Positions 1 to 52,201 are shown, counted from the stretch's first letter. The stretch: 52,201 nt of DNA from a virus (IMGVR_UViG_3300009124_000020); one strand, 5' to 3'. The notes: generated by a model not told the origin, from the letters alone. Numbers and translations: made by a program.

Positions 1-9184: not shown

Positions 9185-9751
9185 ATGACTAATCTGAAGA
9201 TTTCCCCTTCAGGCATTAACCTCGTGAAGAAATTTGAGGGACTGCACAAACAAACAGCCGAAGGCGATGTAAGAGCTTATAGATGTGTAGCAGGACGCTG
9301 GACATTAGGTTGGGGCCATACCAAAGGCGTAAGGTCAGGTATGAGAGCTACTATAGAGCAATGTGAAGAATACTTATCAGAAGATCTAAGAGAAGTAGGA
9401 CAGTACATTAACGCACTTGTAGAAGTACCTCTTAACCAAGCTCAGTTTGATGCTTTAAGTTGTTTTATTTTCAACCTTGGCGTTGGGAACTTTAAGAAAA
9501 GTACACTCCTTAAAAAATTAAATAATGGAGAGTATGACGAAGTTCCTGCTCAGTTAATGAGATGGAATAAAGCTAGGGTAGAGGGAGTACTTACTCCTCT
9601 TCCTGGATTGACAAGAAGAAGGTCAGCAGAAGCTGCTCTATTTAGTATGTCAGCCCCACTTGCTTCAGAAGACAATGGCGAAATGATGCCACAGAAGATT
9701 GAAGAAAGTGTTGAGGAGAAAAGTTTTTTTGGGAGATGGTTTAATAAATGA
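9185..9751 (+). CDS. Endolysin, GH24 lysozyme family
   Basis: KKFEG...AYRCVAGRWTLGWGHT is the catalytic signature of T4/lambda-type lysozymes. Confidence 0.85.
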   Translation: MTNLKISPSGINLVKKFEGLHKQTAEGDVRAYRCVAGRWTLGWGHTKGVRSGMRATIEQCEEYLSEDLREVGQYINALVEVPLNQAQFDALSCFIFNLGVGNFKKSTLLKKLNNGEYDEVPAQLMRWNKARVEGVLTPLPGLTRRRSAEAALFSMSAPLASEDNGEMMPQKIEESVEEKSFFGRWFNK

Positions 9752-10131
9752 TTGATAAGCTAATAGAACCTGTAAGCGATATTGTTAGCAAGTTTGTCAA
9801 AGATAAAGACTTACAAGCTAAACTAGATCATGAACTACAGACTTTGTTTCATCAGGCTAATTTAGCTCAAATAGAATTACTAAAAGAAGACGCTAAATCT
9901 AATAATTGGTTTCAAAATTCTTGGCGACCTTTTGTGGGGTGGATATGTGGCGTTGCCATGTTGTACCACTTTATCTTACAACCTCTCCTTCACACAGTTT
10001 TAACAGCTTCAGGATTGCAAGTAGCATTACCTGATTTTGAGTTTTCTCAGCTTTCTACAATCCTAATGGCAATGCTCGGAATGAGTGGTTTGCGTAGCTA
10101 TGAGAAGACTAAAGGAGTGCATGGTAAGTAG
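9748..10131 (+). CDS. Holin, GTA-type 3TM holin family
   Basis: The SWRPFVGWICGVAMLYHFILQPLL signature (WRPxxGW) is present with predicted TM segments. The start overlaps the endolysin stop as ATGA. Confidence 0.65.
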   Translation: MIDKLIEPVSDIVSKFVKDKDLQAKLDHELQTLFHQANLAQIELLKEDAKSNNWFQNSWRPFVGWICGVAMLYHFILQPLLHTVLTASGLQVALPDFEFSQLSTILMAMLGMSGLRSYEKTKGVHGK

Positions 10132-10133
10132 AG

Positions 10134-10430
10134 ATGGTGAAACAGGCATTAACTGAAAATTCTAATCTAACAGTTAGCCTAAGTTATTTAGCACAAATTA
10201 TCTGTGCTATCATTGCAGTAGTTTATACATACACCACTCTTACAGCAGAGATTACGCGATTAGAAAATCAAGTTGCGTTGATGAAAGACGATGTAAAAGA
10301 AGTTCAGATATGGACAAGAGAGTGGGAGTCAGGGGGAATTTTACCTCTTGATGTAGAGCAAAATCAAAAGATTTTATATTTAGAAGAAGAAGTTGCAAGA
10401 CTACATGAGCAACTTTACGGAATAAGATAA
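10134..10430 (+). CDS. N-terminal TM plus coiled-coil protein (i-spanin-like lysis accessory)
   Basis: TM segment LSYLAQIICAIIAVVYTYTTL is followed by a coiled coil. It is the last gene of the lysis cassette. No embedded lipoprotein ORF was seen. Confidence 0.35.
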   Translation: MVKQALTENSNLTVSLSYLAQIICAIIAVVYTYTTLTAEITRLENQVALMKDDVKEVQIWTREWESGGILPLDVEQNQKILYLEEEVARLHEQLYGIR

Positions 10431-10432
10431 TA

Positions 10433-12088
10433 ATGGCAGTACAACAAACACAAAACCCTAATGATGATTCAGTTGTAGGAGATCCTAATGCTCTTCCTAA
10501 ACAAGGAGAAGCTGCTCAAGATCAGCAAACGTTTATAGAAAATACTAATGTAATGTCTCCTGAATATGATGCTGAAGGAAATGAGATAGGAGTATCTGAC
10601 TCTAATGTTTCAGGGACTGTATCTCCATTAGATGTAACAGGAAGTCAGGTAGTAGGTAACTCAGGTATAGACCCAACTAGATTGGCAGGAGATCTCGTAG
10701 GAGACCCTGGACAATTCATGCAAGGGGATATGACTCTTGCTGATAAAGTTGAAGGTATTGATCCTAATACTCCTGGGACAAATATAGATGGCACTAATTT
10801 TGGAATGGACGCAGATGCTTTATCTGTAACTGCCACAACAGGAGTAACTGATACAGCTAACAATGTAACAGAAACAGACGCTAGAACTTATACAGCAGAA
10901 ACAGCATTCGATAGAGTAGCTGCTCAAGATATGGACGCTGCTCAAGGTGAAGTTAGTGATGAAGCTATTATTGATGCTTCTGAGATTGAAGGAGATGTAG
11001 ACGCTCTTGAAGAAAGAGTAAGTGGTTTTGCTAATCAAAACATTTCTAATGTAATTGATACATCTACTATTGCAGGTAAATTACTTGCAGAAAAACTAGG
11101 GGAAGGAAACTACACAGACGCTAAAGCTACAGTCAAAGGACAGATGGATATTCTGTCAGCAGAGTTTGTAGACGCTAATGGTAATCCTAAGATACCAACA
11201 TGGGCTGCTGGAAGTGCTAGAGCAGTCTCTCGTATGATGGCATTTAAAGGAGTCACAGGTACTGCTGCAACAGCAGCGATGGCTCAAGCTATTATAGAAG
11301 CGTCTTTACCCATTGCACAAGCTGACGCTAAGTTCTTTCAAACAGTTACTTTAGAAAACCTAGATAACAAACAACAATCAATTATTAATACAGCTAACAT
11401 CGTAGCTAAAATGGAATATGCCAATTTAGATGTTAGAGAGTCTGCTGCTCTAAATAATGCAAAGAGTTTTATGCAGATGGATCTCACAAATTTAGATAAC
11501 GAACAAAAGGCGAACATAATAAATAATCAAGGTAGAGTACAAAGTATTTTAGAAGATCAAAAAGCAATAAATGCTCAACGATTATTTACTGCCGACAGTC
11601 AAAACGACTTTATCAAATTCTACAGTAATCTTAATTCAAGCATTGATATGTTCAACACAGAGCAAGTCAACGGAATGGAAAGATTTAATGTAGATCAACT
11701 TAATTCAGTAAATCAGTTTAATGCTAATTTAGAGAACTCAAGAGAACAATTTTATAAAGATATGCAATATAATATAGATCTAGCTAACACAAAATGGCGA
11801 CAGTCTATAACTCTGCAAGAGAACGAACAACTCTTTGAAGCTAACGCTAGAGATGTTCAGAATATGTTTAATTTGTCTACCGAACAACTCAACAGAATTT
11901 GGGATAGATCAGACGCTCTTTTAGATTATGCGTGGAAGTCTAGTGAGAATGAGTTGGATAGAGAAACCAAGATGGCTCTCGCTAAGATGGAAATGGAATG
12001 GCAAAGATACTCAGCTAAACAGCAGAAAAAAGGAGCTATGTGGGAAGCTGTAGGTGGAATGGCTGCTGCTGCTATTGCCCTCATATAA
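10433..12088 (+). CDS. Large virion or internal protein candidate with a C-terminal hydrophobic anchor
   Basis: 551 aa, Asn/Gln/Asp-rich, ending in WEAVGGMAAAAIALI. The call rests on position in the late operon only. Confidence 0.4.
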   Translation: MAVQQTQNPNDDSVVGDPNALPKQGEAAQDQQTFIENTNVMSPEYDAEGNEIGVSDSNVSGTVSPLDVTGSQVVGNSGIDPTRLAGDLVGDPGQFMQGDMTLADKVEGIDPNTPGTNIDGTNFGMDADALSVTATTGVTDTANNVTETDARTYTAETAFDRVAAQDMDAAQGEVSDEAIIDASEIEGDVDALEERVSGFANQNISNVIDTSTIAGKLLAEKLGEGNYTDAKATVKGQMDILSAEFVDANGNPKIPTWAAGSARAVSRMMAFKGVTGTAATAAMAQAIIEASLPIAQADAKFFQTVTLENLDNKQQSIINTANIVAKMEYANLDVRESAALNNAKSFMQMDLTNLDNEQKANIINNQGRVQSILEDQKAINAQRLFTADSQNDFIKFYSNLNSSIDMFNTEQVNGMERFNVDQLNSVNQFNANLENSREQFYKDMQYNIDLANTKWRQSITLQENEQLFEANARDVQNMFNLSTEQLNRIWDRSDALLDYAWKSSENELDRETKMALAKMEMEWQRYSAKQQKKGAMWEAVGGMAAAAIALI

Positions 12089-12100
12089 TAGGACACAAAT

Positions 12101-12508
12101 ATGGATTATAACAAATCAACTTTTGAAGGCGTAATTAGAAAATCTATTAAATCTTTTAAAGAAGGTCAGATACCAGAAGAGACTTTTGAAAGAATGTCTG
12201 ATGATGGCAAAGAAGTAAAATACACTCCTGACTACTTCGATACTTTGGAAGAGCAAGTGTTAGAAGAAAAAGAAAAATTAGACAAAAAAGAAAAGAAAAA
12301 ATCTAAAAAAAAGAAACCCTTAAAAATGAGTGAGGGGGGAACTCCTACTGAAGAAGAAAACTCTGAAGAAGAAGAGAAGACTCCTGGCAAGGATATGGGA
12401 ACTGCTGCTGCTGAAGGCTTAATGGCTATCGGTAAAGGTATTCAAGAAGCCTATGATGGCGAACTAGACCCAAACAAGATGAGTTTTAGTGGGACTACTA
12501 GGAGATAA
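12101..12508 (+). CDS. Hypothetical protein with a Lys/Glu-rich low-complexity centre
   Basis: ORF in the late operon containing a KEKLDKKEKKKSKKKK tract. Confidence 0.5.
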   Translation: MDYNKSTFEGVIRKSIKSFKEGQIPEETFERMSDDGKEVKYTPDYFDTLEEQVLEEKEKLDKKEKKKSKKKKPLKMSEGGTPTEEENSEEEEKTPGKDMGTAAAEGLMAIGKGIQEAYDGELDPNKMSFSGTTRR

Positions 12509-12516
12509 ATAAAAAT

Positions 12517-13086
12517 ATGCAAGAACCTAAATTTACACAACCAACATTTGATGCTCCAATCCCAGGAGAAAACTATACATCAGATACTAAGAACTATCCT
12601 TGGCATAGACCCCCTGAATACACAGACTATGACGAAGCGATTGATTATGTCCTTACTCTAGTTAGTGGGGAACAACAGATAGCTTCTGCAATGTCTTTGT
12701 TAGACGCAGGTATATCTCTACCTACTGTCGTAGATATGATTATCACAGGAAGAATAGCCAACGGATATGTTGGTATTGATTTAGGTATTTTGATTGCTGG
12801 GCCTGTCGCAAGGTTCTTAGAGATTATGGCTCTCTCATACGACATAGAAGTTTCTATGGGTAAAGATGATGAGCTACCAAACCCAAGTCCAGCCTATGTA
12901 AAATCATTGGTATCTAAAGTTGAATTAGAGGAAGGAGAAGAAGAATCTGAAGAAGAAACCGAAGATGCAGATGGTGAATTGCCTTCTAGTGGATTGATGG
13001 GAGCACCTTCACAAATAGAGCAAGAACAAATGCTCGGTCTTACCGGATCTGATGAGGAAGAGGAAGTAAACGAGGAACAAGAATAA
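12517..13086 (+). CDS. Hypothetical protein with an acidic C-terminal tail
   Basis: ORF in the late operon. The C-terminus is EEGEEESEEETED...EEEEVNEEQE. Confidence 0.5.
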   Translation: MQEPKFTQPTFDAPIPGENYTSDTKNYPWHRPPEYTDYDEAIDYVLTLVSGEQQIASAMSLLDAGISLPTVVDMIITGRIANGYVGIDLGILIAGPVARFLEIMALSYDIEVSMGKDDELPNPSPAYVKSLVSKVELEEGEEESEEETEDADGELPSSGLMGAPSQIEQEQMLGLTGSDEEEEVNEEQE

Positions 13087-15170
13087 TGGCTGCAGGATAT
13101 GGATTTGCAACAGGTTTTGCACGAGGTATGGAAAAGAACTTCAGAGAGAAAGCTGCTGAAGAAAAAGATGCTGCTGCTATAGCTGCTGCTCGTTATGAAA
13201 AGAATAGACAGAACTTCTTTGAGCAAGAGAAAAACGATCAAAAGAAAATAAGTCAAGCAGAACAAATTATAGAACAATTATATCCTAACGCTTCTACTAG
13301 AGATAAAGAAGCTAGGAAGACAGACGCTGTTCAATTACTTAGAGCTGATAATTCTTTCAAAGATGTTTTGTCATTGATGGAAGAAAGAGAATACGAACAA
13401 ATTAAAGACGAACAAAAAGAAGAAGCTAAAGCAGTTAAAGTTGAAACAGAAACACCTACTGATAAAGCAAAAGTAGGCAATGTCGTAAGCCAAACCAACG
13501 AAATGTTGTCTAGTGAAGATGTTACTAAAGCATTAGAATCTGGTGATGATGGATTTAAGAAAGAAGTAAAAGATGAATCTAAAGACGCTGAATTTAAAAC
13601 AGAAGTAAAAGATGAATCTAACGATGTAGGCTTTTTCCAAAACCTTAAAAACAAAGCTCAAGAAAGATCTGATAGAAGAGTTGAAAGAAGGCTTGATAAA
13701 CTCACAGGCGTATCTCAAGACGAAAGAGATAGGTTTGCAGGGGGTTATAATCCAACTGAATATAATTCTCCTTCAGGGACAGTCTTTACTCTTAAAGTAG
13801 ACCCAACAAAACAACCTTCTTCATTAGGTGGATTACTTACTCAGAATCTTCTCGACTCTGACGAGTATAAGAACGCCAATACTGAAGAAAGAAGATTAAT
13901 GATCTTACAGACTATCAAAGATCAAAAGGTAAAAGATGAAACAGAAACTATGTCTTCTCTTATTATTCAGCTACAAGAGTTAGATCCTAACGACCCTTCA
14001 TTTGATAAAAAGAAAAATGACCTACTAGCTAGAATAAATAGCTACGCTAAAGCAGAAGCCTATGTAGAAGCTATCAAAGACTCTGGAGAAGCTGAAACAT
14101 TAGAAATGGTTAGCTTAGATGAAGGTAGTCTTGGTAAGGTTACTTTTGCTAGAGAAGTTCCTCAGTTTGATGGAACTAATATGTCTAATGTTTATATTTC
14201 TTCTGACAATAATCAGACAGAATTAAACCCAGATAATTATTTAATTTTAACTGATGATATTAGAGCCGAAGCTCAATCCATAAGAAAAGGCAAAACAGAC
14301 GAAATTAAAAAATACAACGAGAAAGCAGTAGATACTATTGATGCTGTAAGATTAATGGGACAAAGCATTGATCTTATAGATCAGTACCCACTAATGCTTA
14401 CAACCTTTGGTGGTGCTGTACCTCAAGCCCTTAAGGGTATTGGTATAGAAGTTCTTGCTATCAATGATACTATAACTAAATACGCCAATCGTAGTAAAGA
14501 GTTAGCCGATGGCGAAGAGTTTATTATAGATCTTGCAGACTTTGAAAAGGAATTAAATTTACCTGAAGGAGTTACTTTAGCAACTATAGAGCAATCTTTA
14601 GATAATATGATTGGCTCTCAGTTAGTAGATCAAGCGACTGCTAAATCTCTATACGAAACTAAAACTTTGTTGATGGCATTTAGGCTTGGTGGTCTTGAAG
14701 GACAATCAGGTAACGCTCTATCTAATAAAGACTTTGAAAGACTACAAATGATCTTAAATCCTTCTAAGGATACAAGAGTAGCTAAGACTGCTCTTAGAGA
14801 TTACATGGTAAGTATGATTAGAGAGCAAGACACTAGGGCTGCTCTAATTAATGATGACCCAGCAGTAAAAGGATTTGAGAACAAGTATGGAATTAATCCT
14901 TACTTCTTAGGTGCTCAACCTGTAAAAACTATAGATGAGTATGCTCAAGGTGAATACCTAGAAGATGCAGGTTTCCAAAATGGATACAGGTATTTTAAAG
15001 ACTACAGCCCAACAGGTGAAGAACCTAAAACTAAAGAAGAAGTAACTGTTGAACCTGTGGTGGCGTTAGATCAAAATAATATACAAGAGTCATATAAAAA
15101 CTTACCTTCTGGAACACCCTATTCCTACATTGATGAGAACGGAAATAAAATCTCATCTGTAAAACCTTAA
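13086..15170 (+). CDS. Large hypothetical protein (internal virion protein candidate)
   Basis: 694 aa. Its ATG overlaps the upstream stop (TAATG). No recognised domain. Confidence 0.45.
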   Translation: MAAGYGFATGFARGMEKNFREKAAEEKDAAAIAAARYEKNRQNFFEQEKNDQKKISQAEQIIEQLYPNASTRDKEARKTDAVQLLRADNSFKDVLSLMEEREYEQIKDEQKEEAKAVKVETETPTDKAKVGNVVSQTNEMLSSEDVTKALESGDDGFKKEVKDESKDAEFKTEVKDESNDVGFFQNLKNKAQERSDRRVERRLDKLTGVSQDERDRFAGGYNPTEYNSPSGTVFTLKVDPTKQPSSLGGLLTQNLLDSDEYKNANTEERRLMILQTIKDQKVKDETETMSSLIIQLQELDPNDPSFDKKKNDLLARINSYAKAEAYVEAIKDSGEAETLEMVSLDEGSLGKVTFAREVPQFDGTNMSNVYISSDNNQTELNPDNYLILTDDIRAEAQSIRKGKTDEIKKYNEKAVDTIDAVRLMGQSIDLIDQYPLMLTTFGGAVPQALKGIGIEVLAINDTITKYANRSKELADGEEFIIDLADFEKELNLPEGVTLATIEQSLDNMIGSQLVDQATAKSLYETKTLLMAFRLGGLEGQSGNALSNKDFERLQMILNPSKDTRVAKTALRDYMVSMIREQDTRAALINDDPAVKGFENKYGINPYFLGAQPVKTIDEYAQGEYLEDAGFQNGYRYFKDYSPTGEEPKTKEEVTVEPVVALDQNNIQESYKNLPSGTPYSYIDENGNKISSVKP

Positions 15171-15180
15171 GAGACAATTT

Positions 15181-18100
15181 ATGGCAGACAGTCAAAAAGA
15201 AATGACCGACATTTTCGGTAATCCTATTACTTCTACTGAAGAAATAGAAAAGGATATATTTGGTAATCCCATTACTTCTACTGAAGAAGAAAAATCCGTA
15301 GATGAAGTTCAAAGTATTATCGAAGGAACTAATGTAAATCCTAATGCTGAAGTAGAAGTAAAACCTGCTATCCCTTACGAAGATGTAAAAGATCAGCCTG
15401 GAGTAAAAGCTACTTCATTCCCTACTAGGGAAATGGCTGTATTTAATTTCTTAGGCGATCAAGCATTAACTATGTCTGATGAAGACTTCAGTATGCTTAA
15501 CTTACCTAAACCTTCTTCAACTATGTATGAAGGATTAGACTATTCAGCAGCCAAAGCCTTATATCAAAAATATCTTAAGCACCCTAACTTTGCAGGTGGG
15601 GGGTATAACTATACTGATCCTACAACAGGAGATAAAGATAAAGTTATTGTTCCTGAACCTAGAGAACAAATACCTCTACCTCTAGTGGGCAACATTTCTA
15701 ATCCGGGAATGGAACTTCCATTTGAAACAAAAGCAGATACCTCAGTAGGAGAGAAAGTATTTTTTGGTGCGACCAATATGGTAGGAGATCTTGCTGAAAC
15801 AGCAGGGGCAATAGTCGATTGGGCATCTCTTGTGATTGGGTCAGACGAGTGGGAAGAACAAAATCCTGAAGGGCTAGGAATAAATAAATACCTCAAAGAA
15901 AAATATCCTGAATATAATTTTGGTAGTGGAACAGACGCTTTAGTAGGTGAAACAATACCTCTTATTTCTAGTGGGTTTTTGGGTAAAAAGGCTATTGAAG
16001 GTGTAATGTCTTATGGCCCTAAACTTCCTGGGCTAGTACAAAATCTTGCTAAATTTGCAGGGTTTGACGCAGGTGTTGCTGCAGGTGTTGATGAAGACTT
16101 AGGGGGTTTACTTATAGGATCAGACCCAAAACAAAAATTAATTAATTTAGATTCTTGGTCAGGGGGGCTTACTAAAGGTATAGAAGTAGATGTTAACAGC
16201 CCTGAATGGCAACAAGCATTAGGTAAAAGAACTAACATATTCTTAGATGGTCTTGTAGCTTCAGGACTTGCACAAAAAGGTATAGAAGGAACAGGGGCGA
16301 TTGCTAAACTGTTTTATGGGTTCTCTATTAAGCCTTTGATTACTCCTTTCAAAAAAGAAGCTAAAGAAGATGCAATCGTAGCTGACCAAATAAACAATAT
16401 ACTTAGTATTCTAGGTAAATCATCAGATGATGCAGAAGCTGTAAAAGGTATTGTAAAACTTATTGAAGACAACAAAGAAGCCTTTTCTACAATCATTAAA
16501 AGTATTGATGATGAAGAAGTTAACATTGCTTTGTCCACAATGGACGCTTTTGAGCAAGGTTTAAGAAATATAGACCCATCTAAATATCCTGAATTAAATT
16601 TAAGTGCAGGAGACATAAGAAGATTACAAAGTACTGCCAAAGGTATTAACAAAAATGCAGAAGCCCCAGGTAGTGCTGTAGCTGATGTTAGAGCAGAACC
16701 TATTAGAGTTTTAGAAGATGTTACTGCTAAAGTAGAAGATGCTGCTGGTGGTTCTCAAGCTGTAAGAGAAGGTGTCGAAGCAATACAAGATGCTGGTACT
16801 TTAGAGATAACTACAGCTAGAAATAATGTAGAAGATCTATCAAGAAGACTACAAATAGCCGAAGGACAGGTAGAATTACTTATTAAGAATGACCCTGAAC
16901 TAGGCCCCAAATTAAAAGCATTGTCAGAGTTAGATGACTTTAACTTTGGCTCACTTCCTCAAAGATCAGCACAAGAACTAGAACAATACATTCGTAAAGC
17001 ATACGATGATATGACTTTCAAAAAAGATGAGTTGTATAGGGCTGTTTCTGATGGAGAAGTAGATCCTGAAGGAATTATAGAAGCACTTAACAACATGACT
17101 GCTGACCAACTTGCTCTAGGTAGAAGTGGTCTAGGTAGAGCTGAACCATTAGCTGAACTATTAGATTTAGCTACTAAAAAGATGGTTAAAGAAGGTGATA
17201 ACCTTGTTGAAGAAACTGATGATGTAATCCTTGATAGAGTTAAAGAGTTTCTATTTAAAGGTGATGGCGTTTCTTATGGGGATCTTTATAAGTTCAGATC
17301 TAAACTAGCTAAAATTAAAAATGACCTCTACACCAAAGGTGGTGCAGTAGAAGGGGGAACAGCAGACGCTTTAAATCAGTTTATTAGGTATATTGATGAA
17401 GAAGCTCTTGATTATGCGAGTAAGCAGAATCCTCTACTAGATGACGCAGTAGACGAAGCTAAAACTTATTATAGTACTACCTATGCTCCGTATTGGAGAG
17501 ATAAAGGTGTTCTTGAAGAGTATGCTAGAAACTACAATGTAGTTAGAAATCTTCCAGGGGACATACCAGCAGGAACTCTTGATAATAACACAAGGCTTCT
17601 TACTGACATCATTGATGATCCTAAAGCACTAAACCAAACAAGTAATATTGTTAGCCTAATTAAAGTATCTGATAACCCATCAGTCGTAACAGATTACATT
17701 GTTGGTAATGCTGCTGTTAAGCTAAAGCAGATGTTAGCTAGAGGTAAAACTTTTAACGATGTAGAAGTTCAAACACTATTAGATAGCTTAGATACTTATG
17801 GTGCTACTTTATCAAAAGATTTTCCAGAACAAAGCAAGAACTTACAAACCTTTATTAGTGACCTTAGAAGTCAGAAAGGTACTGTAGAGAGTCTTACAAA
17901 AGACTTGGACGATGCAATTAAAGTTGCAAATACTATTGAAGAAAACATCTATAGTAAAAAACTAAAAGACTTCTTTGATTCAAGAAATATTCCTATCCAG
18001 GGAGAGCAAGGCTTCTCAGCTATAAATAAAATTATTAAAAGAGGGGACTTGAATCTAATTGATGATTTACTTGTCTACGCAGAACAAGATCCTATTGTGA

Positions 18101-18765
18101 GAGATGCTCTTAAAGCAGCATACGCTAAATCATTTAGAACTAATGTTTTAGGTAGCACCCCTGAGTTTTCAGGTGCTCCTAATCTTAAGACAGGACAAGC
18201 TCAAGCAGTTCAAGAAGAACTAAATAATGTATTAGATGCTGGTAGAAGAATATTTGCAGATCAACCTGAGATACCTTCTGCTTTAGAGTCTATTTTAGAT
18301 ATATCTTACATCATTACAGGTAATAGAAGAGCAAGAGATATAGCAGGTACTTCTGATACTTATATAAGACAACAAGCTAAACAAGCTAGTGACAGGGCTA
18401 TTACTTACATATTCGGTGTGTTGAATAGAATTGGTGCTAGAGTAAGATCAGGTGTTACAGGGGTTTTAGCTCAAGTAGATAACGAAATCGGTATGATTAC
18501 TGATGCTGTTTTGTCAGACCCTGATGAATTTATTAGAGTTGCAAATAGATTAGCTGAAGGAGCAGAACCTGCTACCTTTAGAAAAGAAATATTACTTCCA
18601 TACTTAACTCGTGCTTATGGTATTACTGCTCAAGATGAGCAAAGTGAAATAGATATTCTAAATATCATGGCAGAAGTAGAACAAGAGTTAGTCATGAAAG
18701 GAAATGACCTATCAGGTTTTATCTTAGAAGGCGTAGACGAAGCCAAAGACAGTTTTCTAAAATAA
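15181..18765 (+). CDS. Very large hypothetical protein (internal or ejection protein candidate)
   Basis: 1194 aa, the largest non-fibre ORF. The N-terminus carries a tandem DIFGNPITSTEE duplication (15208-15243 and 15253-15288). The call rests on size and position, by analogy with podovirus core proteins. Confidence 0.45.
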   Translation: MADSQKEMTDIFGNPITSTEEIEKDIFGNPITSTEEEKSVDEVQSIIEGTNVNPNAEVEVKPAIPYEDVKDQPGVKATSFPTREMAVFNFLGDQALTMSDEDFSMLNLPKPSSTMYEGLDYSAAKALYQKYLKHPNFAGGGYNYTDPTTGDKDKVIVPEPREQIPLPLVGNISNPGMELPFETKADTSVGEKVFFGATNMVGDLAETAGAIVDWASLVIGSDEWEEQNPEGLGINKYLKEKYPEYNFGSGTDALVGETIPLISSGFLGKKAIEGVMSYGPKLPGLVQNLAKFAGFDAGVAAGVDEDLGGLLIGSDPKQKLINLDSWSGGLTKGIEVDVNSPEWQQALGKRTNIFLDGLVASGLAQKGIEGTGAIAKLFYGFSIKPLITPFKKEAKEDAIVADQINNILSILGKSSDDAEAVKGIVKLIEDNKEAFSTIIKSIDDEEVNIALSTMDAFEQGLRNIDPSKYPELNLSAGDIRRLQSTAKGINKNAEAPGSAVADVRAEPIRVLEDVTAKVEDAAGGSQAVREGVEAIQDAGTLEITTARNNVEDLSRRLQIAEGQVELLIKNDPELGPKLKALSELDDFNFGSLPQRSAQELEQYIRKAYDDMTFKKDELYRAVSDGEVDPEGIIEALNNMTADQLALGRSGLGRAEPLAELLDLATKKMVKEGDNLVEETDDVILDRVKEFLFKGDGVSYGDLYKFRSKLAKIKNDLYTKGGAVEGGTADALNQFIRYIDEEALDYASKQNPLLDDAVDEAKTYYSTTYAPYWRDKGVLEEYARNYNVVRNLPGDIPAGTLDNNTRLLTDIIDDPKALNQTSNIVSLIKVSDNPSVVTDYIVGNAAVKLKQMLARGKTFNDVEVQTLLDSLDTYGATLSKDFPEQSKNLQTFISDLRSQKGTVESLTKDLDDAIKVANTIEENIYSKKLKDFFDSRNIPIQGEQGFSAINKIIKRGDLNLIDDLLVYAEQDPIVRDALKAAYAKSFRTNVLGSTPEFSGAPNLKTGQAQAVQEELNNVLDAGRRIFADQPEIPSALESILDISYIITGNRRARDIAGTSDTYIRQQAKQASDRAITYIFGVLNRIGARVRSGVTGVLAQVDNEIGMITDAVLSDPDEFIRVANRLAEGAEPATFRKEILLPYLTRAYGITAQDEQSEIDILNIMAEVEQELVMKGNDLSGFILEGVDEAKDSFLK

Positions 18766-18766
18766 C

Positions 18767-18967
18767 ATGGCCCCTGAGAAATGGAAGCCTGACGAAGTTA
18801 AAGTAGATCGTCAAACTAAAAAAGTTACCAGGAAAAGACATTACCTTCGTTCAACTCCTACCCAAGATTTGCAAGATTACCTAGAAAAGAGTTATACTAA
18901 ACCTAAAGAAATTCAAAAAATTAAAAAGGAGTTAAGACGAAGAAGTGAAAGAACCAGATCCGAATGA
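18767..18967 (+). CDS. Small basic hypothetical protein
   Basis: 66 aa, Lys/Arg-rich, starting 2 nt after the upstream stop. Confidence 0.45.
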   Translation: MAPEKWKPDEVKVDRQTKKVTRKRHYLRSTPTQDLQDYLEKSYTKPKEIQKIKKELRRRSERTRSE

Positions 18968-19091
18968 TTTAACAATTAACAACGCCTATAAAACTAGGTG
19001 GATTTGGTATCACACAATCTTAGGCATAGAATTATTAATTGTCATAATGATTCAACTAGCCATCTTAGTCATACTCGCAATCAAACTTTAA
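18945..19091 (+). CDS. Possible 48-aa membrane peptide (GTG start)
   Basis: AAAGGAG lies at 18926-18932. My translation is VKEPDPNDLTINNAYKTRWIWYHTILGIELLIVIMIQLAILVILAIKL. It is below the length cutoff of the ORF track. Confidence 0.25.
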   Translation: MKEPDPNDLTINNAYKTRWIWYHTILGIELLIVIMIQLAILVILAIKL

Positions 19092-19099
19092 TCTTAAAT

Positions 19100-19176
19100 T
19101 GGCGTTCTCGGCAGGACTCGAACCTGCAACCCTCGGTTTAGAAGACCGATGCTCTATCCGGTTGAGCTACGAGAAC
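19100..19176 (-). tRNA. tRNA-Arg (anticodon UCU), with encoded CCA
   Basis: A 77-nt cloverleaf folded by hand. Acceptor stem GTTCTCG/CGAGAAC. D arm GCTC-AACCGGATA-GAGC. Anticodon arm TCGGT-CTTCTAA-ACCGA. T arm GCAGG-TTCGAGT-CCTGC. Discriminator G, then CCA. Confidence 0.9.
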
Positions 19177-19221
19177 ATAATATCAAATTTTATCCCATTT
19201 TTAAAAAAACGACCTCACAGG

Positions 19222-19244
19222 AAGCCCATAGTGGGCTTTTCTTG
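19222..19244 (+). terminator. Intrinsic terminator closing the plus-strand late operon
   Basis: Hairpin AAGCCCA-TAG-TGGGCTT followed by a T-rich run. Confidence 0.55.
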
Positions 19245-19320
19245 TATGTGGTAAGGGTATAAGTCCAAAAACACCTAAAATGCGTTAGAGAGCGTTTATG
19301 GGACTCTTAGAAGGTTTGGC

Positions 19321-19345
19321 AAAAAAAAGCCCCAATGAAGGGGCT
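19321..19345 (-). terminator. Intrinsic terminator closing the minus-strand replication operon
   Basis: On the minus strand, hairpin AGCCCC-TTCATT-GGGGCT is followed by T8. Confidence 0.65.
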
Positions 19346-19371
19346 AATTTCCGAAAAAAGAGTAGATTTAA

Positions 19372-19698
19372 TTATTTAGGAGTAATTATTTCTGATTTCG
19401 GAGTAATTATCTCCGACTTTTCCTCTTTCTTCTCAGAAGCTGCTTGTTGTTTGGCATTCTCTCTTTGTTGTTTTTCAAAAAGATTCATTTCAAACTCAGC
19501 TCTGTTCAATAACCAATGAACCATAGGAAGAGCATTATTACTTGCAGTAACTTCTGCTTCACCTCTTTTATCTAATCCAACCACAACAACCATGTCGTAA
19601 TCTTTCTTTTTGATTTCATCAAGAACATTAGACACAGTAGCTTCTTTGGTTACATTAGCTGTTTCATTAGCTGTAGTATTGGTTTCTTTCTTTGACAT
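19372..19698 (-). CDS. Hypothetical protein with a C-terminal KSEIITP tandem duplication
   Basis: 108-aa ORF. A 21-nt tandem repeat (19379-19420) encodes KSEIITPKSEIITPK. Confidence 0.55.
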   Translation of the reverse strand: MSKKETNTTANETANVTKEATVSNVLDEIKKKDYDMVVVVGLDKRGEAEVTASNNALPMVHWLLNRAEFEMNLFEKQQRENAKQQAASEKKEEKSEIITPKSEIITPK

Positions 19699-19742
19699 AA
19701 GATTAATCCTCGTTAGTACTAATTAGTTGACTAATAATAACA

Positions 19743-19758
19743 TTAGTTAGTGTCATAG
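19743..19758 (-). promoter_or_regulatory. Copy of the recurrent motif CTATGACACTAACTAA (minus-strand reading) in a promoter-like context
   Basis: It is identical over 16 nt to 38114-38129. On the minus strand it is embedded in TTGTCT-N17-TATTAT, upstream of the gene starting at 19698. Confidence 0.5.
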
Positions 19759-19770
19759 ACAACAACATAA

Positions 19771-20010
19771 TCAATTTAAGTTCACCTTTTGTTCTGACAA
19801 ATATTTACGCCAATCCTCTGCTTTATCTTCCCAATGCTTACGATCAAGTTCTTCCTGGGAAACTTTAAAGACAGGATTTTTTTGTTGCTCAAAGTAAGAT
19901 CTATCCCAACCTCTTTGCCATTCTTTAGCTAAGATAGTTTCTTTCTTATAAGGGTGCGTAAATCTTCCATCGTAAAAGGATCTCCTACCCATCTCGTAGG
20001 CAGTATTCAT
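19771..20010 (-). CDS. Small protein resembling the Rmf/CrpP fold
   Basis: I set the start at Met34 of the track ORF, because the upstream part overlaps nrdB. GRRSFYDGRFTHPYKKETILAKEWQRGW aligns by eye with E. coli RMF GYQAGIAGRSKEMCPYQTLNQRSQWLGGW. Confidence 0.35.
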   Translation of the reverse strand: MNTAYEMGRRSFYDGRFTHPYKKETILAKEWQRGWDRSYFEQQKNPVFKVSQEELDRKHWEDKAEDWRKYLSEQKVNLN

Positions 20011-20032
20011 AGAATTTTTACCTTTCTTTCTT

Positions 20033-21031
20033 TTAAACTGTTTGTTGTTGTTCTGCATTGGCACTACCCCAAATCTCAGCCCAATCGCCTTTGATAGCAC
20101 CTTTGGCATAATCCACTACTTTATTCTCAAAGAAGTTAGTGTGAGTTACTCCAAGCATACCATCGACCCAGGGGAGATTATTTTTCTTAACTTTGAAAAT
20201 ACCTTTCATTCCCAAAGCAATCAGTCTTCTATCGGCAATGTAACGAATGTACTTTTTAACTTCGTCTTTCGTTAAACCTTCAAGATTATGATTATTAAAT
20301 GCTAGATCTATGAATTGGTCTTCTAGCTCTACCATCTTTTCTGCAATCGTATAAATTTTAGACTTAAGAGAGTCTGTCCACAGTCTACGATTTTCAGTTA
20401 TGTAAGTTCTAAATAATTTTATCATGCTCTCTGTATGGAGAGTTTCATCAGCAATAGACCAAGCAATAATTTGACCCATTCCTTTCATCTTACCCCAACG
20501 AGCAAAATTCAATAACATTACAAAAGAACTGAATAACTGCATACCTTCAGTAAAAGCAGAGAACGCTGCAATCTGTGCAGGTAAACTCTTCTCTTCCTGG
20601 AGTTTAATAAAGAAGTCATGCTTCTCTACCATCTCCCCATATTCAAGAAATTCATTGTAAGTAGATTCAGGCATACCTACTGTCTCAATTAAATGAGAGT
20701 AAGCAGCGACATGGATTGCTTCTCTAGCAGCAAAACTAGATAGCATCATTCTTACTTCTGGTTGAGGAAAATGAGGTAAGTAATTCTTTACATAGGCCCC
20801 ACTCACATCAATATCACCTTGAGTAAAAAATCTAAATATCTTTGCTAGAAAATCTTTCTCATCATCAGTAAGTTTTTTCTGCCAATCTTTTACATCTTCA
20901 TTCATAGGTACTTCAGTCCAAAGCCAGTGCATTTGTTCTGAAGCTACAAAGGCTTCATAAGCCCAAGGATAGTTAAAAGGTTTGTAATAATCCCTTGTAT
21001 CCATCAATTTTAGTTTTTTCTGTTTAGCCAT
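20033..21031 (-). CDS. nrdB: Ribonucleotide reductase class I beta subunit
   Basis: Di-iron ligand motifs are present (REAIHVAAYSH, FTEGMQLFSSF, ADETLH). It is 332 aa and adjacent to the alpha subunit. Confidence 0.85.
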   Translation of the reverse strand: MAKQKKLKLMDTRDYYKPFNYPWAYEAFVASEQMHWLWTEVPMNEDVKDWQKKLTDDEKDFLAKIFRFFTQGDIDVSGAYVKNYLPHFPQPEVRMMLSSFAAREAIHVAAYSHLIETVGMPESTYNEFLEYGEMVEKHDFFIKLQEEKSLPAQIAAFSAFTEGMQLFSSFVMLLNFARWGKMKGMGQIIAWSIADETLHTESMIKLFRTYITENRRLWTDSLKSKIYTIAEKMVELEDQFIDLAFNNHNLEGLTKDEVKKYIRYIADRRLIALGMKGIFKVKKNNLPWVDGMLGVTHTNFFENKVVDYAKGAIKGDWAEIWGSANAEQQQTV

Positions 21032-21039
21032 TTTTATTG

Positions 21040-22815
21040 TTATCCTTCACAAGCTACACATACATCGCCATCAGCGACTGCCGATAAATCCACTTCGTCT
21101 TCAAGTCTTTGTCTCTTAATACGAGTACCGACTTTATCAGCTTTTCTTAGTTTATCTGATCGACAGTAATACAAGGATTTCATTCCCTTCTTCCAAGCTA
21201 GGAAATGAACGCTGTGTAGGTATTTAATATTTACATCTGCATTGAAAAACAGATTGACGGATTGCCCCTGGTCAATAAAGATTTGTCTATCTGCTGCTAA
21301 ATCTATGATCCATCTCTGGTCAATTTCAGTAGCAGTTTTAAACACATCTTTAACTTCTTGAGGTAGTTCTTCTAAATGTTGAACAGAACCATCTCGTGCA
21401 GTTATTGATGACCAAATTTCATCAGTATCTAACTTTAACTCAGCTAACTTCTGTTTTAGAAATCTATTCTTATAAATATGAGCACCTGACAATGTATCTT
21501 GTCGGTACACATTTGCTCTATAAGGTTCGATAGATGGGCTAGTATTACCCATAATCAAACTAGAAGAAGCATTAGGAGCTATAGCATTCCAATGACTGAA
21601 TCTTCTTAACTCTCCATAATCTTGAGCGTCAGGACATGGCCCTCGTTCATTACACAAGTATTGGTCTGCTTCAGCACACTTTAATTTAATGTGTTGAAAA
21701 ATATCTTTGTTTTGAAGTTTGGCTACGACACTCTCAAAAGGGGTCATATTCTTTTGAAAGTAAGCATGAAGACCTAACGCACCTAACCCTACAGATCTTT
21801 CTCTAAAAGCACTAAGTTTAGCCCTAGCGATTGAGTCAGGGGCGTGTTCGATAAAGTAACTAAGTACATTATCAAGCATTTCCATAGCGTCACGAATGAA
21901 CAAGGGACAGTTTTTCCACTCATCAAAATATTCAATATTAAGACTACTTAGACAACAAACTGCTGTTCGTTCTGGATTGGTAGGTAAGAAGATTTCAGTA
22001 CACAGATTAGAACCATTTATCTTTAACCCTTTTGACTGCAACCAATTAGGAAGATGGTCATTAGCGTTATCTATAAAGACAAGATAAGGCTCTCCTGTTT
22101 GCATACGCATTTCTAAAATACGCTGCCACAGTTCTCTTGCACTTACTGTGTCTACGACTTCTCCTTTTGATGGACTGATTAAGTTCCAGGAGTCATCGTA
22201 ATCAGGATCTCTCATGGAGTTTTCGATCTTCTCCATAAAAGCGTTAGATATATTTATACCATGATGTAGGTTCAATGTCCGGAAGTTTTGATCGCCTGTT
22301 GGCTTTCTCATCTCTAAAAACTGAATAATATCAGGGTGTGATATATCTAGGAAAGTTGCATAAGAACCTCTCCTAGTTTTGCCTTGTCTATAAGCTAGAG
22401 TAGAAGCGTCATATACTTTTAAATGGGGCATTACTCCTACTGATTTTGCATCAGCTTCTCTAATACCTACATGGATACCTACACCACCCCCCATCATAGA
22501 GAGCCAATTAACTTCTGCTAAACAGTTAATTAGTCCTTCAGAGCTGTCATCTAAATACGACAGGTAACAAGATATAGGGAGTTGTCTCTTCTCATTCTTA
22601 AAAGACAGAATAGGAGTAGAGAAACTCAACCAATGCTGAGAAGCATAATTATATAATCTTTCTGCGTGTTCTTCGTTAGAAGCAAAGAAGTCACAAACAA
22701 ACTTAAAGCGTTCTTGTGGACTTTCTTCGTCCACTTTCATGTAGCTTTCTTTAAGTCTTGTTTTACCTAGTTCATCAAATAACTCATCACGAGTTAGGTC
22801 AATCTCATACGCCAT
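21040..22815 (-). CDS. nrdA: Ribonucleotide reductase class I alpha subunit, short form with no ATP cone seen
   Basis: The active-site motif NLCTEI is present, with a C-terminal CVAC pair. I placed the start at MAYEIDL, which is preceded by AAGGTGG. Confidence 0.85.
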   Translation of the reverse strand: MAYEIDLTRDELFDELGKTRLKESYMKVDEESPQERFKFVCDFFASNEEHAERLYNYASQHWLSFSTPILSFKNEKRQLPISCYLSYLDDSSEGLINCLAEVNWLSMMGGGVGIHVGIREADAKSVGVMPHLKVYDASTLAYRQGKTRRGSYATFLDISHPDIIQFLEMRKPTGDQNFRTLNLHHGINISNAFMEKIENSMRDPDYDDSWNLISPSKGEVVDTVSARELWQRILEMRMQTGEPYLVFIDNANDHLPNWLQSKGLKINGSNLCTEIFLPTNPERTAVCCLSSLNIEYFDEWKNCPLFIRDAMEMLDNVLSYFIEHAPDSIARAKLSAFRERSVGLGALGLHAYFQKNMTPFESVVAKLQNKDIFQHIKLKCAEADQYLCNERGPCPDAQDYGELRRFSHWNAIAPNASSSLIMGNTSPSIEPYRANVYRQDTLSGAHIYKNRFLKQKLAELKLDTDEIWSSITARDGSVQHLEELPQEVKDVFKTATEIDQRWIIDLAADRQIFIDQGQSVNLFFNADVNIKYLHSVHFLAWKKGMKSLYYCRSDKLRKADKVGTRIKRQRLEDEVDLSAVADGDVCVACEG

Positions 22816-23218
22816 CTCGTTCCACCTTTTCAATTAATAGATTTAAGTAGAACTGTGCTTTCTTGAGATCTTCTAAAGGTTTACCTTTATAAACATATCT
22901 CCAAATATATTTCTGACAGTTGCCCTTTAAATATCCTTTAAATTCAGTAGGGGGCATAGATGCTTCTATTGCGTCTAGGCATTCAATACCAAATTGATTA
23001 TAATGGCTTGGGTGATTTACAGGATCATGTTCTTGATACTCTTCTCCTGGATACACGCCTTTGTTCATTATTGATTCAGTTTCATCAGAAAACTTTTGAG
23101 CATCTAACATTTGATCGTCTATGCTCTTAGGTTTTACTGAATCAAAAGGTGGAAAATGTGCTGTCGGTACTCGTGATATTTTACGATTACGACTTTCTTT
23201 TTTATAATTATCTTTCAT
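22805..23218 (-). CDS. DUF3310-family phage protein
   Basis: HPSHYNQFGIECLDAIE...GNCQKYIWRYVYKGKPLEDLKKAQFYLNLLI matches the DUF3310 pattern recalled from phage genomes. Confidence 0.6.
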   Translation of the reverse strand: MKDNYKKESRNRKISRVPTAHFPPFDSVKPKSIDDQMLDAQKFSDETESIMNKGVYPGEEYQEHDPVNHPSHYNQFGIECLDAIEASMPPTEFKGYLKGNCQKYIWRYVYKGKPLEDLKKAQFYLNLLIEKVERDGV

Positions 23219-23227
23219 TTATACCTC

Positions 23228-23656
23228 TCAATTAAGTTTGTTAGGATCTTTACTGTCGATAAAATCCTGAATATCTACGATGTTATTTTCCTTGCCATTG
23301 GTTTTGTTTTTGCCATTGGATTTCTTCTTGTTCTCATCAACCATTTCCAAGAACTCTTCATCAGGAGTAAAAACAATATCCCCTTCTTCAGGGTATAAGG
23401 CTCTTTCTAAGATTTGTTCTTTAATCTTAAGACCTGCTTCAATAGCTTCGCCCATTTTAAAAACTTCATAGAAACGAGTATGAATAAATCCTGACAAGCC
23501 ATGAATTAGAGTAATTAATGTCTCTACTTCTTTGTCTGTCGCTTTACTGTCATAGGGAAAATGCCACTCTGTCTGACAGTCTATTGCTCCATCGTCTTGT
23601 AAGAACAATGTGATTTGTGCAGCGTTATCTGGTACTTTATTATTATTTTTTGCCAT
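23228..23656 (-). CDS. Hypothetical protein
   Basis: The start is placed at MAKNNNK, which is preceded by AAGGAG. Confidence 0.5.
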   Translation of the reverse strand: MAKNNNKVPDNAAQITLFLQDDGAIDCQTEWHFPYDSKATDKEVETLITLIHGLSGFIHTRFYEVFKMGEAIEAGLKIKEQILERALYPEEGDIVFTPDEEFLEMVDENKKKSNGKNKTNGKENNIVDIQDFIDSKDPNKLN

Positions 23657-24119
23657 TATTTTTTTGCTCCTTAAGTCTTTCAACTATGTTGAGTGATCTA
23701 AGTTTTGATTTTTCTTGTACCCAGGACAAAGGAACTTCCTTATCTGCATAAATAAAATCGTGCTTTTCACACCATTCTGCGTAAGAGGATTTAGCCCCCT
23801 TCCGTAATTTTGTTTTTGAATTGCTGAAAACGAAACGAATATCCAAACTAGGATATTGTTCTTTTATGAATAAATGTTTCTTTCGATCTTCTAGGACAAA
23901 CAGCCCCTTTAACTCAAGAACGATACCATTTGGGAGTAGATAGTCTGGAGTGTAGCTGCGAGTAACAGAAGGAACAACATAAGGTATTTTAAAGGATTCA
24001 TATTCGGCATTTACTTTTAAACTTTTTAACTGTTCTCCAATTTTTTCTTCAAGACCACTTCGATAGCCTTTAGCAATAGCTCTTTGTTTAGGGCTTACTC
24101 TTCTTCCTCTTCTAGGCAT
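23643..24119 (-). CDS. Holliday-junction resolvase, T7 endonuclease I (gp3) family
   Basis: YRSGLEEKIGEQL...KIPYVVP...YTPDYLLPNGIVLELKG...DRKKHLFIKEQYPSLDIRFVFS...KLRKG..SYAEWCEKH closely parallels T7 gp3. Confidence 0.85.
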   Translation of the reverse strand: MPRRGRRVSPKQRAIAKGYRSGLEEKIGEQLKSLKVNAEYESFKIPYVVPSVTRSYTPDYLLPNGIVLELKGLFVLEDRKKHLFIKEQYPSLDIRFVFSNSKTKLRKGAKSSYAEWCEKHDFIYADKEVPLSWVQEKSKLRSLNIVERLKEQKNNGKK

Positions 24120-24381
24120 GGTATCTCGTGTATTGATCTATTAATTCACTACCGAGAATCTCTTTACCGAAGAATACTACTGTCCCATCTGCTAGTGTTC
24201 TTTTTATAAGCCCACTATTGTATTCAACATCTGTAACAGCTCCTAAATCTGTATCTTGGGGCCTGTCATCATACCACATACTTTTTAGTCTATGGGCATG
24301 AATTACTCTAACTTTGTTAGCCCACTTTTCTGCTTTTAATTTTATTCTTTGCCTTTCTACTATTTCATTAAACTGCCCCAT
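24112..24381 (-). CDS. Hypothetical protein
   Basis: 89-aa ORF within the operon. Confidence 0.5.
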   Translation of the reverse strand: MGQFNEIVERQRIKLKAEKWANKVRVIHAHRLKSMWYDDRPQDTDLGAVTDVEYNSGLIKRTLADGTVVFFGKEILGSELIDQYTRYHA

Positions 24382-24382
24382 T

Positions 24383-25168
24383 TTAACTCTCCTTATTTTT
24401 TTGTTTTATTATTGTCGAAGGGTCGTATTTTTTTACGAGTTTCCAATAAGCCAATAGGCTATGGAACATTGCTATATGTCTTGCATGGGACTCTTTATCC
24501 CAAAGATGACACGCAATTCTTTTAGGATCTTGTCGATCTACAAATATAGAAACCCTCTCAGGTTCATCGACATTACAACCTTCAGCATAAGCTGAGAGTT
24601 GCATTCCATGTTCATCAAAAACTAAACGAGCAGGGTCTTTACCTTCTAAGTTATCTTTAGTTTTAAAATCGACAAAGATACCTGACTTAGAATAAAGATC
24701 TATCTTCCCACCATATCCAGCTTCAGCACAGAAGGAGTCTTCTGCTACCCACTCTTCTCCTGGGAAGTATTCATCTAAGAATTTTCTAACTGCTTTATAA
24801 GCTACAGTATTAGATTCCCCTAGAAACCCTTGCTCAATCATTGCATGGATTTCAGTTCCTCTTTCAGCAGCCTTACGACCAATTTCTTTAGAGTCTTTCT
24901 TACAACGATAGGCAAACTCTTCTAGCGTTTCCCCTTTGTTCTGTTTAAGAGTTAGAGCTGAGTTAAGAGCTTGGTCTATCTTCCAATTTTCTAAAGAAGG
25001 TTTAGCTGCAATACCTAAAATAGTAGTAACAGAAGGTACAAATCCTTCTTTTCTAGCATCTCTTAGAGTAGTGTTTCTTTCCTTTCCGTTTGCACCAATG
25101 ATTGTATACATTGGTTCTCCATCATGAGCATACCAATGCCCTGATTCTGCTGTAAATTTACTAGCCAT
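24383..25168 (-). CDS. PD-(D/E)XK superfamily nuclease (exonuclease candidate)
   Basis: GGKIDLY...VDFKTKD is a D...(D/E)xK motif. The start is at MASKFTAE, preceded by GAGGA. Confidence 0.55.
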   Translation of the reverse strand: MASKFTAESGHWYAHDGEPMYTIIGANGKERNTTLRDARKEGFVPSVTTILGIAAKPSLENWKIDQALNSALTLKQNKGETLEEFAYRCKKDSKEIGRKAAERGTEIHAMIEQGFLGESNTVAYKAVRKFLDEYFPGEEWVAEDSFCAEAGYGGKIDLYSKSGIFVDFKTKDNLEGKDPARLVFDEHGMQLSAYAEGCNVDEPERVSIFVDRQDPKRIACHLWDKESHARHIAMFHSLLAYWKLVKKYDPSTIIKQKNKES

Positions 25169-26304
25169 TTTTATAGTCCTCATAAATTGCAAGTCCGAGA
25201 TTGTAAGCAATTTGAGGAACTATGGAGTTCCCTAAACTCTTTAATCTATTAACTTTATCTTCTTGGTTATGTGTAACTCTTGAGATCGTTGGCTCTTCGT
25301 AAAAGCCATCATGATTAAAGAGCGTGTATTTTGTTTCTTCCTCAAGATCTGTGTATCCTTGTCCATAGCCCATAAGCCACTCAACCCAATCAGCGTTTAA
25401 GTGTCCTCCAGGCTTCTTCTTTTCTACTTCTATGTGTTGATTAGCGACTTCAGTTTCTAAGTATTTCTTGTGCTTTAGATCCGATAACCCTTCAGTCATC
25501 TTCATGTGCATACCAATAGCAGCACGAGGGGTAGGCCACATTCTATTAGGGTTTTCGGATTCAGCGTCTGTTACTGCTGCATTTAAATTCCAACCATGTG
25601 TTCCTTTAATCATTGAAGGACTAGGCTGTTCAAAATAAGCCATACGATTAGTGGCTCTTGGGGTAGGCCACAAATCTTCATGCACTTGTTCTCTAAGGTT
25701 ACTACAACCCCCTTGTTTAGCTGCTTCTGTTAGATCTTCCTTGGCTCTAGGCTTTTGGTTGATCCTTGTTCCATCAGTTAATTGGGGTGTTGCCCATAAG
25801 GTTCTTTCCGATACACCAGACTCTATCTCTTTTGTGGGGAGCGTTGACTGATGTAGCTGGAAGTACAAACGACCTTGTGGAGTAGCCTTGGCTCTCCAAC
25901 TCAAAGCACACCGAGTCGAGTGCCACATTGACGAAGCCACCAACATTTTCGACAATGACATAAGAGGGTCTTTTGTGCTTAATAATTTCAAACAAGTACG
26001 GCCAGAGGTGTCGAGGGTCTTCCTCTCCTTTTTTGAGTCCTGCAACTGAGAAGGGCTGACAAGGAATGCCTGCTGTGTAGATGTCTGCTTTTGGAATAGT
26101 TCTAATTGCTTCTTCATCTTTGCTTAATTGAATAAGGTCATCATAAATTGGGATACCTGGAAAATGCTTTTTGAGAACTTTCTGACACCATTTGTCAGCT
26201 TCGCAAAAGGCTACTGTTTCAAAGTTTTCGGTAGCTTCAAGACCTAAACTAAAGCCACCAATCCCACTACATACATCAAAAATTCTGAGTTTATTGGTCT
26301 TCAA
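25161..26304 (-). pseudogene. C5-cytosine DNA methyltransferase interrupted by a single frameshift
   Basis: The 26304-25774 frame holds motif I (FDVCSGIGGF), motif IV (GIPCQPFS), motif VI (ENV) and motif VIII (HKRDRVW). The 25161.. frame holds three WPTP/WATP target-recognition repeats and motif X (GNSIVPQ). The two frames meet at GGAAAGAAC (plus-strand TTT at 25805-25807). Removing one A would give a 380-aa ORF. Confidence 0.75.
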
Positions 26305-27154
26305 AATCTTCGCTTAAATCCGATGAACTGCTTACTACTGCTTCGATGGTAGTCGTATCTTCTTGAGCATCTCTAAGAGATTGATTGTACTTGCTCATAA
26401 TAGATCTATTTTCTCTTTCGATCATTGAAGCCATTGCTTTCATGGTCTCAAAAGTATCTTCATCTAATGCAAGTTTGCTCTCAAGGTCAGGTTCAAAGTG
26501 CATTACAAAATAAACAACACTACCTTGCTTACGCCTTTCAGTAGTTACTGTTGCTTTGTAATCCCAAAGATTTGCACCTTTAGGTAATGCTTTTTTGAAC
26601 TCATCTTCAAAAGGTGAGAAGTTTGATCCTTTAAGTAAAATGATAGCTGGTAAATTAGTATGACTTACTTTTTTACCTGTAGAAGTTTTACCTTCAAAAT
26701 CTACAAGACATCTAACTTGTCTGAAGCATTTAACTTCACTAAATTTAGCTTTCTCATTATCATTAAGTTGATTGTATTCTTTGCTTGATGGTTTACCACA
26801 TCTAACAGTACCTCTTTCATCTTTTGGTTCTTGAGACCAATTAGTAATCAAGAGAGTTTTATTAGCCATTCTGTTTTCAGACTGACTCCATTGTAGATAT
26901 TGGTAGTGATGGGCTAGGGGGCGAATACTGATAGTTTCAGCGAATGCTCTATCTCCCTCTACTCCTTTAATCCAAAACAATCCTTTTTTAATTGGATTGC
27001 CTTGATCGTCTTCATCATCGACATTCATCTTTATCTCTGGGAGATAGTCAGGTTTCGTGTCTTGTGAAGCTGTTTCTGAAGATCCTAAGATCATTGCCAA
27101 CTTACGCTCCTCTTCAGGGTTTATTGCGGATAATTCCGTATTTTGCTTTGCCAT
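26291..27154 (-). CDS. Putative ssDNA-binding or annealing protein
   Basis: It lies between the polymerase and the nucleases. The acidic C-terminal tail contains an aromatic residue (SSSSDLSEDFEDQ), as in T7 gp2.5-type SSBs. No direct motif match. Confidence 0.35.
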   Translation of the reverse strand: MAKQNTELSAINPEEERKLAMILGSSETASQDTKPDYLPEIKMNVDDEDDQGNPIKKGLFWIKGVEGDRAFAETISIRPLAHHYQYLQWSQSENRMANKTLLITNWSQEPKDERGTVRCGKPSSKEYNQLNDNEKAKFSEVKCFRQVRCLVDFEGKTSTGKKVSHTNLPAIILLKGSNFSPFEDEFKKALPKGANLWDYKATVTTERRKQGSVVYFVMHFEPDLESKLALDEDTFETMKAMASMIERENRSIMSKYNQSLRDAQEDTTTIEAVVSSSSDLSEDFEDQ

Positions 27155-27211
27155 AGTTTTGTTCTCCTAAAATGGTTTTATGTTTAACTATGACACTAAT
27201 AATACCCTTTA

Positions 27212-29326
27212 TTATACCCCCTGGTCAAGCATAAGTTCTTCATTATTCAACCAATTTTCACCGAATAAAATTTCAATATCTAAAGGTAAAAGTGGTTTGT
27301 AATCAAAGCGTTGCATCAGCTCTTCTTCAATATCTCGCATAGCCCAAACAAGTGTGTCTGTGACCTCGTTAAATTCTGAAGGGTGGCAGTCAACAACGAT
27401 AGAGTCATGGACTGTTAAAATGATTTTAGATTGAAGATCTAACTCTTTGAATTTTCTAAGAGCACGAACACAAGATAGGGGAACTATGTCAGCAGTAGCG
27501 AAAGATTGAACAGGATAATTAACTACAGCAGTTTGATTTGTAATTCTGCCACCATGTAATCTTTGAGCGTTGGGAAAGGCAAACTCTCTACCACTTGGAG
27601 TTCTAATAATACCCTCTGACATAACAGCATCTACAAGTTCCGTATGCCATTCTTTAAGTCCTTTATAGATATTAAAATATTCTTTGAAGTAATTACGAAT
27701 ATGGTCAGGTTCTCCCATACCAAGACCACCATAGAGAGGAGCGAATGTGTATGCTTTCGCCATCTGTCTTTGTGTTTTATCTATTTTACTTTCGCAACAT
27801 TGATTAATAATGGCTGCTGTTTGTTTATGGACATCTTTACCATTTGTAATGTCATCAATGATCTGACTATCTTTTGAAAGTTCTCCAGCAACTCTAAACT
27901 CTAGTCCAGAGAAGTCTGCTTCAATAATATGCCCCCCATCAAACCTAGAGATTACACATTTCCTTACAGGGAACTTTGAACCTTTGGGTTGATTTTGGAA
28001 GTTAGGATTAGAAGAAGATAATCTTCCTGTACGAGTAGTTGTTTGATTAAAGTTTGCATGAAGTATCCCATCATACCTAGTCCAAGTTTGTATACCTTTT
28101 ACAAAACTATCTAAGTAAGTAGAGATAGCATTTAGTCTTGATACACCTTCTAGGAATTGAACAGCCTTTTCATTACCTTTTGCTTGAGCTTGGGTAACTA
28201 ATCTTTTGATTGTTGTCTTGTCAGTTTTAAACCCATTAATACTAGCATCAGTAGGCCCTTGAGGAACTAATTTTAATCCGGCTGTTGCGTTGGTATTTTG
28301 TAAGATAACTCCTAGAGTATTACAATCTTTGCAGTTAGATGTCTTTACCCAGGGCTGACCATTCTTCTTATATCTCTGATAGTATCCTTTGCCTTTGCAG
28401 TTTGGACATTGATGAGCAATCGTTTTCTTAACAACTCTTGTTGTATTCCTAACAGCAGTAGCAAATTTATTGGGTGTCATTTTAGGTGCGTAAAGAGATT
28501 TACCTCTACTATCGACACCTATGTTAAATGTAGCTTTATGAAGATCTCTATTAGCTACAACTCTGCTATAAACAACCTTCGTCATATCAATCCCACTATT
28601 TAGATTGATAGGAGTATCTCCCATTACATCAGACACGATAGCATTGAGAGTATTTTCTATTTGTTCTTTTTCTTTAAGATAATCTAGTTCAACTTTTTCT
28701 AACTCATCTAAGTCAATCCTAATTCCATTCTGTTCCATTTCACATAAGAACAGCAGCATATCATGAGTAAGATTTAAAACAGGAGTTAGTGATCCTATTT
28801 CATTGACTTGTTGTTGATAGATTTGAGCACAGGACAATACATCAGCATCTGCGTATTCAATGACTGTATCTAAAGGCATAGCTTCAAAGCCTGTACCTTT
28901 TTTAAACATTTCATCTACAAGATCAGATTTCTTTAACTGTACCTGTCTTCTTATAGCTGTACCTTTCAAGGACTTATCTATGTGCTGTCCTCTAGCTAAA
29001 AGGTACTCCCCAACCATAGTACAATGTACCTTACTAGGGATTGGGAAGTTTGCTTCTAAAAGGTACATCAAATCAAACTTAGCATTATGAGCTATTATCT
29101 TTGACGCACTCTTAAGATCCTGGATTAGTTCATTAGGACTATCAGGACTGTCTTTTTCGTTATGGTGAAATATGGCTCTTTTAGGTTCGCCTAATTCATC
29201 ATCTTCAATCATTCTCCAATGGGCAGAAACAATCCTATTCTTTGGATTGAATGGAGAATTATCTATTATGTTATCGGTTAGAGTTTGAACTGTGGTTTCT
29301 AAATCTACTACTATCTCAATCGACAT
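27212..29326 (-). CDS. Family A DNA polymerase with 3'-5' exonuclease domain
   Basis: Exonuclease motifs: VDLETT, HNAKFDL, YADADV. Polymerase motifs: A (DFSGLEFRV), B (RQMAKAYTFAPLYG), C (VHDSIVVD). Confidence 0.9.
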   Translation of the reverse strand: MSIEIVVDLETTVQTLTDNIIDNSPFNPKNRIVSAHWRMIEDDELGEPKRAIFHHNEKDSPDSPNELIQDLKSASKIIAHNAKFDLMYLLEANFPIPSKVHCTMVGEYLLARGQHIDKSLKGTAIRRQVQLKKSDLVDEMFKKGTGFEAMPLDTVIEYADADVLSCAQIYQQQVNEIGSLTPVLNLTHDMLLFLCEMEQNGIRIDLDELEKVELDYLKEKEQIENTLNAIVSDVMGDTPINLNSGIDMTKVVYSRVVANRDLHKATFNIGVDSRGKSLYAPKMTPNKFATAVRNTTRVVKKTIAHQCPNCKGKGYYQRYKKNGQPWVKTSNCKDCNTLGVILQNTNATAGLKLVPQGPTDASINGFKTDKTTIKRLVTQAQAKGNEKAVQFLEGVSRLNAISTYLDSFVKGIQTWTRYDGILHANFNQTTTRTGRLSSSNPNFQNQPKGSKFPVRKCVISRFDGGHIIEADFSGLEFRVAGELSKDSQIIDDITNGKDVHKQTAAIINQCCESKIDKTQRQMAKAYTFAPLYGGLGMGEPDHIRNYFKEYFNIYKGLKEWHTELVDAVMSEGIIRTPSGREFAFPNAQRLHGGRITNQTAVVNYPVQSFATADIVPLSCVRALRKFKELDLQSKIILTVHDSIVVDCHPSEFNEVTDTLVWAMRDIEEELMQRFDYKPLLPLDIEILFGENWLNNEELMLDQGV
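28307..28414 (-). other. DnaJ-type CxxCxGxG zinc-finger insertion between the exonuclease and polymerase domains
   Basis: Residues about 305-340 read HQCPNCKGKGYYQRYKKNGQPWVKTSNCKDCNTLGV. Confidence 0.7.
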
Positions 29327-30548
29327 ATCTACTTACATCAGGTTTTATGTTGCACACGATTGTACCATGCCACCCAGAAAGTTTGTTTTTAGATACTGTG
29401 ATATATCTTGTTAAATCCTGTTCAGCTTCCTCAGAGTCATTTTCTATTTTTCCTATTCCTAGTATTAAGTCGGTTTCTGCACTTTTACCGATCTTGCTTC
29501 CTTCCATTTCAAACGGAGAAAGTTTAGTTCTTCCTTTTGCTTCAGCACTAGCTTGTGAAACTACCAATAGAGCACAATCATATCGTTTAGCTAATTCTCT
29601 AAATCTACGATATAGCTCTCTAAGTCTTTCATGACTTGCAGCAAAAGAACCACCAATATGAACTTTATCTGCTTGGTCTAAGATAACTACATCAGGGTTC
29701 ATCTTTTCAATAAATCCTTCTACTTCATCTAAAGACCAATCTTGTATGTCTTTCATTTCTATGTTGTCAGAAATCTTTGCAAAATATTCTCTAGCTTTGG
29801 TAGGGTTCTCTAAGATTTGTTTCTTAGTCATGTTGGTACAAGACTGTATTACTCGTAGCATTGTTCTATCTGTTTTTTCTTCATTACCAAGATAAAGAAC
29901 TTGTGCTCCTTGATGACAAAACCCACCTGGAGCAGCACAGAAAGAAACAGCACAAGCAGTCTTACCTGTTTCAGGAGTAGCGAAGATAACGCCAAACTCA
30001 CCAGGGCCTATCCCATAAACATTCTTATGAAGATATTTGAGATTGAACTTCCATCTATTTTTATCAGAAGTAAATTCTAAAAGTTCTTCAATGTCTTTTG
30101 TTGTTGTGGGGCCATAGTCATCAGGCATGAATGACTCTTTGGATTTTTCTATAAGATGTTCTAGGTTTTTAAGAGCGTTATGTTTACCTTCTGTAATCTC
30201 TAAGCCTATATGAGCTATCTTACGACCTATCTCTCTTTTCCAGAGATCTTCAATAACATCAGAAGCAATATCAAAAGAAATAGGATCTTCAGTTTGAATG
30301 CTTGTAATTAATTCTTTCATGGAATCAATCTCTGATCTAGTCGCAACAGGATACTTCTTTTTCCAAAGTTCAAATAGATCTGTTTCAGTTAAATCGTGAG
30401 AGTACTTTTTGTGGGCTTCTTTTAGTACTTGAAAGACATCAGCGACTTCATCATCAAACAATGTAGCCTTGAGTCTATTTTTGTTTTCATCAAAGAACTG
30501 ATAATTTAATAGTGATTTCAGTATCTTCGTGTCATTTGTAACGCTCAT
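29316..30548 (-). CDS. DnaB/T7 gp4-like replicative helicase (RecA-fold domain only)
   Basis: Walker A is GVIFATPETGKT and Walker B is VVILDQADK. It is adjacent to a separate primase gene. Confidence 0.8.
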   Translation of the reverse strand: MSVTNDTKILKSLLNYQFFDENKNRLKATLFDDEVADVFQVLKEAHKKYSHDLTETDLFELWKKKYPVATRSEIDSMKELITSIQTEDPISFDIASDVIEDLWKREIGRKIAHIGLEITEGKHNALKNLEHLIEKSKESFMPDDYGPTTTKDIEELLEFTSDKNRWKFNLKYLHKNVYGIGPGEFGVIFATPETGKTACAVSFCAAPGGFCHQGAQVLYLGNEEKTDRTMLRVIQSCTNMTKKQILENPTKAREYFAKISDNIEMKDIQDWSLDEVEGFIEKMNPDVVILDQADKVHIGGSFAASHERLRELYRRFRELAKRYDCALLVVSQASAEAKGRTKLSPFEMEGSKIGKSAETDLILGIGKIENDSEEAEQDLTRYITVSKNKLSGWHGTIVCNIKPDVSRYVD

Positions 30549-30650
30549 CTCCTAACTCCTCAATTACTTAACGCATTTATTAGTGTCACAGGATAACACA
30601 TATTGCAAATAAATTGATAGCTAATAACTGTAAAAGTTTTGTAAAAATAG

Positions 30651-30678
30651 AAAAAAAAACCCCTCTAAAGAGAGGGGC
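30651..30678 (-). terminator. Intrinsic terminator; its 28-nt sequence is repeated at 37468-37494
   Basis: On the minus strand, hairpin CCCCTCT-CTTT-AGAGGGG is followed by T9. Confidence 0.7.
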
Positions 30679-30717
30679 TTAAACTTTGATTAAAAAAGTA
30701 GCAAAAAAATACTTAAA

Positions 30718-30924
30718 TCAGCTAATTCTCAATTTCATTTTTTTGATGTCTGGTTTCTTTCCAGTATCTCTTCTTTCACGAATATCAACTTCGTGATATA
30801 TGACTCTAGGGTTTCCTTTCACTAGACTTGCTATAGCCTTTTCTAAGGCTTCTTGTTCTTCAGCAGCATCTTTGAACCCACCAGGTAAGTTATAGTCTAT
30901 GATTGCTATTGCTCTAGCTTTCAT
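30718..30924 (-). CDS. Hypothetical protein
   Basis: 68-aa ORF between the primase gene and the terminator. Confidence 0.5.
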   Translation of the reverse strand: MKARAIAIIDYNLPGGFKDAAEEQEALEKAIASLVKGNPRVIYHEVDIRERRDTGKKPDIKKMKLRIS

Positions 30925-30952
30925 GACCTCTCCTCTTCTTTTTAGTTATTTT

Positions 30953-31753
30953 TTATTTATTTAGTAGTTTCCTTAGTCTGCTCGACCCCATGTTTTTTAT
31001 ATCTTCTTCAAGTAGAAGAACTTTTGGGTTTATTCCATTATAAGTGCTCTTACTATGCTTGATACTAGTTGCCCTAGCATCAGCGTCAAGTGCTATTGTT
31101 AGTGCTTTGAACTGTTTTAATTGTTGTCGTTGTTGATGTTCTATATTTGTTCCTAATAAAGCCACTCCGACATATCCAGGTATCTCACTAACTACACAAG
31201 CTGAAGGCACATCTTCTACTACAATAGCATGATCGCCTTTACCTATAATAAAGCAACCTGAAGTATCTCCATAGACTTTCCATTTAGGTATTTTAAACTT
31301 CTTATTAGTTGGGGGATCTCCAATATACCTACCAACAGCCCCTGTCTTATTATTCATAAAGAAGAGTACTCGTTGGTCTCTAGGTGTGTACTTAATGTGT
31401 ACTGCATGAGTATTGTATACATCAAAGCAATTAACATCTTTTAAATACTGTATAGCGTTGGGGTGGTACTCAATGTTAGATAAAATTGAAGGTATCTCAT
31501 TCGGATTAGATTTCTTGAATGTTGGCTTACCTGAAGACAAACGATCTTTAATTGAATGAATAGACAGCTTACTATCTTTAACTCCTTTGGCATTACAAGA
31601 AGCCTTATAACAATTCCAGAGAAGTCTTCCTTGGTGCTTAGAAAGAGATAAAGTTTTATGGCCCCCACAGAAAGGACAGTTAATTCTCTTACTAGAGTTA
31701 TCTCTAAGTATGACGCTTTTGATCGTTTCGTATTGTTCTTTAAATGAATACAT
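30953..31753 (-). CDS. DNA primase (zinc ribbon plus TOPRIM)
   Basis: Zinc ribbon CPFCGGHK...WNCYKASC. TOPRIM acidic motifs VVEDVPSA and ALDAD. The start is at MYSFKEQ, preceded by GAGGG. Confidence 0.75.
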   Translation of the reverse strand: MYSFKEQYETIKSVILRDNSSKRINCPFCGGHKTLSLSKHQGRLLWNCYKASCNAKGVKDSKLSIHSIKDRLSSGKPTFKKSNPNEIPSILSNIEYHPNAIQYLKDVNCFDVYNTHAVHIKYTPRDQRVLFFMNNKTGAVGRYIGDPPTNKKFKIPKWKVYGDTSGCFIIGKGDHAIVVEDVPSACVVSEIPGYVGVALLGTNIEHQQRQQLKQFKALTIALDADARATSIKHSKSTYNGINPKVLLLEEDIKNMGSSRLRKLLNK

Positions 31754-31833
31754 TAATAAAACCCTCAACTATGACACTTGTTATGAGAATAGTAACTGAT
31801 TTTTGTTGTAAGTGCTTGTTTTTGTTAAAAAGT

Positions 31834-31878
31834 GTCATAACCTGAAGGTCGTAGGTTCAAATCCTACTCCCGCAACCA
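31834..31878 (+). other. attP core candidate: a copy of the 3' half of an initiator tRNA-fMet, from the anticodon loop to CCA
   Basis: GTCATAACCTGAAGGTCGTAGGTTCAAATCCTACTCCCGCAACCA compares with E. coli tRNA-fMet CTCATAACCCGAAGGTCGTCGGTTCAAATCCGGCCCCCGCAACCA. There is no matching 5' half. It lies 380 nt from the integrase gene. Confidence 0.7.
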
Positions 31879-31952
31879 ACATTTTGAAACTATTAGATTT
31901 TACTATTCCCATAACTATTCAAATTGAGTTGAGTTGGTAAAAGTTGAGAATC

Positions 31953-32267
31953 TTACTGATTCTTGATGAAAATTCCATCTTTCATGACTCCTGTTCTATC
32001 CTTGATGTCTTCGTATGCTACTTGCATACATTCCTTTAAAGAGACCCCTCTTCGTTCAGCAATGTTAATTAGAATTACTAAAATATCTCCAACATCATCT
32101 CTAATGTCTTTGCCTTTACAAACATTGTCTGAAAGTTCTCCTACCTCTTGTATCAGCTTAAGAACTTGATCCTTTTCTGTAGAACCTTCTATTAAGTTTC
32201 TATCTTTGTGCCATTCAACAATTTGGTTGATGACTTTGTGTGTGCATTGAAATTCCATATTATCCAA
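31953..32267 (-). CDS. mazG: MazG-like nucleoside triphosphate pyrophosphohydrolase
   Basis: The EVGELSD...DDVGDILVILINIA metal-binding helix pattern is present in a 104-aa protein. Confidence 0.75.
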   Translation of the reverse strand: MDNMEFQCTHKVINQIVEWHKDRNLIEGSTEKDQVLKLIQEVGELSDNVCKGKDIRDDVGDILVILINIAERRGVSLKECMQVAYEDIKDRTGVMKDGIFIKNQ

Positions 32268-33333
32268 ACCTCTTGTTAATTCCTGTGGCTGCTAACTTGT
32301 CTGTTGGTCTTACATAAATAGACAAAACATCTCGTGATTGATGCCCTGTAACAGATCTAAGTTCATCTTCAGTACAACCACTTTCAGCCATTTCGGTTGC
32401 ACCTGTTCTTCTAAGGTCACTTATCTTTAACTCTTTAGGGAGTTTTGCTTCTTCTTTAATTATTGCAGCCCATTTAGAGTAAAGCCTACGATCAAATCCT
32501 TTATGGGTAGCTTCACAAACCACGATGGAATCTTCTTCCTTCCTATTCGTTGGAATGTTAGACAAGCGTTCAATCAATCTAGGTGAGCCTGGAATGTTTA
32601 CTCTTTGTCCTGTCTTCTCTTGGATAAACTCAAAAGAGTAGCCATCATAGTTAGACCATGTAAGCTGTCGCATATCTCCAGGTCTTTGACATAAATCATA
32701 ACAAAGCAAAGCTAGAGTACCTACTGACCCTTTGTTCATCTCATCAGCAGTAGCTATGAATGCCTTTACTTGTTCAGGAGACCAAAGAACTGTTCTGCTC
32801 TTCAATCCTTTTAGTCCCATCTTCTCAAACGGATTAGATTGAACTTTTGAATGTCTTTTACCTACAAACCAAATCTTTCGTAGCACTTTGATTGTGTGCA
32901 CAGCTCTATGCCTACTTACTTGCTTAGTTATAGTATCGTAAATCTTGTCGGTATGAGTTGGTGTGACTGTTCTAGCTAGATAGTCTTTGAGAAGTATCTT
33001 TGACTCACCGATACGAGTGTCTAATGCTGTTCGTATCATGAGGTTGTAAAGATCTTTAGTATTGTCTTTGAGTTTAGTCCATTCGTTAGTGGTCTTATAG
33101 AAGGCAATTAGACCCCCAACAGTATCTTGCTTGATGGAGATGTCTTTCTTATTGCCTTTCTTATACTCCTGGTAAGCATCTGCTATCTGCATAGCCCTAT
33201 TGATAGCATCTTTCTTAGCTTCGTATTGTTCGTACTTAACTCCAAGGGCCTGTTGGACATAAGGGGGTGGAGAGACAGCAAAAATGATCCTACCATTCGC
33301 CCTAGCTCTCGTTTCCAGGTATTTTACTTTCAT
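32260..33333 (-). CDS. int: Tyrosine integrase
   Basis: Catalytic-domain motifs are present: CQRPGDMRQLTW, DLRRTGATEMAESG, and GHQSRDVLSIYV (R..H-x-x-R..Y). Confidence 0.9.
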   Translation of the reverse strand: MKVKYLETRARANGRIIFAVSPPPYVQQALGVKYEQYEAKKDAINRAMQIADAYQEYKKGNKKDISIKQDTVGGLIAFYKTTNEWTKLKDNTKDLYNLMIRTALDTRIGESKILLKDYLARTVTPTHTDKIYDTITKQVSRHRAVHTIKVLRKIWFVGKRHSKVQSNPFEKMGLKGLKSRTVLWSPEQVKAFIATADEMNKGSVGTLALLCYDLCQRPGDMRQLTWSNYDGYSFEFIQEKTGQRVNIPGSPRLIERLSNIPTNRKEEDSIVVCEATHKGFDRRLYSKWAAIIKEEAKLPKELKISDLRRTGATEMAESGCTEDELRSVTGHQSRDVLSIYVRPTDKLAATGINKRFG

Positions 33334-33372
33334 AATTACTCCTATAAGTGTCTTAGTTAGTTATGAGAACTC

Positions 33373-33401
33373 AGGATAGTATCATAATTTATTAGTGTCA
33401 A
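33373..33401 (-). promoter_or_regulatory. Leftward promoter for int (P_int) overlapping a palindromic operator
   Basis: On the minus strand: TTGACA (33401-33396), 17-nt spacer, TATCCT (33378-33373). The -35 lies inside TAGTGTCAACACTA. Confidence 0.45.
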
Positions 33402-33414
33402 CACTATTGTCATA
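33393..33414. repeat. Left arm of a 22-bp inverted repeat (partner 34789-34810, 21 of 22 identical), containing the palindrome TAGTGT-CA-ACACTA
   Basis: TAGTGTCAACACTATTGTCATA compares with the reverse complement of 34789-34810, TAGTGTCAACACTAATGTCATA. Confidence 0.85.
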
Positions 33415-33435
33415 GTAATGGTATTAAGCTATCAT
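33407..33435 (+). promoter_or_regulatory. Rightward promoter, back to back with P_int
   Basis: TTGTCA (33407-33412), 17-nt spacer, TATCAT (33430-33435). Confidence 0.35.
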
Positions 33436-33478
33436 GTAATCTCTCTCCTCAAGAGAACTTCATTGCTAGTGGAGTTGA

Positions 33479-33507
33479 CCCCCTGGGGAGACCTGGGGGG
33501 TTTTTTA
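33479..33507 (+). terminator. Intrinsic terminator or attenuator hairpin immediately upstream of the methyltransferase gene
   Basis: GC-rich hairpin CCCCCTGGG-GAGA-CCTGGGGGG, followed by T6. Confidence 0.6.
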
Positions 33508-33508
33508 T

Positions 33509-33528
33509 TTATAGCTGCGTCAGAATAT
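33509..33528 (+). repeat. 20-bp direct repeat, copy 1 (TTATAGCTGCGTCAGAATAT)
   Basis: 19 of 20 nt identical to 34657-34676. It overlaps the ATG of the methyltransferase gene. Confidence 0.85.
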
Positions 33529-34453
33529 GAGCTACGAAATACATCAAGGAAATTGCATAGACATTCTCAAAGAATTACCAGAGAAGTCCGTAAATACCTG
33601 TGTCACTTCCCCACCTTACTTTGGTCTCAGAAACTATGGAACTGAGGGTCAATTTGGTATGGAAGAAACGATAGATGAGTTCGTAGATAATCTTGTCAAA
33701 GTCTTTCAAGGAGTAAAACGAGTTCTAAAAGATGATGGAACTGTGTGGCTTAATCTTGGGGATAGTTATGGTGCTCAAAAAGGAAAAGGTTTCAATACTC
33801 ATGCCGATCAAGGAACAGGTAATCGTGTCCAGGAGATGCAAAAGAAGTATGGAGACATCAAAGTTAAGACAGGTTTACCAGCTAAGAATTTATTAGGTAT
33901 TCCTTGGAGAGTTGCTTTAGCTCTTCAAGCTGATGGTTGGATCTTACGACAAGACATCATTTGGCATAAACCAAACCCTATGCCTGAAAGTTGTAGAGAT
34001 CGCTGCACAAAAGCTCATGAATATATCTTCTTACTCTCTAAGAACCAGAAGTATTACTATGACCATGAAGCAATAAAAGAACCATCTAAGTATCCTAATG
34101 GGCCTATAACCCCAGCAAGTATTGGAAAAAAGAATAAAGAGCTTCCAGGCTTTGAGATTAGAGATGGTCTAAAGAACATGACAGGCAGTTATCCAACTAA
34201 AAATAAAAGATCTGTATGGACTGTGACTACTAAGCCATGCAAAGAAGCTCATTTTGCTACTTTTCCGATAGATTTAATTGAACCCTGCGTATTAGCTGGT
34301 AGTCCAGAAGGTGGAACAGTTCTTGATCCTTTTGGTGGAAGTGGAACAACTACTATTGCTGCTGAAAAACATAAAAGAAACTCAATCTTAATTGAATTAA
34401 ATCCAGAGTATATTGAACTAGCAAAAAACCGAATCCGACAGCATGAAGATTGA
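33527..34453 (+). CDS. Beta-class N4/N6 DNA methyltransferase (SPPY motif)
   Basis: Motif IV (VTSPPYFGLRNY) precedes motif I (VLDPFGGSGTT), which is the beta permutation, and the N-terminus resembles CcrM. No Shine-Dalgarno sequence is visible. Confidence 0.85.
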   Translation: MSYEIHQGNCIDILKELPEKSVNTCVTSPPYFGLRNYGTEGQFGMEETIDEFVDNLVKVFQGVKRVLKDDGTVWLNLGDSYGAQKGKGFNTHADQGTGNRVQEMQKKYGDIKVKTGLPAKNLLGIPWRVALALQADGWILRQDIIWHKPNPMPESCRDRCTKAHEYIFLLSKNQKYYYDHEAIKEPSKYPNGPITPASIGKKNKELPGFEIRDGLKNMTGSYPTKNKRSVWTVTTKPCKEAHFATFPIDLIEPCVLAGSPEGGTVLDPFGGSGTTTIAAEKHKRNSILIELNPEYIELAKNRIRQHED

Positions 34454-34652
34454 CAAGGAAGCGTTGCAAGAGACCCTGCATGATGTCTTCCTGGGACTAT
34501 TGATCGCTTTTCCGGTTGGTTTTATGAGTTTATCAATCTGTCGTATGCTAGATCTGAACACTCTGACCACTAGCTTCATTCAAACAAGTATTTTTCTTTT
34601 CATCTCGATCATTCGTAAGTATTACATTCGGCTGCTCTATAAAAATAAATAG
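34443..34652 (+). CDS. Small membrane protein
   Basis: 69 aa with two hydrophobic segments. It overlaps the methyltransferase gene end by 11 nt. Confidence 0.45.
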   Translation: MKIDKEALQETLHDVFLGLLIAFPVGFMSLSICRMLDLNTLTTSFIQTSIFLFISIIRKYYIRLLYKNK

Positions 34653-34656
34653 ATCG

Positions 34657-34676
34657 TTATACCTGCGTCAGAATAT
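34657..34676 (+). repeat. 20-bp direct repeat, copy 2 (TTATACCTGCGTCAGAATAT)
   Basis: 19 of 20 nt identical to 33509-33528. It starts 5 nt after the stop of the small membrane gene. Confidence 0.85.
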
Positions 34677-34788
34677 ACCATAGCCCCCATCAGTTTAGAC
34701 TTCATTTAAAGGGATCTTAAAAAAGATCTTCATACCCAGGAGACCTCCAGGTGGTCTTCAATCAGATACCAAAATCAGTTTTTATTCC

Positions 34789-34810
34789 TTATGACATTAG
34801 TGTTGACACT
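34789..34810. repeat. Right arm of the 22-bp inverted repeat, overlapping the -35 of the rightward promoter
   Basis: See 33393-33414. Confidence 0.85.
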
Positions 34811-34829
34811 AGTAATGACATGAGTAAAA
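34802..34829 (+). promoter_or_regulatory. Rightward promoter for the 34879-36981 accessory cluster
   Basis: TTGACA (34802-34807), 16-nt spacer, TAAAAT (34824-34829). AGGAG at 34865-34869 precedes the ATG at 34879. Confidence 0.6.
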
Positions 34830-34878
34830 TGTAGTTATGGGAACAATTATGTTCCTTGTTATTTAGGAGTAATAAACT

Positions 34879-35262
34879 ATGAAAAGTAGACTAACTTTCA
34901 AGTCGAATAAGTCGCTTCGCAAATTAGCGAGTGAGACTATCAAATCGAGCAACTTCAAAATTGCTTATCGTGATAAATACACTTCAGAAAAATCTTTTTA
35001 TCTTGTCAAAGATGATGGGATTTATTTGATGAATGCTTATCAAACGCCAAAAGATAAAACACCAAAAACAAATAATACTGTTGTTTATGCTAGTGGCTTC
35101 AACCCAAATTTTAATGAAGATATTTGGGAGAAAACTTACGCTGTCTCTTCTGACGATTTCGCAATGAATATCGTATTAGATGATGGTCAATTAGAACGCA
35201 TTGCAAATGGTGGGACTGTCACAGTCACTCTTGCTGAAGACTATTATGAGGTGAGAGCATGA
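34879..35262 (+). CDS. DUF3085-like protein
   Basis: FYLVKDDGIYLMN...VVYASGFNP...W...SSDDF resembles the DUF3085 pattern recalled from ICE and plasmid accessory regions. Confidence 0.4.
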   Translation: MKSRLTFKSNKSLRKLASETIKSSNFKIAYRDKYTSEKSFYLVKDDGIYLMNAYQTPKDKTPKTNNTVVYASGFNPNFNEDIWEKTYAVSSDDFAMNIVLDDGQLERIANGGTVTVTLAEDYYEVRA

Positions 35263-35651
35263 GCACAAGAGCAGTTTATACTTTCATTAGTAAAAGTGAT
35301 TGGGGACTTCAAGAAGTTCACATTTACAAACATCATGATGGCTACCCAATAGGGGGCATAGACTTTATCGACATGGCAAGTAGAGGGGCTTCTTCTACTG
35401 ATGTTTCAAAGAGAGATTTATTGGTCGCAAACTTCATAATCGAAAATCGAAATGAAGGGCTAATAGAAATTACTTCTCATTGGAAACATCATGGAGATTT
35501 AGAATATCGTTATGAGATAGAAGAAGACTTAAATATCAGAATTTTTGAATTGAGTTTTGATAGTGGAGATTGGTCTCTCATCTATGAAGGTCACTTAGAT
35601 AAATTCAAAGACTCTACTCTCTTCAAGAGAATTGAAAGGGGGGTAGCATAA
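35259..35651 (+). CDS. Hypothetical protein
   Basis: 130 aa with an ATGA overlap to the upstream gene. It has a conserved-looking AVYTF...VHIYKHHDGYPIGG N-terminus that I cannot place in a family. Confidence 0.55.
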   Translation: MSTRAVYTFISKSDWGLQEVHIYKHHDGYPIGGIDFIDMASRGASSTDVSKRDLLVANFIIENRNEGLIEITSHWKHHGDLEYRYEIEEDLNIRIFELSFDSGDWSLIYEGHLDKFKDSTLFKRIERGVA

Positions 35652-36034
35652 TGCCTAATTGGTGTGAAAATACAGTCAGAGTTCATGGAGATGTTGAAGA
35701 GGTTAAGGAGTTCATTGACTTCGTTAAATCTAAAGAAAGTGACTTTGACTTTGAGAAGATATGTCCGTTTCCAAATGGGGAATGGGATTACGATTGGTGT
35801 ATCAATAATTGGGGCACAAAATGGAGTGTTAATCCAACAGAAATATTAACTGACCATGATGAAGAAGTAGCCGAATATTTTTTTGATACAGCTTGGAGTC
35901 CACCTGAAGGAATTTACAGCGAACTTGTAAAGAAATTCAAAATTGGAACTGAAGAAAGTAGCTTGAGCATTTCATGGTTTTATCATGAACCAAATATGGA
36001 ATTTTGTGGCTATCTTCAGAATGACTATGAATGA
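35651..36034 (+). CDS. YubB/Api92-like (DUF1281) protein
   Basis: The N-terminal MPNWCENTVRVHG and internal NNWGTKW motifs recall the DUF1281 ferredoxin-like family found in plasmid leading regions. Confidence 0.45.
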   Translation: MPNWCENTVRVHGDVEEVKEFIDFVKSKESDFDFEKICPFPNGEWDYDWCINNWGTKWSVNPTEILTDHDEEVAEYFFDTAWSPPEGIYSELVKKFKIGTEESSLSISWFYHEPNMEFCGYLQNDYE

Positions 36035-36084
36035 AACGCAATCAAACACATTCAGAAAACTTGAAATGGTTGGAAAGGAAAGAC

Positions 36085-36116
36085 CCCCATATCCCCCCAA
36101 AGGGTATGGGGTTTTT
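36085..36116 (+). terminator. Internal intrinsic terminator or attenuator
   Basis: CCCCATA...TATGGGG stem with an inner CCC/GGG extension, followed by T5. Confidence 0.45.
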
Positions 36117-36200
36117 CTACAAGGTGATAGGGTTCATTACTTTTTGGTCATGGGTCATATCGTATCTACAAAACTTATAATTCTTGAGGAGAATTGAGCA

Positions 36201-36602
36201 ATGAAACTTAAATATAAAGAAAGGAATAAGCACACGCATATTAGAAATAATATCTTTGACTTACCAACAGGCGAACTAGAGAAACCCCTTAGAAGTGGAA
36301 AAGAGGTTTTTGAGTTCATACTTAAACACGCCAATAAAGACAGATATGCCTTTAAAGGAAGAGGGAGAGGAAGTAGGAAAGTTCATGGAAGAGGGTATAT
36401 GAGAGATTTACCTTTAGAACATTCTGAAAAAATCGCCCTCTATGTAAATCAAAGAGAACGCATTACACAGAAAGAAATAGAAGAACGAGCAAGAAGTAAA
36501 TCTGCGTGGGAGATTTCTTGGAAACTTCGTGACCTAGAGAAATTGGTCAATGAGCATAATCTAAACTTTGAGAATGACATTGAGTTAGAGGTGGACGAAT
36601 GA
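36201..36602 (+). CDS. Hypothetical basic protein
   Basis: 133-aa ORF preceded by GAGGAG. Confidence 0.55.
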   Translation: MKLKYKERNKHTHIRNNIFDLPTGELEKPLRSGKEVFEFILKHANKDRYAFKGRGRGSRKVHGRGYMRDLPLEHSEKIALYVNQRERITQKEIEERARSKSAWEISWKLRDLEKLVNEHNLNFENDIELEVDE

Positions 36603-36781
36603 GTGTTAAGCTAAAAGAATACAGACTCGTCAGAGTATCTCGTAAGGTTGAAGAGTGTTATGTGAGGGCTACTGATTGGGAAGATGCCGAAAGGAAAGGG
36701 CATGAAGAAGAACAAGATTGGGAGCATTGCAATAGTAGAGATGAAATAGAGGTTGATTTAGATGGGAGTGAAGAAGAATGA
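36599..36781 (+). CDS. Hypothetical protein
   Basis: 60 aa with an ATGA overlap to the upstream gene. Confidence 0.45.
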   Translation: MSVKLKEYRLVRVSRKVEECYVRATDWEDAERKGHEEEQDWEHCNSRDEIEVDLDGSEEE

Positions 36782-36981
36782 GTATTCAAGATAGACTAGA
36801 TGAACTCGGTATATGTCGTGATACTGTAATCGTTGAAATAGAAGGTGGAGTGCTCAAAGAGGTTCACAATACCCCTAATGATTATGTTCTGTTTGATTGG
36901 GATAACATCAAAGAGGAAGGAGAAACCATCAACAAAGAAGGCGAACTGCTTTTGATGTTGGAAACATTACAGGAGTGCTAA
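36778..36981 (+). CDS. Hypothetical protein
   Basis: 67 aa with an ATGA overlap to the upstream gene. Confidence 0.45.
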   Translation: MSIQDRLDELGICRDTVIVEIEGGVLKEVHNTPNDYVLFDWDNIKEEGETINKEGELLLMLETLQEC

Positions 36982-37018
36982 TGAACTAAAAATGCAATCA
37001 TGCGTCAAATGAATAATT

Positions 37019-37042
37019 AACCCCCTTTATGGGGGTTTTTTA
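37019..37042 (+). terminator. Intrinsic terminator closing the accessory cluster
   Basis: CCCCC-TTTAT-GGGGG followed by T6. It is followed at 37053-37065 by GTGCGTCAGATAT, a third copy of the direct-repeat core. Confidence 0.7.
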
Positions 37043-37137
37043 TTGCTTACAGGTGCGTCAGATATAAAAAAACACTCTCTAGGGACACTCACACATCACA
37101 CAGGCTATATTTCTGTATATACACAGGTAAGAATTTT

Positions 37138-37209
37138 GATCTGATTAGATCTTCCAAAAAATCGGATCTCTAAAAAAATAAATAATTTAGGATCTAAAAT
37201 TTAAGATCT
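37138..37209. repeat. Cluster of five GATCT/AGATCT sites interspersed with A-tracts
   Basis: GATC occurs at 37138, 37148, 37166, 37191 and 37205. GGATCTAAAATTTAAGATCTTC resembles GGATCTTAAAAAAGATCTTC at 34712-34731. Confidence 0.8.
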
Positions 37210-37467
37210 TCTCAGCTCTATTTTTAGGCAGCATGGGGGCCATTAATTTTGTTCCAGGAGTTCACCCCCTAAAAAATTTAATCTCTTGCAGCTTACCCAT
37301 AGAAAGAAAATAAGACGATTAGAGCCACTATTTCAACAGAAGCCAACACAAGCCCCAATTTTAGAAAGAAAGCATTTAAATCGTCTATTTCTTGCCATGT
37401 ATTCTTTTTTATATCTCTCATACATATACAACGATTAAGGGGGCTATTTGTGACAAAAGACATACAC

Positions 37468-37494
37468 AAAAAAAACCCCTCTAAAGAGAGGGGC
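37468..37494 (-). terminator. Intrinsic terminator of the two-gene minus-strand island; same sequence as 30651-30678
   Basis: The plus strand reads AAAAAAAACCCCTCTAAAGAGAGGGGC. Confidence 0.7.
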
Positions 37495-37528
37495 TAAAAA
37501 CTAGGGGGTAAGTTTTTATTTTAGGGGA

Positions 37529-37762
37529 CTAGAAGAGAACGCCTAAACGCTTTAATTCTTGTCTAACTTCAACAGAAGACATTTCAAAAGAGTCACCATC
37601 AACATAGTCTATAAATGCTCTTACTTTATATTGTCTTTCTTTGTGCTCCATGTAGGAATTGCAAAGTTCATATAAACTTTCATATTCAAATTCAGAACCA
37701 CTTTCCCACGCACTCTCTAAGGTTAGACGATATGAGCCGATTTCTTTTAGGTTATCCATCAT
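37529..37762 (-). CDS. Hypothetical acidic protein
   Basis: 77-aa ORF, the second gene of the divergent island. Confidence 0.5.
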   Translation of the reverse strand: MMDNLKEIGSYRLTLESAWESGSEFEYESLYELCNSYMEHKERQYKVRAFIDYVDGDSFEMSSVEVRQELKRLGVLF

Positions 37763-37768
37763 AACCCC

Positions 37769-38077
37769 CTATTTAAAAAATGCGTGTTCTATCGCATCAT
37801 TAGAATTTAAATCATAAAGACGATAAACGCCCTCTTTGATTTTCTTCTCTGTTTCTCTCTTCTTCTCATTCAAGAATTGATTTCTATATTTCCCTGTAGT
37901 GGTTGAGTAGTCCCACGCATTCTCATCTAGGTATGTATTACCTTGATTATCTATATAACAAATAACTGTTTTATAAGACTGAAAGAAAATCCCATCACTT
38001 GTATTAATAACAAATTGATTGGGGACAGCGTGACCACTTGAAGAGGTCATATTTTCAACATGAGTTTTACTTTTCAT
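37769..38077 (-). CDS. Hypothetical protein
   Basis: 102-aa ORF preceded by AGGAG. It has a conserved-looking NQFVI...FQSY...WDYSTTTGKYRNQFL pattern that I cannot place in a family. Confidence 0.55.
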   Translation of the reverse strand: MKSKTHVENMTSSSGHAVPNQFVINTSDGIFFQSYKTVICYIDNQGNTYLDENAWDYSTTTGKYRNQFLNEKKRETEKKIKEGVYRLYDLNSNDAIEHAFFK

Positions 38078-38125
38078 AATTGCTCCTAAATAAAAAACTA
38101 ACGCTTAATTGCTTTAGTTAGTGTC

Positions 38126-38154
38126 ATAGTAAAGGGTTTTATTAATGCTGTCAA
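38126..38154 (-). promoter_or_regulatory. Promoter of the divergent island, overlapping a CTATGACACTAACTAA motif copy (38114-38129)
   Basis: On the minus strand: TTGACA (38154-38149), 17-nt spacer, TACTAT (38131-38126). Confidence 0.55.
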
Positions 38155-38622
38155 ATACTAGCGATAAATTACATATGGAAAAGATGCACACAGAGACCCC
38201 ACGCCCTCTCTGTTGTGTTCTGTAAATGGGGGATAGGGGGTAAATTCTCTTAAATTTAAAAGCCCCTTACTCTTTGGTTATGACCCCCAAATAATAAAAG
38301 CCTTTATTGTTGGGGCTTTGCTCTCATCAGTTGATTTTTTCTAGTTGATAATTGATTTTTTAGAGAGATATAAAAATTATTAGACCCTTTAAAATCAAGG
38401 GCTAGAAGCTAGAAAGCCTTATATATAGGGGGTGCGACTGACAGGGGGGTGGATACCGATATCGTATACAACTCCGACACAATTTTAGAAAAATGGGACT
38501 GTAAATAACTACGATCAGATGGGTATGGACTCAGGTTTGTAAACTCCATACTAGATATAGTGTTTTTTTGGGGTGGGGTTTACATATATTGTAAATTAAT
38601 GTAATAATAGGTGTCATAACTA

Positions 38623-38651
38623 TTGACTTACAAAGAAATAATTAGTACTTT
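38623..38651 (+). promoter_or_regulatory. Candidate promoter for the gene at 38703
   Basis: TTGACT (38623-38628), 17-nt spacer, TACTTT (38646-38651). Confidence 0.35.
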
Positions 38652-38702
38652 AGTAAGTGTTGTGGGGAAAACTACAATATATGCTCTTAACCAGGGTATT
38701 TA

Positions 38703-39083
38703 ATGTCTAACAATGACAACTTTATTATTAGCGATTCAGCAGATCTAACTGTCCCCATAGTTACCGAAATAGATTTAGAAATAAACTTCAATGGCGTACT
38801 AGACATTGTTGCTTATGTGTTTCCTAGAGCTGAAGATCAAGGTGCAGAATGTCGAGTAGAGTTTGAAGAGGTAATAGAAAAGTTAATTAACTATTATCAA
38901 ACTTCAGATGAACAAGACAATCTAACTCAGGTCTATTCTATAGCTCACGAACTAGCTCGTCAGGCAGATCGCCTAAGAGATATTGGACGAAGACTAGAGG
39001 AATCCCAAGAAGACTATCTACCACCTCTGTCACAAGAGGACGATGTAGATGGCAACATCAAAGATGAAGTGGAAGAAGACTGA
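38703..39083 (+). CDS. Strongly acidic small protein (DNA-mimic or anti-restriction candidate)
   Basis: 126 aa. By my count there are 33 Asp/Glu and 9 Lys/Arg. It is the first gene downstream of the long non-coding tract. Confidence 0.55.
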   Translation: MSNNDNFIISDSADLTVPIVTEIDLEINFNGVLDIVAYVFPRAEDQGAECRVEFEEVIEKLINYYQTSDEQDNLTQVYSIAHELARQADRLRDIGRRLEESQEDYLPPLSQEDDVDGNIKDEVEED

Positions 39084-39429
39084 ACTTGATCGTATAGATC
39101 TAGAGCAGCTACTTGAATACGCTATCAAGCAAAAACTAGCCAACACTCTTACGACAGTAAAAGCATGGTGTAAGAAAAACAAAATCCCCTATGACATAAC
39201 CATAGAGGATCTAAAACCTTTCCCATTAAGTTGTCCTGTATTTGATACGCCTATTGATTGGTTGAAAGAAGGACAAGGCCCTTCAAACGACTCTCCATCA
39301 ATAGATCGTATGAAACCTAAATTAGGATATGTTCCAGGGAATGTAAGAATAGTAAGTCAGAAAGCTAATCGACTTAAACAAAATGCTACGAAAGAAGAAT
39401 TACAAGCAATCGTAGAATACATGGATTAA
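39049..39429 (+). CDS. HNH-family endonuclease-like protein
   Basis: SPSIDRMKPKLGYVPGNVRIVSQKANRLK matches the SxDRIdxxxGYxxGNvxxxSxxANxxK pattern of a phage HNH subgroup. GAGGA lies 8 nt before the ATG. Confidence 0.45.
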   Translation: MATSKMKWKKTELDRIDLEQLLEYAIKQKLANTLTTVKAWCKKNKIPYDITIEDLKPFPLSCPVFDTPIDWLKEGQGPSNDSPSIDRMKPKLGYVPGNVRIVSQKANRLKQNATKEELQAIVEYMD

Positions 39430-39980
39430 TGATAGTAATAGATAATTTCCTACAACCTGAAGTCTTCATGTTACTTCAGAATGAAAAGTATTGGGAAAAA
39501 CCCCTTCCACTAAACTTCATAGCTAGAGAAAAAGATAACTTTGATAATGTCTATCTAAGTATAGTCAAACATGGTTGGTCAGCAGCTAGTAAGTTAGATC
39601 CTACAATAAAGAAATCTTATGAAGAAAGAAAAGGAATAGAGTTGTGGACTCACATTCTAGGCCCCAATGAAAAAGACAATGGTTTAGATTGGCATATAGA
39701 TAAAGATGAAAAGTTATATGAAGAGACAGGTAAAATAAAAACCCCCTTATATGGGAGTATCTTTTACTGTCATCAGGAGATTAATCTAATAGATGATATG
39801 GGAATGCTGGAGTTAGGAACTCCCCCAGAGATAGAAAGAATAAAACCTTTACCTAACAGGCTCGTAATCTTCAAAAGCAATACCCCTCATAGGGTAACTC
39901 CAGGAACACAAAGTAGTCCAAGGAGATCTATAATTTCAAACTTATGGGATTATGATTTAACGAAGGGAGAAGAGGTATAA
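39429..39980 (+). CDS. 2OG-Fe(II) oxygenase superfamily protein
   Basis: HxD (WHIDKD) plus a distal His (NTPHRV) in a double-stranded beta-helix-like context. Confidence 0.6.
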   Translation: MIVIDNFLQPEVFMLLQNEKYWEKPLPLNFIAREKDNFDNVYLSIVKHGWSAASKLDPTIKKSYEERKGIELWTHILGPNEKDNGLDWHIDKDEKLYEETGKIKTPLYGSIFYCHQEINLIDDMGMLELGTPPEIERIKPLPNRLVIFKSNTPHRVTPGTQSSPRRSIISNLWDYDLTKGEEV

Positions 39981-40067
39981 CCCTATATATATACCCCCCT
40001 GGACTGCAATCCATTTATATCATGGATTTATTAAGTCGTCAACAAATACTTTAATTAATTTCACTTG

Positions 40068-40097
40068 TTGACATAACTATGCCCCTAGTGGTATAAA
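40068..40097 (+). promoter_or_regulatory. Strong sigma70-like promoter at the head of the late block
   Basis: TTGACA (40068-40073), 18-nt spacer ending in TGG, TATAAA (40092-40097). The -35 is overlapped by the inverted repeat GTCAACAA (40038-40045) / TTGTTGAC (40065-40072). Confidence 0.55.
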
Positions 40098-40101
40098 TAG
40101 T

Positions 40102-40341
40102 ATGAGCAGAAACCCTCAGATCAATCTGCATTATATTCGTGCAGCAATCAAAGCCAACACAGGTGTTGATGTTGAATTTGGTGAGCTTAAGAAACTTCTC
40201 GTAGAAGAAAAACTTATTACTCAAGCCCAAGCGAATAGGCTGAAGATCTTAAAAAATTATAACGAGTACTACGAAGATTACACTTCTAGTCCTTCTATTT
40301 CTAAGGGTGGCTCTACTTCAGAGGGAGAATATGAAAGTTAA
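40102..40341 (+). CDS. Hypothetical protein (possibly leaderless)
   Basis: The ATG lies 5 nt after the -10 element, and there is no Shine-Dalgarno sequence. Confidence 0.4.
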   Translation: MSRNPQINLHYIRAAIKANTGVDVEFGELKKLLVEEKLITQAQANRLKILKNYNEYYEDYTSSPSISKGGSTSEGEYES

Positions 40342-40669
40342 AAAAGCTAATTGTGGTGCATCAGTAAAAGCTCATGGTTTTAATATGGGGGGTGGCTATC
40401 AAGGTATTACCAGCACTAGCCGACTAAACAAAGAACAAGATCGTGAACAAAAGATGCGTAAGCTAGGTCTTAGCACAGGTGCGATGGTTGAGCGTAGAGA
40501 AAAAGCAGACGCTAAACAATCAGCTATGGCAAAAGCAGAATCCATGAAAAAAGGTGCTGCTAAAGGTACTAAGGCAAAAGCTGTTCAATCAGAGAAGAAG
40601 AAAGACGAAATCAAAGCCTATGGTGGTAAACACATGAAAGGCAAAAAGAAAAAGTCTTATTCTTACTAA
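40331..40669 (+). CDS. Small lysine-rich basic protein
   Basis: The start is at MKVKKAN after GAGGGAG. The protein is Lys/Ala-rich. Confidence 0.5.
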   Translation: MKVKKANCGASVKAHGFNMGGGYQGITSTSRLNKEQDREQKMRKLGLSTGAMVERREKADAKQSAMAKAESMKKGAAKGTKAKAVQSEKKKDEIKAYGGKHMKGKKKKSYSY

Positions 40670-40677
40670 GATTATTT

Positions 40678-40863
40678 ATGCCAACCAAAAAGAAATCGAA
40701 AGTAAATCAAGCTGGTAATTACACCAAGCCTACTATGCGTAAGAACCTGTTTAATAAAATTAAGTCAGGATCAAAAGGGGGTAAAGCAGGTCAATGGTCT
40801 GCTAGAAAAGCTCAAATGTTGGCAAAACAATATAAAGCGAAAGGTGGGGGCTATAAATCGTAA
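40678..40863 (+). CDS. Small basic protein with a GQWSARKAQ motif
   Basis: KGGKAGQWSARKAQMLAKQYKAKGGGY is a motif I recall from small proteins of marine phages and large DNA viruses. Confidence 0.5.
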   Translation: MPTKKKSKVNQAGNYTKPTMRKNLFNKIKSGSKGGKAGQWSARKAQMLAKQYKAKGGGYKS

Positions 40864-41102
40864 TGGCCCTAGCTAAATCACAAAAGTCTCTAAAAAAATG
40901 GGGCAAACAAAAATGGCGTACCTCAGACGGAAAACCTAGCAAAGGTAAGAAGAGGTATTTGCCTGATGCTGCATGGAAGTCACTCACTAAAAGTGAAAAA
41001 GCAGCGACCAATAAAGCGAAAGCTAAAGGCAACAAGAAAGGAAAACAGTTCGTAAAACAACCTAAGAAGATTGCCAAGAAGACTGCTAGATACAGGAAAT
41101 AA
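40863..41102 (+). CDS. Small basic protein with an RYLP..AW..L..EK motif
   Basis: KKWGKQKWRTSDGKPS...KRYLPDAAWKSLTKSEK. The start overlaps the upstream stop as TAATG. Confidence 0.5.
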   Translation: MALAKSQKSLKKWGKQKWRTSDGKPSKGKKRYLPDAAWKSLTKSEKAATNKAKAKGNKKGKQFVKQPKKIAKKTARYRK

Positions 41103-41104
41103 TA

Positions 41105-41398
41105 ATGGCACATGAGAAGCGTAAAGCTGCAATGCTTAAAAAACATGGCTTGAAAGGAGTTAATAAACCAAAAAGAACTCCTGGTCATAAAACTAAGTCT
41201 CATGTTGTACTTGCCCAGAAAGGGCATGAATTAAAGCTAATCAGATTTGGACAACAGGGCGTAAAAGGTGCTGGTAAAAATCCAAAGACTGCAAAGGATA
41301 AAGCTAGGAAAAAATCATATTATGCTAGACATAATGCACAGGATTCTAAACCAGATAAGTTTTCTGCTCGATATTGGTCGCATAAAACAAAATGGTAA
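41105..41398 (+). CDS. Small basic protein (KPKRTPGH..KSHVV..IRFG..YYARH..YW motif)
   Basis: 97 aa, Lys-rich. It is the last of four consecutive basic ORFs. Confidence 0.5.
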   Translation: MAHEKRKAAMLKKHGLKGVNKPKRTPGHKTKSHVVLAQKGHELKLIRFGQQGVKGAGKNPKTAKDKARKKSYYARHNAQDSKPDKFSARYWSHKTKW

Positions 41399-41550
41399 AG
41401 ATATTATGAAAAAATTTAACGCAGTAAAAGTCTGCAAACAGTTACAACTTATTCCTAAAAACAAACACTATACAAGAATGCTAGAAGTTTCTTTGATCTG
41501 TATGGTGGTTTTGTTTTTATTAATAGCTATATTTTAAGAGTACAATAAGA

Positions 41551-41976
41551 ATGGCGGAGACCAAAAAAGTCCTTACGGAAAAACAAGAAGCGTTCTTGGA
41601 ATTTTTATGTGGGGAAGCCAAAGGCAATATTCGTTCTGCTATGAACTTAGCTGGGTATTCTGAGAATACAAAAGTTAGCGAAGTTGTTTCTTCATTGAAA
41701 GATGAGATCGTAGATAGATCTTCTTTGTTACTAGCAATGAATGCCCCTAAAGCAACTTTTAGTATGATTGATGTACTAGATGATCCTGGACAGATGGGAG
41801 CACGAAACGCAGTTTCGGCAGCCACACAAATACTTGATAGATCTGGCTTAGTTAAAAAAGAACAGATCCAAGTGACAGGAGATACAGGGGGTTTATTTAT
41901 ATTGCCACCGAAGAAGGATAATGACTCAGAAGAACAGCAAGTCGAAAGTAATCATTCAGGAGAAGTGGGAGAGTAA
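41551..41976 (+). CDS. terS: Terminase small subunit candidate
   Basis: The N-terminal helix-turn-helix pattern LTEKQEAFLEFLCGEAKGNIRSAMNLAGYS is typical of TerS. It lies directly upstream of TerL. Confidence 0.55.
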   Translation: MAETKKVLTEKQEAFLEFLCGEAKGNIRSAMNLAGYSENTKVSEVVSSLKDEIVDRSSLLLAMNAPKATFSMIDVLDDPGQMGARNAVSAATQILDRSGLVKKEQIQVTGDTGGLFILPPKKDNDSEEQQVESNHSGEVGE

Positions 41977-43831
41977 GACTCGCCCTAATCCTACAGCAAA
42001 GATACCTTATGGGTATCAAGCTAATGATAAAGACCCATTACTTCTTGAGCCGATTCAAGAGGTAGTCGATCAAGTAAGCGTAGCCTTATCATATTTGGAT
42101 AATGGGCATTCGCTTAGAGAAACTGCTAGGTGGTTATCAGAAGAAACTGAACACCCAATTTCTCATCAGGGACTTTCTAATATATGGAAGCGTTTTAGAG
42201 GAGATACTAAAAATAATCCCAGGGCGAAGAAACTTTCGGAAAGGAAAAAGAAGAACACTCCTAAGACAAAGAAGGAGAAGGCAGAATACGCTCTTAGGCA
42301 AAAGAGAGCAGCAGGAAAACGATCAGTTACTGTTGCCACTAAAAAACTAAAAGAGATTACAAAAGAAGCGACAGATAGTGTCGCACCCAATGGGTTAGGT
42401 GGGTCTGAAAGTATAGAGCTTATACCTCAAGATCAGACCATTTTATTTAAACCTAATCCTGGGCCACAAACAGAATTTCTTGCAGCGAATGAAAGAGAAG
42501 TTTTGTATGGTGGAAGTGCTGGGGGTGGAAAGACCTACAGCTTGATTGCTGACCCTATGAGGTATTTTGGCAATAAAAATTTTAATGGTCTAATTCTCAG
42601 AAGAACTAATGATGAACTTCGTGAGATGATCTGGAAGACCCAAGAACTTTACCCAAGAGCTTTTCCTGGGGCAAAGTGGGGAGAAAAGAAATCCCAATGG
42701 GTTTTTCCTAGTGGAGCTAGGTTATGGTTAACCTACTTGGAAAGGGACGAAGACTGTCTGCGTTATCAAGGACAAGCGTTTAGTTACATTGGCTTTGATG
42801 AATTAACACAGCACCCAACTCCTTTTGCATGGAACTACATGAGATCTAGGTTAAGGACTACAGATCCTGATTTACCTATCTACATGAGAGCGACAACAAA
42901 CCCAGGTGGCCCTGGACATAATTGGGTCAGGGAGATGTTTATAAAACCTTCTCCTGAAAACACTAGGTTTGCTGCTACAGACATAGATACAGGAGAACCA
43001 CTAAAGTATCCTGAAGAACATGAAAAAGCTGGACAACCTTTATTTTATAGAAAGTTTATACCAGCAAAATTAAAAGATAACCCATACTTAATAAAAGATG
43101 GGGCATATGAAGCTAACCTTCTGTCTCTTCCAGAAATGCAAAGAAGACAGCTCTTGGAAGGCGATTGGTCTGTAGCTGAAGGTGCTGCATTCTCTGAATT
43201 TAGAAACCATATCCATGTTATCGAACCTTTTGAAATACCTCACGATTGGACTAGGTTCAGGTCTTGCGACTTTGGTTACTCTAGTTTTAGTGCAGTACAT
43301 TGGTTTGCTATTGACCCAGCTTACGAAAATCTAATCGTCTATAGAGAATTATATGTCTCTAAACATACAGGCAGAGATCTCGCTAGAAAGATATTAGCGA
43401 TAGAGAATGAAGAAGGCGATAGAGTTAGTTATGGCGTACTTGATAGTTCTTGTTGGCATAACAGAGGTCAGTTTGGGCCTTCTATAGCTGAAGAGATGAT
43501 GGCTGAAGGTTGCAGATGGCGACCTAGTGATAGAACAGCAGGGGCAAGAATAGCAGGTAAAAACAGACTGCACGAACTTTTAAAGGTTGATCCTGATACA
43601 GATATACCTGGAATATGTTTCTTTGAAACTTGTAGGCAAATCGTTTCAGATCTTCCGGTCATACCAGCAGACCCAAATGGGACTGATGACATAAATAAAA
43701 AATATGCGTCAGATCATGCGTATGACTCAATTAGATATGGTATAATGACTAGACCAAGGACTGTATCTATTTTTCAATCAGACAAGCCTGAATATAGATG
43801 GCGACCTGCTGATACTACATTTGGATATTAA
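41921..43831 (+). CDS. terL: Terminase large subunit with an N-terminal extension of about 170 aa
   Basis: Walker A is YGGSAGGGKTY (about 42509-42535), with downstream ATPase and nuclease regions (GFDELTQ, ...DHAYDSIRY). The N-terminus contains IPYGYQ...LSYLDNGHSLRETARWL, which resembles the recombinase domain of serine recombinases, followed by a Lys-rich linker. Confidence 0.8.
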   Translation: MTQKNSKSKVIIQEKWESKTRPNPTAKIPYGYQANDKDPLLLEPIQEVVDQVSVALSYLDNGHSLRETARWLSEETEHPISHQGLSNIWKRFRGDTKNNPRAKKLSERKKKNTPKTKKEKAEYALRQKRAAGKRSVTVATKKLKEITKEATDSVAPNGLGGSESIELIPQDQTILFKPNPGPQTEFLAANEREVLYGGSAGGGKTYSLIADPMRYFGNKNFNGLILRRTNDELREMIWKTQELYPRAFPGAKWGEKKSQWVFPSGARLWLTYLERDEDCLRYQGQAFSYIGFDELTQHPTPFAWNYMRSRLRTTDPDLPIYMRATTNPGGPGHNWVREMFIKPSPENTRFAATDIDTGEPLKYPEEHEKAGQPLFYRKFIPAKLKDNPYLIKDGAYEANLLSLPEMQRRQLLEGDWSVAEGAAFSEFRNHIHVIEPFEIPHDWTRFRSCDFGYSSFSAVHWFAIDPAYENLIVYRELYVSKHTGRDLARKILAIENEEGDRVSYGVLDSSCWHNRGQFGPSIAEEMMAEGCRWRPSDRTAGARIAGKNRLHELLKVDPDTDIPGICFFETCRQIVSDLPVIPADPNGTDDINKKYASDHAYDSIRYGIMTRPRTVSIFQSDKPEYRWRPADTTFGY

Positions 43832-43837
43832 AAATTT

Positions 43838-45970
43838 ATGGCAATAATGAAAAACCCAAAGGACAGCGAAGATTTATCATTTGAAGCAGATCCTACTAAC
43901 GATACAGTAATGGCTCTTCAAGAAGATGGTGATGCTGAAGAACAAAACTTTTCTTTCACAGGTCTAGTTAATTACATTGAAGGTAAGTTTCAAAAATCAA
44001 AAGATAATAGGCTTGGCGATGAAACTCGTTGGCTAAATGCCTACAAGAACTATAGAGGTATTTACTCTACTGATGTTCAATTTACAGACACAGAAAAGTC
44101 TCGTGCTTTTATCAAGATTACAAAAACAAAAGTATTAGCAGCCTACGCACAAATCATAGATGTTCTGTTTGCAGGGAATAAGTTTCCGATTGGTATTCAA
44201 TCAACACAGTTTCCAACAGGCGTAGCTGACTCAGTTTACTTTGATCCTAAAGAACCTTCTGAAGATCAAATTGCAGAAATCACAGGCAAGAAATCAGCAA
44301 CAGTTAAACGAAAAGATATTTTAAAAGAGACTGGTACTTACGAAGATAAACTCAAAGAAGTTGAAGACGATATTCAAAAAGGTGCTGGTGTAACTCCAAC
44401 TTCATTTACTTTTGAACCTGCTAAGAAAGCAGCACAGAAGATGGAAAAGAAAATCCATGAGCAACTAGAAGAGTCTCATGCAAGTAAGCATTTGCGATCA
44501 GTAGCTTTTGATATGTCTTTGTTTGGTACAGGTATCCTTAAAGGGCCTTTTGCTCATGATAAAGAATATCCAAGATGGAATGATGAAGGTGAATATGACC
44601 CTATCTTTGAAACTATACCAAAAGTAGAAGCTGTAAGTATTTGGAACTTCTATCCTGATTGTGATGCTCGTAATATGTCTGAAGCTGAATACACAATCGA
44701 AAGGCATAGACTTAACAAAGTAGAGCTGAGAGCATTAAAAAATAGACCATACTTTAGAGAAAACAGTATTGAACTAGCTATTGAAGGTGGATCTAATTAC
44801 ACCAAGGAATATTGGGAAAGTGAGCTAGAGGATAGCACATATAATTCTGAAGTAGATCGTTTTGAAGTCTTAGAATATTGGGGAACTATTGATGCAGAAA
44901 CAGCAGAAGATGCTGATTTAGAAATTCCTGAAGAATTAGAAGACAAAACAGAAGTACAGATCAACGCATGGGTATGTAATGGTCAGATTATAAGATTGGT
45001 TCTAAATCCATTTACACCAACACGCATTCCGTACCACGCAACACCTTACGAATTAAATCCATATTCTTTCTTTGGAATTGGTCTCGCAGAGAATATGGAC
45101 GATACCCAATTACTTATGAATGGGTTTATGAGAATGGCAGTAGATAATGCTGCTCTATCTTCAAACCTACTCATTGAAGTAGACGAAACGAATTTAGTTC
45201 CAGGACAAGACTTATCGGTATACCCTGGCAAAATATTTAGAAGACAAGCAGGAGCACCAGGACAAGCAATTTTTGGAACTAAGTTCCCTAATGTAACTCA
45301 AGAGTGTTTGCTTATGTTTGATAAAGCAAGACAACTCGCAGACGAGAGTACAGGTATGCCTAGTTATGCTCATGGTATGACAGGCGTAATGTCAGTAGGG
45401 AGAACTGCATCAGGTATGTCTATGTTGATGGGGGCTGCTGCACAAAACATAAAAGCAGTCGTTAGAAATATAGATGACTACCTATTATCACCCCTAGGTA
45501 AATCTTTGTTCGCATTTAATATGCAGTTTAATTTCGACAAAGAACTTCTAGGCGATTTAGAAGTAAACGCTAGAGGTACTGAAAGTCTTATGAGGAATGA
45601 AATAAGATCTCAAAGACTAATTCAATTTATGCAGATGTCAGCTAATCCTGCTATGGCCCCATTCGTTAAGTACGATTACATACTTAGAGAATTAGCGTCA
45701 TCAATGGATTTAGACGAAGACAAGATTTTAAACGACCCTAGAGAAGCAGCAATACAAGCTAAGATGATGGCTGAGTTAGCTGAATTGATGGGGCCACCAC
45801 CAGGTCAAGAAGCACCTCAACCACCGACAGGTGGTGGTGCACCTAGCGTAGAAGATCCTACAGGAACAGGTGGGGGCAACATAGCTCCAGGGGCTGCACC
45901 AGAACCAGGTAATCCTGGGTTCACCGGAGCAGGTGGGGGAGATAACACACCACAAGAGCCACAAGGTTAA
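43838..45970 (+). CDS. Portal protein candidate with a Gly/Pro-rich C-terminal tail
   Basis: 710-aa ORF immediately after terL, with a low-complexity PPGQEAPQPPTGGGAP... tail. The call rests on position and size. Confidence 0.65.
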   Translation: MAIMKNPKDSEDLSFEADPTNDTVMALQEDGDAEEQNFSFTGLVNYIEGKFQKSKDNRLGDETRWLNAYKNYRGIYSTDVQFTDTEKSRAFIKITKTKVLAAYAQIIDVLFAGNKFPIGIQSTQFPTGVADSVYFDPKEPSEDQIAEITGKKSATVKRKDILKETGTYEDKLKEVEDDIQKGAGVTPTSFTFEPAKKAAQKMEKKIHEQLEESHASKHLRSVAFDMSLFGTGILKGPFAHDKEYPRWNDEGEYDPIFETIPKVEAVSIWNFYPDCDARNMSEAEYTIERHRLNKVELRALKNRPYFRENSIELAIEGGSNYTKEYWESELEDSTYNSEVDRFEVLEYWGTIDAETAEDADLEIPEELEDKTEVQINAWVCNGQIIRLVLNPFTPTRIPYHATPYELNPYSFFGIGLAENMDDTQLLMNGFMRMAVDNAALSSNLLIEVDETNLVPGQDLSVYPGKIFRRQAGAPGQAIFGTKFPNVTQECLLMFDKARQLADESTGMPSYAHGMTGVMSVGRTASGMSMLMGAAAQNIKAVVRNIDDYLLSPLGKSLFAFNMQFNFDKELLGDLEVNARGTESLMRNEIRSQRLIQFMQMSANPAMAPFVKYDYILRELASSMDLDEDKILNDPREAAIQAKMMAELAELMGPPPGQEAPQPPTGGGAPSVEDPTGTGGGNIAPGAAPEPGNPGFTGAGGGDNTPQEPQG

Positions 45971-46194
45971 TGGACGAAAAACAAGCTAGAGAGATAGTAC
46001 TTCTCGTAAATGATCCTGAAATGTACCCTCTACTCGTAAGGTACGCAGAACAAAGACTTGAGATACTTAGAGGGTATCTTGAGAACGAAAAGAACTTACA
46101 AAAAGTTTCTGAGCTTCAAGGAGCTATCGCTGAGATAAAGCGAATATTTACTTTAAAAGATGAGGTTAGAGGGGAACTCGACAAAAGCAAGTAA
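45970..46194 (+). CDS. Hypothetical protein
   Basis: 74 aa with a TAATG overlap. Confidence 0.5.
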   Translation: MDEKQAREIVLLVNDPEMYPLLVRYAEQRLEILRGYLENEKNLQKVSELQGAIAEIKRIFTLKDEVRGELDKSK

Positions 46195-47267
46195 TGGATC
46201 AAAAGAAGATAAAAGAAATATTAGAAAGTAATGCTACTAAAAATTTCGTACAAAGAATTTTAAATCCTGAGATTGCTCCCACTCCACTTGATATAGATGG
46301 ACAAAAACAAACTCATTTTATGAGAGCTGAGTATCTAGGAAAAGAAGACACGATACCAGCAGTTTTCCCAACAGTTATAGAACGAGAGGGAGAGCTTTTT
46401 AAGTTTGAAGACTTAGAAAAAGCAAAAGATCATGCTCGTAACACAGGCGAGTATATAGAGTTTAAAAGCATTGAAGAAGCTGACTTATTTTCACGAGAAT
46501 ACAAAGGCGATACTCAATCTGATTTTAACCAATTTTATAGTCCTGAAGAACCAGGACTTATGAATGGGGGAGTAATGAATAACAAAAAATTAAAACCAAT
46601 TCCTAAAAATAATAAAGGACTATCTAAATTACCAAAAGAGGTAAGAAACAAAATGGGGTATCTCTATCATGGTGGCATGATGGGTATGATGCCTGAAATG
46701 ATTGTAGGCTACGATGAAGAGTCAGGTAATCCTATTCCCCCAGGATCAGACGCTATGAATGTTCGTGATGATATACCTGCTGCACTATCCGAAGGTGAGC
46801 TAGTAATACCAGCAGATGTAGTTCGTTATCATGGGTTAAAGACTTACGAAGATATGCGTATTGAAGCCAAGATGGGCTTGATGTCGATGAAAGCTGAAGG
46901 TCAAATCGTAGACATCGAAGAAGAAGATGATGAGGAGTACGATGAAGAAATGTCTCCTACAGATCATGTTCAAAAAAATGAAGATACAGGAATGTATTGT
47001 GTTTACGATGTGAATGGTAAGAAAGTTAAAGAATTTAAAACTAAGAAAGAAGCAAACGATTACGCCAAGAAAAATCATGATGAATTGATGGCGACAGAAA
47101 AAGTCGAAGAAGCTGAAGTCGAAGTAGAAGAAGAAGGTATGGAACTCAAAGAAGATTCCGAAGGTGTTGAAGCCTATCCTTCAAAAGAAAATGACGAAAT
47201 CGACATGATGGAGATTGGCGATAAGTCAGTAGTTAAATTATTCATTAAAGGTTTAATGGGAAGATAA
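46194..47267 (+). CDS. Hypothetical protein (head-morphogenesis module)
   Basis: 357 aa with a TAATG overlap. It has an acidic C-terminal half and no recognised motif. Confidence 0.5.
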   Translation: MDQKKIKEILESNATKNFVQRILNPEIAPTPLDIDGQKQTHFMRAEYLGKEDTIPAVFPTVIEREGELFKFEDLEKAKDHARNTGEYIEFKSIEEADLFSREYKGDTQSDFNQFYSPEEPGLMNGGVMNNKKLKPIPKNNKGLSKLPKEVRNKMGYLYHGGMMGMMPEMIVGYDEESGNPIPPGSDAMNVRDDIPAALSEGELVIPADVVRYHGLKTYEDMRIEAKMGLMSMKAEGQIVDIEEEDDEEYDEEMSPTDHVQKNEDTGMYCVYDVNGKKVKEFKTKKEANDYAKKNHDELMATEKVEEAEVEVEEEGMELKEDSEGVEAYPSKENDEIDMMEIGDKSVVKLFIKGLMGR

Positions 47268-47444
47268 ATGGCTAGGCAAGGTCATGAGTTTGTAGACAGT
47301 CAGAATGTAGCAAGAGAAAAGCTACGCAAAGAATATGTCAGCAAGAAATGGCATGGGGGAAAAGGAAGTTCCCCACGCCCAGGTTATTATTCCCAACAAT
47401 ACAAAGATAATTACGACAAAATCTTTGGAAAAAAAGACAAATAA
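47268..47444 (+). CDS. Possible 58-aa protein
   Basis: The ATG directly follows the upstream TAA. My translation is MARQGHEFVDSQNVAREKLRKEYVSKKWHGGKGSSPRPGYYSQQYKDNYDKIFGKKDK. It is below the length cutoff of the ORF track. Confidence 0.35.
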   Translation: MARQGHEFVDSQNVAREKLRKEYVSKKWHGGKGSSPRPGYYSQQYKDNYDKIFGKKDK

Positions 47445-47523
47445 GAATTTTGCAGAATGGCTACCTGCTTAACCCTCGTATTTTTACGAGCTACTTAACA
47501 GCCCCATAAGGAGTAAAATTATT

Positions 47524-48321
47524 ATGGCAAAATATCAAGGTGCTTATCGACAAGAGTTAGATAAGGAAGACGAAAATCCTGTTGCAGAACAGGAACAACA
47601 ACAAGAAGCAGCAAATGAAAATGCTGCCCCTCTAAACGCTGAAGAGGAAACTTTTAAAAAGCGTTACGGAGATTTGCGTAGACATTCTCAAGGTATTAAA
47701 CAGAAATACGAAGATGAACTTGCAAAACTTCAGGGTCAATTAGCAGATGCTACTAAAGCCCAAATTAAGTTTCCTAAAACAGAAGAGGAAATAGATGCCT
47801 GGTCAAAACGCTACCCTGATGTAGCAGCAGTCATCGACACTATTGCGAAGAAAAGATCTCTGGAAGTTCTTGAGATTGGCGAACAGAAAATGGAAAGGTT
47901 GAAAAACCTTGAAGATACAATCGTCAGAGAAAGAGCTGAAAACGAGTTGATGCAACTCCACCCAGATTTCGATGATATTCGACAAGATAAAAAGTTTCAC
48001 GAATGGGTGGCTCAACAGCCTAAACCTATTCAAGATTCTCTTTATACGAATACTACAGACGCAAGATCAGCAGCGAGATCCATTGATCTGTATAAAGCAG
48101 ACATGGGAGTGGCTAAAACTAAAAGGCCAAGTAGAAAAGATGCTGCTCAATCTGTAGGGCGTTCTACTAAAACTTCACCTCAAGAAGGACTTAAAATGAA
48201 GTTTACAGAAAGCCAAGTTTCTAAAATGAACTCAAGAGAGTACGAAGCTAATGAAGACGCTATTTTAGAAGCAATCCGTAAAGGAGAGTTTGAATACGAC
48301 TTAACAGGTGCTGCTAGATAA
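47524..48321 (+). CDS. Scaffolding protein candidate
   Basis: 265 aa, acidic and coiled-coil-rich, preceded by TAAGGAG, and the last gene before the capsid gene. Confidence 0.5.
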   Translation: MAKYQGAYRQELDKEDENPVAEQEQQQEAANENAAPLNAEEETFKKRYGDLRRHSQGIKQKYEDELAKLQGQLADATKAQIKFPKTEEEIDAWSKRYPDVAAVIDTIAKKRSLEVLEIGEQKMERLKNLEDTIVRERAENELMQLHPDFDDIRQDKKFHEWVAQQPKPIQDSLYTNTTDARSAARSIDLYKADMGVAKTKRPSRKDAAQSVGRSTKTSPQEGLKMKFTESQVSKMNSREYEANEDAILEAIRKGEFEYDLTGAAR

Positions 48322-48610
48322 TCTCTAGTAGTACTTGCTAATTCACTTATATTCTGTTATATATAAGTGGACAGATCTATCGCTTGAATAGATCAACCCA
48401 AAGTATAAATCGAGCCGATTTTCAATCCTACCTCATGTACTTTGTATACACAGGAAATTGCAAGAAAGACTACCTTACCATTAGACCCACTTAATTATTT
48501 AAGTGTCACTCTAAACAGGTGAAGCCCTTTTGCGTGTGTTTTCTTGATGTCTAAAGTATGGGCCTTTGGTTCATATTTATTGTTATTTCAATTTATATAG
48601 GAGAAACGAA

Positions 48611-49678
48611 ATGGCATTTAGTTCAGCAAGTGGATACAGCAACTTACCGAATGGTAATTTTTCGCCTGTAATCTACTCACAGAAAGTCCAAAAAACATTT
48701 AGGAAACTAAGTGTTGTAGAGGACATCACTAACACCGATTATTTCGGTGAGATTTCTGACTATGGTGACTCTGTAAAGATCATCAAAGAACCAGAAATTA
48801 CTGTGAACTCATACGAGAGAGGTACTTCGGTAGCTGCTCAAGATTTGAGTGACGCAGATTTTACAATGGTAATCAACCAAGCTAACTACTTTATGTTCAA
48901 AGTAGATGACATTGAAAGTCAACATTCTCATGTTAACTTCATGGATCTAGCGACAGATAGAGCAGCTTATAAAATCAAAGATAAGTTTGACCAAGAAGTT
49001 CTTGGACACCTTTCAGGTTTTACAGGTGCTGCTGGTTCTTTCGCTGAGAGAACATCTCTTGAAACAGGTAGTACAAAAGCAAACTCAGGTGCAGGTAATG
49101 ATGAACTTCTAGCTGCTAACAAATTGGACATCACCGACTTTGGTGGTTCTGATATTGGTGGCGATGCAAGTCTTACATCTATCCCTGTGGACGCTACAGG
49201 TACTGTAGCTTCACCTCTTGATATTCTTAACAGAATGGCAAGACTACTTGACGCTGCTGATGTTCCTTCCGATGGAAGATGGTTCGTGGCTGATCCTGTA
49301 TTCTGGGAAATCCTAATGGACGAAAACAGCAAATTTATCTCTAACGATTTCGCTGGAGGTCAAGATGCTGGTGACATTCTTAGGAATGGTAAAGCTACCA
49401 CAAGTATGATTAGAGGTTTTAGAGTTTATAAGTCTAATAACCTTCCTTACTTGGGTACAGGCCCAGGAACAGTAGCAACTGCTGGTTCAGAAACTAACTT
49501 CGGAGTTCTTGTCGCAGGACACGACTCTGCTGTAGCGACTGCACAGCAACTTAGCAAAACTGAGTCTTACAGAGACACAGCTTCTTTCGCAGACATTGTG
49601 AGAGGGTTGCAACTCTATGGAAGAAAAATCCTAAGACCAGAATCTATTGTTACTGCTCAGTACAATAAGTACAGCTAA
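48611..49678 (+). CDS. Major capsid protein candidate
   Basis: The ATG at 48611 follows AGGAGAAAC; the TTG at 48566 in the ORF track is unlikely. It is 355 aa, follows the scaffold candidate, and is followed by a strong terminator. Confidence 0.7.
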   Translation: MAFSSASGYSNLPNGNFSPVIYSQKVQKTFRKLSVVEDITNTDYFGEISDYGDSVKIIKEPEITVNSYERGTSVAAQDLSDADFTMVINQANYFMFKVDDIESQHSHVNFMDLATDRAAYKIKDKFDQEVLGHLSGFTGAAGSFAERTSLETGSTKANSGAGNDELLAANKLDITDFGGSDIGGDASLTSIPVDATGTVASPLDILNRMARLLDAADVPSDGRWFVADPVFWEILMDENSKFISNDFAGGQDAGDILRNGKATTSMIRGFRVYKSNNLPYLGTGPGTVATAGSETNFGVLVAGHDSAVATAQQLSKTESYRDTASFADIVRGLQLYGRKILRPESIVTAQYNKYS

Positions 49679-49692
49679 TATTTTAGCACTTT

Positions 49693-49727
49693 GGGGTAGC
49701 TCCTTTTTAGGGGCTACACCCATTTTT
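49693..49727 (+). terminator. Intrinsic terminator after the capsid gene
   Basis: GGGGTAGCTCC-TTTTTA-GGGGCTACACCC hairpin followed by a T-rich run. Confidence 0.6.
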
Positions 49728-49747
49728 CTATTTTCGGATTTTTAATT

Positions 49748-50437
49748 GTGGCAACAACTTTTCAAGATTTAACAAACAAAGTTCTAAGACGCTTAAATGA
49801 GGTAGAGATAACTTCCTCAGACTTCGCAAGTGCCACAGGCGTACAAGCATTAGCTAAAGACGCTGTAAGAGATTCTATAGGTAAAATAAACCAAGCAGAA
49901 TTTGAATGGCCTTTTAATTCAGCAGAACATACACAAGTTCTGTCTGTTGGTCAGGAAGAATATACTTGGCCTACTTTTTTTAAAGTAGCTGAATGGAATA
50001 GTTTTCAAATTGTCAAAGATGAAAGTCTTGGTGTTGATTCACAACAGCTAAGATTTATTGAACGAGATGTTTGGTATAGAGAGTTTCGTGATCTTGACGA
50101 TAATGCAGGAGCATCAGGTATAAATGTTCCTGTTTATGTATTCCCTTCAAGTGGTAATGGCTATGGAGTTAGCCCAAGTCCAGATAAAGCCTACACAATT
50201 AAGTTTAGGTATTATCAAACACATACAGATCTAAATTTGTTTAGTGACACTACTTTAGTTCCTTCAAATCATGATGCTGTGATTGTTGATGGAGCACTCT
50301 TCTATATGTACCTGTTCAAGGACAACATGGAAGCTGCTCAAATATCTGCTGGTGCTTTTCAACAAGGCATAAAAGAAATGCAGACAATACACATCAACAA
50401 ATATGAAAGTGTAAGAGATAGACGAGTTAGGTTCTAA
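49748..50437 (+). CDS. Tail tubular/adaptor protein A candidate (GTG start)
   Basis: 229-aa ORF after the capsid gene. The call rests only on position and size, by analogy with T7 gp11. Confidence 0.35.
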   Translation: MATTFQDLTNKVLRRLNEVEITSSDFASATGVQALAKDAVRDSIGKINQAEFEWPFNSAEHTQVLSVGQEEYTWPTFFKVAEWNSFQIVKDESLGVDSQQLRFIERDVWYREFRDLDDNAGASGINVPVYVFPSSGNGYGVSPSPDKAYTIKFRYYQTHTDLNLFSDTTLVPSNHDAVIVDGALFYMYLFKDNMEAAQISAGAFQQGIKEMQTIHINKYESVRDRRVRF

Positions 50438-52074
50438 TGGCTGATCGTGTCCAATCCTACAAAGTAATATGTAGTGGGGGATTAAACAGCAATGAAAACC
50501 ATTTGGATCTTGCTGAAAATTACCCTGGAGTAGCAACTCGTTTAGTTAATTATGAGGTATCTGATTATGGTGGATACCGAAGAATTGAAGGATACGATGA
50601 ATACGACACTACCTACGGAGAAGTAGGAGTTGGCGTAGCAGAAGGCAAAGTTTTAGGTGTTTTCTTATTTAAAGATAGCACCACGCAACAAGACATGATT
50701 CTTGCTGCAAGGAAAGACCAAGGGGCAAATACTTTTAAGTTTTATAAGTATGTTTTTGGTGCAGGTTGGGTAGCTCAAACAACAGGAATTACTCACCACA
50801 CTACTAAGAACACCTTAACAGTAGAAAAGATTAGGCATACTAAGTTTAATTTTGGTTCTGGTAATAACATAGTATTTGTAGATGGAGTTAACTTCCCTGT
50901 AGTTTTCAATGGTACTACTTGGTACGAACTTCAGGAAAGCAACTCAGGTGGTACAAGTTCTCCAGGTGGAGTAATGTCTTTAGACGCTCCTTCTGTTGTA
51001 GAAGTTTTTGAGAACCACTTATTCTTTGGTGGAGATAGAACAGAACTTTCAACTGTAGCTTTCTCTGCTCCTAATGATCCGTTTACTTGGACAGCAGCAG
51101 CAGGGTCAGGGCAAACAAAAGTAGGTTTTGATTTAGTTAATTTTAAACCTTTTAGAGATGACTTATTTTTATTCGGCTCAAACTCTATAAAAAAATTAAC
51201 TGCTGATGTTTCTTCTGGATTTAATCTAGGACAGGTAACAGCGAATGTTGGCTGTATTGCTAAAGATTCAATCTTAGAGATAGGTGGAGATTTAGTATTC
51301 TTAGCACCTGACGGACTAAGACCTGTAGCTGGAACATCAAGAATTGGTGATGTTGAATTAGAAACAATATCAAAACCAATTCAATTAATCTTAAGCTCAT
51401 TAGCTTCTGATTTCGACTTAGATACTTTAAATGGCTTAGTCATAAGATCTAAGTCCCAACTAAGATATTTTATTGGTGATGATAGTACAGCAGTCATAGA
51501 TAGTTTTGGAATTGTCGGTGGACTGAGAACTTCAGATCAAAGGATAGGTTGGGAGTTTGGGGAGCTATTAGGTATAAGAGCTTCGTGTTGCACATCAGGA
51601 TATGTAGGAACAACAGAGATCGTTCTACATGGTGATTATGATGGCAAAGTCTACAAGCAAGAGAATGGTAAAACTTTCAATGGCAACGACATCGTAGGCA
51701 TATATACCACCCCATATTTTGACTTTGGAGATACTGAAGTCAGGAAGACGCTTAGAAAAGTTAATACTTTTATTAGAGCTGAAGGCCCTTTCACAATGAA
51801 CTTAGCTGTAACTTACGATTGGGACGATCCTAATACAGCAGTTCCAAGTTCTTACTCAGAAGAATCTAAAGGAGCACCAGTTCGATATAAAGGTACGAAT
51901 ATTAATTATGCTGGAACTAACATTAACTATGGGGGAAACGACAAACCAATCATGGTAACAAATGTTCAAGGATCAGGTTTTGCAGCACAAGTTACTTATG
52001 TGACTGTTGGGCAATTCGACCCCTACTCCATTCAAGGAATAGTTTTTGAGTTCACAGCAGCAGGGAGAAAATAA
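50437..52074 (+). CDS. Tail tubular/nozzle protein B candidate
   Basis: 545-aa ORF with a TAATG overlap, located between the adaptor candidate and the tail fibre. The call is positional. Confidence 0.35.
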   Translation: MADRVQSYKVICSGGLNSNENHLDLAENYPGVATRLVNYEVSDYGGYRRIEGYDEYDTTYGEVGVGVAEGKVLGVFLFKDSTTQQDMILAARKDQGANTFKFYKYVFGAGWVAQTTGITHHTTKNTLTVEKIRHTKFNFGSGNNIVFVDGVNFPVVFNGTTWYELQESNSGGTSSPGGVMSLDAPSVVEVFENHLFFGGDRTELSTVAFSAPNDPFTWTAAAGSGQTKVGFDLVNFKPFRDDLFLFGSNSIKKLTADVSSGFNLGQVTANVGCIAKDSILEIGGDLVFLAPDGLRPVAGTSRIGDVELETISKPIQLILSSLASDFDLDTLNGLVIRSKSQLRYFIGDDSTAVIDSFGIVGGLRTSDQRIGWEFGELLGIRASCCTSGYVGTTEIVLHGDYDGKVYKQENGKTFNGNDIVGIYTTPYFDFGDTEVRKTLRKVNTFIRAEGPFTMNLAVTYDWDDPNTAVPSSYSEESKGAPVRYKGTNINYAGTNINYGGNDKPIMVTNVQGSGFAAQVTYVTVGQFDPYSIQGIVFEFTAAGRK

Positions 52075-52077
52075 TAG

Positions 52078-52201: not shown

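Follow-up and report, generated by a model that had tools for sequence, protein, structure and literature searches.

We propose that the two arms of a 26-bp inverted repeat beside the integrase gene of a marine phage are two copies of one promoter-region module within a conserved control hub, that the methyltransferase gene lying between them is cargo, and that a shared factor acts on the module; we regard this composite reading as probable. The DNA analysed, here called the window, is a single stretch of 52,201 nt from the virus IMGVR_UViG_3300009124_000020. What emerges is a concrete map of a control region, with three predicted promoters, a small RNA (sRNA) gene found family-wide beside the integrase, a slot in which methyltransferases are swapped, and a motif common to early promoters.

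Phage identity and relatives

Judged by its genes, the window is an HMO-2011-type marine temperate phage whose nearest isolates are the Roseobacter phages CRP-3 and CRP-235. Its DNA polymerase is 55-58% identical and its integrase 46-59% identical to those of CRP-3, CRP-235 and CRP-212, and its lifestyle is probably temperate. HMO-2011-type phages reportedly rank with the most abundant and widely distributed viral groups of the sea (PMC9038755), an integrase is present in some of them (PMC9038755, PMC6918029), and CRP-3 inserts into tRNA-Met of its host genome (PMC6918029). In the integrase-bearing subgroup to which CRP-3 belongs, gene order, DNA polymerase, integrase and tRNA-Met attP core are as in the window; those papers describe neither the control hub nor the sRNA nor the motif family, and they make no mention of promoters, a repressor, methyltransferases or any other control of the integration choice (PMC9038755, PMC6918029).

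The integrase gene and the attP region lie as follows.

32260-33333, minus strand: tyrosine integrase gene, ATG at 33333
31767-31879, unstranded: attP region, with a 38-nt tRNA-Met 3' half at 31842-31879, identical to the CRP-3 attP region
31770-31779 and 31830-31839: inverted pair of TATGACACTT in the attP region

The comparison set comprised about 45 related loci. No relatives with more than 80% integrase identity were found, which leaves the origin of the long repeat undated, and an integrase query of 185,579 reference genomes returned no prophage copies. A whole-window Rfam scan gave a tRNA at 19103-19176 as its sole match, and the repeat region nowhere reached gathering score.

Predicted promoters of the control hub

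Both arms carry a predicted promoter that fires outward, as the sequence-only reading had claimed: the palindrome in each arm covers a TTGACA, at 33396-33401 on the side of the integrase and at 34803-34808 on the side of the early or accessory genes. A third promoter fires inward from the left arm. All promoters given here are predictions, made as consensus matches.

33373-33401, minus strand: P_int, predicted sigma-70-type promoter upstream of the integrase (TTGACA 33401-33396, N17, TATCCT 33378-33373)
33407-33435, plus strand: P_sRNA, predicted inward promoter of the left arm (TTGTCA-N17-TATCAT), conserved in close relatives
34803-34830, plus strand: P_R, predicted promoter upstream of the ORF at 34879 (TTGACA 34803-34808, N16, TAAAAT 34825-34830)
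34832-34856, plus strand: start-proximal motif TAGTTATGGGAAC, then the 5' hairpin of the rightward transcript (GGGAACA-ATTA-TGTTCC)
33357-33371, plus strand: TAGTTATGAGAAC, the same motif on the same strand as TAGTTATGGGAAC, within the integrase leader
34879-35262, plus strand: first gene of the rightward operon, DUF3085-like; the gene at this position varies between relatives

P_R, P_int and P_sRNA match 11/12, 10/12 and 10/12 positions of a sigma-70-type consensus, and their hexamers lie within the 16-18 nt spacing of such promoters. They are the three best sigma-70-like matches between 31500 and 37500 and are among the nine best window-wide, P_R being the top promoter-like site of the window. 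P_int, P_sRNA, the sRNA gene and P_R hold the same positions in those close relatives whose sequence extends far enough, and the layout of P_int and the sRNA is family-wide, at 40-80% integrase identity. Relatives have TTGACA-N16-TATATT at the position of P_int, and they keep the 5' hairpin of the rightward transcript with a different stem sequence. Elsewhere, loci of the DUF3085-like gene lie in unrelated contexts without a P_R-type promoter, which indicates that the promoter is not travelling with the gene.

We propose that P_int would transcribe leftward through the integrase, MazG, the attP site and replication genes, that P_R would transcribe rightward into a mosaic set of small early genes, and that P_sRNA would transcribe rightward a terminated small RNA of about 70 nt. 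The -35 boxes of P_sRNA and P_int are 5 bp apart on opposite strands, too close for two polymerases at once, so the two promoters would probably compete.

Two other kinds of element were considered at the hub and rejected. TAGTGT is used as a -10 box in P_int of mid-clade relatives, and on reading the window sequence no -35 was found at the proper distance from it. Nothing convincing was seen by eye for host LexA or IHF boxes, as compared with their consensus sequences.

A predicted small RNA gene beside the integrase

Sequence comparison identifies the predicted product of P_sRNA as an sRNA of about 70 nt whose gene is family-wide, conserved and previously undescribed.

33436-33509, plus strand: predicted small RNA gene, comprising hairpin 1 (loop CU-rich), hairpin 2 (loop UUGCUAG, conserved) and a strong rho-independent terminator made of a stem at 33477-33502 and a U run

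Its predicted fold has an energy of -30.3 kcal/mol (z = -2.7), and hairpin 1 is retained around a CCUCCC-type loop by at least 10 different stem sequences. The covariance model finds a single copy in the window (86.7 bits) and also recognizes the gene upstream of the integrase in 16 other loci, CRP-3 among them (E < 0.01). The alignment, itself fitted to this model, has 95.9% of its cells paired, and both sides vary in 17 of the 19 pairs. Searches with Rfam families gave 21.6-22.5 bits for RF02837 (anti-hemB), where 49.5 are needed, and 15.9 for RF02278 (toxic sRNA), where 50 are needed.

Several phages have regulatory RNAs, such as lambda OOP, P22 sar, P1 c4 and the P4 CI RNA, and sRNAs with C-rich loops that act as anti-Shine-Dalgarno sequences include RsaE, the alphaproteobacterial CcsR/cuckoo RNAs and the anti-hemB family of Rfam (RF02837). 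Like these, the window sRNA is predicted to be short and terminated, and it lies within a lysis/lysogeny control region; its CCUCCC-type loop motifs could pair with ribosome-binding sites, as those of the C-rich-loop sRNAs do. Unlike these RNAs, it is antisense to no gene and does not fall in any Rfam family. The loop of hairpin 2 has one 7-nt match, upstream of the gene for the small membrane protein DUF7220, which is missing from relatives. Target prediction by duplex folding against all translation starts was uninformative, yielding long artefactual duplexes.

The methyltransferase slot

Comparison among relatives identifies the methyltransferase gene (MTase) as swappable cargo, its slot lying between the terminator of the sRNA and DUF7220, and not as the contents of a mobile cassette bounded by repeats.

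33527-34453, plus strand: DNA methyltransferase, beta-class N6-adenine/N4-cytosine, with a TSPPY motif; variable cargo gene
34443-34652, plus strand: DUF7220 small membrane protein, 69 aa, its start overlapping the end of the MTase gene
33509-33528, plus strand: left copy of the 20-bp direct repeat TTATAGCTGCGTCAGAATAT (D2), abutting the MTase start codon
34657-34676, plus strand: right copy of D2, the ancestral one, found after DUF7220 in relatives without the MTase

The enzyme matches Pfam PF01555 with 176 bits (cut-off 26.7), has the catalytic (D/S)PPY motif as TSPPY, and counts 2zie, CcrM, MboIIA and PvuII among its PDB relatives. DUF7220 and the sRNA gene are resident in all close relatives, and the MTase alone is variable, being present in 2 of about 12 distinct close relatives (L039 and L057) and missing from the other about 10 distinct contigs. 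In L001 the slot is taken by a C5-type gene. The D2 copies flank the MTase and DUF7220 in the window, and in L057, too, the MTase start has a D2-like motif ahead of it. The MTase start codon lies about 20 nt past the sRNA terminator and no promoter or terminator of its own was found; read-through of that terminator would be the only evident route to expression of the MTase and DUF7220. The direct repeat itself was considered as a promoter and rejected, as it has no usable hexamers by eye.

The 1.4 kb between the arms had been described as holding only the MTase and a small membrane protein. Both genes are there, but this two-gene description is incomplete, because it overlooked the inward promoter, the sRNA gene, D2 and the 12-mer array. 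Nor is the hub well explained by insertion of one cassette into a divergent promoter region, as had been suggested, since two of the elements between the arms are resident and only the MTase comes and goes. A single operator region without the cassette was sought in relatives; the distant cargo-free ones instead keep two separate promoter regions with the sRNA gene between them.

Another possibility is that the arms are terminal inverted repeats bounding a transposable cassette, or crossover sites at which the adjacent tyrosine recombinase inverts the segment. Inverted repeats of 26 bp lying 1.4 kb apart, with a recombinase gene adjoining, are what such an element would look like, but we find it extremely improbable. 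The flanks outside the arms differ and show no target-site duplication, the segment encodes no transposase or invertase (it holds the MTase and DUF7220), and relatives without the long repeat have the same internal genes in the same order. The orientation of DUF7220 relative to the integrase is constant in all 21 of the 21 close-relative loci that have DUF7220, and inversion would leave both outward promoters unchanged.

In the promoter/stem-loop (PeSL) cassettes of T4-type phages and in phage morons, repeated regulatory sequences flank shuffled cargo genes. Similarly, the cargo gene of the window varies, sits between short regulatory repeats beside a promoter and a terminator, and is replaced in the same slot of another phage by a different MTase family. 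It differs from these systems in that no promoter or terminator of its own was found, so that it would rely on read-through from the sRNA promoter, and in being bounded by the 20-bp direct repeat rather than by the 26-bp inverted one.

The inverted repeat and its palindrome

The arms themselves, and the tandem array that extends from the right one, are arranged as follows.

33389-33414, unstranded: left arm, with the palindrome TAGTGTCAACACTA at 33393-33406, the -35 of P_int (minus strand, 33401-33396) and the -35 of P_sRNA (plus strand, 33407-33412)
34790-34815, unstranded: right arm, with the palindrome at 34798-34811 and the -35 of P_R at 34803-34808
34791-34827, plus strand: tandem 12-mer ATGACATTAGTA in 3.1 copies, spanning the right arm and the P_R spacer

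The inverted repeat was originally noticed as 22 bp, and that observation stands: the left copy is at 33393-33414 and the two copies are 21/22 identical. The right copy also exists, but it had been placed one nucleotide off, at 34789-34810, its true position being 34790-34811. The repeat extends to 26 nt, 24 of them complementary (33389-33414 and 34790-34815). With up to 3 mismatches allowed, the 22-mer occurs in two places only in the window and in 0 of 100 dinucleotide-preserving shuffles. Its core, TAGTGT-CA-ACACTA, is a perfect 6+2+6 palindrome in both copies, as had been reported. Each arm has one palindrome, and the repeats that neighbour it are direct, with a 12-bp period; the left arm contains two adjacent 12-bp units and two weaker ones.

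The palindrome invites comparison with the operators of lambda, and the sequence-only reading had drawn it. Under that explanation, TAGTGT-N2-ACACTA (14 bp) would at both sites be the target of a dimeric repressor that silences integrase and early transcription together, in the manner of OL and OR. The palindrome is perfect and overlaps the -35 box of both promoters, the phage is probably temperate, and, as expected of co-evolving operators, the left and right promoters of the window are more alike outside the hexamer (18/26 the same) than the right one is to any orthologous right promoter (at most 14/26). However, the palindrome is absent from the relatives examined (0 of the 14 rows listed, about 10 distinct sequences), which have the non-palindromic TTGTCAATACTATTGTCATA in its place; four changes from the relatives' sequence suffice for a perfect palindrome, one half of which is the -35 box itself. 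An exact search of viral contigs with the extended pattern gave a single match, in an unrelated giant-virus bin with tandem TTGACACTAGTG that is otherwise dissimilar to the window. Elsewhere in the motif family, the units occur singly and are not palindromic. Scans of the 23 ORFs between 29316 and 41976 with Pfam and PHROGs found no helix-turn-helix or repressor family, in agreement with the earlier failure to recognize a repressor gene. We therefore consider a lambda-type operator pair unlikely, and the likeness of left and right sites is not maintained among relatives. The resemblance to lambda lies in related sequences that overlap the -35 regions of two promoters firing away from the centre. 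The differences are that lambda has three tandem operators per site, where the window has one unconserved palindrome among direct repeats; that the centre of the window is occupied by the sRNA, a membrane protein and cargo rather than by cI; and that lambda PL drives the lytic early operon, whereas the left promoter of the window drives the integrase.

Across lineages, the left/right repeat is anywhere between 6 and 26 nt long. In type-A relatives the two promoters have just the TTGACA hexamer in common, in most type-B relatives they have 12-14 nt in common, and the long version occurs in the window only. Both window promoters are mosaic, with the upstream half as in relatives' left promoters and the downstream half as in type-A right promoters. 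These observations also suit an explanation without any regulator, as do the mosaic first gene of the rightward operon and the failure to find a regulator gene in the ORFs scanned from 29316 to 41976. Here, some 26 bp of a strong promoter would have been transferred to the other one by gene conversion or recombination, and the repeat would matter only for its consensus -35 box and flanking polymerase contacts. We give this a lesser but real chance. It leaves unexplained the 12-bp tandem arrays and the TGACACTA(A/G) and TATGACAC units at no fewer than four other non-coding sites, some of them downstream of -10 boxes and some inverted. The reading that we prefer, of two copies of one module with a shared factor, takes in the same copying step, as the long identity in the window would have arisen by gene conversion or recombination between the two promoters.

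A motif family at early promoters

Both arms are built of 12-bp TGACA units. We propose that the module consists of (T/A)TGACA-N6 units, two on the left and three on the right, and that its family, specific to the clade, comprises TGACACTA(A/G) and TATGACAC elements that would be confined to non-coding DNA, by early promoters and in the interval between attP and the primase gene. In the window, TGACACTA(A/G) occurs at 6 sites, where about 1 is expected; all six are non-coding and near early promoters, and two of them are the arms. Similarly, TATGACACT occurs 5 times against about 0.6 expected, and all five occurrences are intergenic by the gene map. Non-coding DNA makes up 9.3% of the window. 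Related sites away from the arms are given below.

38118-38126, minus strand: TGACACTAA site overlapping the -10 box/start region of a predicted leftward promoter, TTGACA(38154)-N17-TACTAT
38611-38627, minus strand: GTCAATAGTTATGACAC, matching 14/17 positions of the arm core, amid promoter-like sites
30580-30588, minus strand: TGACACTAA site 30 nt upstream of the helicase start, with 14 nt (TGACACTAATAAAT) identical to the left arm
27191-27199, plus strand: TGACACTAA site just downstream of the -10 box of a predicted promoter following the DNA polymerase gene; L004 and L005 keep this site
19747-19755, minus strand: TGACACTAA site about 47 nt upstream of the ORF at 19372-19698

The best non-training matches of a matrix built from such sites cluster around the P_int hub. 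The matrix and the degenerate patterns were made after the sites had been seen, so their statistics are partly circular; the exact 9-mer counts are free of this circularity. Mid-clade relatives have the TGACACTA motif in both orientations. It is missing from CRP-3 and more distant relatives, and any factor that reads it would thus be clade-specific.

The fact that the arms belong to a non-coding, promoter-associated motif family makes it plausible, on sequence grounds, that one binding factor acts at several promoters. The motif is in part just a -35-like hexamer, however, and part of the TATGACAC site at 31831 derives from a tRNA anticodon loop, so promoter architecture or shared ancestry, with no regulator involved, could account for the family. 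Two further roles for the units were set aside. As additional -35 boxes, the TATGACAC units have no acceptable -10 at 16-18 nt downstream when their contexts are read. TGACACTA also occurs in the SP6 promoter. A role as promoters for a T7/SP6-type polymerase was rejected, as no RNA polymerase is reported for HMO-2011-type phages in PMC9038755 and PMC6918029.

Candidate factors and the attP region

In the reading that we favour, the TGACA units would probably be read by one sequence-specific factor besides RNA polymerase. This part of the proposal concerns the 22-mer and the TGACACTAAC sites, and the candidates would be the integrase itself or a small Cox/Apl-like protein. Occupancy by the factor would affect the integrase, sRNA and early-gene promoters jointly.

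More speculatively, and with only a small chance of being right in full, the clade may decide between integration and early genes without a classical repressor. Divergent promoters would set the integrase against an anti-Shine-Dalgarno sRNA, and one protein, possibly the integrase, would read a network of TGACACTA-type sites that covers every early promoter and the vicinity of attP, the 26-bp repeat being its most extreme case. If one factor does read the motif, or if the sRNA acts on the integrase or early genes, these very common ocean phages would have a compact control of lysogeny that is not of the lambda kind. If neither holds, the repeat would be a product of recombination between promoters and of local interest only.

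The most specific form of a shared factor is that the integrase, or a recombination directionality factor, binds attP and also the TGACA units at P_int, P_sRNA, P_R and other early promoters, autoregulating the integrase and coupling early transcription to recombination. As a full explanation we find this doubtful. The small excisionase-regulators Cox of P2 and Apl of coliphage 186 bind direct-repeat arrays at attP and at switch promoters. The window likewise has direct repeats, roughly one helical turn apart, over its switch-region promoters, and these may have a counterpart in the related units by the attP core, one of which is partly tRNA-derived; it differs in that its period is 12 bp, its sites are predicted only, and no Cox/Apl-like gene turned up in the ORFs scanned from 29316 to 41976, many of the small ones having no match of any kind. 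Apart from its partial origin in the tRNA, the TATGACAC site at 31831 is located upstream of the primase gene. A match between the sequence adjacent to the attP core and that of the integrase leader is seen in CRP-3, where both read TATACG, and not in CRP-212 or CRP-235. In favour of such a factor, the inverted TATGACACTT pair beside the tRNA core falls in the non-coding attP-primase interval and is retained in L005 despite a different tRNA core, and beside the attP core of L039 the same TATGACACTT unit forms three tandem 12-mers. The GTTATG(A/G)GAA motif found at both outward starts is also present in the attP arm, and in L011 and L049 it resembles the complement of the tRNA-Met anticodon arm.

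The integrase control hub and its setting

We propose that the region between the integrase and the early genes is a compact control hub, comprising an inverted repeat, three promoters, a small RNA gene, a resident membrane-protein gene and a variable methyltransferase, with the repeat belonging to a wider motif family and its promoters being mosaic. Taken whole, inferred steps included, we think this picture somewhat better than even. Phage small RNAs, methyltransferases carried as cargo and sequences repeated on divergent phage promoters are each of a known kind. What is new is this particular hub in an abundant, little-studied marine temperate phage group, and within it a family-wide small RNA divergent from the integrase, a slot that takes different methyltransferase families, and a network of TGACACTA sites. 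PMC6918029 and PMC9038755 mention none of these three, nor any repressor, promoters or methyltransferases.

Left of the hub lie genes for a tyrosine integrase, MazG, primase, helicase and DNA polymerase. The polymerase (55-58% identity) and integrase (46-59%) resemble those of Roseobacter phages CRP-3, CRP-235 and CRP-212, HMO-2011 itself being more distant, and these three are HMO-2011-type podoviruses (PMC9038755), as is the window phage. For CRP-3, integration into a tRNA-Met gene has been demonstrated (PMC6918029). A 38-nt tRNA 3' half at 31842-31879, between MazG and primase, is identical to that in the CRP-3 attP region (L101 ~3171-3208); this tRNA-Met half is the likely attP core. Because of this kinship with an integrating phage and the shared tRNA half, the window phage is very probably temperate. 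As had been noted from the sequence, no repressor gene is recognisable: no repressor-like protein turned up when the ORFs on either side of the hub were scanned against Pfam and PHROGs. The attP segment is wholly absent between MazG and primase in L001, L004, L032 and L034, which keep the integrase. A tRNA-Arg (TCT) gene lies at 19100-19176 (minus strand), between the structural and replication modules. Long non-coding stretches at 37040-37530 and 38078-38702, between convergent and divergent units, hold G-rich runs as well as several sites resembling promoters and terminators, and no ORF or Rfam match was found in them.

Integrase-based scans recovered 20 viral and 43 metagenomic loci for comparison, and the scan of 185,579 reference genomes found no locus. 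The closest relative has 80% integrase identity; we call relatives close when their integrases are 66-80% identical.

Features of the hub
33333, minus: integrase ATG, preceded by P_int (TTGACA-N17-TATCCT)
33389-33414: left arm of the inverted repeat
33407-33435, plus: P_sRNA, TTGTCA(33407)-N17-TATCAT(33435), -35 box within the left arm
33436-33509, plus: small RNA gene
33527-34453: N6/N4 DNA methyltransferase gene
34443-34652: DUF7220 small membrane-protein gene
34790-34815: right arm
34879, plus: ORF preceded by P_R (TTGACA-N16-TAAAAT)

An inverted repeat with three promoters

The 26-bp inverted repeat is real. The left 22-mer, TAGTGTCAACACTATTGTCATA (33393-33414), recurs as its reverse complement at 34790-34811 with a single A/T difference; the sequence-only reading had described this pair with the left coordinates right but the right copy one nucleotide off. 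A repeat finder extends it to 26 nt, 24 of them complementary, at 33389-33414 and 34790-34815 with a spacing of 1375 nt. At up to three mismatches the 22-mer occurs at these two places in the window and nowhere else, and never in 100 shuffles. Its core, TAGTGT-CA-ACACTA, is a perfect palindrome, as claimed, and the right arm belongs to a 12-mer tandem array of 3.1 copies (34791-34827). Tandem 12-mers of the same unit (TTGACACTAGTG) also stand at ~4785-4830 of L021 (GVMAG-M-3300005662-25_000001), an unrelated giant-virus-bin contig with nothing else similar to the window.

The two arms carry three consensus-quality promoters. The outward TTGACA promoters previously read at the arms are both correct as sequence matches, and P_sRNA, pointing inward, is a third; together they are the top three sigma-70-like matches in 31500-37500 and rank among the best nine of the window. 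Because the -35 boxes of P_int and P_sRNA lie 5 bp apart on opposite strands, we infer that these two promoters compete at the left arm. In L034 and L035, a deletion of ~20 nt within the first 110 nt upstream of the integrase leaves one TTGTCAA that can double as the -35 box of P_int (read as TTGACA on the other strand) and of P_sRNA (TTGTCA-N17-TATCAT).

Mosaic promoters rather than a conserved operator

The palindrome had been taken as one operator laid on both promoters. In all 14 close-relative rows examined (~10 distinct sequences), however, the left site reads (A/G)(C/T)TTGTCAATACTATTGTCATA, which keeps both -35 boxes and is not palindromic. By this comparison the repeat is not a conserved operator, and we regard the specific palindromic-operator model as improbable, perfect palindrome in the window included.

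Right promoters of relatives fall into two types. Type A, TTTGACACTAA(C/T)AAA...TATCAT, has only the hexamer in common with its own left promoter, and type B, ...TAGTATTGACAATTA..., shares 12-14 nt with the left promoter in most relatives that carry it. Aligned by hexamer, both window promoters are mosaic: the upstream half is left-promoter-typical, TATGACA(A/T)TAGTG, and the downstream half resembles type-A right promoters, CTAATAAA. With the hexamer excluded, 18 of 26 positions agree between the left and right promoters of the window, and its right promoter agrees with any orthologous right promoter at no more than 14 of 26. This is the pattern that gene conversion between two promoters would leave, and we suggest that recombination between them produced the long left/right identity. 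Co-evolving operators could also have given rise to it, unlike one inversion between the hexamers; no relative has the segment inverted.

The rightward early transcript would begin with a 5'-terminal hairpin, GGGAACA-ATTA-TGTTCC (34839-34856); type-B relatives L005, L032, L034 and L037 have the same hairpin with another stem, GAGAA(C)AGCA-TGG-TGCTTTCTC.

A conserved, structured small RNA gene

The 1.4 kb between the arms had been said to hold only the methyltransferase and the small membrane protein; both are there, but so is a small RNA gene at 33436-33509. The ~70 nt that follow P_sRNA close with a terminator-like hairpin, the region's strongest (11-pair stem at 33477-33502 with a T run behind it), and the stretch folds into three hairpins (-30.3 kcal/mol, z = -2.7). 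Every family member with sequence upstream of the integrase has a promoter-like site pointing away from it, a hairpin with CCUCCC or a close variant in its loop, and then a terminator. HMO-2011 itself is without this divergent arrangement. In the CRP phages a second, bidirectional terminator and a convergent gene come after the RNA, which is a stand-alone gene there. The gene, ~70-150 nt long, is seen at an equivalent point ahead of the integrase in the window, L001-L011, L025, L027, L028 and L030-L068.

The stem of hairpin 1 is wholly different between clades (at least 10 stem sequences) with pairing always kept, and hairpin 2 (CUUCA-UUGCUAG-UGAAG) and the terminator show compensatory changes too. 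A covariance model built on six close sequences has one match in the window (33436-33509, 86.7 bits) and matches at E < 0.01 at the equivalent place in 16 other loci, CRP-3 included. In the alignment that it yields, pairing holds in 95.9% of cells and both sides change in 17 of 19 pairs, far above shuffled and slid controls; these figures lean towards structure, because the sequences were aligned by fitting them to the model and some of the matches are weak. Rfam holds no family for it, the best score being ~22 bits to anti-hemB against 49.5 needed. Its C-rich loops suggest that it may base-pair with ribosome-binding sites; a target search identified no target.

A slot for different methyltransferases

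Close relatives keep the order integrase, P_int/P_sRNA, small RNA with terminator, DUF7220 gene, P_R. Only L039 (83% identical) and L057 (91%) have the N6/N4 methyltransferase where the window has it; the remaining close relatives (~10 distinct contigs) lack it. In that slot L001 has another gene (1130-1813, minus strand, on a contig shared with L023) with C5-cytosine methylase motifs (PPC, ENP) and 21.1 bits to PF00145, where the cut-off is 22; two methylase families therefore use one slot. Because the order is conserved while the methyltransferase is present, absent or replaced, it alone is variable cargo, and the small membrane-protein gene is resident. We propose that both genes would be expressed through read-through of the small RNA terminator.

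The window methyltransferase is bounded by a 20-bp direct repeat, TTATA(G/C)CTGCGTCAGAATAT. One copy (33509-33528) abuts its ATG and the other (34657-34676) begins five nt past the stop of the small membrane-protein gene. Relatives without the methyltransferase have a single copy, after DUF7220, and L057 has a copy ahead of its methyltransferase start. In the distant relatives L014, L018, L019 and L064-L068 nothing lies between the small RNA terminator and the rightward promoter, and the two promoter regions are still apart with the small RNA gene in between; the search suggested earlier, for relatives with a single operator region and no cassette, found no phage with a single shared operator region.

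A motif, (C/G)TGCGTCAGA(A)TAT, recurs right after terminators or gene ends at the edges of variable cargo genes (window 33515-33527, 34663-34675 and 37053-37066; CRP-235, L025 ~190-205 and L026 ~5690-5705; L011; L049-L054), and other family members have the variant ACTCGCACGTCA(G/A)A; the motif may mark a recombination junction. Clusters of (A/G)GATCT in non-coding DNA (window 37130-37215, with six GATC in ~80 nt, AGATCT among them, and 34714-34730; relatives' DUF7220 flanks) may mark a replication origin, serve as binding sites or be targets of a methylase.

A wider motif family and a possible attP link

The arms belong to a family of non-coding motifs. For the exact 9-mer TATGACACT the window has five sites (19749, 27189, 31770, 31831, 38120), with ~0.6 expected, and all are intergenic by the gene map. 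TGACACTA(A/G) occurs six times against ~1 expected; two of the six are the arms, and all six fall in non-coding DNA, which is 9.3% of the window. Exact-word counts are the only unbiased ones, the degenerate patterns and matrix having been designed after the sites were seen.

Further motif sites in the window
19747-19755, minus: TGACACTA(A/G)/TATGACAC(T) family
27191-27199, plus: right after the -10 box of the promoter following the polymerase gene; kept in L004 and L005
30580-30588, minus: 14 nt (TGACACTAATAAAT) in common with the left arm
31770-31778, plus, and 31831-31839, minus: beside the attP core
38118-38126, minus: overlaps the -10 box and start region of a good leftward promoter
38611-38627, minus: 17-mer agreeing with the arm core at 14 positions

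Both TGACACTA(A/G) and TATGACAC(T) are well above expectation, adjoin early/replication-gene promoters and the attP core, and are non-coding except for two 8-mer copies in genes (6582, 8857). A position matrix trained on the six strongest sites has its next best matches clustered around the P_int hub on the minus strand (33343, 33374, 33390, 33402) and a further one in the right arm; 14 of its 34 best non-training matches are non-coding. Mid-clade relatives have the motif 2-4 times per locus and in both orientations, a sign that it is recognised as DNA; it is absent from CRP-3 and more distant relatives. We hypothesize that a clade-specific DNA-binding factor reads the TGACA units, and consider it slightly doubtful that the arms are bound by anything besides RNA polymerase.

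A 10-nt inverted pair directly left of the tRNA core is made up of two of the five exact TATGACACT sites. It persists in L002, L005 (whose tRNA core differs), L030, L036 and L039, the last with three tandem 12-mers there. GTTATG(A/G)GAA stands at the start of both outward transcripts on one DNA strand (33357-33371, 34832-34844) and in the attP arm. P2 Cox and 186 Apl bind at promoters as well, and by analogy the integrase or an accessory recombination protein might bind both the attP-side and promoter motifs. This link is uncertain because TTATG beside the tRNA core is the anticodon loop itself, site 31831 also happens to lie upstream of the primase gene, and the match that CRP-3 shows between attP-adjacent sequence and leader motif recurs in neither CRP-212 nor CRP-235. 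The integrase leaders of most relatives carry (A/G)GTTATG(A/G)G; in two of these, L011 and L049, the leader complements the tRNA-Met anticodon arm (stem-loop) almost perfectly and so mimics the attB core or the anticodon arm.
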